DNA of 64,000 bases, taken from Azolla caroliniana. Lineage: Eukaryota; Plantae; Polypodiophyta. Below, in pieces: positions 1-64,000 of this stretch. Position 1 is the first letter of the stretch. Each line of letters starts with the position of its first letter. The translations under genes were made by a program, and so were the position numbers. The stretch lies in contig JBHGNT010000009.1 in the NCBI GenBank assembly GCA_043228905.1, positions 5,704,001 through 5,768,000 on the forward strand, written 5' to 3'. Below the pieces are notes generated by a model. The model was not told the origin of the DNA and made no database searches. It worked only from the letters and a program-made list of their open reading frames with translations.

Positions 1-44
1 CTCTTGAAATCATATGCCTCTCGTAAAGCTTCTTCAAAGGACTC

Positions 45-305
45 TCATGTTAGGTTTTGTTGCCCTATTTTGTGGATTCTCTCTTCTAACTCATCTGTGA
101 CTACTCGATTGAAGGATGTCACTTGCAATCCTTCTGGTATCCCACATCGCATCATCTCGGCCTTGTATTCGCATAGATAGCATGACATATCCTTTCCGTC
201 GAATTCCCCGTTTCTTTGCACAAGCTGCGCTACTGCCGATTTCATCTCCGACATTGTGCGTTGCTCTTCTTGCATCCGCTTAATCATCATCATCATCATA
301 TTCAT
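45..305 (-). pseudogene. gag: Gypsy gag N-terminal fragment (element A)
   Basis: Similar to the starts of the ORFs at 44243 and 27796; premature stop. Confidence 0.7.
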
Positions 306-556
306 CGCTTCTTATTGATTCTCCATCTCCTTACTACCCCTCTTCACGTCGGGTTCACCACTTGTGTCGTGCCTTTCGGCTCCGGATCGTTTGCGTGAGT
401 CAGGTGGGAACCGCTCGGGTTTTGGACTAGGAAGAGGAAGAATTTGAGATGATTTTAATTATGAGTAAATTATTAGAAACTTGTGAATCCCACAAGTATA
501 ATGTATTTTATTGATTAATATTTACGTAAGAATATGTATTTAGATTAATAGAGAAA

Positions 557-1010
557 TGTTGAGAGACAAGCTCAACATCGGCCGGATCGGCTGAAGAAGC
601 CGAGGACCGGATCGGTTGGGACCGATCGGTTAGGCCGAATGCGTAAACCGGTATGCAGACCGGTGCATAGGTAGGGCCGGATCGGTGCATAAACCGGGAG
701 GCCGTTAGGAAAGATATTCCGTGAGGAGTATATTTGGGAGTTAGTATAGGAGCCCTTAATGAGCATTGAAGTACTGTCAATACTTCGGTCAGTCCTTCTA
801 GGACTTGTATAAAAGTGTTCATTGAACACACATATGTATAGAGTGTGGTGAATAGAGATTGTGTATTTTTTGAAGATACTTCTTGTGTTTTCCTCTCTCA
901 CTCTCTCTGTCTCTCCCGCGTATACTACGTGAGCTCAAGCTCTCCATTAAACCTGAGTTTTGTTCCTTCTGTTCGGTCTTCATACTTGCTTCTGCACGTT
1001 ACTTTTTATA
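557..1010 (+). repeat. 5' LTR of B1
   Basis: Starts TGTTGAGAG; direct repeat of 5331-5784; TATAAAA near 808; followed by the PBS. Confidence 0.95.
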
Positions 1011-1082
1011 TGGTATCAGAGCGCGAGGGTTGAGAACCTCTCTGCAGCCAACACAGCTTGATGAAGAAGAACAAGAAGAACG

Positions 1083-4000
1083 ATGGATAGAGGCATAGCG
1101 AGCTCGCTTCCAACAGAGAAGCTCGACAGAACCATCTACGCGTCTTGGTCCTACAAGATGCACCAGTACCTGCTCGGGCACGGGTACTGGAGTTATGTCG
1201 AAGGAGCTAATGACGCGGCACCCGAATCCACATATAGAGACTTCCCGTCGTGGGAGCAATCGGCGAGCAGGGTATTATACTGCTTCGCGTCGTGTGTGGG
1301 CGAACAACTATTGAGCTATGTTCGGGATGCAAAGACGCCGAAGGGTGTGTGGAAAAATCTGAAGAAGATTTTCGCCGCGAGCACCACAACCAGGAAGCTT
1401 CAGCTCCGACAGGAGTTGAGCAACCTACGACAACGCGACTTGTCGGTGGCGGACTATACCTCGAAGATCAAGGATATCTGCGACTCCGTCGCCTCCATAG
1501 ATGTGAACATTGAGGAGAGCGAGATGGTCCAGATCTGTCTCGGAGGTTTGGCGTCGAAGTTCGGAGCGTTTCGAATGGCTGTGTGTACCCGGGAGAAAAC
1601 GTCGTCCTTTTTCGACTTACAGTCAATGCTCCTAGTAGAGGAGAACCACGCGGGTGCGTCTACAAGCACGCACACCGACAACAGAATGTTGTACACGGAG
1701 GGAGATAGGCCCCGTGGACTTGGAGGACGAGGCGAGTTGGCGCGCAATGGAAGCGGCTGACGAGACCAAGGAAGAAGGCACCGAAGTGATGCCGACAGCA
1801 ACTCCGGACCCTCTGGAAACAGGGGGAGTCGAAGCGATGAGAACCGGCAAGGGAAGGCCATCGCGGAGTGCTGGTACTATGGCAAGAAAGGCCACAGGGA
1901 AAGTGAGTGCTGGAAGAAGTGCGCCGATTCAGAGAAAACCGGTTCCGGAAACGGCTCCGGACATACCGACAAGAGAAATCGGCAGCGATCGCACTACGCC
2001 GAAGACTCCAGGAGAGTCGGAGAAGGGTTTGCCTTCGTGACGAGACACGAAGCAAACTCAATGAAACGGACCACCCCGACATCGGACGAGGTGTGGTACG
2101 TAGACTCCGGTGCGTCAAACCACATGACGAGCCATAAGGAGTGGTTCTCGTACCTTGAAAAACCGATATAACCTGAAGTAGTCGCAACTGGAGACGACAC
2201 TCCACATCCGATCGCGAATGTCGGAGAAGTTCCCCTTAGCCATGTCGGGCAGAAAAGGAAACTCATTAACGTGCTGGACGTTCCGACAATCACGAAGAAC
2301 TTGGTCTCAGTCGGACACATCGTCGACGAAGGGATGGAGGTTCGGTTTACACACCTCGGGTGCTTCATTGAGGAAGAAGGCCGTGGGATTGCGCAAGGGC
2401 GCAGAGACGGGAGGATGTTCATCCTCGATTCCACTGATGGAGGCACCGCAATGTTCGCGAAGGGACAAAAATCCGAGTCGGACATCGACTTGTGGCACAA
2501 GCGGATAGGCAATGTCAACTACCAACGGCTTCAAGATTTGCAATCGAAATAGGTAGTGTTCGGATTGCCCAAATTTAGTGGCCGAAAGGCACAAATTTGT
2601 GAAGCCTGCCAGCTCGGGAAGCAACACTGACTTCCTTTCCCCAACGAGCGAAACCGGAGCCGGAACAAGCTCGACCTTATACACTCCGATGTATGGGGGC
2701 CATCACAAAACGTTAGTCTTGGCGGGAGCCGATATTTCGTCTCCTTCATCGACGACCACACGCGGCACACATGGATCTACCTCATTGAGAGGAAGAGCAA
2801 AGTCTTCGACTGTTTCTGGGACCTCAAAGGGTTCGTGGAAGCGGAAACGGGACGAAAGATCAAGTGCCTGCGGTCGGATGGCAGGAAAGAGTACTTTTCC
2901 GGTCAATTCAACGGTTACCTACAACAAATGGGAATTCGCCGCGAATTTAGTTGTAGATACACGCCAGAGCAGAACGGCGTGGCCGAGAGAAAGAATTGGT
3001 CGATTGTGGAAGCGGCACGGGCAATGCTGGAGGAGAAGAGCTTGCCCAAGTTCTACTGGGCCGAGGCGGTAAGGACCGCGGTATACATCCAAAACCGGAT
3101 CGGAGCCAAAGTGTCGGCGCACGAGCTATATTTCGGAACGAAGCCGAACTTGCGATACTTGAGGGTGTTCGGTAGCATTGCGTATGTGCATGTACCGAAG
3201 GAGAAAAGGAGGAAGCTGGACGCAAAGGCCGAGAAATGCATATTGGTCGGTTACTCGGACGAGCAGAAGGGTTATAAGTGCTATAACCCTCGCAGCAAAC
3301 AAGCGTGTGTCAGCCGCGACGTTGTGTTTGACGAGTCCGCGTCCTGGTACCTGCCCCCGACTACGAACCTCAACTCCAATCCGAGCTCTGACGATGAGGT
3401 CAGCGAGGCCGAGATGCCTCCGAATGAGCCCGAAATCGAGACCCGCGAAGAGAGTCCGATTTCACTCCGGTTAAGTGGACCAATTGGACGACTAAGTCGG
3501 TACGACTAGTCCGATGAAGAGCCGGCGAGTAGTGGAGACTCGGCCGTGCATTTCCCGTGCAGGAAGCCGAGGAGACGGCTTACGCGCAAAGAGAAAGGAA
3601 AGAAGAAGGTGTCAGATTCCGGCACGGATAGGAATGAGTCAGACCGACGCGAGTCTGACTCTGAGGGAACCGGTGACGGGTCTTTAAAGGTGAAGACCGC
3701 GTCGACCGAGAAGGCCTCGACATTGGCTAATATGAGATTACGCCGATCTACCCGCCAGAAGAATCCTGTTTTGCGGTTCGGATACAACGAGTACATGGTG
3801 CACCATTATGCATACATGACCCGTGTAGCGGAAGTGCGTGAGCCGGAGTGCTACGCAGAAGCAGCTAAAGACGCGAATTGGCGTGCCGCGATGGAGGAAG
3901 AGATGCACGCATTGGCGGAGAACGGGACCTGGGACCTGGTTGACGCACCAACAGGGGTAAAACCGATCGGGTGTAGGTGGGTGTACAAGGTCAAGTACAA

Positions 4001-5330
4001 CATCGATGGCTCGGTCAACCGGTGCAAGGCTCGGCTAGTGGCAAAGGGCTACGCGCAAAAACATGACATTGACTACGATGAGACTTTTGCGCCAGTCGCG
4101 AAAATGACGACCGTCCATGTTTTGCTCGCAGTAGCTGCGGTGAAGGGGTGGCAGTTACATCAGATGGATGTAAAGAATGCGTTCTTGCAAGGTGACCTTG
4201 AGGAACAGGTGTACATGGTACAACCCCCCGGATTTCACTCCGGAACGAACTCCTCGGCAGTATGCCGATTGAAGAAGTCCCTTTACGAACTGAAGCAAGC
4301 CCCGCGTGCCTGGAACACGAAGATCACGCAACAACTGTGTCAGATGGGCTTCGTCACGTCAAAATCAGACTCTTCCCTGTTCATCCGGAAAGGTCAACTC
4401 GGACCGGTTAGTATTTTACTATATGTTGATGACTTGGTCATCACCGGCGCTGACCTAGGTGAAATCGACCGCGTGAAACTCCAGCTTGCGGCATCGTTCG
4501 ACATGAAGGATCTGAGGGACCTTCATTACTTCCTCGGGATCGAAGTGATCCGTACCCCGGAAGGCATATTAATCAGCCAATGTCATTACGTGCTGAGTAT
4601 GCTCTTCAAATTCAGGATGGCCGACTGTAAATCCGTCTCGACTCCTGTAGACAAAACCGTCAAGCTTCGTCCCGATACGGGAAAGGTATGCGACCCGACG
4701 AGGTTCCGACAAATTGTCGGAAGACTCATATACTTGACCATCACCCGACCCGACCTCAATTATCCGGTCGGGGTGATCAGTCAGTTCATGGCGCGACCTA
4801 CCGAGGAGCACCTTCAGTGTGCGCAACGCATACTTCGGTATGTCAACGGCACTAAGGACCGGGGACTGCTATATCGGACCGGTGCAGTCGCGTAGTTAGT
4901 CGGCTACACCGATGCTGATTGGGCTAGCAACGCCGCCGATCGCCGATCCACGTCCAGATACGCGTTCTCCCTCGAGAGTGCCACGATCGCGTGGAGCAGT
5001 AAGAAGCAGCCGACAGTTGCACTGTCGAGCACCGAAGCCAACTCGGACGAGAGCGAAAACCAATAGGAGGTAGCCGAGTCGGTTCGGATGTTTGATTCAG
5101 ATACGCTGAATCAACCGAGGCCTAAGCGGAAGAAAAGGCAGCAGAAGAAGCGTCAACACCGCAACAATAGAAGAGCTGATAAGGGCCACATGAGTAGACA
5201 AGCCGACTGGAAGGGTCGAAGCGCGCGGAGTCGAACATGTCATGGAGCGTAAAAGAGGCGTGAAGCCAGGAGGAACTGGAGCTGTGAGCCCGAAGATCCC
5301 GAAGAGCCTCAAGTTGAGCTTGAGGGGGAG
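1083..5330 (+). pseudogene. pol: Copia gag-PR-INT-RT polyprotein with multiple stops
   Basis: gag ORF 1083-1760; protease WYVDSGASNHMT near 2095; integrase ORF 2835-3509 (PEQNGVAE); RT ORF 3546-4895 ([13 protein letters not shown]). About 570 bp of RNase H is missing at ~5039 relative to 19024-19596. Confidence 0.93.
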
Positions 5331-5784
5331 TGTTGAGAGACAAGCTCAACATCGGCCGGATCGGCTGAAGAAGCTGAGGACCAGATCGGTTGGGACCGAT
5401 CGGTTAGGCTGAATGCGTAAACCGGTATGCAGACCGGTGCGTAGATAGGGCCGGATCGGTGCGTAAACCGGGAGGCCGTTAGGAAAGATATTCCGTGAGG
5501 AGTATATTTGGGAGTTAGTGTAGGAGCCCTTAATGAGCATTGAAGTACTGTTAGTACTTCGGTCATTCCTTCTAGGACTTGTATAAAAGTGTTCATTGAA
5601 CACACATATGTATAGAGTGTGGTGAATAGAGATTGTGTATTTTCTAAAGATAATTCTTGTGTTTTACTCTCTCACTCTCTCTGTCTCTCCCGCGTATACT
5701 ACGTGAGGTCAAGCTCTCCATTAAACCTGAGTTTTGTTCCTTCTGTTCGGTCTTCATACTTGCTTCCACACGTTACTTTTTACA
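5331..5784 (+). repeat. 3' LTR of B1
   Basis: Follows the PPT; ends TACA followed by TSD AGAAA. Confidence 0.95.
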
Positions 5785-6173
5785 AGAAAGATATAGAAAT
5801 CTCGTGAATCACACGAGTATAGTTTATTAATTGGTGGTTTAGGAAATATATCCAATTTCCCAAATATTTTTTACACAACCTTACATTGTGCTCCCCATCC
5901 TTATGTAGTGATGAGGGAGTCTTAGCAATCCATGCTTTTTCTTCTCTAACTATAGACTCCATGCTTTTCCTATAGAGAGACTATATGTTTTATCTAAAGT
6001 GATCATGCTTTTTCTAACTCGTGCGTTCTTTTATAAACTATAGCGTTCATACACGCTAGAGGTGCATGCATGGTTTTTTTTCTTTTAGCATGCGTTTTCT
6101 TTTAACTAAAGTTGATCCTAGATGAACTTAGCTTTCTATGTGGGAAACCTATTTTTTAACACTAATGAAATGC

Positions 6174-6238
6174 TAGTGTAATGGTAAGACATTACATTAT
6201 TAACATGGAGGCGCAAGGTTCGAATCTTGCCCTATGCA
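6174..6238 (+). promoter_or_regulatory. tRNA-like Pol III type-2 cassette in LTR A
   Basis: A-box TAGTGTAATGG at 6174; B-box GGTTCGAATC at 6217 inside a GCAAG/CTTGC stem; T-run downstream. Confidence 0.65.
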
Positions 6239-6334
6239 TGTATTATTTATTTTGATATTTTCTTCTATTTCTTCATATTTACTAAAACGTTACTTTATAA
6301 GTTTTTCATGTAGTGTACGAAATACACTACAACA

Positions 6335-9300
6335 CCGTCATTTGCGGAAAGACAAGGGAACCGATAATACCAATTCGAAGAATTCACCACACTGAAACGG
6401 TTCGGATCGGCGAGGACCGGACCGGAAGGGAACAACGGCAATCGCAGCCAGTGAAGAGGAGTTGATGCTCATCACCGGGGAGAGTGAGTTAAACCTTGCC
6501 GGTGACGAGACAACGTGGGTTGTCGAATCCGGAACGTCGTTCCACCAGACCCTGGACCGGAAATGCTTCTCATTCTACACAGCCGGTGAGCAGGGCTGTG
6601 TCCGGATGGGGAATGAAGGTACATGCCGAATTGTCGGCATAGGAGACGTGTGGTTGACAATACCAACCTGATGCCAGTTGGTGCGGAAGGATGTCGACAC
6701 GTTCCGGAGGTTCGACTGAACCTGATATCAGCCGGTATGCTAGATGATGAAGGTTGCACAGGTAGCATCTGGAACGGTGTCATGAAGTTCAGCAAAGGGA
6801 GTCTAATAGTGGCTCGGGCCCAGAAAGTCAACACACTGTACCTACTGAATGCCCGGTTATGCCGGGAAAAAGTGAATGTTGCATCCGACACTACCGGTGA
6901 GCTGTGGCACAAGAGACTATGTCACATGAGCGAGAAGGGGATGAAGAGGCTTGCCGATGACAACCTCATTCCGGTGAAAGACGTGCATCTTGAGAAGTGC
7001 ACTGATTACCTGGCCGGTAAGCAAAACCGGACCTCCTTCCACTCAAGGTCACCGATGAGACGTAATGCACCACTGGAGCTGGTGCATACCGATGTATGTC
7101 AAGTGGACATGAAGTCACATGTTGGATTGCAGTACTTCGTGAAATTCATAGACGACCACAGTCGGAAGCTGTGGGCCACACCGTTGAAGACGAAGGATCA
7201 AGTGTTATCCGTCTTCAAGGAGCTCCACGCAAGAGTGGAAAGAGAAACCGGTCAGAAGTTGAAGGCGGTTCGAGCAGATAACGAAGACGAATACCGGGGC
7301 CAGTTTGAGGAGTACTGCCACTTGAAGGGCCTCCGGCTCGAATTTACCGTGCCGAAGATGCCGAAACTAAACGGGTTGGCCGAGAGGATGAACCGGACCA
7401 TAATGAAGAGGGTCCGGAGTATGCTAGCACATGCAAGGTTACCCAAGATGTTTTGGGCTGAGGCACTAGCGACAACGACATACGTGATAAACAGATCACC
7501 CTCAGTGCCCTTGGACGAAGACACGCCGTAGAGAATGTGGACCGACAAGGAAGTGTCTTACCGGCATCTGTAGGTGTTCGGGTGTCTTGCTTACGTGCAT
7601 GTTGCAAAGGACCGGAGAGAAAAGTTGGATCCAAAGTCCCGGCCTTGCATATTCCTCGGATACGACGATGATGAGTTCGGCTACCGAGTGTGGGATCCAG
7701 TTGACAAGAAGGTTTTCTGGAGTTGAGATATTATCTTCATGGAGGACAAGACCCGTGCCGACTGGGAGTCGGAGAAGAAGATAATGAACTCCGATTCGAC
7801 CGGTAAGGATCGGTTCGATGAGATTCGGACCTACCCGGCTAAGAGCCGGTTGACACTCGAAGAACCGGCCGGTTACGGTGAGGATACCAAAGCGGTAGAA
7901 GAAGAAGAAGAGGAAGCTGGAACCGGAACCGGCCATGATCCCGAATCGGAATCGGATGAAGAACAGACATAGGAGCCGGTTACCGAAAACCGAAGTCGGA
8001 GATATCCTCTCAAAGAAGGAAGGGGCCCCCAGAGATTTCTGGATGCAGAGCGCGTGTTGCTAACCGATGAGGGGGAGCCGAAAAGCTTTGAAGAAGCAAA
8101 GGAGGACACCCACAGCCGCAAGTGGTCGAGTGCCATGCAAGACGAGATGGATTCCCTACATGAGAACCACACGTATGAACTGGTGGAGTTGCCGAAAGGA
8201 AAGCGGGCACTCCGGAATAAGTGGGTGTACAAGCTGAAACCCCCCGAGATACAAAGCCAGGATCGTGGTGAAGGGGTTCCAGCAGAAGAAGGGCGTGGAC
8301 TTCGACGAGATATTTGCCCCGGTAGTAAATATGACTTCCATCCGGACGGTGCCGAGCATAGCGGCAAGCACGAACCTCGAGGTAGAGCAGTTAGATGTGA
8401 AGACAACATTCCTCCACGGTGACCTCGAAGAGGAGATCTACATACAGAAATCGGGGGGATTTGTGAAGAAAGGGAAGGAGCACCTGGTTTGCCGGTTGAA
8501 GAAGAGCCTCTATGGTTTGAAGCAGGCGCCTCGGCAATGGTACCGGAAGTTTGACTCCTTCATGACCGATTAAGGGTACCACAAGACGCAGGCCGATCAC
8601 TGCGTATTTGTGAAGAAGTTTGAAGATGGAGACTTCTTGATACTCCTCCTGTACGTGGATGACATGTTGATCGACGGACGAGACCAAGTCAAGATATGGA
8701 TGCTGAAGAAGGCCCTGAACCGGACCTTCTCAATGAAAGACTTGGGTCCGGCAAGACAGATACTGGGGATGCATATCATCTGGGACCGGTCAATGAAGCA
8801 ATTGTGGTTGTCACAGGAAAAGTACATGACAAAGGTGTTTCAGTGGTTCAACATGTCAGACGCGAAACCGGTTGGATCAATACTTCCGGCAAACTGCAAG
8901 CTATCCGGTAAGCAAAGCCCAAAGACGAAGGCAAAGAAGGCGGATATGATGAAGATGCCATATGCCTCTGCCGTTGGGAGCTTAATGTATGCAATGGTGT
9001 GTACCCAACCGGATATCGGATACGCAGTCGGAGTGGTGAGCCGGTTTATGAGCAATCCCGACAAGGAGCACTGGAATGCGGTAAAATGGATACTCCGGTA
9101 CTTGAAAGGCACCTCAAGTATCTGTCTTCGATTCGGCTCCGGTAAACCCCAACTTGATGGTTTCACCGATTCGGATATGTCGGCTGATGTCAACATCGAG
9201 ATATGTTATGAGATATGCAGGTGGAGTTGTTTCGTGGCAGTCGAGGCTGTAGAAGACGGTTGCGTTGTCAACCACAGAAGCGGAGTACGTGGCAGCCGTG

Positions 9301-9415
9301 GAAGCTGGCAAGGAAATATTATGGATGAAGGACTTCATCAGAAAGTTAGGGATCCGGCAAGAGGAATACCGGCTCTATTGCAACAGTCAAAGTGCCATTC
9401 ACCTTGCGAAGAACT
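6335..9415 (+). mobile_element. Copia C1 (Tnt1/Tork-like) internal fragment: gag end, PR, INT, RT, partial RNase H
   Basis: ORFs 6462-6671 (WVVESG), 6623-7531 (LWHKRLCH, integrase), 8265-8573 and 8610-9437 (YVDDML, PYASAVGSLMY), 9265-9456 (STTEAEY). Homologous to C2. Confidence 0.9.
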
Positions 9416-9470
9416 TTGTGTTACTTTACTTTTTTAGTTGCTTCACCTTTACTTGAGGGGGGGCAATTAA

Positions 9471-10189
9471 TGTTAATCCGCCGCATGATCCTATCATCTG
9501 TCCATCTCAACTGTCACCCATCTGATCCGTCCGGTCCGCGTTCGGTTTTTGTTTTGTCGTCGTCCGGTTGCCGATTACCGGCTCCGTTTGATAAGACGCC
9601 GGTTTCCGTTTCCGGTTCCGGTTCCCAACTTCATCACCAACTCCGTCCAATTTCCGGTTTCCGGTTTCCGGCTCCATCCAATTTCTGGTTCCCGACTTTG
9701 TTGCCGGCTCCATCTGATTTCCGGTTACGTCTCCATCTAGTTTCTGGTTACCGACTTTGTTGTCGGTTCTATCCAGTTGCCGGCTCCATCCGGTTTCTGT
9801 TTCCCGACTTTGTTGCCGGTTCTATCTGGATACTAGCTCCATCCGATCGCCGGTTCTTTAGCCACATTTGTCCATGTAGACAAATTGGTCCAACCCTAAA
9901 CCCATTCTTTTTGTGCTCTCAACACATAGATGAAAACTAATGGTTCTCAATTTGTTTATATAGATAGATCCTAAAGTTTCCTATCTATATGGGATATTTC
10001 ACAATTATATTTTCCTTATTTCTCAAACTTCACACTCACATAACTTGATACTTATTTATCCGTTTCATGTGTAGTAAAATGCGTTATGAAGCTCTCGAAG
10101 ACATCTATCTTTCCATATCAAACCATTAAGCTAATCTTAAATAATTATTTTACTAGTTTTCATATCGTGTGTGAAAAAACCAGACGACA
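9471..10189 (-). repeat. Partial LTR of the Trp-primed Gypsy group, with CCGG-rich minisatellite
   Basis: The reverse complement of ~9970-10189 aligns with the start of LTR G (51892 onward), and it also aligns with 28720-29022 of LTR D. Terminus GACGACA at 10189. Left boundary uncertain. Confidence 0.7.
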
Positions 10190-10198
10190 ACGTCGTGG

Positions 10199-10492
10199 TG
10201 TCAAGTTGTACCTTGTGTTAGCACGCTCGCTACAAGAGTTGACCCACCACGAAACAGAGTCTTGACGTAGTCAAGAGATGATGAAATGAGGGTAGTCAGG
10301 CCTCATATTTAAAGAGAGACCTAAGAACCCCAAGCAAGTTCACACTTGGCCTAATGGATTATCTCAATCCCGAGGATTAAAAGGAATCCTCCCCTTCTTT
10401 ACACTCTAGTTTAACCCTCACACTTTATCCACGTGTATAGAATACTACGGTAAATTCTCACCATGGGATATTATATGGTCATGCCCGTAACA
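10199..10492 (-). repeat. Putative 3' LTR (~294 bp) of the chromovirus relic
   Basis: TG..CA ends; adjacent PPT. Confidence 0.55.
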
Positions 10493-12244
10493 TACTCCCC
10501 CCTCTTTAAAACATTGCACTCTTAACACCGGGTCATTTGAAACAGGTAATATGTCGCATTCTCTTTTTCATATCTTAGTGAGATGTTAAAAAATGCCTTA
10601 TTTAAGCAGAATTTCAACAAGGCACGACGCATGTGTATGTGGTTTATGAAAACATAGCGAAAAAAGAACTAACTAATATCACGTCAACAAAATCATCCGA
10701 TGTATATTCTATCTACCATGTTTTTGTCCAAATCTTAGAGAAGGGTGTATTTGTCAACACAAGTATAATAGTAACACGGGTCCTTGTGCATATTCTAAAA
10801 AGCATGCCCCATTGAATAAGTGACTTCTTCTAATTATGTGTGTATATTTAAATATAATACATCTTAAAGCAAATTGTGAACCTTGCAATTAAGAGATACT
10901 ACTATGTCAAGAGAAAATTTCCATTGACACGTGATACATGACACTGTCAATGTATAAATAAACTAGTCTACAATAACATTCCAATCATACGAGTAAATGA
11001 TAGAGTATAAACTTATCTCCGATATACCCCAAATGATAAAGGAGAGTTTAGATAACATGTACACATACAAGTATACTTAATTTCTAAGTTCAATGATTGT
11101 TACACGAAAATTATAAGTAAGCTCAACTTATATATTACGTCAAAATTTAACAATTCATATTGTTGAAAATTTACAATAAGCCATAACCATTCAATCGAAT
11201 AATAAGTCTGGTAAAGCCGTCTACTCAGGATTAGCTCTTTCATCAGGATTGTCCTCATTGGCTTCGTCAATACGCTAAGTTGACTTGTTAGTATGTTCAG
11301 ACTCTGAAACGTCTTCTAATTCAACAAGTTGCCCTGAACACCGGGACATTTGAAATAGGTAATATGTCACATTTTGAGAACTATCCATAAAAAAATGACA
11401 CAAATTAGGGTGATTCACAAAAAGGGGTGCCGCATGCGTAAAGGAATTTTAAAAATGACCCAAAAATATATTGATTTTTAACATGTACAGAAATTTAGGT
11501 GTTCAAAAAAATGCCTAAATAATGGACATGCCAAACTTATAAATGAATGTCCAAAATGACTAACCCCAATATTTATAGAAATTCTGAATCCAAATCTTGA
11601 TGTGCAATACAATATTTATAGTTAACGTATCAGGACAATCATTTTTCAAGTTTATGTCATCATCTTCATACCCATTAGATGAACTAGTACGAGTTTATGA
11701 GGTCTCATCCTCATCATCAATGGCAACTAATGCATTGTGTTGATCCAATTGCAATCCAACCTCATCGAGTTTATGAGTCATGCTTCTTGTTTGTCTTTGT
11801 GTTGTGTCTGAAGCCACATTCCAGATTCTCTTTTAGTATCTTCATTGTGGTCTGTCACAGATAACTTGTTTTGGTTAAAGATAAGTCATACACTAATATA
11901 TAAACATTATCCAATGTAAGAGTAGATGTGCTTGATGCATCTTTCCTCCTCACTTTTTGGTTATGATATTTCATTATGTACTTTCCATTTACAAGATTAG
12001 ATTATGTGAGAGAAGCTTTCTACCAAAATCATTAGAATCTAAAAAATGTCTTAAAGATGTTTTCCATTTTTCTTAGATTCTCATAGTAAGCCTTTGATGT
12101 CGTACAGAAATCCGATTCATTCCATCTAGATTTGACGCAACATGTCAAATTTTACTCTATACATCTAGAATTGGATATAATGCATCAGATTCTTGTAAGT
12201 CTTGGAATTTTTTTAAAAATTTCCATTAAAAAAATACTCTTGCA

Positions 12245-13995
12245 TTTTAATGCATTGCATTGAATTCTAGCTACATGGACTAAAATATGATACATTGCAT
12301 GGATTTCCCGAAAATACATAAATAAATACAAATTGAAAAAATAAAACATTTTCCCATAAATAAATAAATAAACATTTTTTATTTTACTCGTAAATAAATA
12401 AATAAAAATTGACAAATTAGATTTCAATGGAAATCCAATTCCGTGCATCGGATTCAATTGAAAATCCAATTTCTCTTATTTTTTTGAAAATTTTCTTATT
12501 TTTTGAATTGTTTTTGAATTTGTTTTTATTTTTCCCATAAAAAAATAAATAAAAATTGAAAAAATGGATTTTCAACGGAAATCCGATGCACTGCATCGGA
12601 TTTTGGTTGAAAGTCCACTTTTACGTATTTTTTTCCAAATTTGCTTTTTTTTTGAATTTTTTTGAATTTTTTTGAATTTTTTCTATAAAAAATAAATAAA
12701 TATTGAAAAAATAGATTTTCAATGGAAATCCGATGCACTGCATCGGATTTCCATAGAAAATCCACTTTTTCTTATTTTTTTCCAAATTTTCATAGTTTTT
12801 AGAATTTTTTTGGTATTTTGTTTGTCTATTTTCTCATAAATAACTATATAGAAATTGAAAAAATGAATTTTCAAAGGAAATCTGATGCATTGCATTGGAT
12901 TTCTATTGAAATTCCACTTTTTGCTATTTGTTACCAAATTTTCATATTTTAAATTTTTTTTTTGTATTTTTAAATTTTTTTTCATTTTTTCCCATAAATA
13001 AATAAATAAATATTGCAAAAAATGGGTTTTCAACAGAAATTTGATGCACTACATCGGATTTCTATTGAAAATCCATTTTGTCTTATTTGTTTCCAATTTT
13101 TCAGATATTTTGAATTTGTTTTTATATTTGTTTTGAATTGTTTTTGTTTTTATCATAAATAAATATATAGGAATTGAAAAAAATGGATTTTTAACGGAAA
13201 TCCGATGCACTGCATCGAATTTCCATTGAAAATCCACTTTTTCTTGTTTGTTTACAAATTTTCTTATTTGTTTATATTTTTCTCTAAAAAAGTGTTAAAA
13301 ATAAACAAATTGTGATTTTCTCCATTTAAAATGATGCACTGCATCGGATTCCCGTTGAAAACAGATCATTTTCAACAGGATTTTCAATGGAAATCCGATG
13401 CACTGCATCGGATTTCCGTTGAAAGTCCAATATTTTTCTTATGTTTTTTCATAAAACATTAATTTTCAATTGAAATCTGACTCAATGGTTCAGATTTTAT
13501 TGAAAATGTAATATTTTTTTATTATCTCATTGTTTTATGAAAAACCTAAAAGAAATTTGGATTTTTAATTGAAATTCGATGTAGTGCATTAGATTTCAGT
13601 TGGAAATCCACTTTTTTAATATATTTTTAATTGAAAAGAAGGAGGATTGCCAGCTAAAATCTGATGCAATGCATCAATGTCTAGCTGTATAGACTACGAT
13701 CTAATGTAGTGTATCGGATTTCAGTTGAAAAGCCGTTTATTATTTTTTTATATGGAAAATAAATAAATAAATAACATTGGAAAAAGAAAAAAGAAAAATG
13801 GATTTTCAACTCTAATCCAACGCATTGCATTAGATTCTAGCTATATATACTAAAATATAATGTAGTGCATAGTATTTTAGCTGAAAATCCATTTTTTATT
13901 TTTTAATGGAAATTTTTTTAAATATTACAAAAAAAAAAACTTGGATTTTCAATTGAAATCTAGTGCATCGCATTGGATTCCAATTAAAAATCCAA
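12245..13995. repeat. Array of about 15 imperfect ~50-bp palindromes (TGGATTTTCAAcGGAAATCCGATGCAcTGCATCGGATTTCCgTTGAAAATCCA) with A/T-rich spacers
   Basis: Copies start at about 12416, 12564, 12712, 12864, 13023, 13184, 13378, 13558 and 13942, plus partial copies. Confidence 0.9.
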
Positions 13996-14339
13996 GATTT
14001 TTTATTTTTTCAAATTTTCAATGGGTTTTAGATTAGTTTTCTGACACAGGTATATAATATAAAACTTACATCAATTTAGATTAACGTTATATTCTATTCT
14101 TCAGTTTGATGTTACCTGTGCAATTTCATTCTACTGTCATGTACTACTAAAACATACGCCTTAAAGATTATAAGGAACTCTGTTGCATTAGAGAAGGACC
14201 TTGAGCAAGTTAATGTCATCAAAATGAGGATCCAAGGTATCTGGGGTTGTCCTGATCAAGACCAAGAAGTTGGGGCAAAGCATATGAATAAAACTTAGAT
14301 GTTCCAGATGACTTTAAATAGAAAACTTGTCTGATTATT

Positions 14340-14952
14340 CTCTGATTATTTTAGTACGCGAATTTTTTGATTTAATATCGAGAATTCTTTCTGGTACATG
14401 TGGTTTAGAAGATAATTCTTCAAAAGTAACTAGAGTTTCAATTGTAATTGTATTGTTGCCAGAACCAAGAAGTTCTTTTCAACAACTTACATGAAAAACT
14501 TGATGGATTTCAATGCCATCGGGAAGAGCGAGACGATAGGCTAATGAACCAATGCATTTTAAGACTATACAATGTCCACAAAACCTGGGGCTAGCTTAGC
14601 GCACTTACCCGTAGACAATGTCTTAGAATTGTGAGGTACACGTATAAATACCTTCTATCCAAGGTTGAATACACAAGGTTGCCTATTATGATCGGCATAA
14701 AAATGCGCTCTATAATAACTCGTCAATGAGTTGGTAAGCCAAGTCAGGTGCTGTTACCATGGTTTTAGTAGCAATAAATCTAGCGATTTTAGTTAGTCGT
14801 GAATTTTTTGGGTGCGAGGAAGACTAACAATAAAATCCATGGATATAATTTCCTACTTATTATTGGGAATGTCCAAGGGATGTAAAAGTCTTGCGGCCTT
14901 AAGTCGCTCGACTTTGTTAACCTAACACTGGTGACATTTAGTCACATAGCTA
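14340..14952 (-). pseudogene. Gypsy integrase relic with GPY/F region and start of a chromodomain
   Basis: Motifs recognised by manual translation; stops, frameshifts and a core deletion. Confidence 0.7.
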
Positions 14953-15685
14953 TGTTTTAGGAAACAGGTCCCTCTGGATGGGAAGTCAGAAGAACAATAC
15001 TGATGAGCAAACTCGGACGAGGCCGAAACCGGATGAGGAATACCCAACTAAGGAAGACCCGGTGAGAACCAGATGACGAGTACCCGGCTACGGAGAGCCG
15101 GATGGTGCAGACCCGGTGAGAACCGGATGAGGAGTACCCGGAAACAGAAGATCCGGTGAGAACCGGATGACGAGTACCCGGCAAGCGCCAGATGATGCAG
15201 GCCCGGTGAGGAGTGCTCACCGGATGAAGAGACATATTCATAAATATGTTTCTGAGAGTCCATCGTGGCTATATTTGTAAATAGCCGAAAAGTCATATTA
15301 GTATAAATATGACTTAGGGCAAACTTTTTGTAGAGAGTGCGAGAGAGTTGTTGTCATTCTTGTTGGCGCAAGATTAGAGCGCGCAACTGTGTACAGACAG
15401 AGTGAGAGAGAGGAAGAGGTCGTTGCCTCTGATTGTAACTGCCGCCTGTGGCGAAGATAGCAAGCTCGAGGTCGTGGCCTCGGTGCTTTCTTATTGTACA
15501 TTCTGACATAGTGATAGTTTGCGGTCTGTGGGCTGCCGTGGTTTTTCCCGATTTTGGGTTTTCCACGTAAACATCCTATGTACTCTTCTCTCTATCGTGT
15601 TGTGTTTCATTCCTTGTTTTTTGTGTTTTATTCTAGGCTCGGTTGTGGCCGAGCGTTGTTCAAAGGGAGCATGTAGTTCCTGTCA
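14953..15685 (+). repeat. 5' LTR of C2 with internal tandem repeats
   Basis: Homologous to 45284-45836. CCCGGTGAGAACCGGATGAgGAGTACCCGG units at ~15027-15230. TATAAATA at ~15302. Confidence 0.85.
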
Positions 15686-15715
15686 AAGTGGTATCAGAGC
15701 GAAACGACACAGAAA

Positions 15716-17876
15716 ATGGACGATTTGTTGGGAGGCATGTTCAAGCTCACCGGCTCCAACTATTCAGTGTGGAAGTCGATGATGAGGGACATGCTCGTGG
15801 TTAAAGATCTTTGGTTGCCGGTTCAGTTCGGGGACAAGAGACCGGACAAGATCGACGCCACGATATGGGAGGTGATGCACATGAAGACAACGGCGTACAT
15901 ACGGTGCTTCATCGACATGAGCCTATACAACAACTTCAATGAAGAGAGCAAGGCTCATGAGCTCTGGGAGGAGATCGGCATTATGTTTCAAAACAAAAAT
16001 GTTGTTAATCAGGTTTCGGTATTCCAGAAGCTAGTAAGACTCCGGTACCAAGATGGCTCCAGCATGGCGGAGCACATGAATGCCTTCCAGGGGCTGATCC
16101 ACCAGGCAACATCATTGGAAGTACCTCTCGCCGATGAGGTACTAGCGTTACTCCTGCTCGGTTCCCTCCCGGATAGCTGGGAGATGTTGGTTGTCACTTT
16201 GGGCAACACCGGGTCGGAAGGGAAACGGTCATCCCTAGCAAGAGTGAAGTCGATCTTGCTAGATGAGGAGGCGCATCCAAAAGATAAGGATACGAGCTCC
16301 GACTCCAAAGCGCTCCTTACCGAATCGGAACGCGGAAGACATAGAAACCGTAGTCACCAGAACCGGGAAAAGTCGGGGACATGGTCAAAATCAAGGGGGA
16401 GGCCTACTTGCTTTTATTGCAGCAAGCCCAGACACTTCCAAAAGAACTGTCGGCATTTCTGTAAAGACAAGGAAACCGACGGTACCGATCCGAAGCGGAC
16501 ACCGGACCAGAACGGTAACGACGGCAATCGCGGCAAGTGAAGAAGAGTTGATGCTCATCACCGAGGAAAGTGAGCTATACTTTGCCAGCGACGAGATGAC
16601 CTGGGTGGTCGACTCCGGAGCGTCGTTCCACCTTACCCCGGACCGGAAATGCTTCTCATCCTACTTAGCCGTTGATCACGGCTGTGTCCAGATGGGGAAT
16701 GAAGGTACATGCCGAATTGTCGGCATAGGAGACGTGTGGCTATCAACACCAACCGGATGCAAGATGCTGCTAAAGGATGTTCGACACGTTCTGGAGGTTC
16801 GTCTGAACCTGATATCAGCCGGTCGGCTAGATGATGAAGGCTACATGGGTAGCATCCGGAACGGTGTTATGAAGTTCAGCAAAGGGAGCCTGATTGTGGC
16901 TCAGGCCTTGAAGGTAAACACGTTGTACCTGATGAATGCCCGGTTATGTCCGGAGGAAGTGAACGTGGCATTCGACACTGCCAGTGAGTTGTGGCACAAA
17001 AGGCTGTGTCACATGAGCGAGAAAGGGATGAAGAGGCTTGCAGATGACAACCTCATTCCAGTGAAGAACGTGCACTTGGAGAAGTGCACTGATTGTCTGG
17101 CCAGAAAGCAAAACCGAACCTCCTTCCGATCGAGGCCACCGATGATACATAATGCACCACTTGAGTTGGTGCATACATACTGATGTGTGTCAAGTGGACA
17201 CGAAGTCACATGCAGGATCGCAATACTTCGTGATGTTCATAGATGACCACAACCGGAAGCTGTGGGCCACACCGTTGAAGACGAAGGATAAGGTGCTATC
17301 CGTCTTCAAAGAGCTCCATGTGAGAGTGGAAAGAGAAACCGGTCGGAAGCTGAAGGCGGTTCAAGCAGATAACAGAGGTGAATACCGGGGGCAGTTCGAG
17401 GAGTACTGCCGCTCGAAGGGAATCCGGCTCGAATTTACTGTGCCGAAGACGCCGGAACTAAACGGGCTGGCCGAGAGGATGAACCGGACCGTAATGGAGA
17501 GGGTCCGGACTATGCTGGCGCATGCAAAACTACCCAAGAAGTTTTGGGTTGAGGCACTGTCGACGGCGACATATGTGATAAACAGATCACCCTTAGTAAC
17601 CTTGGACAGAGACACGCCATAGAGAGTATGGACCGGTAAGGAAATATCCTACCGGCATCTGAACGTATTCAGGTATCTTGCATATGTGCATGTAGCTAAG
17701 GACCGGAGAGGAAAACTAGATCCGAAGACCCGGCCATGCAGATTCCTCGGTTACGGCGACGATGAGTTCGGCTATCGAGTGTGGGACCTGGTCGACAAGA
17801 AGGTACTCCGGAGTCGAGATATTATCTTCATGGAGGACAAGACGCTCGCCGACTGGGAGTCGGAGAAGAAGGTAAA
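15716..17876 (+). pseudogene. C2 gag-PR-INT, frameshifted
   Basis: Overlapping ORFs 15716-16540, 16263-17183 (WVVDSGASFH), 17152-17622 and 17686 onward. Confidence 0.9.
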
Positions 17877-18078
17877 TGTTGAGAGACAAGCTCAACATCG
17901 GCCGGATCGGCTGAAGAAGCCAAGGACCGGATCGGTTGGGACCGATCAGTTAGGCCGAGTGCATAAACCGGGAGGCCGTTAGGAAAGATATTCCGTGAGG
18001 AATATATTTGGGAGTTAGTGTAGGAGCTCTTGATGAGCATTGAAGTACTGTCAGTACTTCGGTCAGTCCTTCTAGGAC

Positions 18079-19809
18079 TTGTACGATGAGACGTTTGCGT
18101 TGGTCGCGAAAATGACGACCGTTCATGTTTTGCTCGCAGTAGCCGCAGCCAAGGGGTGGCACCTATATCAAATGGATGTAAAGAATGCGTTCCTGCAAGG
18201 TGACCTTGAGGAACAAGTGTACATGGTACAGCCCCCCGGATTTCACTCCGGAACGAACTCCTCGGCAGTATGCCGACTGAAGAAGTCCCTTTACGGACTT
18301 AAGCAAGCCCCGCGTGCCTGGAACACGAAGATCACGCAACAACTGCGTCGGATGGGCTTCGTCACGTCAAAATCGGACTCTTCACTGTTCATCCGGAATG
18401 GTCGACTCGGCCCGGTTAGTATTCTACCGTATGTCGATGACTTGGTCATCACCGGCGCCGACATAGGTGAAATCGACTGCGTGAAGCTCCAGCTTGCGGC
18501 ATCGTTCGACATGAAGGATCTGGGAGACCTTCATTACTTCCTCGGGATCGAAGTCATCCGTACCCCCGAAGGCATATTGATCAGCCAACGTCATTACGTG
18601 CTGAGTATGCTCTTCAAATTCGGGATGACCGACTGTAAGTCCGTCTCGACTCCTCTGGACAGAACCGTCAAGCTTCGTCTCGATACGGGAAAGGTATGCG
18701 ACCCGACGAGGTTCCGACAAATTGTCGGAAGACTCATATACTTGACCATCACCCGACCCGACCTCAGTTATCCGGTCGGGGTGATCAGTCAGTTCATGGC
18801 GCGACCTACCGAGGAGCACCTTCAGTGTGCGCAACGCATACTTCGGTATGTCAACGGCACTAAGGACTGGGGACTGCTATATCGGACCGGTGCAGCCACG
18901 TGGTTAGACGGCAACGCCGCCGATCGCCGATCCACGTCCGGATACGCGTTCTCCCTCGGGAGTGCCGCGATCGCGTGGAGCAGTAAGAAGCAGCCGACAG
19001 TTGCACTGTCGAGCACCGAAGCCGAGTACCGAGGAGCGGCTGTCGCGACATGCGAAGCCATATGGTTGAAGCGGCTACTTAAGGACCTGCGAGAGGAGGT
19101 GTCCAATCCAACGACGATCTACAGCGACAACCTCAGCAGCATCCAACTCGCGAAGAACCCCGTTTTCCACGCACGGACCAAGCACATTGAGGTGCACTAC
19201 CATTTTGTCTGTGAGCGTGTCCTTTCCGGTGAAGTCAAACTTCAGTACGTTCCGACGGATCGGCAGACTGCCGACATCTTCACCAAGCCTCTTGGTCTGG
19301 ACAAGTTGCGGCAATTCTCAGGTGCGCTCGGTTTGCGTCACCTTGACGTGCCGAACTTGAGGGCGAGAACAGTCCCGAACGACCAAGCAAGGCAGCAAGA
19401 AAGGAGCGGACACCGCGACACCGAGTCGGTTGACAAGTTCGACTTCGGATCGGCTGAAGAAGCCGCGGGCGGACCCGCGGAGAAGTCCGGAAGCGGACAG
19501 AAGGGGAGCAACCAAAGGAGAGAGCCGAAGGCAACCATGCATGGGGAAGATAACGCCATCGAGGGCGAGAAGACCGAAGACGAGTTGGAGACAGCCAACT
19601 TGGACGAGAGCGAAGACCGATCGGAGGTAGCCGAGTCGGTTCGGATGTTTGATTCAGACACGCTGAATCAACCGAGGCCCAAGCGGAAGAAAAGGCAGCA
19701 GAAGAAGCGTCAACACTGCAACAACAAAAGAGCTGATGAGGGCCACATGAGCAGACAAGCCGACCGGAAGGGTCGAAGCACGCGGAGTCGAACAGGTCGA
19801 GGAGCGTGA
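18079..19809 (+). pseudogene. pol: B2 RT-RNase H plus charged C-terminal tail (5' truncated)
   Basis: YVDD, SSTEAEY, HIEVHYHF, ADIFTK. The first RNase H motif (GYTDADW) is removed by a ~21-bp deletion near 18905. Confidence 0.9.
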
Positions 19810-19881
19810 GCGAGGCAAGAAGCCAGGAGGAACCGGTGCTGTGAAGATCCCGAAGAGCCTCAAGTTGAGCTTGAGGGGGAG

Positions 19882-20251
19882 TGTTGAGAGACAAGCTCAA
19901 CATCGGCCGGATCGGCTGAAGAAGCCGAGGACCGGATCGGTTGGGACCGATTGGTTAGGCCGAGTGCATAAACCGAGAGGCCGTTAGGAAAGATATTCCG
20001 TGAGGAATATATTTGGGAGTTAGTGTAGGAGCTCTTGATGAGCATTGAAGTACTGTCAGTACTTCGATCAGTCCTTCTAGGACTTGTATAAAAGTGCTCA
20101 CTGAGCACGTCTTATGTACAGATTGAGTATTATTGTGTTTTCTCTCTCTGTCTCTCCCGAGTATACTACGTAAGCTCAAGCTCTCCATTGAACCTGAGTT
20201 TCCTTCCTTCTGTTCGGTCTTCATACTTGCTTCCGCACGTTACTTTCTACA
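19882..20251 (+). repeat. Shared middle LTR of B2/B3 (370 bp)
   Basis: PPT on the left and PBS on the right; near-identical to 24594-24963. Confidence 0.95.
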
Positions 20252-20320
20252 TGGTATCAGAGCGTGAGGGTTGAGAACCTCTTTGCAACTGACACAGCTT
20301 GACGAAGAAGAACAAGAAGA

Positions 20321-23300
20321 ATGATGGATAAAGGCATGGCGAGCTCGCTTCTAACAGAGAAGCTTGACAGAACCAACTACGCGTCTTGGTCCTACAAGAT
20401 GCACCAGTACCTGCTCGAGCACAGCTATTGGAGTTATGTCGAAGGAGCTAATGACGCGGCACCCGAATCGACACACAGAAACTTTCCGTCGTGGGAGCAA
20501 TTGGCGAGCAGGGTATTATACTGCTTCACGTCATGTGTGGGCGAACAACTATTGAGCTATGTTCGGGATGCAAAGACGCCGAAGGGTGCGTGGGAAAATT
20601 TGAAGAAGATCTTCGCCGCAAGCACCACAGCTAGGAAGCTTCAACTCCGACAGGAGTTGAGCAACCTACGACAACGCGACTTGTCGGTGGCGGACTATAC
20701 CTCAAAGATCAAGGATATCTGCGACTCCGTCACCTCCATAGAGGTGAACATCGAGGAGAGCGAGATGGTCCAGATCTGTCTCGGAGGTTTGGCGTCGAAG
20801 TTCGGAGCGTTCCGAACGGCTGTGTGTACCCGGGAGAATACACAGTCCTTTTTCGACTTATAGTCGATGCTCCTGGTAGAGAACCACGTGGGTGCGTCTA
20901 CAAGCACGCACACCGACAGTAGAATGTTGTACATGGAGGGAGATAGGCCCTGTGGACATGGAGGACGAGGCGAGTCGGCACGCAATGGAGGCGGCCAACG
21001 AGATCAAGAAAGAAGGCACCGAAGTGATGCCGATAGCAACTCCGGACCCTCCGGAAACAGGGGGAATCGAAGCGATGAGAACCGGCAAGGGAAGTCCATC
21101 GCGGAGTGCTGGTACTGTGGCAAGAAAGGCCACAAGGAAAGTGAGTGCTTGAAGAAGCGCGCCGATTCGGAGAGAACTGGTTCCGGGAACGGCTCTAGAC
21201 ATACCGACAAGGGAAATGGGCAGCGATCGCACTACGCCGAAGACTCCGGGAGAGCTGAAGAAGGGTCTGCCTTCGTGACGAGACACGAAGCAAACTCAAT
21301 GAAGCAGACCACCCCGAGATCGGACGAGGTGTGGTACATAGACTCCAGTGCGTCAAACCACATGACGAGCCATAAGGAGTGGTTCTCGTACCTTGAAAAA
21401 CCGATACAACCTGGAGTAGTCGCAACAGGAGACGACACTCCGCATCCGATCGCGAATGTCGGAGAAGTTCCCCTTAGCCATGTCGGGCAGAAAGGGAAAC
21501 TCATGAACGTGCTGCACATTCCGACAATCACGAAAAACTTGGTCTCGGTCGGACAGATCGTCGACCAAGGGATGGAGGTTCGGTTTACACACCTCGGGTG
21601 CTTCATTGAGGAAGAAGGCCGTGTGATTGCGCAAGGGCGCAGAGACGGGAGGATGTTCATCCTCGACTCCACTAACGGCGGCACCGCAATGTTCGCGAAG
21701 GGACAAAAGACCGAGTCGGACATCGACTTGTGGCACAGGCGGATAGGCCACGTCAACCACCAACGGCTTTAAGATCTGTAATCGAAATAGGTAGTGTTCG
21801 GATTGCCCAAATTTAGTGGCCGAAAGGCACAAATTTGTGAAGCCTGCCAGCTCGGGAGGCAACACCGACTTCCCTTCCCCAACGAGCGAAACCGGAGTTG
21901 GAACAAGCTCGACCTTATACACTCCGATGTATGGGGGCCGGCACAAAAAGTTAGTCTTGGCGGGAGCCGATATTTCGTCTCCTTCATCGACGACCACACG
22001 CGGCACACGTGGATCTACCTCATTGAGAGGAAGAGCGAAGTCTTCGACTGTTTCTAGGACCTCAAAGGGTTCGTGGAAGCGGAAACGGGACGAAAGATCA
22101 AGTGCCTACGGTCGGATGGCGGGAAAGAGTACTTTTCCGGTCAATTCAACGGTTACCTACAACAAATGGGAATTCGCCGCGAATTCAGTTGTAGATACAC
22201 GCCGGAGCAGAACGGCGTGGCCGAGAGAAAGAATCGGTCGATTGTGGAAGCGGCACGGGCAATGCTGGAGGAGAAGAGCTTGCCCAAGTTCTACTGGGCC
22301 GAGGCGGTAAGGACCGCGGTATACATCCAAAACCGGATCGGAGACAAAGTGTCGGCGCACGAGCTATATTTCGGAACGAAGCCGAACTTGCGACACTTGA
22401 GGGTGTTCGGTAGCATTGCGTATGTGCATGTACCGAAGGAGAAAAGGAGGAAGCTGGACGCAAAGGCCGAGAAATGCATATTGGTCGGTTACTCGGACGA
22501 GCAGAAGGGTTATAAGTGCTATAACCCTCGCAGCAAACAAGCGTGTGTCAGCCGCGACGTTGTGTTTGACGAGTCCGCGTCCTGGTACCTGCCCCCGACT
22601 ACGAACCTCAACTCCAATCCGAGCTCTGACGACGAGGTCAGCGAGGCCGAGATGCCTCCGAATGAGCCCGAAATCGAGACCCGCGAAGAGAGTCCGATTT
22701 CACTCCGGTTAAGTGGACCAATTGGACGACTGTGTCGGTACGACCAATCCGATGAAGAGTCGGCGAGTAGTGGAGACTCGGCCATGCATTCCCCGTGCAA
22801 GAAGCTGAGAAGACGGCTTACGCGCAAAGAGAAAGGGAAGAAGAAGGTGTCTGATTCCGGCACGGAAAGGAACGAGTCAGATCGACGCAAGTCCGACTCT
22901 GAGGGAACCGGTGATGGGTCTTTAAAGGTCAAGACCGCGTCGACCGAGAAGGCCTCGACATCGGCTAATGTGAGATTACGCCGATCTACCCGCCAGAAGA
23001 ACCCAGTTGTGCGGTTCGTATACAACGAGTACATGGCGCATCATTATGCGTACATGACCTGTGTGGTGGAAGTGCGTGAGCCGGAGAGCTACGCAGAAGC
23101 GGCGAAGGACGCGAATTGGCACGCCGCGATGGAGGAACAGATGCACGCATTGGCGGAGAATGAGACCGGGGACCTAGTTGACGCACCGAAGGGTGTGAAG
23201 CCGATCGGGTGTAGATGGGTGTACAAAGTCAAGTACAACACCGATGGCTCGGTCAACCAGTACAAGGCTCGGCTAGTGGCAAAGGGCTACGCGCAGAAAC

Positions 23301-24462
23301 ACGGCATCGACTACGATGAGACGTTTGCGTCGGTCGCGAAAATGACGACCGTTCGTGTTTTGCTCGCAGTAGCCGCAGCCAAGGGGTGGCACCTACATCC
23401 AATGGATGTAAAGAATGCGTTCCTGCAAGGTGACCTTGAGGAACAAGTGTACATGGTACAGCCCCCCGGATTTCACTCCGGAACGAAATCCTCGGCAGTA
23501 TGCCGACTGAAGAAGTCCCTTTACGGACTGAAGCAAGCCCCGCGTGCCTGGAACGCGAAGATCACGCAACAACTGCGTCGGATGGGCTTCGTCACGTCAA
23601 AATCGGACTCTTCACTGTTCATCCGGAATGGTCGACGTCGGGATACGCGTCCGGATACGCGTTCTCCCTCGGGAGTGCCGCGATCGCGTGGAGCAGTAAG
23701 AAGCAGCCGACAGTTGCACTGTCGAGCACCGAAGCCGAGTACCAAGGAGCGGCTGTCGCGACATGCGAAGCCATATGGTTGAAGCGGCTACTTAAGGACC
23801 TGCGAGAGGAGGTGTCCAATCCAACGACGATCTACAGCGACAACCTCAGCAGCATCCAACTCGCGAAGAACCCCGTTTTCCACGCACGGACCAAGCACAT
23901 TGAGGTGCACTACCATTTTGTCTGTGAGCGTGTCCTTTCCGGTGAAGTCAAACTTCAGTACGTTCCGACGGATCGGCAGACTGCCGACATCTTCACCAAG
24001 CCTCTTGGTCTGGACAAGTTGCGGCAATTCTCAGGTGCGCTCGGTTTGCGTCACCTTGACGTGCCGAACTTGAGGGCGAGAACAGTCCCGAACGACCAAG
24101 CAAGGCAGCAAGAAAGGAGCGGACACCGCGACACCGAGTCGGTTGACAAGTTCGACTTCGGATCGGCTGAAGAAGCCGCGGGCGGACCCGCGGAGAAGTC
24201 CGGAAGCGGACAGAAGGGGAGCAACCAAAGGAGAGAGCCGAAGGCAACCATGCATGGGGAAGATAACGCCATCGAGGGCGAGAAGACCGAAGACGAGTTG
24301 GAGACAGCCAACTTGGACGAGAGCGAAGACCGATCGGAGGTAGCCGAGTCGGTTCGGATGTTTGATTCAGACACGCTGAATCAACCGAGGCCCAAGCGGA
24401 AGAAAAGGCAGCAGAAGAAGCGTCAACACTGCAACAACAAAAGAGCTGATGAGGGCCAATGA
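20321..24462 (+). pseudogene. pol: B3 gag-PR-INT-RT(partly deleted)-RNase H-tail
   Basis: ORFs 20321, 20867 (CWYCGKKGHKESEC), 22073 and 23500. About 530 bp of RT including YVDD is deleted at ~23640. Confidence 0.92.
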
Positions 24463-24593
24463 GCAGACAAGCCGACCGGAAGGGTCGAAGCACGCGGAGT
24501 CGAACAGGTCGAGGAGCGTGAGCGAGGCAAGAAGCCAGGAGGAACCGATGCTGTGAAGATCCCGAAGAGCCTCAAGTTGAGCTTGAGGGGGAG

Positions 24594-24963
24594 TGTTGAG
24601 AGACAAGCTCAACATCGGCCGGATCGGCTGAAGAAGCCGAGGACCGGATCGGTTGGGACCGATTGGTTAGGCCGAGTGCATAAACCGAGAGGCCGTTAGG
24701 AAAGATATTCCGTGAGGAATATATTTGGGAGTTAGTGTAGGAGCTCTTGATAAGCATTGAAGTATTGTCAGTACTTCGATCAGTCCTTCTAGGACTTGTA
24801 TAAAAGTGCTCACTGAGCACGTCTTATGTACAGATTGAGTATTATTGTGTTTTCTCTCTCTGTCTCTCCCGAGTATACTACGTAAGCTCAAGCTCTCCAT
24901 TGAACCTGAGTTTCCTTCCTTCTGTTCGGTCTTCATACTTGCTTCCGCACGTTACTTTCTACA
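24594..24963 (+). repeat. 3' LTR of B3
   Basis: TG..CA followed by the TSD. Confidence 0.95.
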
Positions 24964-26432
24964 GTAAAGAACTCTGAGTCGACTGGTAAGGATCGAATTT
25001 ATGATGAGCAGACCCAACCGGCAAGGGACCGGTTAGCACTCGAGGAGCCAGCTGATTACAGTGAGGATACCGAACCGGCAGAAGAAGAAGTAGAGGAAAC
25101 TGAAACCGGAACCGGCCTAGACCCCGAATCGGATTCAGATGAAGAGAAAATGGAGGAGCCGGTTACCGAAGCCCAGACACGGAGATATCTTTTTAGAGAG
25201 AGAAGGGCCCCCCGGATATTTTCGGATGCAGAGCATGTGCTACTAACCGATGAGGGGGAGCCAGAAAGCTTCGAAGAAGCGAAGGATGACACCCACAACC
25301 GAAAATGGTTAAGTGCCATGCAAGATAAGATGGATTCCCTACATGAGAACCATACGTACGAATTGGTGGAGTTGCCGAAAGGAAAGCGGGCACTCCGAAA
25401 TAAGTTGGTGTACAAGTTGAAACTGGGAGATGCTGGCAACCCCCCAAGATACAAAGCCAGGATCGTGGTGAAGGGGTTCCAGTAGAAGAAGGGCGTGGAC
25501 TTCGACGAGACATTTGCCCCGGTAGTAAAGATGACCTCCATCCGGACGGTGCTGAGTATAGCAGCAAGCATGGACCTCGAGGTAGAGCAGCTGGACGTGA
25601 AGACGACATTCCTTCACGGAGACCTCGAAGAGGAGATCTACATGCAGCAACCGGAAGGATTCGTGGAGAAAGGGAAGGAGCACCTGGTTTGCCGGTTGAA
25701 GAAGAGCCTCTACAGGTTGAAGCAGGCCCCCTGGCAATGCTACCGGAAGTTCGACTCCTTCATGACCGATCAAGGGTACCACAAGACACAGGCCGATCAC
25801 AGCATGTTTGTGAAGAAGTTCGAAGGAGGCGACTTCCTGATACTCCTTCTGTACGTGGATGACATGTTGATCATCGGACGGGACCAAGTCAAAATATGGA
25901 TGCTGAAGAAGGCTCTCAACCGGACCTTCTCAATGAAAGACTTGGGTTCGGCAAGACAGATGCTAGGGATGCATATCATCCGGAACCGGCCAACGAAGCA
26001 ACTGTGGCTGTCACAGGAGAAGTACGTGACAAAGGTGCTTCAGCACTTCAACATGTTGGAAGCGAAACCGGTCGGATCGACACTCCTGGCAAACTGCAGA
26101 TTATCCGGTAAGCAAAGCCCGAAGATGAAAGTAGAGAAGGCTGATATGATGAAGGTTCGATATGCCTATGCCGTCAGGAGCTTAATGTACGCAATGGTGT
26201 GTACCCGACCGGATATAGGATACGCAGTCGGAGTGGTCAGCCGGTTTATGAGCAATCCCGGCAAGGAGCACTGGAACGCAGTCAAATGGATAGTCCGGTA
26301 CTTGAAGGGCACTTCGAATATGTGTCTCCGATTCGGCTCCGGTAAACCTCAACTTGACGGTTTTACCAATTTGGACATGTCGGCTGATGTGGATAGCAGC
26401 CGGTCTACATCCGAGTATGTAATGACATTTGC
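24964..26432 (+). pseudogene. pol: C2 linker and RT
   Basis: ORFs 25150-25485 and 25495 onward (QLDVKTTFLHG, YVDDML). Confidence 0.9.
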
Positions 26433-27796
26433 GTTTGTAAAGGTCGACTCGTTTCCGCATCGTCCTTCTTTTTCGCATTCCTTGTTTCATGTCTTTTTGA
26501 TGGGCCTTGCTCTTCTATTCTTTTTCTCTTTTCTTCGACGAACACCTCGTGGTTGTCACACATCACCGCCACGAGTATGGTGTTGTCGTCCACCGGATCC
26601 GACCATTCGGTTATACTTTGTACACTTCGATCCGCAAGCTCTACTTCATTCGAAGTGACTTTTCCCTTCTTCTCATATTTGAGAACGGAAGTCCAAAACT
26701 TTGCTCCCGCTCTAGCAGCTTCAGTCTTGTCTTTCCCGATTCTTATTCCAACCGACGCAGCATAGTCCATTGCATCCACATGAGTCGCATCGGCATCCTC
26801 CATAGCTTTCTTCATTCCCCCTCTTTCAAAATTCACCCGTAGGGGTCTTCTAGTCTCGCTCGAGCAGATCATGTTGTCATCTATGTACACGATATTTTGT
26901 CGGATCGCCTCTCGAAGGCTCGCGCAATCCCTTCTCATGTGGTTCATGCTATCGCACCACACACATCTAAAAAGTTCTTTTCCTTTGGGCCCCCGACGAT
27001 TCATGTTGGCTAGCGTGACCTTCTCGAACTTCTTTGCCAGTTCTTCGATGACGTCATCACCAATCTTCTTTTCTTCCACGTCACATTGTTTTGGCGGCTC
27101 AGCTACTTTCGGCAGTCTTGCTTTCTCCGTAACAGTCGATCCCGCCAAGTCGGTGTCATCAACCCACTGACGACGCTTGTCGAGCCTATTGCATGCTCGC
27201 TTTACCGGAACCCAGTCCACCACAAGCCCGTTCTCTTGGGTATCATCTTCGAGAAGAGTCCCCAACTCCCTTCTATCCTTCATGTCCACGGCCTTCAGGA
27301 AGTACAAAGTCTTGTCCTCTTCAAGTAGCACTTGATCCGTGTTGGGGAGACGACCAAACATCTGGTCGAATTCATCGTACACGCTCGAGGCGCTCATCTT
27401 CTTATTCTTCTTCTCTATCCACTTCATCAGGGCATGTCGAGTCATCCTTGTTGAGTCTTTAGTTGCGAACTCCGCTAATATCGTTTTCTCGAACTCATAC
27501 CATGTTGTCTTACCTTCTTGAAGTTCGATGATGTTTCTTTGAACGTTGTTGGCGACAACTCTCTTGAAGCTTGCGATTTGACGTGCTTCGGACACGTCCC
27601 TCTAATTCATTTCCCTTCTATATGCATAAAGGAACTTCGTAACGTTCCTTCCATCGAATTTGCCCTCGAGCTCTACGACACGATTGACAGCCTTCTCCAC
27701 GCTCACGTCGTATTCCCGAGATCTCATCATTTGCTCAACGATTAGAATCATCCTTTCGAGCTCTCCCACTTGGTTGCTTGAGGATGCCATCTCCAA
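26430..27796 (-). pseudogene. gag: Gypsy D gag
   Basis: Homologous to E gag; CCHC knuckle; one internal stop. Confidence 0.88.
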
Positions 27797-27857
27797 GTAT
27801 TAATCTCGGCTTGATCCTTCCTACCGCCTCTTTCATGTCGGGTTCACCACTTAATTA

Positions 27858-29022
27858 TGTCGTGAAGATCCATCACTATGCGTGGATCGTGAGGCGGAAC
27901 CGCCAGGGTTCTGGATCGGAAGGACTTGAAGTTGGCGCAAGCTTTAGCGAGAAAGTACTTAAGCTAGATTGAAAGAGAGAGATTAAGATTGAACTCTTGA
28001 TTTTAGATTTTAAGAAACAAGTTACACGATCAATTCGATAACAAATTCTCTTCTTCTTAATTTCATAACAAAAAAAAAGCCTAACCCTTCTTCTTTCTCA
28101 TCCCTCCTTTTATAGATGCTCTCATGCATATGATGCATGTGTGGGTACAAGACATGCATAAAATGCATGTTTGCCATTTGGCGCTCATGCATTACATGTG
28201 GTGCATTATAACCATGTCACTCATTTTAGCTCTCATGTATGAGAATTTCCATGTAAAAATCCATGATAGAAATATAAATTTAACTAAATGTCATGGCTTA
28301 GTGGTAAGCTTACAGACTCTTAACTAGGAGGTGCAAGGTTCGAATCCTCACTTGCCCTCCTTGTGTATATATATGTGATATATATTTATTTATTAATTTT
28401 GTCGTCGGATGCCACCGCCGTCGCTAGCTCGTCAGATGCCGGTACCGTTGGATCACCGGCTCCGTCGGATGCCGATTCCGTCGGGTCACCAGCTCCGCCG
28501 CCGCCTCGCCGGCTCCGTCAGATGCCGATACCGCCGGATCACCGGCTCCGTCGGATGCCGGTTCCACCGGGTCACCGGTTGCCGGTGTGCCACCGTCGCT
28601 TTGCCGGCTGCCGTCGGATCACTGGATCACTGGCTCTATCGCCGGTCCGGTTTTGGTTGGCCAAAACCTTTACGAGTGGCTAGGCCACCTCCACTCTTAG
28701 TGCAAGTTACCTTGAACTCTCTATGTTCAACACATAGACAAAAAGATAATAGTTTTTTCTCTACCTTATATATGATGAGAGTCGTATTTGTCGTGCCTAT
28801 GTGTGATATCTCACAGTTTTCTCTTTTCCTTTCACAAACTTTATACCCTTATATCTTGACATCTAGTTGTCTGTTTCTCGTGTAATAAAGTGCATTCAAA
28901 AGCTCTTGAAGACCTCCATCATTTTGTACTTAGATACTTCACTATTATTGTTTTATATAATTCATACTCGAATTTGTACGTTTTATGTGATTTTCACACC
29001 ATTGCCGAAAATCTTCACAACA
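27858..29022 (-). repeat. 5' LTR of D (1165 bp)
   Basis: Terminal inverted repeat; minus-strand TATA at ~28107-28113; GC-rich minisatellite at 28400-28680. Confidence 0.88.
28294..28357 (+). promoter_or_regulatory. tRNA-like Pol III cassette in LTR D
   Basis: A-box TGGCTTAGTGG at 28294; Lys-like loop CTCTTAA; B-box GGTTCGAATCC at 28337. Confidence 0.7.
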
Positions 29023-32000
29023 ACGTCCTATGGAAGAAGATCGGCGTAATGTTTGAGAACAAGAACGCCGTGAACCGAGTCTCAGTATTCCGAAAAATCA
29101 TGAGACTCCGGTATCAGGATAGCTCCAGTATGGCAGAGCACATCAATGCCTTCCAAGGACTAATGAACCAAAACACCTCTCTAGAAGTACCTCTGGCCGA
29201 CGAGGTATTGGCACTGTTGTTGTTGGGAACCCTTCCAGACAGTTGGGAGACGCTCGTTGTCACATTGGGCAATGCCAAGCAGGATGGGAAACACTTATCC
29301 CTAGAGCAAGTAAAGTTGAGCTTGCTTAATGAAGAAGCTCACCAGAAGGACCGAGAACCAGAAGGTCTTAGTCACGGAAGGTGACACGATTCGGAAAAGA
29401 AGCTGAAATCGAAGTCCCTAGATAAGTCAAGGACCGGATCGAAGTCGAGGGGAAGGCCCACGTGCTTCTACTGTGGGAAGTCGGGGCACTTCTAAAAGAA
29501 TTGTTGACACTTTCAAAAGCAGAAAGGTGGAGTTGATGGTGTAGAGCCAAAGAAAATCACGGACAGAAAGAACACCTCAACAATTGCTGCGAGTGAGGAG
29601 TTGTTGCTCATCATTGAGCAAAACGAAGTGAATCTCATCGGCGAAGAATCGACATGGGTGGTCGATTCGAGTGCGTCGTTTCACCTAATCCCTGACCGAA
29701 AGTGCTTCTCATCCTACAGAACTAGAGATCTCGGATATGTAAAGATGGGGAATGAATGAGCATGCCGAATCATCGGCATAGGAGATGTGTGTTTGGTAAC
29801 TTGTGTTGAAAGATGTTCGACATGTTTCGGATGTTCGAATGAACCTAATATCAGTCGGTGGGCTAGATGATGAAGTCATGAAGTTCTGGCGAAGGAGCCT
29901 AATCATGGCTCGAGCTTGAAATACCAACACACTCTACTTGATGTATGCTCGAATCTGCCGAGGGGAAGCAAACGTGGCAGCCGACACGGTCGGTGAATTG
30001 TGGCACAGGAGGTTGTGCCATATGAGCCATAAGGGGATGCGAAAGCTTGCCAAGGACAACCTCATTCCGGAGGTCAAGAATTTGCAGCTTCAGAAGTGCA
30101 CAAATTCCTTGGCCGGCAAGCAAAATTGAACATCCTTCTGATCGAGGCCTCCGATGAGGAAGAAAATGCCACTAAAACTCGTGCATACAGACGTATGCTA
30201 TGTGGATATGGTGGTTCATGGTATTTCATGATCTTCATTGATGATTGTAGCCGGACGTTGTGGGCTTCTGTGCTGAAGATGAAGGATCAAGTGTTATCCT
30301 TCTTCAAGGAGTTCCAAGCGAGGGCCGAGAGGGAAATCGGCCAAAAACTGAAGGCAGTTCGAGCGGACAATGGTGGAGAGTACTACGGGCAGTTTGAGGA
30401 ATACTACGGGCTCAAGTATACCGTGTTGAAGACAGTAGAGCTTAATAGGCTGGCTGAGAGAATGAACCAGACCGTAATAGAGAGGGTTCGAAGCATGCTT
30501 GCACATGCTATGTTGCTGAAGTCGTTCTGGGTTGAGGGGCTGATGACGACATCATATGTAATAAATTGATCACTCTTAGTACCCTAGGACGGTTCCACAA
30601 AGGGTGTGGAGTGGCAAAGATGTATCCTACCGACATCGCAGGGTGTTCGGTTGTCTTGCCTATGTGCATGTGGCAAAGGACTAGAGGGGAAAACTAGACT
30701 TGAAATCTCAATCATGTATATTTCTCGGCTACAGTGACGAAGAATTCGGTTATTGGCTATGGGACTCAGCCGATAAGAAGGTGATCAAGAGCTGAGACAT
30801 TGTCCTTATGGAGGAAATGACAATGTCGATTGGGAGATTGAGAATAAATCTCCAATTACTAAATCGAGCTGAGTCGATGCTCGGTCGAATCGAGAGGAAA
30901 TCGATTCCATCGAAATCAAATCCGAGCCAGTGAGTCGATTTAATACTCGGCAAAATCAAGAACCAACTGAATAACAAGGGGAACTGACCGATTGAGGAAT
31001 CGAATCTGACTTGGTTGAGGAAGTTCAAGAAGAACTTACCTTGCCGAACGGAGGCCGAAGATATCCCCTGAGAGAGAGAAGGGTTCCCCGGAGATTTCCG
31101 GATGAAGAGTGTGTGTTGCTAAACGATGGGGAGGAGCCGAAAAGCTTTGAAGAAACTAAGCAAGATACCCACAACAGAGAGTGGTTTCCTGCCATACAAG
31201 AGGAGATGAAATCCTTGCATGAGAACCACACATATGAGTTGACGTAGCTACCGAGAGGAAAGAAGGCGCTCCGTAATAAGTGGGTATACAAATTGAAAAC
31301 AGGAGAAAGCGGAAATCCACCAAGAGACAAAGCCTGAATCGTCGTGAAAGGCTTTCAATAGAAGAAGAGTGTGGATTTTGACGAGATATTTTCCCTAAGC
31401 ATTATGGCCAACATGGATCTAAGTCGAGCAATCTGATGTCAAGACGACGTTTTTGCACGGTGATCTCGAAGAGGAGATCTATATGCACCAGCCGGAAGGA
31501 TTCGTGAAGAAAGGTAAAGAAAACTTGGTATGCCAATTGAGGAAGAGCTTGTTTGGGTTGAAGCAATCTCCTCGGCAATGGTACCGAAAATTCGAATCCT
31601 TCATGACCGACAACGGGTACCCCAAAATGCAGGCCGATCACTGTGTGTTTGTGAAGAAATTCAACAGAGGAGATTTCCTCATCCTCTTGCTATACGTGGA
31701 CGACATGTTGATTGTCAGACGGGACCATATGAAGATTTGAGTGCTGAAGAAGGCCTTGAGTAGGTCGTTGTCGATGAAAATATGGGTCCAGCAAACCAAA
31801 TCCTAGGTATGCACATTGTTTGCGATCGAACAAAGAAATTGCTATGGCTGTCACGAGCGAAATATGTGACAAAGGTGCTCTAGAGATTTGGCATGGAAAG
31901 CGAGAAAGCGGGCTTGACACTACCGACTAACTACAAGCTAGGCAAAGATCAATATTTGAAATAAAAAACCGAGCAGGCCGAGATGTCAAAGGTCCCTTAT

Positions 32001-32622
32001 GCCTCATTGGTTGGAAGCCTGATGTACGCGACGGTATGTACCAGACTAGACATAAGATACGTAGTCGGAGTGGTCAACCGATATATGAGCAATCCCGACA
32101 GAGAGCATTGGGCTGCTGTGAAGTGGATACTTCGGTACCTGAGATGCACCTCGAGTATGTGTCTTAAATTTGGCTTTGGTAACCCCACATTGGAAGGTTA
32201 CACGGATTCAGACATGTCAGTTGATGCAGGTAACAACCGATCCACGTCTGGATACGTGATGACTTATGCAGGGGGAGCTGTTTTGTGGCAATCGAGGCTA
32301 TAGAAGGCTGTGGCATTGTCGACCATGGAAGCCGAGTATATGGCCGTAGCGGAAGCCAGCAAGGAAATAATATGGATGAAGGAGTTTATCGATGAGGTGG
32401 GAGTTCGGTAGGAAGAATTTCAGCTTTATTGCGATAATCAGAGTACCATCCATCTTGCCAAGAATGTCGCCTACCACGTGAGAACCAAGCACATCCAGAG
32501 GAGATACCATTGGCTCTGTGAGTGAGTAGAAGAGAAGGAATTTGCTGTGATGAAGATCCACATGACCGAAAATGGATCGGATATGCTGACGAAGGTGTTG
32601 TCAGCCGAAAACCTAAATGCGT
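29023..32622 (+). pseudogene. pol: C3 gag-pol, heavily degraded
   Basis: Fragment ORFs at 28890, 29938, 30096, 31011, 31453 (YVDDML) and 31983. Confidence 0.88.
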
Positions 32623-33415
32623 TGTCGTGAAGAATTTCGGTCAGAGGCGGAAACCAGGAAATGTCGGCTACATCGGCGGGGTGCAGCATGTGCACTCACC
32701 CTTGTACATTTACTGTGAATAACGAGGGCGCCTTTATGGCACTGAACAGTAGTCAAGTCAGGACAGAGAATCCCATGTAAGTCGGGATTTATCCCGCATT
32801 GTAACGCATCCCTCTCCTTGTTCTATAAAAGGAGGGAAGCGCCCTTTGTGAAGGGGTTGCCCATTTTGTATTAGTAGGGTATACCGTTAGACGGAGTGAT
32901 GTTCTCTCTCTCTTGTTTTAGGGTTTCTTCTTCTTGCTCCCCTCTTTTCTTTTCTTCTTCTTCGTCCTTCTGTGCGTCGAGCCTTGGCATCTAGCGTTAC
33001 AGTTTTCTGCCCTATACTCTGTGCAAGACCCCGTTCGGTGCAACAAGCCCGAGAGCTCCCCGACCGGTGGCTTGGCAGTAGACAACGGTTGTATCTCGTG
33101 CAGCCTAGGTCCGACTTGAAGTCGGTGTTGATTCTTGTTGTCTTGTAAATACATATACATGTGGTTGTGCATATTCGGGTCTCTGTTGGTGTGCGTGTGT
33201 GTGTCTTAGTGTTTTTTTCTTGCTTATGTACATGTTCGTGCGAGTGTCAATGTTAAGCGCCTACTCTCTCTCTCTCTCTCTCCCTCCGGTTGCTTCTAGT
33301 GTGCTCCTGAGGTGCCCCAAAAGGAGTGAAGCGCGGCTTCCTACGCTTCGTCACTCCCTAGTCCAAGACCCATGTGGTCCCGCCTTTCTCTACGCATGCG
33401 CGTAACAACGCGACA
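32623..33415 (+). repeat. 5' LTR of F
   Basis: Direct repeat of 36975-37749; TATAAAA at ~32824. Confidence 0.93.
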
Positions 33416-33452
33416 TCATTGGTGAACCCGACGTGAAAGGCGGCAAGGGAGG

Positions 33453-34559
33453 ATGGAATCGGAAGACGATGAACTCGCGGTGATGGTGGCCGAAGTGGTG
33501 TTGGAGTCGGCACGAGTGGTGATGAGGCGAGAAGCAGCGCAACAAGCGGTCGAGCGAGTGGTCGAAAGAGTCGGTCGTTTCAATGGGGACGAAGTCCCAT
33601 CTTACTTGGAAGCCTACAACACGGAAATGGAGGAGCGAGACGTGGACGAAGCATTGAGGCTGGAGTTCTTCTGTCGGGTTGTCGCCGTCTGTATGCACGC
33701 GGAAGTGAAGGAGCTCTGACAAGCTCATAGTTCGTGGGAGGCCTTTGAAGAGGCGCTCATGCAGGCATGTGGAGGACAGCGGAAGAGCCGGGGACTGCAC
33801 GACTTCGACCAGTGGGTAGCATCGGCAAAGACCCACCGGGGCGCAACGAAGGCGTTCCGAGAGTTCGAGCGACGGCTTGCTCGGCTCCTGGAGCGGGAAC
33901 AAGGTTTGGTGGGGGCGGACAAGGTCCTATTGTTCGTCAGGTCGATCGACCGAGCGGAACGGGAGGCCATCATGATTGAGCTCGAAGACGACGACGGAGC
34001 GAATGGGCTTACGGAGGACTGGTCAAAGGTCAGAAGGGTGTGCCAACGGCTAGACAACGAGCGAGCCGAGAAGGCTAAGAGGAAGGGGCGCGACGGCGTG
34101 CCATCACAGCAGGGAGAGGCCAAACGGCAAAGGGAGTTGGCAAGGGTCGGCGTTGAGGCCCGGATTGCGAAGGCATACGCAGCTCTCGAGGCGATGCTCG
34201 AGGAAGAGGAAAGATCGAGGCCGCACGCCAAGACTGAGGAGATGGACTTGCCCCACGCAATGACGGAAGATCGGTACAATGGTACCACAGGAGAGGGTGC
34301 GGAACAAAACGCCCTCTCGACTTGCGGAGATAGAACGGCCAAGGACGAGGCCGAGATAACGATCGCGGGATCAGAACATTGGAACCAACGGTGTCGGGCG
34401 TGTCAGCCCAAAACCCCGGTCATTAGAGAAGGAAGCCAAGACGAGGCTTGCGCGATCGGTAAGGAGACAACCGTCGACCACGAAGAGCCGGTGGCTACGG
34501 ACGGGCGATTCTTTGAGCCTTCCCACACTTGCTCCCGAGACGATGGCAGTCGGGCCTGA
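33453..34559 (+). pseudogene. gag: gag-like ORF of F (one in-frame stop)
   Basis: AVERVVERVGRFNG..DKVLLFVRSID..GLTEDW aligns with E gag; no zinc knuckle seen. Confidence 0.82.
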
Positions 34560-36974
34560 GTGCCCACGTGAGTCCCAAGCATAGGAAGGCGGCGGCAAGA
34601 GACCAAGAATCACCGGCGAGACGATACGGGGAAGGAGCGGACGAAAGCCCACGGACCCGATTCCGGAGAAGTCGGCATTCGGGCCCGTATGCCCATGTAA
34701 GACTGAGGAGATGGATGGCGGTACCGAGGAGTCTTGGCACGATGCCAACGAAGATGGATGGGAGATGGCCAGCGAAAAGGGCGACGAGGGGACCAAGGAA
34801 CGACCCGACCGGGGACCGAACCACGCGACGCTCCAATACGGGTGGAGCATGATCCGGTCGTGGATTGTTCGATCGGGGCCGGATTCGGCATAAAGGTGCC
34901 GAAACGGGAGAGGGTGCGGGACGAGCCGCCCTCTTTTACATGGGGAGAAAGACCGACCGAGCGAAGGTCAAGAATTGGAAGGGGGGGTGATCAAAGGTTC
35001 GGAAAGAGTCTGGCAAGATCGGCATCGGAGCTGAAACTCCGGACATTGGAGAATCAAGCTCAAGCGGGGCTTGATTGATCACAGAGCGGATGCTATCCAC
35101 CGACACCACTAAAAGGGGCGGTGGCCCGGACGAGTCGCCAAAAGACATCGCGAAATCAGTTACGCCACATCCTATCCGGAGACTACGGCTGTTCGGCCGA
35201 CGGGGCAACGTAAGACCGAAAGAGATGGAAGATGGAGGCGGGAACGCAGCAAGGAGAGTGACGACGAGTTACGGAGAAGTACGGGGGATGAAGAAGAGAA
35301 CAAAGACCGGTCCCATGAGATCTTCACACCAATCCGGCGGTCAGCCCGAGTGCCGGCGTGAGTCCTATAGGGGAGGCCGGTGGCAACAGAAAAACGGGAC
35401 CCGGAAATCCGGAGAATGACGAACGGACCCGGACGAGAACCGGGCGGAGCGAACTCCCAGATAACCATTCTGGGAGGGAGGAAGAGAGCAGGCCTACGAA
35501 GAGGCCGGGAACACGGTACGTCGGTACCACGGGAGAGGGTGTGGAGCAAGCCACCCTCTTGACTTGCGTAAGAAGGAAGACCCGGGATAAGGGTCAAGGA
35601 TACGGGGAGCCCAAGGAGGATCCTTCACACCGGATCTAGAGACTTTGGTAGTTGGCAGCGCGGTTGGCGTAAGACCAAGATACTGACGGTGGCGGCGGGG
35701 GGACAAGGGCGGGCAAACCGAGGTCCCACGAAGATCCTCACACCAATCCGGCGGTCGGCCCGAGTGCCAGCGTGAGTCCTATAGGGGAGATCGGTGGCGG
35801 CAGGTGAACGTGATTGGACAACGGAAGCAGAGAAAGAAGGTATCAGGCCGGCAAGGCGGCTACGGACCATCTCCAACCTTCCGGCAAGGTGAGTGGGTGT
35901 AAGGAAGTCCGGTCCTACGGGATCCCCACACCGAACCAGAGACTCCGGCTATTCGGCCAACGTGGCAACATGAGACCGAGAGAGGTTCGTGGCGGTGGGA
36001 AACGGGACCCGACTACGCGGAAGACACGAGGAGAATCCGGGAGGGACTCAAACAAAGACACCCTGAATTTCGGCAAGCAACGAAACGAAGACCGGTCCTA
36101 TGGGATCTTCACACCGTTTCGGAGACCACGGTTGTTCGGCCGACAAGGCAACGTAAGACCGAGGGAGAAGGAAGGTGGCGGCAAGGGACGGGACCTGACA
36201 TCGACAAAGGTCGGTAAGACGGGACGGACGAAGTGCGGAGCCCTTACCGGCCGGTTACGGTAGCGGAAGGAGCCGGTAGGGCAAACTCGGGGATGTGTGT
36301 CGGGCCGAAAAGGCACACTTGGGACGGAACAAGAATCTCGCAAGTGGCCATCGTGAGCCGGATCGAAGCATGACTACTGGACAGTGGTCGGCACGGGCGG
36401 TGCCGAACAAAGGAAGTGGAAGTCGGCACAAGGGAGGTGCCGGGAACGAGGTGACGGGTGCCTAGTGGACTGCACAGGGTCGGAGTCGGGGGATCGCAAG
36501 AGAGGCCGGAGGAGGATCCTCCACACTCGCTTCGTAGATTTCGGTAGCTCCATCGAAGTAGCGAAGACTGACACGGCAAGCCCGGGGTGACAAGATAGTG
36601 GGGGCGAGGGGACGACGGCAAGCGGAAGACTCAGGACTTGTAGCAGCAGCACGAAGACAGGAAGGGCCAACCAAGCCATTACGGGCGTTCTTCAAGCGGA
36701 GGACATCGGGCATATGGCGGAGAACGGAGCGTGCATACAGCCAAACAAGGGCCAGCGGAAGTACGCGTACTACGAAAATCGCGGCGAAGGACCCATCGAC
36801 GGGTTGAACGAGTCTACGGGGAGGTAAGTGCGAAGGAAGAACCGAAGCCGACGGTTCAAACCGGCAGCAAGCCGGGATGCGGATTACGGAAGACCGGTTT
36901 CTCACCAGCCGATATCTCTCACCCTTCACCGGATTTGGCACGTACCGATGGATGTGCAGTTTGGTGGGGGCGGA

Positions 36975-37749
36975 TGTCGTGAAGAATTTCGGCCAGAGGC
37001 GGAAACCGGGAAATGTCGGCTACATCGGCGGGGTGCAGCATGTGCACTCACCCTTGTACATTTAGTGTGAATAACGAGGGCGCCTTTATGGCACCGAACA
37101 GTACTCAAGTCGGGACAGAGAATCCCATGTAAGTCGGGATTTATCCCGCATTGTAACGCATCCCTCTCCTTGTTCTATAAAAGGAGGGGAGCGCCCTTTG
37201 TGAAGGAGTTGCCCATTTTGTATTAGTAGGGTATACCGTTAGACGGAGTGACGTTCTCTCTCTCTTGTTTTAGGGTTTCTTCTTCTTGCTCCCCTCTTTT
37301 CTTTTCTTCTTCTTCATCCTTCTGTGCGTCGAGCCTTGGCATCTAGCGTTACAGTTTTCTGCCCTATACTCTGTGCAAGACCCCGTTCGGCGCGACAAGC
37401 CCAAGAGCTCCCCGACCGGCGGCTTGGCAGTCGACAACGGTTGTATCTCGTGCGGCCTAGCTCCGGCTTGAAGTTGGTGTTGATTCTCATTGTCTTGTAA
37501 ATACATATACATGTGGTTGTGCATATTCGGGTCTCTGTTGGTGTGCGTATGTGTGTCTTAGTGTTTCTTTCTTGCTTATGTACATGTTTGTGCGAGTGTC
37601 AATGTTAAGCACCTGCTCTCTCTCTCTCTCCCTCCGGTTGCTTCCGGTGTGCTCCTGGGGTGCCCCGAAAGGAGTGAAGTGTGGCTTCCTACGCTTCGTC
37701 ACTCCCTAGTCCAAAACCCCTGTGGTTCCGCCTTTCTCCACGCACGCGC
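36975..37749 (+). repeat. 3' LTR of F (last 11 bp displaced to 45215-45225)
   Basis: Matches the 5' LTR up to the E insertion. Confidence 0.93.
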
Positions 37750-37884
37750 TGTCGGGGTAGTTGTGGTTCGTGTGGCGAAGTCGCGGGGACTAAGGTTAAG
37801 GGGAGTTGAAGGAACTTAAGTTTAATAAGGCTTGTATGGTGATGATAGAATGGTTAAGGATAGTAAGATGAAGAGTTACAAGTA

Positions 37885-37942
<58 letters not shown>

Positions 37943-38103
37943 CGAGCATAGATAAAAGATAGAGACAATGTATGATTCACGAAAGAAGATTGAGACAAAG
38001 TATGATTCAAAGAACAAGAGTATATGATATAAACATGATGTATATTAAAAATATAATATTTTACCAACTTTACAATCCTTGATCGCAAGATGAATCTTTT
38101 CAA

Positions 38104-38169
38104 TACCGACCCTGGATTTGAACCCTCGACCTCAACTTCGAAACGAGAGGTTCTCCACCCAATGAGCTA
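38104..38169 (-). promoter_or_regulatory. tRNA-like cassette, sense orientation, LTR E (copy at ~44633-44698)
   Basis: Minus strand reads TAGCTCATTGG ... GAGGGTTCAAATCC. Confidence 0.6.
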
Positions 38170-38426
38170 GTCTTCTTCAATTGATTGTATTATTTTTTTA
38201 CTCTCTCTTGATTCCTTGATTCCCTTTTGTTTTCCTTTCCTCTCTTTTTATAAGTATTTCCATGCATATGGTAATGTCATGCATGTAATGCATGAGTTAC
38301 ATCTGATGCATGATCGCCATTTGGCGCACATGCATTGCATGTGATGCATGATAGCCATCATGCTCATTTGAGCTCCCATGTATTGGGATAAGTATAATGA
38401 TGGATATAACCCTAAAACAAATAACC

Positions 38427-38619
38427 TAGCTTAGTGGTGTATGGTTTATGCTTGATATACAAGGTTGAGGGTTCAAGTCCCTCAATTTTACTTAATACAA
38501 TATATAGCTTCATTCTTATATCATGAAGCACATTTATTATACACTTTTACAAATAAATAGCCTAGCCTAGTGGTGTGTACATTGTACATCGTATATAAGG
38601 ATGTGGGTTCAAGTCTCTC
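38427..38619 (+). promoter_or_regulatory. Two tRNA-like A/B-box cassettes in LTR E (copies at 44956 and 45092)
   Basis: TAGCTTAGTGG 38427 with GAGGG-TTCAAGT-CCCTC (B-box 38470); TAGCCTAGTGG 38563 with GGTTCAAGTC 38606. Confidence 0.7.
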
Positions 38620-38673
38620 AAATATTATTAAATACAACATTTAAGCTCATTTTTATATCGTGAAGCACATTCT

Positions 38674-41600
38674 TCACGACACCCACCCCCTCTGAACTTG
38701 CACATTGGTTGTGCAGAGTTCATCCAACACTTCTTCCGATTCTTTTAGTTCTTCTACTTCTTCATAAAATTCAGGCTCTAATGACTCCCTCCTTTTAAAT
38801 ATTTTAATCCTTTTTCCTGCAATTGGGATACGAATTTCTGTCCCATCTAATTCATTGAGGAAATATGTGGCTTTATCTGTTATTTTCCTAACTTCATAAG
38901 GTCCAAACCATCTTTTTGCAAACTTCCGAATAGTACTGTATTGATTATCTAGGCTATTATCATATACTAATACCCAATCTCCCTCTTGCACCTTTCTTGG
39001 TCGTATTCTTTTCATCTTGTCAAATCTGTCCTTATTCTTGATTCTTGCCTCTTTCAATCTAGTAGCTGCTTTTTCTATGTCTTCTATCCTTGATTGAAGT
39101 TGTCGTATTCGAACCGCAAGTAAATCTTCCCTACTCATTTCTGATTCCCAAGGCAACACAGCCCATGTAGTTATCTTTTCTTCAATTGGCATTATTGGCT
39201 TCTGTCCTGTGATTAATTCTGCAGGCATATATCCAGTAACAGTGCTGTGAGTTGTCCTATTAGCCCATAGTGCATAGGGTAAGGTTTTTGGCCAATCACT
39301 AACCCGTCCTCTACATGCCTTTGCCAAAGCTTTGACTATTGGCCCATGTCCCCTTTCTACCTTTCCATTAGCTTCTGGATTGTACGCCGTTGTCAAAGAA
39401 AGCCAAATTCCTATTTTGTCGAAAAAATCTTGAGCTTCCGCAGAATTGAGTTCTCCCCTATCTGCCACTATCTTCCCGATACATCCATATCTACAAACAA
39501 TGTCCTCCAAGATGAATTGACATACTCCTAATGTCCCTTTTGTTCTCAATGAACGACCTTCCACTTGATTTGTTAGATCTTCTCTAGCAAGAACCAAGTA
39601 TCTCTTTTGTCCGACTCCAAGTGGCATTGTTACCAAATCTATCATCCACTTGTAATGCACCCCCGGTGAGTATGTTGGGTGTAATTCATCACAAAATTTT
39701 ACATTTGAATAATATTGACAAGTGGGACAAGTTTCCACATACTTTTTTATTTGCTCATAGTATCGAGGCCACCAAAATCGTTCTTTAATCTTACTGAAAG
39801 TGGCCCACACTCCTCGATGACCAGCCCATTCTTTGTCATGCAACTCTTTGATTATCTCCTTTCTTTGCCCTTCAGAACCTATTACTCTTTGCGGGTTTCC
39901 AGTCTTGGTTTTCGGATGTCGCCATAGATATCCTTCATACAGGAAGAACTTATGGGCTTTCTTGCGAAACTGTGCGAACTCTTTTCCAGATCGACCTTTG
40001 TACTTGTTAGGGGTTTGTAGGTATTTCCCTATTTCCTTGAATTCATCTTCATACTCCTCTTCTAGAAACTGCATTCCTCCTTCCCGAGTAATGCTTGTGG
40101 TAAGGACTGTTTGTTCTTTGTCCTCATCGTCCGAGTCTGGAATCTCCTCTTCCTCATACCTTGCTCTTGATAACATATCTGCTACTGCATTTCTATTCCC
40201 AGAGATATGTCGAACTTCAGGGTTGATTGATCTAATATAGATACACCATCTTAACATGGCTTGATCTGGAATATCACAATTAGCTATGATACCCAGAATA
40301 GGCAAACAATCTGTTTCTATTATTACTTCAGCACCAATTAAGTAATCTCTGTCTATCTTTACAGCTGTTACTATCCCCCATAGGTCTCTTTTCACCTGTG
40401 CATATTTTCTTTGTCGACCACTAAGAACCTTTGCCCCGAATCGGACTGGATACCTTTCTTCCCTATCTTGTTGGCTTATCACCCATCCAATTCCAATGGG
40501 ACTAGAGTCTACTGTGAGATATATGGGCCGGGTGTAGTCTGGTTGCTTTAATGGTGGAGCTTGTGCCAAGTAGTACTTCAATTTCTTCATTGCCTCTGAA
40601 TGCTCTTCACTCCATTCAAATGTCTCTCCTTTTCTTAGGAGTCTATATAAAGGTTCAGATAAATGGGCATAATGCGGAATCCATTTACAGTAAAAAACAC
40701 ATACCCCCAGAAACCTTCGTACTTCTGAGATGGATGTACATTCCTCTTGCATATTTTGAATTGCATTGACCTTGGTTGGGGATGGCTTTCTCCCATACGG
40801 GCCACACATATGACCAACTATTAATATCTCTTTTGCCCCAAATATTGACTTCGCCCCTGATAAGGTCAAATGCACTTCTTCCATCCTTGATAGCACCTTC
40901 TCACAATCCTTGATATGATCAGCAACGAATTGACGGCAACCACTTTCGTCCAATTCCTCGTTCTTCTCTTCCTCCTTGCATCCCTTAATTGGAACATCAT
41001 CTAGAAAAGGCATTGTAATATGAGGAATAAAATCACGAAGTACCTTGTTCATTCCATTCATCATATGCGCCACTGAGTTGGTCGCTCCTTGCGGCAAGGT
41101 GCACATCCGTACTAACCCTATAGGTGTCTTGATAGAAGTTATATCTCGACTTTTGATAGCAAGTTGAAATTGATCATATCCGGAATAAAGGTCTCCCATT
41201 GAATATATAGCTCTTCCTGCAAACATCTCAGCAAACTCATCCACAATTGGTCCTACTCCCGAGTTTCGGATTGTTACCTTATTCACGGGTTGCATATCTT
41301 GGATAAATCGGAGTCGCCCATCTTTCTTTAACACAGTGAACCATCGACTCGAGTAAGGAGCGTTCGATGGTTCCAAGATACCCATCCTTATCTTTTCTTT
41401 CAAAAGTTCTAATAGTTGAGGGATTCTAGCCCTAGGCATGGGTATTGGCTTAAAGTTCCATGGAATATGAGGGATAGTGAATATAACCATGGGCTCCACA
41501 ATTTCTGGATCCACACACCCTATTTCTTCCGGTTGGAATGCGAACGCCTTTCCATGCCTTTTTAACATCTCCCTGAACTGCTTTTCTTCAGCGGGTAATA

Positions 41601-41925
41601 GGAAGTCACCCCCTCCTATTTTCATCCCTTGTATTGTTTCCGGAGTAAACACATGTCCTACCTTTCGTGGGTCTCTGATCATTGGCTCTGTGGCTGCTTC
41701 TTTGATTGCCTTTTCACTATCCCCTGGAAGTGGAGCAGCAATAGGACGAACCTTCTTCTCCACTGTCTTGTATTTTGTTAGTACATGTGCTTCATGATCC
41801 TTTCGAGCAACTTCTTCAATGACCTCATACATCTTGATTGAATGGACAGGAACTTGGATTTCGTTGTCTTCTTCCATTGCTTCCAAATGAGTTATTGTAT
41901 CTTCAAAACTTAATTCTTCAAACAT
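38674..41925 (-). CDS. pol: Gypsy Pol (RT-RNase H-integrase); frame open upstream to the slippery site at ~42138
   Basis: PQGATNS, FLDD, VDSS..TDC..ADMLSR, H-x6-H..CxxC, DDE integrase, GPY; no chromodomain. Confidence 0.95.
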   Translation of the reverse strand: MFEELSFEDTITHLEAMEEDNEIQVPVHSIKMYEVIEEVARKDHEAHVLTKYKTVEKKVRPIAAPLPGDSEKAIKEAATEPMIRDPRKVGHVFTPETIQGMKIGGGDFLLPAEEKQFREMLKRHGKAFAFQPEEIGCVDPEIVEPMVIFTIPHIPWNFKPIPMPRARIPQLLELLKEKIRMGILEPSNAPYSSRWFTVLKKDGRLRFIQDMQPVNKVTIRNSGVGPIVDEFAEMFAGRAIYSMGDLYSGYDQFQLAIKSRDITSIKTPIGLVRMCTLPQGATNSVAHMMNGMNKVLRDFIPHITMPFLDDVPIKGCKEEEKNEELDESGCRQFVADHIKDCEKVLSRMEEVHLTLSGAKSIFGAKEILIVGHMCGPYGRKPSPTKVNAIQNMQEECTSISEVRRFLGVCVFYCKWIPHYAHLSEPLYRLLRKGETFEWSEEHSEAMKKLKYYLAQAPPLKQPDYTRPIYLTVDSSPIGIGWVISQQDREERYPVRFGAKVLSGRQRKYAQVKRDLWGIVTAVKIDRDYLIGAEVIIETDCLPILGIIANCDIPDQAMLRWCIYIRSINPEVRHISGNRNAVADMLSRARYEEEEIPDSDDEDKEQTVLTTSITREGGMQFLEEEYEDEFKEIGKYLQTPNKYKGRSGKEFAQFRKKAHKFFLYEGYLWRHPKTKTGNPQRVIGSEGQRKEIIKELHDKEWAGHRGVWATFSKIKERFWWPRYYEQIKKYVETCPTCQYYSNVKFCDELHPTYSPGVHYKWMIDLVTMPLGVGQKRYLVLAREDLTNQVEGRSLRTKGTLGVCQFILEDIVCRYGCIGKIVADRGELNSAEAQDFFDKIGIWLSLTTAYNPEANGKVERGHGPIVKALAKACRGRVSDWPKTLPYALWANRTTHSTVTGYMPAELITGQKPIMPIEEKITTWAVLPWESEMSREDLLAVRIRQLQSRIEDIEKAATRLKEARIKNKDRFDKMKRIRPRKVQEGDWVLVYDNSLDNQYSTIRKFAKRWFGPYEVRKITDKATYFLNELDGTEIRIPIAGKRIKIFKRRESLEPEFYEEVEELKESEEVLDELCTTNVQVQRGWVS

Positions 41926-42074
41926 ATCCTGAATTTCTTCATCATCATCTATTAATCCAGAACACTTAAAGTACTCGAAAGCATTTTGTATTTTATTATT
42001 ATTTACTTTTAGTATAAAAGTAGCACCATTAGATGAGATTGTACAAGGAATATCTTTATTTACATTATTATTTA

Positions 42075-42138
42075 TGGGGTTTTCTTTTATGCTCGGGCTA
42101 TCACAGCCCCTACCTGTAAAAGCCCTATCTAAAAATCC
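42075..42138 (-). other. Predicted -1 ribosomal frameshift signal
   Basis: G GAU UUU UAG followed by a GGGCU..ACAG/CUGU..AGCCC stem; loop GGGG can pair with downstream CCCC. Confidence 0.75.
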
Positions 42139-44243
42139 TGGGAAAACTCTTCATCCATCTCTTGAATTGGATGTTCCCTCAAGCATTCTTTGTTTCTTTC
42201 ATGGTTGGGCCTCACGGTTAAGAATTGGACAGTCTTTCTTCCATCTTGACTCTTGATTCTCGCGAAAGCCGAACCATCATCAATAACCTTTGTTTCCATC
42301 CTCACTGCGGTGATGTAGGGCTGGCCAAGGATGACGGGGTAGGTTGATCGATCCTGCACAAAGAAATTTTGATTCACCGAGACATCACCAATTGTTACCT
42401 TCACACTAGGACATGCTCCGAATAGATCCTCCGTAGTTTCTGTGGCAGCTCTTATTTTCCACCCATGATTCTTGTCGATCGGCCATCGTCCTCGAGCGTA
42501 AAATTCCGATGACATCATGTTAATCTCTGATCCATGATCAATCAAAGCAATACATGGAATTTGCTGCTCCCCAATTTTTGCAGGTGCCTCCGTTGTTGCT
42601 CGAGCCCAATGGTCCCTTGTATAGTGACTCCTATCCCCTTCATGGACGCCAACATCATTCTGGTTTTTTACACTTGCAGCATTGATGGTGCCACCATACA
42701 AATCTTGGAGTGTTGTTGCACACCCTCCCGTAATTTCCTCCGTCACCTGTCTCTTCCTTCTAATAATATCTATGATAACTTCATGAAATTCTTTCTTTGC
42801 TATACCCAACACTTCTCTTAAAGTAAATTCTACCTTACTATTTAATATTCTTGTTTCTAGTACCTTTTTTATATCCGTCGTTGTTTCTATGTCTGAGGCA
42901 AGCTTGAAAGATGGGCCTGTCTTTCCTTTTACTTTATCAGCTTCCTTCGGCTCAATAGCACCCTTTTCCATCTCCCTTCTCTTTTGTTCTCGTGTCTCAT
43001 GTCTCTTTGTCGAATCAGCTTCCTCAGCTCTCTTCCGCTTCTCTTCCACTAGCACATCTTGTGCATTCACTTGGGCGAATGCTGATAGCGCGTCTACTGG
43101 ATCACTCCATCCAGTGAAGTTTCGTATTTCATCTCCCGCTCTTTTTAATTCATCCACTCGAACCTTCCCTTTTCTTGCATAATCCATCACATCTTGCCAA
43201 AAGCCAGATCCACCATATGAGTCTTCTACGCGCAATCCTAAGGTTGCCACGGATTGTATCGCTTGAGTCGTTTCTCTCTCGGCATCTTCCATTAACCTTT
43301 TCATTCCTCCTCGCCCGAAGTTGAGTTGAAGTGGTTGTCGAGTCTCAGTTGAGTGAATCTTGCCATCTTGATAGTAGATTTTATTATGATTAAGAGCATC
43401 CCTATGCTCTTGACAATCTTTCTTCTGGTGGTCGATACTATCACACCACATACACCTTCGGACCATTCCACCTCCTTGCCTTGATGAAGTCGAGCTTTGT
43501 CCCGATTCTAGCTTCGTCACTTTGATCGACAAGTCTTTCATGCCTTTCACTAATTCGTGTAAGAGTGATTCTTCTACTTTCTTTTCTCCTGACTCGTTCC
43601 CTGTTTCTTCATCATTTCTGTCGGGCAACTCCATAAACCATAACTTTCTTTTGCAGAAATGGGCGCACGCCCTTTTCACCTCCTCCCAATCTTCGGTAAG
43701 TCCACTTGGACTATTCTGATCTTCTAAAAGCATTCCCAAGTCCTTCCTGTCTTTAATATTAGTAGCTTGTAGAAACAATATTACTTTATCTGGCACTATT
43801 ATATTTCTATCTCTAACATTTAGTTGCTCAAATCTTTCAGAAAACTCTTTTAATACTTCCAAAACACTTAAATGTTTATTAGACTCTACCCAATCCATGA
43901 AAGCTCGCCCTGTCATCCTTGACATATCGTTGAGGTTGTATTCATTGAGTAATGCCCTTTCGAATGTTGTCCATGTCTGATTCTCCCTTTGGAGCTCTTG
44001 GATCTTCTCTTGTAGCCCAATCGCAGCGACTCGACTAAAGCTATTAATTTTTGTAGCTTCGTCGACACCGCGTTTAAGCATTTCTTCATTATAAATCTTC
44101 AAAAATCTTGTTAAATTTATACCTTCGAAGATTCCTACTCGTGCGAGAATATTGTCGACGGCTTTGTCGATGCTTGCCATCATCCCTTGTTCCCGCATCA
44201 CTCGTTCCATCATCGTACACATAAGCCTCATTTGCTCCTCCAT
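42129..44243 (-). CDS. gag: Gypsy Gag-protease
   Basis: 704 aa; CMWCDSIDHQKKDC knuckle; ALIDHGSEIN and ILGQPY protease motifs. Confidence 0.93.
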   Translation of the reverse strand: MEEQMRLMCTMMERVMREQGMMASIDKAVDNILARVGIFEGINLTRFLKIYNEEMLKRGVDEATKINSFSRVAAIGLQEKIQELQRENQTWTTFERALLNEYNLNDMSRMTGRAFMDWVESNKHLSVLEVLKEFSERFEQLNVRDRNIIVPDKVILFLQATNIKDRKDLGMLLEDQNSPSGLTEDWEEVKRACAHFCKRKLWFMELPDRNDEETGNESGEKKVEESLLHELVKGMKDLSIKVTKLESGQSSTSSRQGGGMVRRCMWCDSIDHQKKDCQEHRDALNHNKIYYQDGKIHSTETRQPLQLNFGRGGMKRLMEDAERETTQAIQSVATLGLRVEDSYGGSGFWQDVMDYARKGKVRVDELKRAGDEIRNFTGWSDPVDALSAFAQVNAQDVLVEEKRKRAEEADSTKRHETREQKRREMEKGAIEPKEADKVKGKTGPSFKLASDIETTTDIKKVLETRILNSKVEFTLREVLGIAKKEFHEVIIDIIRRKRQVTEEITGGCATTLQDLYGGTINAASVKNQNDVGVHEGDRSHYTRDHWARATTEAPAKIGEQQIPCIALIDHGSEINMMSSEFYARGRWPIDKNHGWKIRAATETTEDLFGACPSVKVTIGDVSVNQNFFVQDRSTYPVILGQPYITAVRMETKVIDDGSAFARIKSQDGRKTVQFLTVRPNHERNKECLREHPIQEMDEEFSQDF

Positions 44244-44282
44244 TTCTCCTCGTCGCCGCCTTCACGTCGGGTTCACCAAATG

Positions 44283-44417
44283 TGTCGGGGTAGTTGTGGT
44301 TCGTGCGGCGAAGTCGCGGGGACTAAGGTTAAGGGGAGTTGAAGAAACTTAAGTTTAATAAGGCTTGTATGGTGATGATAGAATGGTTAAGGATAGTAAG
44401 ATGAAGAGTTACAAGTA

Positions 44418-44471
<54 letters not shown>

Positions 44472-45210
44472 CGAGCATAGATAAAAGATAGAGACAATGT
44501 ATGATTCAAGAAAGAAGATTGAGACAAAGTATGATTCAAAGAACAAGAGTATATGATATAAACATGATGTATATTAAAAATATAATATTTTACCAACTTT
44601 CCAATCCTTGATCGCAAGATGAATCTTTTCAATACCGACCCTTGATTTGAACCCTCGACCTCAACTTCGAAACGAGAGGTTCTCCACCCAATGAGCTAGT
44701 CTTCTTCAATTGATTGTATTATTTTTTTACTCTCTCTTGATTCCTTGATTCCCTTTTGTTTTCCTTTCCTCTCTTTTTATAAGTATTTCCATGCATATGG
44801 TAATGTCATGCATGTAATGCATGAGTTACATCTGATGCATGATCGCCATTTGGCGCACATGCATTGCATGTGATGCATGATAGCCATCATGCTCATTTGA
44901 GCTCCCATGTATTGGGATAAGTATAATGATGGATATAACCCTAAAACAAATAACCTAGCTTAGTGGTGTATGGTTTGTGCTTGATATACAAGGTTGAGGG
45001 TTCAAGTCCCTCAATTTTACTTAATACAATATATAGCTTCATTTTTATATCATGAAGCACATTTATTATAGACTTTTACAAATAAATAGCCTAGCCTAGT
45101 GGTATGCACATTGTACATCGTATATAAGGATGTGGGTTCAAGTCTCTCAAATATTATTAAATACAACATTTAAGCTCATTTTTATATCGTGAAGCACATT
45201 CTTCACGACA
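44283..45210 (-). repeat. 5' LTR of E
   Basis: Adjacent to the Trp PBS. Confidence 0.96.
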
Positions 45211-45283
45211 GCGCGTAACGTGACAGCGTGCCGATAAAGAGTCGGTTTGGTGGAGAACCCCATGCCGGAGTGAAGGGGGAATT

Positions 45284-45836
45284 TGTTGGGAAATAGGTCC
45301 CTCCAGATGGGAAGAGAAGAGCCAGGTTGATGAGTAACTTGGCAGAGACTGAAATCGAAATCGAGGATATAGCCAACTCGGGAGACTATATTTATAAATA
45401 GTCGAAATGTGCCCCATGTGGGCCATGTATGTAAATAGCCATAAAGTTGTATAAGTATATATACAATTAGGGCCAACTTTAGAAAAGTGTAGTTGATCAT
45501 TGTTGTAAAGTTAGAACGATGAAGTTGCCTCTATAATTGTGAGCGAGAGACAGAGACAATTAGCGTGTAACTTTGCAGCCGTCTATTGATGAAAAAGATC
45601 TTGAGGTTGTCGCCTCTGAGTTTCTTGTTGTACTTCCTCTCTATCATAGTGTGATTCTGTTTCTCGGGGTTTGTGGACCCCCGTGGGTCTTCCCTTGTCG
45701 GGTTTTCCACGTAAAACATTTGGTGTGTCTCTGTACTTGTCTTTCTGTCTTCACATTTCTTGTCTATGTACTAGCTCTCTTGTTTTGCACCTGAATACAA
45801 ACGTGAAACCCGGTTGTGGTCGGTCAATTCTCAACA
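45284..45836 (+). repeat. 3' LTR of C3
   Basis: TGTTG..CAACA after the PPT; homologous to the C2 LTR. Confidence 0.85.
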
Positions 45837-45891
45837 TGCAACACGTTCATGAGCCTCCCCTTCTCTCTGACATGGCTGATGGGGACTTCAT

Positions 45892-46340
45892 TGTTAATCC
45901 TTAGGGCCGGACAATGGCCTAACACAGGGTGTCTCCGGAAGACACTTCACCAAAGGGGTGTTACGACGAGATAACTTAAGACACAACGATTAATTCGATT
46001 TAATTGGCTACTTAGCAATAAGGCATTCACTTAATACACGCATAAGATATAACAATTAATACAGAACAGTAATCAATACGTGAAGATCAAACAAGAAGCT
46101 TATATTAATTCTCCGTTAAAGTTATACATTGTAACCGGGCCTTTATATAGGTCACTGGTGCTACATACAAAACGGTGCAAACCGGCACCTGTTTGGAACC
46201 GGTCCGGATCCAGATCGGCATACCGATTCCGGTCCGTCTGTTCACTACATAATTATAATCTACTTTACTTAATTAAAATATATTCCGAATAACCATCCCT
46301 TTCACATTCTGGTCTCTGCTCCTTTGCCGGCCGGGTAACA
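45892..46340 (-). repeat. Solo LTR related to element I
   Basis: TGTTA..TAACA. The reverse complement aligns with both ends of 60896-61285 (ACCCCTTTGG..GTGTC..GACAC..CCGGCC). No TSD. Confidence 0.75.
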
Positions 46341-49300
46341 ATAAAGTTGTTGATCGAAGGCTGGAGATAGCTGGACAATTTGGTGGCAAGAACATCACGG
46401 ATTTCCTTGCTACCTATCGGAACGAGATGCAACAGAGGGATGTCCATGATTTGAAACAAATTTTTAGTTTCAAGCGTGTGGTGGAACCAGGAATCCGCGG
46501 AGTTCGAAAAGGCGCTTCTCATTGATTACATGTTTGAAGACTTGTCATGAATGACTTGGCATACGCTAATGATTTGGATCAAGAAGAAAGGGAAGAATCT
46601 GTGTGTATCGGGTGTATATGCGGAATGCGACTAGAAGTGCAACCGACTTTCGAGTGCTGATCAACGAGTTCTTGATGGAGATAGAGTCCCGCTATTCCTG
46701 AAGGCAATGGATATGAAAGACCGGCAAGAATTGGGCAGTTTTTTGGAGGACAAAACGCAACCAAATGGCTTGGTAGCAAACTAGGCGGCGGTGAAAAAGG
46801 CTTGTAGCCGTCTTGATAAGCGTCGACAATGGAAAGAGGAAACTTATATGGAGAATCCACAATCGTGGAGGAGGAAGACACCTATGACAGTCAAGCCTAA
46901 CAAGCTGATCAACAATTTCGACAAGAAAGTGATGGAGGACTCTATAATCGAAGAGCTCACCAAGAAGTTTGAAGTGGTATCGCTGGCCAACTTAAGTTGA
47001 GGCAGGCGCTAGGTAAAAGAAGCATATAGATGTGTGTGGTGCGACACCTTCGAGCACATGCGAAGGGAGTGCACTGACTTGCCAGACGTGATACGCAAGA
47101 ATGTCGTCTATTTGGATGGCAACATGAGTCATTCGAGCGAGACCCGGAAGCCACTATGAGTGAACTTCGGAAGAGGTGGGCTGAAAAAGATTGTGGAAGA
47201 GGAAATGCAAGGCATGTGGAAGCTATGCACTACGCCGCATCGGCCGAGCTACGAGTTGGAAGAGAGAATATAAAGACGATCAAGCTGGGAGCTGGGTTTT
47301 GACCGACAATCTTCGAGTGCGAAAAGAAAGGCAAAATCAATTTGGAGGATGTACGACTTGCTAATCAGAATGTGTGATGAGTTACTGGATGGTCGGATCT
47401 AGTCGATGATAACACAAGCTTTGCGGAGGTTGTGTGTGACAACTATGAAGCTCTTGTCGAAGAGAAGAGGAAAAGAACTGGTGAAGAAGATGGCACATCA
47501 AAGCATCACAATACGAGGAACGCAGGGAAATAAGGGCAAGCCTAACGTACGCCACGAAAAGAGATAGGAGAAACAAGCATGAAGCCCAGTGGATCGAGCC
47601 AACCTTCTCGGATGGAAGTTGATGAATCTATGAAGACAAGAAAAGAAGGAGCAGCGCTGACTTACAAGCTAAGGTCGGACATACAACAAACAACTGACTT
47701 GCGGAAGGTCCTTGAAGAGAAGGTTTTAGACTGTCATGTCGACCTTACTTTGAGAGAACTGCTTGGGATCGCTAAGGAGTTCCATGATACTATCGTGGAC
47801 CTAATTAAGCGGAAGTGGCAACAGTCGGATGAAGAGGAGGTGAAAACAAGTGTCATAACCATGGCAAGATCAGAAGAGGAGGAGGAAGAAGAAGTGATGG
47901 CGGACAGCCATTACTCTCGGCCTCATTGGCCAAGACCGACAACAAAGACACCAGTGAAGATCGGGGAGAAGAAAGAGACCGTGGTAGCCTTGATTGACCA
48001 TGGTTCAGAGATCAATCTCATGTCGACTAAGTTCTACAAGAAAGGAAGATGGCTGATTAATACAAACCATGGATGGAAGATTCCAATGGCAATGAAGGCC
48101 ATTGTGAACTTGTACGGAACTTGCCCCAATGTTAAAGTCACGATCGGGGATATGGAGATGGATCAATACTTTTTCGTGCAAGACTCGGCTTCGCATCGTA
48201 TCATCCTAGGACAACCGTATATCACATCGTCTTGGATGGAGACCAAGGTGTTTGATAACGGAGTGGCCTTCGCGTGAGTCAAGAGCTTTGACATTCAAAG
48301 ATTTGTTCAATTCTTGACGGTGTGAGCTAATCACGAAAGGAACTGAGATAGCCTTGGAGGCAAATCCTCGGATTTTTAGAGCAGACTATCACAACGTGGG
48401 GCACAAATAGTCCGAGCAATCATAAGTCCCCACAAGGAAACCGAGTGTGTGGATTGCAAGGAGATGCGACATGTGTCACACCTAGCGATGCATGTAAACT
48501 AACACTACTCAACAAGAAGGACAAGCGTTGGATTCAAGACTTCGAGAAGGCGTTGAAAGAAGAAAGCATAATAGGAGAAGAAGAATTCGTGACTCATATT
48601 CTAGAGGAAGCCTCATTTAACAACACCATCAGCAAAATCGAGGAAGTCGTGGACTTGAGCTATCCTCATGATCAACGCGCGATTTCGGTTAACTCCGTCA
48701 ACATGTACACTATCATCAATGAATATCATCAGAGCATTTTGATGGAGGAAGCTAACGTCAACACAAAATATAAAACGGTGTATAGGAAGATCAAGCCAGT
48801 TGCGGTTCCGCTACTGAAAGATAGCTGGCAAAAGATGAAGGAAGTTGCTAATGATCCAAGCTTCAAGGATCCAAAGGCAATAGGTCATGTCTTCAGCGAA
48901 GAGATGAAAGGAAAGCTACGAGTTGGAAGGGAGGATTTCCTCCTCCCTGAAGAGGAGCGAATGTTCCGCGGAATGCTTGGGAGACATGGGAAAGCTTTCG
49001 CCTTCCCTCCACAAGAGATCGGATATGCCGACCTGAAGATTATAGAGCCAATGGTGATATTTACAGTGCCTCATGTACCTTGGAACGTCAAGCCGATACC
49101 AGTTCCAAGAGCTCACATTCCGAAGTTGATTGAGCTTCTAAAGGAAAAGACTAGGATGGGAATTCTTGAGCGGTCCAATACTCCCTACTACAATAGGTGG
49201 TTCACGGTGCCGAAGAAGAATGGATCGTTGCGATTCATCCAAGATCTTCAACCCGTCAACAAGGTGACAATTCAGAATGCTGGAATCGATCCGAGTGTGG

Positions 49301-51860
49301 ATGAATTTGCTGAGGTGTTTGCGGGTCGGTTCATCTACTCCATTGGCGATCTCTACTCTGAATACGATCAATTCCAGTTGGCGGTCGACAGTCGTGACAT
49401 TACAACCATGAGGACTCCGATCGGGCTTGTGCGGATGTGTACCTTACCTCAAGGTGCAACGAACTCGGTGGCTCATATGGTGAATGTCATGAACAAGGTC
49501 TTGAAGGATTGCATCCAGGCATCACGATGCCATTCTTGGATGACATTCCGATAAAAGGATGTTCGAATGAGGGGAAAGATGAATCGAAAGATAAGGATGG
49601 ATGTATAAAGTTCGTCATGGATCATATGAAAGATTGTGAGAAGGTGCTCCAAAGGCTCCAAGATGCGAATTTGACATTTTTCGGGAGAAAAATCCGCATT
49701 CGAGCAACCGGAGATCTTGGTGGTAGGTCACTTGTGTTGAGCATATGGTCGGAATCCTTCGCCATCCAAGGTGAATGCGATCCAAGACATGCAAGAAGAA
49801 TGCATAACCCAAACGGAGGTTGGAAAGTTCCTTGGATCATGCGTGTTTTATCATATTTCGATTCCACACTACGCCCACATTGCTAAGCCATTATACGGTC
49901 TACTAAAGAAGAAGCGGAGGTTTGAATGGACGAGCAAGCATACTTTCGCCATCCAAAGGCTGAAGAAATTATTGATGGAGCCACCTGTGTTACGGAAGGC
50001 GGACTATTCAAACGACAAGCCCATTTTCGTGATAGTGGATATTAGTCCGACCGGAATTGGATGGGTTATCAACCAAGAAGACGAAGATTGCAACCGATAT
50101 GCAATTCAGTTTGGCGCGAAAGTGTTAAGTGATAGGCAAAGAAGGTATTCCCAAGTGAAGAGGGCTATAGGGAATCGTATCGGCGATCAAGTCTGATTGT
50201 GACTACCTTATTGGAGCAGAAGTCATAATCGAGACTGATTGGCTACCAATCTTGGGTATGATATCTGGTTGTAGTACACCAGATATTGCCATGCTACGTT
50301 GGATTGCATATATTAAATCACTCAACCCGGAGATCCTTCATGTAGCTAGGAAGCATAATGTCATTGCAGACATGCTATCACGAGCAAGATATGACGGCGA
50401 AGAAGATCAACATTATGATGAAGAGGATGTTGGCTTGGATTTCCTTACATTTTCCTATGCTCGGGTGGTGACTACTTTCATAGAAGAGGACTACGAAGGT
50501 GAATTCGTGGAGATCAGGAAATACTTGAGTTCTCTCCAAAAAGATGAGTCATGGTCGATAGAAGACTTCCACCAAATTCGGAAGAAGGCGTACAAGTATT
50601 TCCTTAAGGATGGATCTCTTTGGAGGCATGCAGAAAAAAAAGAATGGAACTTTGATGAGAGTTGTTTGCAAGCTAGAAGACCGACAAAAACTAATGTCTG
50701 AATTTCATTATAGTGTTTTTGCGGGACATCGAGGAATATGGGCTACGTTCGCTAAGCTTAAGGAGAAATATTGGTGACCAGGCATCTACAAAGATGTAGC
50801 AACTTATATAGAAACATGTAAGGAATGTCAGATGTTTTCGATTGTTCGCCATCGAGATGAACTTTATCCGACTTACCCGTTGGCTATGCATTACAAGTGG
50901 ATGGTGGACATCGTAATGATGCCAATGGGGCGATGGCAGATGAAGTATCTTGTGCTCGCGAGAGAGGATCTTACCAATCAAGTTGAAGGGGGAGCATTGA
51001 GAACTAAGAAGACATCATCAGTATACAGATTCCTTCTTGAAGATGTTATTTGCAAATATGGATGCGTCGGCAAGATAGTGGTTGATAGAGGCGAGCTGGA
51101 TGCCAAGGAAGCTAGAGAATTCTTCTCTAGTATGGGAATCAAATTATCTATTACCACGGCGTATAATCTGGAAGCGAATGGGAAAGTCGAACGTGGACAT
51201 GGACCGATTGTGAAGGCTCTAGTGAAAGCTTGCCATGACAAAATAGGAGAATGGCCACGTCTATTGCCATTTGAACTATGGGCTGACAGGACAACTCATA
51301 GCACGATGATAGGATACATGCCGACAAAGCTCATATTTGGACAGAAGTCGATAATGCCAGTGGAACAAAGTATTGTTTCATGGTTTGCATTGCCATGGCA
51401 AGATGAGATAAATAGAGAAGATCTTCTAGCATTGAGGATTCAACAGTTGGAGCGGAAGTTGAAAGAGATAGAAGTGGCTAAAGCGCAACTAAAGAATGCA
51501 AGGCTGAAGAACAAGAAAGACTTCGACAAACGACATTGATTTCATCCGAGGAAAATCGTTGAAGGAGATTGGGTGCCGGTCTACGACAATAGCCTAGACA
51601 ACCGACATAGTATGGCTTGAAAATTTTCACAACGATGGTTTGGACCATATGTGGTGAAGAAAGTGGAAGATAATGCAACATATCGTTTAGTAGAACTAGA
51701 TTGTACACCACTTGCTTTGCCAATTGCAGGAAACAGAATCAAGATCTTTAAGAGAAGAGAGGCCCAAAATCTTGAAATTGAAGCTCTAGACGATGTAGAC
51801 TCAACCATCGAGGTTGAAAAAGAATAATCAAAAGAGGAATCTTACTACAATTGGCACATA
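46341..51860 (+). pseudogene. pol: G gag-PR and pol with many lesions
   Basis: Fragment ORFs are colinear with the E proteins. Confidence 0.9.
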
Positions 51861-51891
51861 CCAGTGGATGTGCATGTTTGGAGGGGGTGAA

Positions 51892-52998
51892 TGTCGTGTG
51901 GTTTTTTACGCACTATATGAAAACTAGTAAAATAATCATTTAAGATTATCTTAATGGATTGATATGGGAACATAAATGTCTTCAAGAGCTTCATAACGCA
52001 TTTTACTACACATGAAACGGATAAACAAGTTTCAAGTTATGTGAGTGTGAGGTTTGAGAAGAAGAGGAAAAATAAAACTGTGAGATATCCCACATAGATA
52101 GGAAGAATCAAGATCTCACCGTATATAAGCAGAGCCACAACGCATTCCTTCATATATTTGTGTTTGGAGCACTGAATGACCAAGGTGAGCACAGTTGAAT
52201 TGTGTGGATGGTTTACTTCCAATCAATTTTGGGTCGCGGCTTGATCGGTCGCAACGTGTGCGTGCACAGAGGCGTTCACGACTCAGTTGGGACACGCGTG
52301 CGCATAGAGGCGTGCACGGCTTGGTCGGGACGTGTGTGTTGGGCATGCACGGAGGCGTCCACAGCTTGATCAGGGACGCGCACGCACGATTTGATGGACG
52401 CACGCGCGTGCATGTTCGGTCATGACGCACATACAGATTACACGCATGGGCTGAACTTTATGGATTGATCATATGGCCAAATATAAAAATGGAAACATGC
52501 AACTAAAAGTAGAGGCCATGTAACAAAAAATGAATGCATGCAACTAAAAGCCATGCAACTAAAAGTAGAGGTCAAGCAACTAAAAGTGGGGGATGCAAAG
52601 GAACAACAAGGGGATGATGAACAAAGAAACCCATATATATTCCTCTCTTTTTTCTCTCCATTTTTTTTTTCCCTCTCTTGGCTCCCTTATCTTATTGGAG
52701 CCATAACACTCAAGAACCATAATTTTCTGACAAAAGCCATAAACCCTAGTTTTCCTTACGGAAGCCATATCTCTCAAAACCCCTAATTTTTCTTTTCTAT
52801 TAATCTCAGTAAATCTAAAACTTCTGAATCCCAATCTTGGGACATATTGTAATTTCTTTTCCTTTGCAAAGGAAAAATTACTAAATTTCTCATTTCCGTT
52901 AATTGTTAAAAATATAAACGCATGAATCTGATATCCTCTAGTCGGAGGCCCCGGGGTCCTGCCTCAAGTTCACGTATCCTTGTTGTATTTTCGCGACA
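51892..52998 (+). repeat. 3' LTR of G
   Basis: TGTCGTG..CGCGACA; internal CACGCG-rich and CATGCAACTAAAAG repeats. Confidence 0.8.
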
Positions 52999-53029
52999 AC
53001 GGTGAGCAGACCACACTTCAGAGAATGCA

Positions 53030-53480
53030 TGAGAGAGAGAACATGGCCATCAGAGGATAGCTCGATGCAACGAGGACACAGTACAACACTTGAGCGAGAG
53101 AGGACGCGACGAGGACACAGTTGAACACCTGATGTCGATGCAACGAGGACACAGTAGGACACCTGAGCATATTGTTGTTGCAAAGAGGACACGATGAGCA
53201 GGGAATGCTTGGAGTTTGCAGGGTGAGTAGAGAACGTGGAGAAACTTGTGCAGAAGTTAGAAGAGAGAGGGAGGGAGGGAAGGAGGGAGGGAGGGAGGGA
53301 GGTTTGTATGAACTTTGTGAATGTTAGAACGAGTAGAAGGGGGAAGGAAAGAGTGAGAGAGAGAGGAGGTACAAAGCTAGGGAATCACCGAGTGTAGAGA
53401 GAGAGAGAGAGAGAGAGTAACTGATAGTTCGAGATAAACCTTCGAGAGAAGAGAGACAGAGTGGAAGAGAGACTGACTGA
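53030..53480. repeat. CGAGGACACAGT minisatellite and GA/GGGA simple repeats
   Basis: Repeated units at ~53070-53192; (GGGA)n at ~53268-53302; (GA)n at ~53397-53417. Confidence 0.75.
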
Positions 53481-53714
53481 CTATCTTCATGATTGAGTGA
53501 CTACTCGAGATCTTATATAGTTAAGACCTCCTTACAACATTACCTAGGATTTTAACACAAGTGATGTTTTTTCATATTTGAAATCTATTTTCATTAAATC
53601 TGACTTTTAATTTTAATAGAAACATCAACTTTTAAAACCTAGATATTGGATTTATTTTTACATTTTTAAGTTTTTCCTCCACATGGAATTAGTACTAAAG
53701 TTTTGGCCAAAAGT

Positions 53715-54770
53715 TGGTACACCGCAACATGCTCTGATCCATATGTGAGCGGCACGAAGGATCAGGGACTGTTATATCGACACGGTATAGCTGAGAAGCT
53801 ACTCGGATATACGGATGTCGACTGGACCGGTGATGATCGCAAATCCACCTCTGGTTACATGTTCTCTATTGGTAGCGCGGTTGTTGCGTGGAGCAGCAAA
53901 ATGTAGCCAACAGTGGCTCTATCGAGCACTGAGGCTGAATACCAGGGCGCTACCATTGCCACCTGTGAAGCCATCTAGCTTTGGCAACTGTTGCGAGACC
54001 TCCGGATCGAGGTGCCGACCTCGATCCTGATCTACTGCGACAATGTAACCAGCATATAGTTCGCCAAGATCCCTATAATCCATGCTCGGACAAAGCACAT
54101 AGAAGTGCATTATCACTTTGTCCGTGAGTGGGTCCTGAGTGGTGAAGTTGAACTTCGGTATGTTCACACGGATCGGCAGGTTGCCGACATCTTCACCAAT
54201 CCACTCGGATCGAACAAGTTGTAGCACTTTTCAGAGATGATCAGCATTCAGCATCTCGACGTGCCGCACTTGAGGGGGAGAACGGGAATCGAAATGGGTA
54301 ATGGCACCAAACAAGGAGCCAGAGAGAAAGAGGAACGAACCAAGACAGGGGGAGATAAGAAGAAAAAGGAAGTTGAGTCGACCGGAAAAGTCGACATATC
54401 CAAGCAAGTCGGAACAAGCAGCGGTGGCGGCAAAGTAAAAAAGGACAGAGCCGACCAGAAGGAGAAGGCCAAGATGGTCCGATGTGGTGATAGTCTTGAG
54501 AACAGAAGATGAGTTGGAGACTACCAACTCGGACAAGAGCTGGAATGAGTCAGAGACAGCCGATTCGATTCAACAATTGGATTCAGATGATCCGGATCAA
54601 GTAGAGGTCAAGAGGACGATAAGGTAGCGGAAGTCGACGCCAATACGAAGGAACTGGTTGATCGACAAGTGCCGAAATCATGATAACGAGGAAGCTGAGA
54701 AGGGCCTATTGTGCAGACATGTCGACCAAGAAGGTCGAGGAGCACAAAACTGGATGGGTCATGGAAGGAA
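53715..54770 (+). pseudogene. Copia B-related RT end, RNase H and tail relic
   Basis: GYTDVDW..RKSTSGY, STEAEY, HIEVHYHF; tail homologous to 19340-19800. Confidence 0.85.
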
Positions 54771-54774
54771 GATT

Positions 54775-55470
54775 GTAAATAGCTTTTACCTTCTCTCCCT
54801 CTTTCTCTATTATGATATCTCTTACAATATAATTCCGCTCAATTCCATACAATATTTCTATTCAATATGATTGATTGATTCCTTGATATCTGTGTGACTA
54901 TACTCCCTTCTCCTTTTACAGGAAGGGGATGGTTTTGCATGTGGGCCATATGTCACACATGCAAAGAGGGCTTTTGCATATGTGCTATATGGTGCACATG
55001 TAGTATATTACATGGTTTAGACTATACAATGCTACTTCAAATAAAGCAACACATTTTCTTTTATACATATAACTGGTTAAGTGGTAGGCTTTGAGGTTCA
55101 TAATGTGGAGGTTGTTGTTTCAAGTCTTGTCTTGCCCATGTAATACAATATATGGTGCACATGTACCACATTATATGGTTTAGGATTTAAACCATACAAT
55201 ATTACTTCAAATAAAACAAGACATATAGTTTTATACATACTATAGTTATAGGGTAAATTGTAAGTTTTCAAAGTCATAAGGTGGGAGTTATTGGTTCAAG
55301 TCCTCTCTTGTCAATGTAATATAATATTTATTTTTTTTATTTGCCTCTACATAGAATGTATAATATTATCATAGTGTGTTTTTTAATATTACCTTTATAA
55401 AACATTATCAAGATATATTGTATTTATCTTTTTGTGGACTTTTAATGTGAAGCTTTCGTACTTCATGACA
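54775..55470 (-). repeat. Partial LTR H of the Trp-Gypsy group with two tRNA-like units
   Basis: Terminus CTTCATGACA at 55470; A/B-like boxes at 55074/55117 and 55250/55293; same layout as LTRs D and E. Confidence 0.6.
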
Positions 55471-56373
55471 TCGCTCTCCTTGTGGCCCATCTTGCCACAA
55501 TACCAGCATTCTGTGTCAGCTTTTGCTTGCCGGTTTCTGGCACCGCCTTGACTCCTCTTGCTCGTGGAGGGTCCGAAACTGCTGTCGGCAACACCTTCGT
55601 GTCTTCTTTCCTTCTCTTGTTAGCCACCACTGCTACTTGCCGATCGATCTTGTTCTCCACGCCCGTGGGGCCGATCCGTTCCCATGTACAACATCTGGTT
55701 GCCCGATTGAGTGGTCCTTGACTCGCTCGTGTGGTTTTCTTCGACCATTAGCATCGATTGCAAGTCGAAGAAGGACAGTGGATTCTCCCAGGTGCATATC
55801 ATCGTCCAGATTGGCCCGTACTTTTGTGCTAGACCACTGAGGCAGATATGCACCATATCGTCTTCATCCATCGTCACGTTCATGGATCCCAACGCGTCGC
55901 AGATTGAGTCCTTGATCTTGGTGGTGTAATCCATGACTGACATATCCATTAGCCAGATACTGTTGAGCTCTTCCTGGAGCTGCAACTTTTGGGCAGTTAT
56001 ACTAACGGCGAAAATCCTTTTGAGATTCTCCCAGGCTTCCTTCGGCATTTTTGCATCTTTAATACTCTATAAACTCAATACATGCGAATGTGCTAGAGAG
56101 CACTTTTTATACTAAATTCCTTAAAAGCACTTATTGAAGTACTTGTCAGTACTTCAATGCTCGTATTGAGCTTCTGTTACGAACTCCTAGGAACATAAAT
56201 ACTTAGTAGACTAGGGGTGTAGGCCTCCAACGGCCTACCGGTTTGCACATGGGTCCGGCTCTCGAGTTTGGTTCTCCGATCCAACCTCAAATTGGGCTCA
56301 CTTATCCGGCTTCTCCTTTCCAGTTGTCAGCTTGTTCAGCCGATCCGGCCTAGGTTCAGCTTGCTCGCTCAAC
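55471..56373 (-). mobile_element. Copia B-related relic L: partial 5' LTR fused to gag
   Basis: gag ORF 55620-56048 (AWENLKRIFA..FFDLQSML); CWYCGKMGH at ~55485-55510; LTR start TGTTGAGCGAGCAAGC at 56373. Confidence 0.85.
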
Positions 56374-57759
56374 AACACAGTCGAGTTGGGCCATGGTGAT
56401 GGCTATGTATGCTCTGTAGGCTTTGGATCTATGAGAATACGGGAGGCCCATTTGTGGTGGGTGTGGTGGTGGTGATGATGGAGGTGTGGGCATGATGATG
56501 GTAATTTTGTTGCTCGTTCCACATGACGATGGATGGATGGATGAGAGTAGGTGGTTAGGCATATAATTAGATGGAAGGGATGTCCATGGAGAGAAGTAGA
56601 AGCATGGGAGGCGAAGGAGAAGTAGAAATAGGGGAAGAAGAGGGAGGGGTTGGGGGTTTTAGGCAGAGAGAGTGATGAGGAAGAATGTGATTCCTTCACG
56701 AAAGTAGTTATTTGGATCAGACCCGTTTACTTTATAGATCCGCCCTTTTGAACTTTATTCCGGATAGCACTAGACTGCTCTAATACTTTTGTTATTTAGT
56801 CGATCAATCCAACCATCCAATTTCTATTAGATGACATTGATTGTAGAGCTAATGGGGTTTCAGGGTTACTGTTACAGGGTAAACTCGGCTGACACTCACA
56901 ACATTACCATTTTGATGGGATTTGGTTACCACCCAAAACATAGTTGATTGAGTCGAGCCAAACTTGAGCTTTGATTTGTTTGAATCAGAGAACTTTGAGA
57001 AAGCTAAAGGAACTCTCTTTGGCTTTCTATCTCAGAGAAGCGAATACATCATCCCCATTTCTTACTTTATTCTCTCTCACTCTCATTCTTCTCCTCTTCT
57101 TTGTGCTTCTCTTGGCTTGGCCGATTCTAGAGAAGCCATGGCAGAACTTGGTGAAGCTCTCTCTCAACACACACACAAACACATAGACCCAGACATAGAG
57201 ACATAGAGAGGGAAGAGGGACTTCTTCTCAAGGGGGTTTGGCCGTTCAAGCGTGCTAGTATTTTGGTTGGGGGGTGGAGCCAAGAACAACCCCACCCCCC
57301 TCTCAAGGGGTATAAACGTGAAGGGAGAGAGGGTGGGAGACACAAACAAGATGAGAGGGAGACACATTGTTGAGGGATAACTCGCTATTCTTCCTTTTCA
57401 TGCGCCATGGGGTTTATATAGTACAAAATCCGACCATTACAAGATAGTACAAAAAATCAAATGGGGTTAGTTACACCACTTAACGCACTCTCTCACATTT
57501 GTACACATGCACACAAAAAGTCAAATGTGCATGTGTACATACACACTCTTCCTCACACTCACACATTACACATTTCATGTTACACATTGCACACCTTATA
57601 CATTACACCCTTAACCCTGTTACACTTACATGTTCCTCGAGTAGCTTTGATGTGAACCTTTTCCCTATACATGGGCACTTTTTACTCTAGTGTGGGCTAG
57701 AGGTTTTTTCCCCATGTTACCACATACATGACTCTATGTGTATGGTTGTAAATGAGATT

Positions 57760-60307
57760 GATTCGGATTGGTTCTTGATAGTGGTGCTTCAAAGCACATT
57801 ACTTCATGCAAACGTTTTTTTGCATCCTTGAAAGATGCACCCAAAGGAGGACATGTGGTGTGTGCAAACGATTGCAAATGGAGGTGTTGTCATCTTAAAG
57901 AATGTATTGTCTATGCTCGGTATCAAGAAGAACTTAAGTTCGGTTCCTTTGATTGCCAAAGTTGGACTTCATGTACATTTTGTTGATGATAAGTGCATGG
58001 TTCATGATTTCATCAATGACGATGTTCTCGTGATGTCTGGTACATTATGCAATGGCTTGTATCGCTTGGATACATACAAGAGGGCTGCTCTAAATGCCTT
58101 GGCGGTCCATACTTCTTCCATGGCTGAAATGGAGCTTTGGCATGCTCATTTTGGTCACTTGAACTTCAATAGTTTGGTCCACTTGCAAAAGAAGGATATG
58201 GTTATTAGGTTTCCTACACTTTGAGTCCATTGAAAAACATGCATATGAAGGTTGCATTCTTGGAAAAATGCATCGTGCTCCTTTTCCAAAAGATAGCCAT
58301 ACACACTGCAAGAAAATTACAACTTGTTCATAGTGATGTGTGCGGTCCCGTGAAGACTCCATCTTTTGGAAAGCATGTATATTTTGTTACCCTCATTGAT
58401 GATGCTACTCGCCATACATTGGTGTATCCTATGAAAGCAATGAATGAGGTATTTTCTTGGTTCAAATCATTTTTTAGCTATGGCTGAAATTTTTTTCTGG
58501 AAATAAGCTCTTGACTCTACGCACAGATCATGGCGGTGAATACATGTCACATGAGTTTAATGCTTTTCTTTGTGAAAGAGGTATTTCACATTAATGTACG
58601 GTGCCATATACACCTCAACAAAATGGTGTTGCGGAGCGCAAAAATAGAACACTCTTAGATATGGCACGATGTATGGTTAAAGGAAAGCATCTTCCCAACA
58701 AGTTTTGGATGGAAGCGGTTATGTGTGCAGATTATGTGTTGAATCGTTGCCCTACAAAAGCATTGACAGTCATTACTCCATATGAGGCTTGGAATGGACA
58801 TAAACCTATGGTTAGTCAATTGCGTGTGTTTGGTTGTTTGGCATATGCTCTTGTGCCATCACAACAATGTCATAAACTTGATGACAAGGCAAAGAAATGC
58901 ATATTTGTTGGTTATAGCGCTAGAAGTAAGGGATATCATTTGTATCATCCATTGACGGATACAATTATTGTGAGACAAGATGTGGTATTTGCTGAAAATT
59001 CAGCCTTCCCTTGTCTTGAATGTAAAAAACAACCAACAGTTAGCTCACAAGATGTGTTTGATACACTCATGCCTTTGTTCCAAAGTGGTGCACTTGACTA
59101 TGGACATGTAGACCAGCCAAGTGAGATTCAAAGGGTTGAAAATCTCCAGCAAATACGTGCTGAAAATGCACCAAATGTCCATCCAAACATGGTTGAACAT
59201 ATACAACAAAATATGGTTGAAAATGTGCATGAGATTCAGCCCACGCATGATGTAGATATTGAAGATCTATTACATAATGAGCGCATGTCTATCAGGAGTG
59301 CACAAACTATGCCAAAATGGCTGAGACAAACTTTGCAAGATAGCAAATTGAGTGCACCTTTACTTGGTAGAACAAGATCAAACTCTCGCCATGCATCAAG
59401 TAATTTTGTGGATTATTCTATTGTTCCAATAGCATGTAATGAGGACCCACTTACTTTTGAAGATGCATGTGATGATCCACATTGGATGAGTGAATCAGAA
59501 ATGAATTCCATACATAAGAATGGTAGTTGGGAATTATGTGAATTGCCAAAAGGAAAGAATGTCATTGGTACTAAGTGGGTTTACAAGATTAAACGAAAGT
59601 CTGATGGAAGCATTGATCACTACAAAGCTAGACTAGTTGCCAAAGGATATGCACAACAATATGGCATTGATTATGAGGAAACTTTTGCGCCTACTTCACG
59701 CATGACTACCATTCACACCGTGGTTGCATTGGCTGCCCAAAGAGGTTGGATAGTGCATCAGTTGGACATAAAACCTGCTTTCTTAAATGGTGATTTGCAA
59801 GAAAAGGTTTATGTGAAGCAACCTCCTGGATTTGCTATGAAAGAGAAAGAGCATATGGTTTGTTGGTTGCATAAAGCCTTGTATGGTCTCAAGCAAGCTC
59901 CACCTGCATGGTATGAAAAAATCCATAAGCACTTGATTGCTCTTGGCTTCACATGTAGTCCGATTGAAAGCACACTTCATCTACGCAAAAATGGGGCTGA
60001 TCTTATAGTGCTCGTTCTTTATGTTGATGATATACTCTTGACTGGGTCATGTGATGCAAAACTTGACATTCTTATGGCTGATTTGTAGCATACGTTTGAT
60101 GTCACTTATCTTGGTCTTTTGAGTTACTATCTTGGCATCCCGTTTGTATCCGTTGAGGGGGTAATGGTTATGCATGAAGGAAAGTATGTTGAAAAACGAC
60201 TTCAACGTTTTGGCTTTGAGGATTGCAAGCTGGTTTCGACACCTGTGGAGACAGGATTTAGGTTCTCAGTTGAGGATTCTCGTGATGCATTTGATACTTC
60301 TCTTTAT
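57760..60307 (+). pseudogene. pol: Copia J PR-INT-RT relic
   Basis: LDSGASKHIT, LWHAHFGH, HSDVCGP, ORF 58601-60088 ([12 protein letters not shown]). Cut by LTR K at 60308. Confidence 0.9.
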
Positions 60308-60895
60308 TGTAAACGTAAGTGTTTGCAGAAGCGTAAAGACAAAGAACAGCACACAGAGAGACAGAGACAGAGAGAGAGACAGAGAGAGCAGAACGCAATT
60401 TCAAAATTATATCAAGACTCTGCATACACACTGTGCTAAGTAGCACTATTTATACAAGTCCTCTTGGGACTAACAGAAGTACCATGTACTTCAATGCTCA
60501 CACGAGCATCTAACACTTACTACGAGACTATAGATACCTAGTAGTCTATCCTATTCTAGGCTTCCGATTGGACTGCCGGTTACGGATTGCACCCGGCCTC
60601 CACTGCTTGCCGGTTCGGTTGCTCACCGTCATACCGATCCGTTTCGCCCAATCCGTCTCGCTTACCGGCTCCGGCTTATTCAGCCGATCCAGCTCCGGTT
60701 GAGCTTGCCGCTCAACACTCCCCCTCAAGCTCAACCTGAGGTGGGGTCGTAGTGTCGACCTCTGTGGCAGTCAGTTCTTTCAACCGACTTCTCCTGGCGT
60801 CACTCCGCCTTGCTCACGCTCCTCGTCTGGTCCGGTCCCGTTTGCCGCGACCCCTTTGGTTCTGCGCGCCTCGACCCTCTCGGTCGGCATGTCTG
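60308..60895 (-). mobile_element. Copia B-related element K, 3' end (LTR 60308-60717, PPT 60718-60728)
   Basis: Minus strand reads TTGAGGGGGAG-TGTTGAGCGG..TTTACA; homologous to the B LTRs; interrupted by element I. Confidence 0.85.
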
Positions 60896-61936
60896 TGTTG
60901 GCCGGTCAGAAGAGCAAGGACAAGTGGGAAGGCGGAATCGGATCGGATAATAGGAAGTAAATAATAGTAGAATTATTATTCGGAGGGACGGATCCGGTAC
61001 AGTTGTACCGATCCGGATCCGGACCGATTCGGATGTCGGTTGCCTAAGCGCACCGATTGTAACCTTGCCGGATGCCTATAAAAGGATCCGATGATTTGTA
61101 AAGTTTTTTGACGGAAGTAATACAATAGTAATTATTGCGTGCTTATCTGTATCTCGTATTGTTTACCGTCTGTGCTTAATTGTAATCATCTTACGCGTGT
61201 AACCTAGCATCCAATCCTTACCACCCCTTTGGAGAAGTGTCGGATAGACACCTGTGTTGAGGCTAGTCCGGCCAGACAGACAACACTATTTTGGCGACCA
61301 CGATTCCTGCAAAGTGCAGAGGACAACCGGGGGATGGATGTCTAGACCAAACGATGACCACATCACCGAACGAGGGAGACGATACACCGAACGCGAGCAA
61401 CGACGGGAAGCCCTACAGCAAGCCGTCGACGAGATCCGGCGGGATCGGTCATTCTCCAAAACTCTTCGGAGAGTCGCAGAAGAAGCACTGCAGTTCCGGG
61501 TTCTGCAAATCCCCGACGAAGGCAGTAGCATAACAAGCCTGCAAGAGGCGGAAACGATACTGCAGACGCTCGCCGCGGGCGACGGGGACTCGGAAGCATT
61601 CGCAACACTTGAGGCGGAGTCGGAAAGCGACGGAAGCGTTGCATCCCGATATAAAAGCAGCCACGACACACCAAACGACCGGGAGGACGAGGGGTCGGAA
61701 GACTCAGTAACACCGGCGCCAGAGGAAGAAATAACCCTGGAATTCGGTGACCGGCAACCGCCGAGGAAGGCTGAGCGGATACCGACAACACCCGCGGAGG
61801 AACCAACGGACCGGACACCGGCAACACCCGCGGAGGAACCAAAGGTTCTCACACCAACGCCAACAGCGGACAGAGAGCGGAGGAAACAGGAGAGTCAGTT
61901 GGACGACACGATGCCGTACCCATACCCAAAGTACCG

Positions 61937-62424
61937 GGATGAGGCCGACGTGGAGGCACACGTGTACGCATTCCTCCAAACATGGGAAGCCAACCATATC
62001 TCCCAAAGACTGACGGAGCCCGAAGCCGAACGATCCAAAATCGCCGAATTCGGCATAACCTTAGAAGGACCGGCGGCCCAATGGCACGCAAAGCACTTAC
62101 CAGGCACCTTTGCCACATTCGATGCCTTGAAGGCCAGATTCCTCAGGTTTTTTCACAGACAATTTGAGCAAAAGGAATTGGGATGAGGCCGACGCGGAGG
62201 CACACGTGTACGCATTCCTCCAAACATGGGAAGCCAACCATATCTCCCAAAGACTGACGGAGCCCGAAGCCGAACGATCCAAAATCGCCGAATTCGGCAT
62301 AACCTTAGAAGGACCGGCGGCCCAATGGCACGCAAAGCACTTACCAGGCACCTTTGCCACATTCGATGCCTTGAAGGCCAGATTCCTCAGGTTTTTTCAC
62401 AGACAATTTGAGCAAAAGGAATTG
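61937..62424 (+). repeat. 244-bp tandem duplication
   Basis: 61937-62180 versus 62181-62424; one mismatch seen. Confidence 0.95.
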
Positions 62425-62950
62425 GTCGGGCAGTTCTACACCACCCGGCAGGAAGAGAACGAGACTATGCCACAATTCATCATTCGGTTCCAGACCCTGC
62501 ACAGCTAGCTGACAAGAGCACCACCCGAAGACGAAGCCAAAGCAGTCTTTCTGGCCGCACTAAAAGAGCCACTTCGAACAATGTGCGGAGTCCTTGATTT
62601 CCAAACCAGCACAATGGACCAAGTTATTGATCGGGTTTTAGAAATGGACAAGACTAGCCCCTTCTTGTCGATGGGGATGTTACATCGGGCACTCCCAAAG
62701 GAGGAAGACCTGAGGTTCCGACAGGCCTTACAATGTACAACATGCCTAAATTCGGGGCACTCAACAGTAGACTGCACCCTGCGGACACAATGTGTGATCT
62801 GCAACTCTCGAGCCCATACAACGGACCGATGCGAATATAACCTGTTAAATCGGCAGGCAGCACCGGTTCGACACATAGAACCGCGCAATCAGAACCCGGA
62901 CGAGGATCGATTCCGGAGAGACGACCGCTACCAACGCGAACGCGGTAACA

Positions 62951-63203
62951 GATACGCTGATAGAAGACGCGACAACTATGACCGAGAGGAGAGACGCAGA
63001 GATAGCTACCCCCGGGACCGGTACGACAGAGACGAATCCCCGGAAGACGACCGACGCAGAGAAGAGAGGCGACAAGGATACGCTGATAGAAGACGCGACA
63101 ACTATGACCGAGAGGAGAGATGCACAGATAGCTACCCCCGGGACCGGTACGACCGAGACGAAGCCCCGGAATACGACCGACGCAGAGAAGAGAGGCGACA
63201 AGG
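62951..63203 (+). repeat. In-frame 126-bp tandem repeat encoding an R/D/E-rich 42-aa unit
   Basis: Units start at 62951 and 63077 (YADRRRDNYDREE..). Confidence 0.9.
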
Positions 63204-64000
63204 GAACCGAAATTTCCGACGGAATCAGAAGCATGGATTTTTCCGAAGAGAGGAACGTTGGGAGGCAGCAAGGAATGACAACCCGGTATCGGTACCGGAT
63301 AACCGAAAAACCGAAGACGACCGCCGGAGCATACCCACCCTCCAAACCGGGGACAAAGCAGAAACGAGCAACAGTCACAAGGTGTACTGTTATTACTGCC
63401 GCAAGGAAGGCCACTAGAGTAACCAATGCCCAAGCAAAAGCTATGACAAGCAGCCGGAAGTCAACATGGTTACAGCCGAAATAACAGAAGTACAGCAGGT
63501 CACAACCCGGTCAAAGGGAAAGACCGCCGAGTGGGAAGCCCAGGAGGCAATCAGAAAACAAGCGACACAATGGATCAAGGAGGCCAATGAACAGAATGCG
63601 GCAGAAGTAAGAGACCAAAATATGCCAAAAGACGAAGAAATCATACAGCCAGGAGAAAACCCGACGTGGCAAGCGCTACAGGACTATCAAATCGTGCTGC
63701 CGTTAGCACGACTACTACAGTTAGTGCCACGATTTACGGCAGACCTACAGGCATCCGTCAGCAAACCGAAGCCGACGCCAACACCGGCATTCTTCTCCAA
63801 CCCGGAGGAAGGACCAGCGGTGGTCGATACAAGTAGCCCGGCAATCACGGCAATCGTGAAAGGAAAGGAAATTGCTGGAACGATTATTGACGGAGGCTCC
63901 GGGGTAAATGTCATCAGCCAACAGACATGCAACGACCTGGGCATCCGGGAATGGGAACCATGCCCCTTCTGGTTACGCATGGTGGATACTAGCTCAGTCC

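Follow-up and report, generated by a model that had tools for sequence, protein, structure and literature searches.

Conserved antisense A/B-box units in the LTRs of two Ty3/gypsy retrotransposon lineages of Azolla caroliniana, candidate Pol III promoters with a proposed role in cis

Several LTRs in a 64,000-nucleotide stretch of Azolla caroliniana DNA (the window) contain paired A and B boxes of the kind found inside tRNA genes, which raises the question of whether these pairs are tRNA genes, stranded pieces of tRNA genes or SINEs, or a promoter unit kept for a use of its own. A two-strand scan of the 64-kb window detected seven near-exact A/B-box pairs with an A-to-B distance of 43 nt, at positions 6174, 28294, 38427, 38563, 44956, 45092 and 55074, while block shuffles of the window gave 0.27, and the same scan found 45-nt sense units on the minus strand at 38169 and 44698. 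The boxes listed in an earlier note on this DNA are thus all present, and near-exact pairs stand at the 43-nt distance it described throughout, the exception being the poor A box at 55250. On the plus strand, and antisense to their elements, lie the units of LTR A (6174..6226), of the 5' LTR of element D (28294..28346, in an LTR spanning 27858-29022) and of LTR H (55074..55126, with one mismatch in the B box, in an LTR at about 54720-55470), the last accompanied by a second, decayed unit derived from a tandem duplication (55250..55302), in which the B box is good and the A box poor. LTR A is the U3 half (5788-6335) of one Phygy 5' LTR, the other half of which (364-556, adjoined by a Trp PBS at 348-360) is separated from it by an inserted Copia element (557-5782). 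LTRs F and G, correctly described before as lacking the unit, gave best matches with 5 and 4 mismatches, compared with 4-6 in shuffled LTRs, and zero units were found in four further LTR stretches of the window that are not Phygy, three being Copia-like.

Judged by cloverleaf stems and by ARAGORN or Rfam calls, the units are not tRNA genes: ARAGORN made zero tRNA calls within the window, and the Rfam tRNA model scored one unit, unit 1 in the 5' LTR of element E, at 21.2 bits, below the 29-bit cut-off. The idea that 43 nt is a special, fixed spacing did not hold up, as it is simply the ordinary tRNA linker; the A-to-B distance is 43, 44 and 45 nt in 9, 20 and 9 of 40 host tRNA genes, respectively, the units of a second carrier lineage described below are mostly spaced at 44 nt, and 32 bp is the commonest linker between the boxes in yeast (PMC11724288). 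Elsewhere in the window (12400-14100), we observed a tandem array with repeat units of about 150 bp and a hairpin in each, giving weak Rfam miRNA matches below the cut-off.

Element E, a young coding Phygy-type Ty3/gypsy retrotransposon on the minus strand (37750..45210; LTR pair 98.0% identical), shows the arrangement most fully. It was inserted near the end of the 3' LTR of element F with the target site duplication GCGC, and on the minus strand it carries a Gag-like ORF1 with a DUF4100 domain match (42129..44261), an ORF2 with domain matches to RT, RNase H and integrase (38674..42150), in which a chromodomain was sought and gave no match, a polypurine tract (38682..38698) and a PBS (44261..44278) complementary at 18/18 positions to tRNA-Trp(CCA), the target of this match being the 3' end of the genomic tRNA-Trp(CCA) plus CCA. 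The label Trp-primed, given to the group beforehand, is therefore apt for E, while LTR H has no PBS in the window and was placed in the family by 78% identity to a PBS-bearing LTR. LTR comparison and the box scan delimit a 3' LTR (37750..38681, minus strand) and a 5' LTR (44283..45210, minus strand), each with two 43-nt antisense units on the plus strand: in the U3 of the 3' LTR, unit 1 (38427..38479) has 0 mismatches to both box motifs and unit 2 (38563..38615) has a B box ending some 65 nt short of the LTR 5' end; their counterparts in the 5' LTR lie at 44956..45008 and 45092..45144. Sequence comparison identified a 136-bp tandem duplication (38415..38671) as the source of both units. The motif that is likely to be the Pol II promoter, a TATA motif recognized as a motif only (38245..38252, minus strand), is separated from the units by a cluster of 8 RY (CATGCA) motifs (38261..38350), and downstream of it both LTRs contain, as had been reported, a sense A/B-box unit with 45-nt spacing (38115..38169 and 44644..44698, minus strand), which was also found in two other E-family LTRs. 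In two basal Phygy families (observed in E, at L163 and at L143) the TATA motif is followed by a sense unit, which leaves the promoter between two outward-facing units. The U3 piece of E gave 986 candidate matches, the best 40 at 98-100% identity.

The units are abundant far beyond the window. The 523-Mb genome contains 4,811 exact 43-nt A/B pairs (control pattern, 1) and, with a slightly looser A box, 3,408 pairs at 44 nt (control, 10), while ten spacings above 45 nt combined gave 395, many of them Leu/Ser tRNA genes; the genome-wide counts covered 43, 44 and these ten. When all spacings from 25 to 79 were tried in 40 PBS-anchored 10-kb loci, only 43 (10 cases) and 44 (1 case) appeared. We examined 101 exact 43-nt matches, all located in the initial 17 Mb of contig C1, and 93 of them are antisense units in LTRs (72 Phygy and 21 chromovirus), the remaining eight being three tRNA genes, two H-type LTRs, two GC-rich non-LTR units and one unassigned match. 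Every assigned exact match (93/93) is thus antisense to its element, which bears out the orientation first seen in the window, and sense units are extras in two families only. An origin as scattered tRNA-derived SINE insertions, which the earlier note had named as an outcome that would refute its reading, was rejected: no free SINE copy of the LTR units was found outside LTRs among the 101 matches, although TSDs inside old LTRs could be lost; the two GC-rich units are unrelated, and one match is unassigned. The GC-rich tRNA-like unit found outside LTRs (L066 and L067) has a CCA-type loop and possibly represents a SINE family.

A metagenome search returned 19 loci, 18 of them with an A box within 2 mismatches, and these were rejected as evidence from distant species, being 74-98% like families of this genome; IMG/VR gave no relative, and comparison of an LTR with two contig sets guessed to be RNA gave 3 and 0 short pieces. 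The genome also holds tandem arrays of tRNA-Trp, tRNA-Lys and Leu-type tRNA genes (G000:C8:17.80 Mb, C16:5.0 Mb, C5:17.99 Mb and C7:17.26 Mb), and LTR ends before tRNA-Lys genes, considered as landing sites, proved to be the shared upstream region of a tandem array.

Two different lineages carry the units. The Trp-primed elements have NCGN target sites in 27 of 28 5' flanks (GCGC for E), a preference that marks the Phygy clade (PMC6317226), and they are short, filled by a polyprotein and devoid of a chromodomain; by these features we assign them to Phygy, within the non-chromovirus Ty3/gypsy elements. Close RT relatives of Phygy (P0023-P0120) were found in Riccia, a liverwort, and Adiantum, a fern; PMC6317226 gives a range of mosses, to which neither plant belongs. 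The elements of the second lineage have a PF00385 chromodomain at the integrase end (4/4 scanned) and no tRNA PBS; in 5 of 6 of them a 12-13 nt complement of the PBS lies 32-33 nt after the TATA motif, which places their unit in U3, and the whole fits Tcn1-type, self-primed chromoviruses, an assignment from features alone. Both carriers agree with what is described for these clades, NCGN sites in short non-chromovirus elements for Phygy and a chromodomain without a tRNA PBS for Tcn1 (PMC6317226, PMC2864245). The self-priming complement was seen in chromovirus LTRs at five loci (L148, L149, L123, L098 and L115); for the Selaginella Tcn1 element such a complement could not be found, according to PMC2864245. 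Tandem 354-bp repeats of chromodomain, PPT and chromovirus LTR tip also occur (L068 and L198-L200; G000:C1:3016847-3017573).

To sample the chromoviruses without regard to the boxes, 30 LTRs were chosen by PPT and terminus alone, and 26 of them contain an antisense unit within 3 mismatches, against a null of 1/300; three of the four unit-less LTRs are truncated, with the B box retained. Four chromovirus representatives were assigned by eye from termini and flanks. The Trp PBS pattern has 5,977 matches genome-wide, and in box-blind picks a unit lies upstream of the PBS at 4 of the first 30 sites and at 8 of 48 sites in 40 larger loci. Compared with the 26/30 chromovirus LTRs, the latter figure is at odds with the earlier view of the units as a trait of the Trp-primed lineage as such. 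Compared for signs of a common origin, units of the two lineages have a position-anchored identity of 0.27 (shuffle, 0.26), and their gapped scores have a mean slightly above the null, with a best-pair p of 0.10.

The distribution among Phygy elements appears to be the outcome of loss. In an RT-RNase H tree rooted with the Riccia and fern relatives, built by a quick method with SH-aLRT support only and without L094, L110, L176 and a partial G row (L110 and L176 being foreign nested RTs), the 12 unit-less rows form one clade (support 100) nested inside five unit-bearing sub-lineages, which share 65-77% RT identity; the starred branches force two changes. The simplest reading of this tree is that the unit was ancestral among the sampled Phygy sub-lineages and was lost once, in the commonest clade. 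Element G groups with the unit-bearing D in the first tree, yet has no unit, and may represent a second loss. LTR pairs up to 100% identical indicate that the commonest, unit-less clade is active. The RY motif, which we take to be a B3/ABI3 site, occurs 2-8 times per unit-bearing LTR and 0-1 times in most unit-less LTRs; where a Phygy LTR has a unit, the RY clusters sit between it and the TATA motif, and the unit-less clade has hardly any, which suggests that loss of the unit went with a wider replacement of U3. Unit-bearing elements also have shorter derivatives of 2.5-4 kb, among them young non-autonomous Phygy derivatives whose LTRs bear the unit and are up to 100% identical (L107, L126, L192 and L118).

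Since successful LTRs copy whatever they contain, the units might be passengers, old tRNA or SINE pieces multiplied with their carriers, a reading that would accommodate both the unit-less state of the commonest Phygy clade and the free decay of inserted copies. The pattern of conservation speaks against it. In seven representatives from the box-blind chromovirus sample, identity is 0.79 in box columns and 0.44 in the others (p 1e-7 over columns, which are not independent), a result that supports the conservation of boxes against flanks proposed at the outset. Identity at the boxes of Phygy units is inflated, as these were mostly found through the boxes, but positions 44-47, which lie outside all search patterns, reach 0.91 vs 0.40 in 17 Phygy representatives, and they are kept in both lineages; no part of the unit is better kept than the B box and positions 44-47. 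Inside the duplication of E, box letters differ at 1 of 22 positions and other core letters at 12 of 31 (Fisher p 0.004); in the duplication of H, the boxes were not spared (7/22 vs 8/31). Together with the lack of a free SINE with these heads among the 101 matches, these observations largely refute the passenger reading, which we regard as very unlikely. The claim that the boxes are under apparent selection and are inherited with the LTR is sustained by the box-specific conservation, the E duplication and the five sub-lineages. Selection does not appear to extend to every copy. CpG decay in the B box led to the tolerated form TTCAA in 19 of 33 representatives and to a damaging T at position 56 in 3 of 33, counts from a scan that favours intact boxes; TTCAA is present in 46 of 101 exact matches (about 2,200 genome-wide), as against 1,444 copies with T at 56. 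Because CpG decay in chromovirus copies is equal in the B-box region and pol (0.22 and 0.22; 2 sites, 16 copies) and T at 56 is so frequent, most copies seem not to be protected; probably, most inserted copies are silent and selection acts on a few source copies.

The conserved letters correspond to known contacts of the Pol III machinery. In yeast, TFIIIC contacts positions 44-47, where G45A causes a 5-fold change in binding, and the A box has little affinity for TFIIIC but serves as a ruler for the placement of TFIIIB (PMC11724288). The units thus have the features of a type 2 Pol III promoter, namely an A box, a B box, a linker of about 32 bp and bases 44-47, and the earlier term tDNA mimic is justified for the promoter letters and not for the tRNA fold. 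Pairing in the canonical D, anticodon and T stems is no better than with halves swapped between families, a comparison that host tRNAs pass; the perfect T-arm noted for E is real there, but canonical stems are not kept across families. Spacer identity is about 0.4, and the anticodon-like triplets vary, as first suggested by the window and now seen across families. One Phygy representative (L083) was included in the stem and spacer comparisons though unverified and was later dropped. Descent from the primer tRNA-Trp or another isotype, which we considered, was rejected, non-box identity to eight isotypes being 0.32-0.40 with none standing out.

A second explanation treats the units as Pol III genes with an antisense RNA that acts in self-regulation, as a silencing-factor decoy or as a small-RNA precursor. 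It would account for complete A and B boxes, the AT-rich DNA upstream of the units (78-84% AT) and the constantly antisense direction, and Pol III RNAs made from foamy virus LTRs provide a precedent (PMC3993851). A hairpin shifted relative to the tRNA stems, round the B box, surpasses swapped halves at p 0.001 in 17 related Phygy rows, with one double change in the A group and a fold of unit A at z -4.2; the signal weakens to p 0.10 in 14 deep rows and is absent in the chromoviruses (p 0.58). The loss of the canonical stems and the divergence of spacers and anticodon-like triplets are difficult to reconcile with a functional transcript, and so is the position of the first T4, which lies 1-930 nt away, chromovirus units running out of the LTR, so that neither length nor sequence of a product is fixed. 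The downstream T-runs once listed as a feature are at chance level (T4 within 60 nt in Phygy, 0.89 observed vs 0.81 shuffled). CAA upstream is the start motif of plant tRNA genes, and it precedes 6-7% of the units vs 45% of tRNA genes. The small-RNA option of the earlier note is weakened by this variation in sequence, stems and length, and we consider a role of the RNA unlikely, though the shifted Phygy hairpin may leave room for one.

Since no product is fixed, the act of binding or of transcribing is the likelier function. We therefore favour, giving it an even chance of being correct, the reading that antisense tRNA-derived A/B units in the U3 of two Ty3/gypsy lineages bind TFIIIC, load TFIIIB and act as a barrier or chromatin opener rather than as a source of useful RNA. 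It draws on observed features, namely where the units lie and which way they point, how many copies there are, their transmission along with the LTR, the conserved boxes and positions 44-47, the lost canonical stems and the free terminator distance, and it would involve the following steps: (i) the kept letters, a type 2 Pol III promoter, would act in cis next to the Pol II promoter; (ii) TFIIIC binding is predicted from the match to its known contact positions; (iii) TFIIIB loading is predicted from the retention of a low-affinity A box and of the spacing, a full assembly being suggested because this box, which positions TFIIIB, is kept in spite of its low affinity; (iv) given the antisense geometry, the assembly would lie towards the promoter, at a distance of 110-260 nt from the TATA motif; and (v) Pol II transcription would gain, by analogy with tDNA barriers of fission yeast. 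A barrier alone does not predict the strict antisense bias. Counting against this reading are also the activity of the clade that lost the unit and the unspared boxes of the H duplicate. The insulator option of the earlier note is plausible, but its one indirect probe, the CpG decay given above for 2 sites, revealed no protection of the unit.

Two other explanations retain binding and change its purpose. TFIIIC alone might tether or loop the element, without TFIIIB or Pol III, in the manner of the extra-TFIIIC sites described in PMC11724288 and PMC2040200, and the superior conservation of the B box and positions 44-47 is what such a role would require; however, B-box-only sites need neither an A box nor a 43-44 nt spacing, and both are kept here, which makes this rather improbable. 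Finally, the units could be landing pads for other Pol III-seeking retroelements or guides for integration of the element's own cDNA, an explanation suggested by chromovirus B boxes that end 6-53 nt from the LTR 5' end and so from the cDNA end. We find it hardly credible: none of 111 units has a break in the 120 nt that precede the A box, the 6 breaks seen lie 125-156 nt away with none at the LTR end, no unit occurs in 14 chromovirus and 28 Phygy 5' flanks, and in Phygy the distance from B box to LTR end is not fixed (65-690 nt).

The preferred reading, a TFIIIC/TFIIIB assembly acting in cis, can be set beside several known systems. The nearest described one is that of the Helenus TRIMs and TRIMp3, where, as here, tRNA-derived sequence is present in both LTRs, conservation is centred on boxes A and B and no functional tRNA is formed; those elements are non-autonomous, non-coding and 311-1,263 bp long, whereas ours code for proteins, measure 5-7.5 kb and have a TATA motif; three LTRs from the Helenus supplement have a sense unit, proposed as the promoter of the element's own RNA, in contrast to antisense units in U3 (PMC10886601). 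According to the same source, Cassandra also has a long-kept Pol III promoter inside its LTR, but of the 5S type 1 kind, in a non-autonomous element whose transcript it drives. Because our unit is antisense in U3, the role of the Cassandra and Helenus promoters, production of genomic RNA, is excluded. The tDNA barrier of S. pombe cen1 adjoins a Pol II unit, depends on TFIIIC, Pol III and the A box, and works in either orientation; it is a genuine tRNA gene with a fixed place in the host genome and has been tested, whereas the units studied here are degenerate, mobile and predicted from sequence (PMC2040200). In the Pol III miRNA cassettes of foamy viruses, A and B boxes likewise lie within an autonomous element's LTR, with a hairpin and terminator that define the product, neither of which is fixed here (PMC3993851). 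Other Repbase LTRs have tRNA-like parts, left unstudied in PMC10886601, the available text of which does not mention mosses, and the bare fact may for this reason be known to curators. Subscription papers, figures and most supplements aside, the literature (including PMC6317226, PMC2864245, PMC7466625 and PMC13570524) yielded no tRNA-like or Pol III element in Phygy or Tcn1 LTRs.

To conclude, the comparative evidence identifies a real, selected Pol III box unit in LTRs, with new geometry and carriers and of a known kind. A bolder proposal, plausible but on balance doubtful, is that the unit is a portable Pol III barrier, a module gained or swapped by two unrelated Gypsy lineages that parks TFIIIC and TFIIIB at the outer LTR edge and, at any insertion site, guards the Pol II promoter against silencing by the host. 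If true, these elements would possess a general anti-silencing or promoter-opening device assembled from host Pol III parts, at more than 8,000 sites in one genome, which could also supply chromosome folding with a large number of TFIIIC sites. With this finding, Pol III boxes in LTRs are no longer confined to tiny non-autonomous elements but include coding ones, and the natural loss clade makes the role of the unit directly testable.

Follow-up and report, generated by a model that had tools for sequence, protein, structure and literature searches.

In alpharetroviruses the protease lies in the Gag frame, and the split between Gag-PR and Pol is known there. Rous sarcoma virus, a member of this group, enters pol by a pseudoknot-stimulated -1 shift, at about 5%, and in this respect resembles the plant element described here (PMC5009743). 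G_GA is among the listed tolerated variants of X XXY YYZ heptamers (PMC5009743), and G GAU UUU followed by a nearby stop is a tested -1 site of PEMV (PMC4737148). The same heptamer, with the stop at it or 3 nt after it, is present in PEMV RNA2 (an umbravirus) and RCNMV (a dianthovirus) (PMC4737148), so that the use of GGAUUUU by dianthoviruses, stated in an earlier note on the present DNA, is supported, and it works in umbraviruses as well (PMC4737148, PMC5009743). Among plant retrotransposons, Ogre and Retand, of the Tat group, keep GAG-PROT apart from RT-RH-INT, as does the element considered here (PMC6317226). The Phygy clade, as described in REXdb, has a 4-bp NCGN target duplication, a tRNA-Trp primer, no chromodomain and a compact internal region; its polyprotein organisation is given as 'ND', and the REXdb table lists no lineage in which GAG-PROT overlaps RT-RH-INT (PMC6317226).

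We analysed a window of 64,000 nucleotides from the fern Azolla caroliniana, for which the earlier note had proposed a conserved -1 frameshift located after the protease of an LTR retrotransposon, here called E. Judged from the sequence, the E junction is very probably a programmed -1 ribosomal frameshift at G GAU UUU, stimulated by a pseudoknot predicted 6 nt downstream.

Element E and the junction of its reading frames

E is a young, high-copy Ty3/gypsy LTR retrotransposon of 7,461 bp on the minus strand (37750-45210), with the following parts:

45211..45214, second copy at 37746-37749: target-site duplication GCGC, of the NCGN type
44283..45210, minus strand: 5' LTR, TGTC...GACA, 928 bp, 98.0% identical to the 3' LTR (15 mismatches)
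44262..44278, minus strand: primer binding site, complementary to the 3' end of the host tRNA-Trp(CCA)
42129..44243, minus strand: ORF1, Gag-protease, 704 aa from the first AUG, ending in ...SQDF*, with a DUF4100 match
42243..42575, minus strand: retropepsin-type protease domain with D-H-G as the catalytic-position motif; the fold matches DDI1 and retroviral proteases
42132..42138, minus strand: slippery heptamer G GAU UUU, in the ORF1 frame
42129..42131, minus strand: ORF1 stop UAG, the first half of the 6-nt spacer UAGAUA (42131-42126)
38674..42150, minus strand: ORF2, in the -1 frame relative to ORF1, with a linker of about 120 codons, RT, RNase H and integrase
38682..38693, minus strand: polypurine tract, recognised from its sequence
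37750..38681, minus strand: 3' LTR, from LTR comparison

The TG...CA LTRs, primer binding site, polypurine tract and the order GAG-PR-RT-RH-IN are those of Ty3/gypsy elements, and Pfam scans of Pol and of its C-terminus found no chromodomain, extra RNase H or extra ORF in E. The 4-bp NCGN duplication accompanies both the window copy (GCGC) and all ten of the fetched E copies. With this duplication, the tRNA-Trp primer, the lack of a chromodomain and an internal region that is likewise compact, E carries the hallmarks of the Phygy clade, to which it probably belongs; its length is slightly below the listed Phygy range of 7,656-9,968 bp (PMC6317226). The nearest named homologues of its proteins come from moss, liverwort and fern (Physcomitrium, including Physcomitrium patens, Riccia and Adiantum), and the viral contigs searched held no relatives. 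A search of sequencing runs listed no RNA data set among the holders. Locus L221 (44-1521) contains three tandem tRNA-Trp(CCA) genes, about 700 bp apart.

The surroundings of E are rich in repeats. Two 779-bp direct repeats (32623-33401 and 36975-37749, 94.7% identical; span 32623-37749) flank a Gag-like fragment at 33519-34043, and the second of them adjoins the 3' LTR of E, suggesting a nested insertion. Several multi-kb segments with 85-99% identity, at 557-9413 and 16501-26390, are probably other nested elements, and an AT-rich array of units of about 150 bp with internal inverted symmetry occupies 12369-14011.

Measured from stop to stop, ORF1 comprises 710 codons (44261-42129) and ORF2 1158 codons (42150-38674), the latter running into the 3' LTR. 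The two overlap by 22 nt, with ORF2 in the -1 frame and open throughout, and the first AUG of ORF2 is codon 68 after the slippery site. The earlier note had read the end of Gag-PR correctly as CAG GAU UUU UAG (heptamer 42138-42132, stop 42131-42129); it had also described the -1 frame as stop-free for '~70 codons', of which the openness stands, whereas the figure is that of the distance to the first AUG, the whole of ORF2 being open.

That the frame break follows the protease, as had been claimed, is upheld by the retropepsin fold of the domain preceding the site. The last 148 residues of ORF1 fold in this manner in a model of mean pLDDT 63, which matches the RVP domain of human DDI1 (Foldseek E 8e-5; VIA Z 8.5, rmsd 3.6, 107 aligned). 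This fold search found a protease that was missed both by a sequence search of solved structures and by Pfam on the full ORF1 protein, where the RVP_2 and Asp_protease_2 matches were weak and below cut-off. The usual catalytic motif of retropepsins is D-[ST]-G; in E, D-H-G stands at 42531-42539 (minus strand), in a part of the model that is unreliable (pLDDT below 50), and it is present in 18 of 18 aligned homologues. This motif may have to do with bulk production of the protease along with Gag.

The site and the predicted pseudoknot in copies and families

A junction search of the host genome returned 470 first-look candidates for E. Among the 30 loci fetched, which were selected as near-identical and do not count as independent evidence, GGATTTTTAG is present in every one, and 28 are open in the -1 frame from the site to RT; of the remaining two, one is interrupted by an earlier stop and the other by an indel in the linker. 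Both ORFs are unbroken in six of ten full-length copies, with LTR identities of 98.7-100%. A single fused ORF, the observation that the earlier note had named as speaking against a frameshift, occurs in none of these 30 junctions or ten full-length copies. The parts of the predicted pseudoknot of E, and the corresponding features of a decayed relative in the window, element G, are as follows:

42114..42125, minus strand (42125-42114): stem 1, 5' arm, GGGCUUUUACAG, from folding and covariation
42107..42113, minus strand: loop GUAGGGG, whose GGGG (42110-42107) supplies the 5' arm of stem 2
42095..42106, minus strand (42106-42095): stem 1, 3' arm, CUGUGAUAGCCC, from folding and covariation
42076..42079, minus strand: CCCC, forming the 3' arm of stem 2 beyond a loop of 15 nt, from the stem-2 pairing test
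48370..48379, plus strand: G GAU UUU UAG of element G
48383..48433, plus strand: pseudoknot of element G, with stem-1 arms at 48383-48390 and 48406-48413 and with GUGGGG (48396-48401) facing CCCCAC (48428-48433)

The stem of E and the pairing of its GGGG loop (42110-42107) with CCCC (42079-42076) had been noticed earlier and were found again; stem 1 comprises 12 positions, including one U-U mismatch and one U-G pair. In element G, likewise, GGATTTTTAG (48370-48379), GTGGGG (48396) and CCCCAC (48428) lie where they had been reported. The description of G as a relative with preserved pairing holds for the site and the pairing, but the element is decayed, with stops in Gag-PR and two broken stem-1 pairs. 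G belongs to an older family; among its 30 fetched loci, GGATTTT survives in 24 (followed by TAG in 19 and by TAA in 5), and 15 are still open to RT. A truncated Gag of a G-related family lies at 26462-27742 of the window (minus strand); complete relatives elsewhere in the genome have the same site and pseudoknot.

Taken singly, the two window copies are unremarkable. In single-sequence folding neither site stands out (z of -1.59 and -0.61 for E, -0.21 and +0.21 for G), Rfam yields no family at gathering score, and the 10-mer GGATTTTTAG, allowing one mismatch, matches the window 7 times against 5.8 expected, which is not above chance. The case therefore rests on position, frame and conservation across families.

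For this conservation we used the best 80 of 186 loci from a metagenome scan, of which 40 are distinct at <90% identity and 30 at <80%; the loci are related to one another and derive mostly from one assembly series, so that the counts overstate independence. The ORF1 stop was located in 78 loci, the other 2 running off the contig end. Of the 78, 72 have G G(A/G/U)U UUY in frame at no more than 10 codons from this stop (60 GGATTTT, 7 GGATTTC, 2 GGGTTTT, 2 GGTTTTT and 1 GGTTTTC); the six that lack it (L083, L114, L116, L135, L147 and L157) show deletions, truncations or point changes. RT is in view in 65 of the loci with a site, where Pol is in the -1 frame in 62 and in +1 in 3, and between the site and RT no stop interrupts 61 of those 62. 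The linkers of 33 representatives, amounting to 4,150 codons in each frame, contain 267 stops in frame 0, 1 in -1 and 360 in +1. The -1 frame opens just 3 nt upstream of the heptamer in 7 loci, which confines the shift to this position.

The constraint extends to codon choice. Asp is encoded by GAU in all 69 terminal Asp-Phe pairs (background 62.5%), and a G precedes this GAU in 67 of the 69 (background 29%). Among the best 120 of 222 protein homologues, 72 end in DF* or GF*, another 25 extend 4-5 residues further and the remaining 23 differ; a residue without a G-ending codon precedes DF/GF in none of these 72 (background 28%) and in none of the 22 non-redundant tails (chance 0.0007). Distant cluster representatives end at or just after DF/GF in only 27 of 79, many of the others being fragments or gene models.

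Covariation across copies, put forward earlier as a check, appears as compensatory changes in stem 1 over dozens of diverged families. For the RNA alignment and the stem-2 test, 38 rows were used, omitting L131 (a deletion) and L159 (decayed). RNAalifold predicts an 8-pair stem from 6 nt past the heptamer, with two-sided changes in 6 pairs. Stem 1 has 72 cells changed on both sides against 31.8 in shuffles, a number that none of 500 shuffles reaches, the shuffle ignoring relatedness; its pairing is 79% in register and 28-39% in slid registers. The upper 4 pairs of the E stem are poorly conserved, being unpaired in 9-21 of the 38 rows. Stem 2 varies as GGGG/CCCC, GCGAGA/UCUCGC, GCAGGGA/UCCUUGC and AUGAGGGU/ACCCUCAU, and pairs with its own partner at a mean of -10.7 kcal/mol as against -8.9 with swapped partners (0 of 10,000 permutations, and the same for a 28-row subset), the own partner surpassing every downstream control window in 32 of 38 rows. 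The stem 2 of E, of just 4 bp, is among the weaker ones, and swapped partners pair with it equally well in 27 of 37 cases. The alignment thus predicts an H-type pseudoknot 6 nt downstream of the heptamer, with a compensatory stem 1 and a partner-specific stem 2.

Readings of the junction

At E, a heptamer lies in the overlap of two ORFs in -1 relation, with a predicted structure at 6 nt, which is the make-up of a -1 signal. The pseudoknot would make ribosomes pause while GAU occupies the P site and UUU the A site. The majority would terminate at the adjacent stop and release Gag-PR, and a minority would slip by -1, from GAU UUU to GGA UUU, the tandem slip reading ..Q D F L D R A F.. and yielding Gag-PR-RT-RH-IN. 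With the protease in the Gag ORF, upstream of the shift, it would be made one-to-one with Gag, and the RT-RH-IN enzymes at a lower, fixed ratio. Sequence, frames, conservation and covariation are observed directly, and from them we infer the RNA fold in vivo, the slippage and the product ratio.

The frame break could conceivably be accounted for in other ways. An Ogre-like intron, very unlikely but the foremost of the rivals, would remove the stop and join protease to RT, with UUUUUAG as the 3' splice site or the loop GU as donor. Ogre elements do splice in this way (PMC6317226), the E linker is AU-rich (GC 0.33), and some Physcomitrium and Riccia gene models have a common join point (after ..DFGE and ..RRKPL). 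However, the AG is not conserved, UAA or UGA standing in 21 of 40 representatives, and the occurrence of all three stop codons at the end of ORF1 (UAG 19, UAA 14, UGA 7) speaks against a splice acceptor; apart from one in the 3' arm of stem 1, no GT or AG lying within 60 nt of the site is common to half of the representatives; the acceptors differ between gene models; and, in a test at the DNA level, no stop interrupts the Pol frame of the linker downstream of the heptamer, an openness that an intron would not require. The 16 longer database proteins that join protease to RT (15 from Riccia, 1 from Physcomitrium) do so by joins of 22-157 aa that skip the junction or cut it at varied points, and the Riccia protein P0044 ends in RDF*; they look, therefore, like gene-model bridges over the junction. 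Varied protease-RT joins around it are seen in the Riccia and Physcomitrium models P0123-P0138, P0045, P0058 and P0121, and such joins are probably predicted introns bridging the frameshift. One singleton, P0228 (45% identity), joins protease to RT via a near full-length linker and may be a true single-ORF fusion.

Less likely still is separate translation of Pol, by reinitiation, by internal initiation at a linker AUG or from a subgenomic RNA. Every listed linker does contain in-frame AUGs, but the first of them lies anywhere from codon 0 to 108 past the site, the frame is open from the heptamer, and such translation would account neither for the invariant G-GAU nor for the constant distance of 6 nt to a covarying pseudoknot. 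Slippage of RNA polymerase or reverse transcriptase on the U run, giving in-frame templates, is a yet fainter prospect: RT slippage at shift sites has been reported (PMC5737552, PMC5737442), but the run here has no more than 5 U, with fewer in the GGAUUUC families, the constraint keeps to the codon phase, and no fused copy occurs among the 30 E junctions or the ten full-length E copies. A chance mutation in dead copies, for which the decay of element G and of many other copies might speak, is effectively excluded, the same break occurring in copies whose ORFs are both intact and whose LTRs are nearly identical (the six full-length E copies mentioned above) and being common to moss, liverwort and fern homologues. 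Programmed -1 frameshifting appears by far the most probable reading. A conserved -1 signal of this kind, with dozens of natural covarying variants, would fill the REXdb gap on Phygy organisation, would show protease-with-Gag stoichiometry in a plant retrotransposon, and would flag gene models spanning the junction with probable false introns.

A sister family and the relation to known systems

The metagenome loci L087 and L088 group together in a clade (99/98) in which the arrangement is altered: the ORF1 frame reads AG GUU UUU, the same pseudoknot follows at a 5-nt spacer (1 nt closer), and stops after the site number 10 in -1 and none in +1/-2. The L087 family is also abundant in the window's genome, with 931 first-look candidates (G000 loci L161-L200 and L211-L220). 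Of 30 distinct copies, 29 have AGGTTTTT and 27 a UGA in the -1 frame directly after the site; over the next 100 codons +1/-2 is open in 23 and -1 in none. The site is present in all ten of the full-length regions fetched, and in each Pol becomes open at this one position in +1/-2; both ORFs are unbroken in three of the ten, and in three the LTRs agree at every position over about 1.1 kb. Downstream of the site, the peptide encoded in the Pol frame is a homologue of the one in the -1 families, and the five U's of AG GUU UUU permit UUU re-pairing at -2. A natural intermediate between the -1 and the candidate -2 sites is seen in L128 (1258-1264), with G GUU UUC, a 6-nt spacer and Pol in -1.

On balance, the sister family seems to reach Pol by a -2 slip, the lineage having switched frameshift direction along with the closer pseudoknot and the site AG GUU UUU. 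Less probably, the family may be mobilised in trans by a -1 family, or may use a +1 slip, which would lead to the same Pol frame; the -2 slip is preferred over +1 because re-pairing at UUU GAC or GAC UAG would be poor. In engineered constructs, a spacer shorter by 1-2 nt favours -2 over -1 in vitro (PMC3458567), a rule of which the sister family would be a natural test. If the -2 slip is real, the ancestral -1 families and this one would offer the mRNA-tension model two naturally matched cases, and a nuclear genetic element would provide an instance of -2 frameshifting driven by a pseudoknot.

The closest counterpart of the sister site is the arterivirus nsp2TF -2/-1 site GG_GUU_UUU, with which it shares RG_GUU_UUU and a -1-frame UGA directly after it; in PRRSV, however, the stimulator is a protein complex on a C-rich motif 11 nt away, whereas that of the sister family would be the pseudoknot at 5 nt (PMC4937337). 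The literature searched, which lay outside most subscription journals and the Repbase and GyDB entries, contained no description of the present signal in Phygy or of a -2 site in a retrotransposon. Compared with Rous sarcoma virus, E is a Metaviridae-type element of seed-free plants, with another heptamer and a simpler predicted pseudoknot. PEMV and RCNMV, for all the identity of the heptamer, use a bulged hairpin and long-range 3' pairing, where a local H-type pseudoknot is predicted for E (PMC4737148). In Ogre and Retand the separation consists of a stop or spacer, spliced in Ogre, as opposed to the overlapping frames and apparent recoding signal of E (PMC6317226). Pseudoknot-driven -1 frameshifting is itself already known; what appears to be new is a well-supported candidate signal of this type in a Phygy-type retrotransposon.
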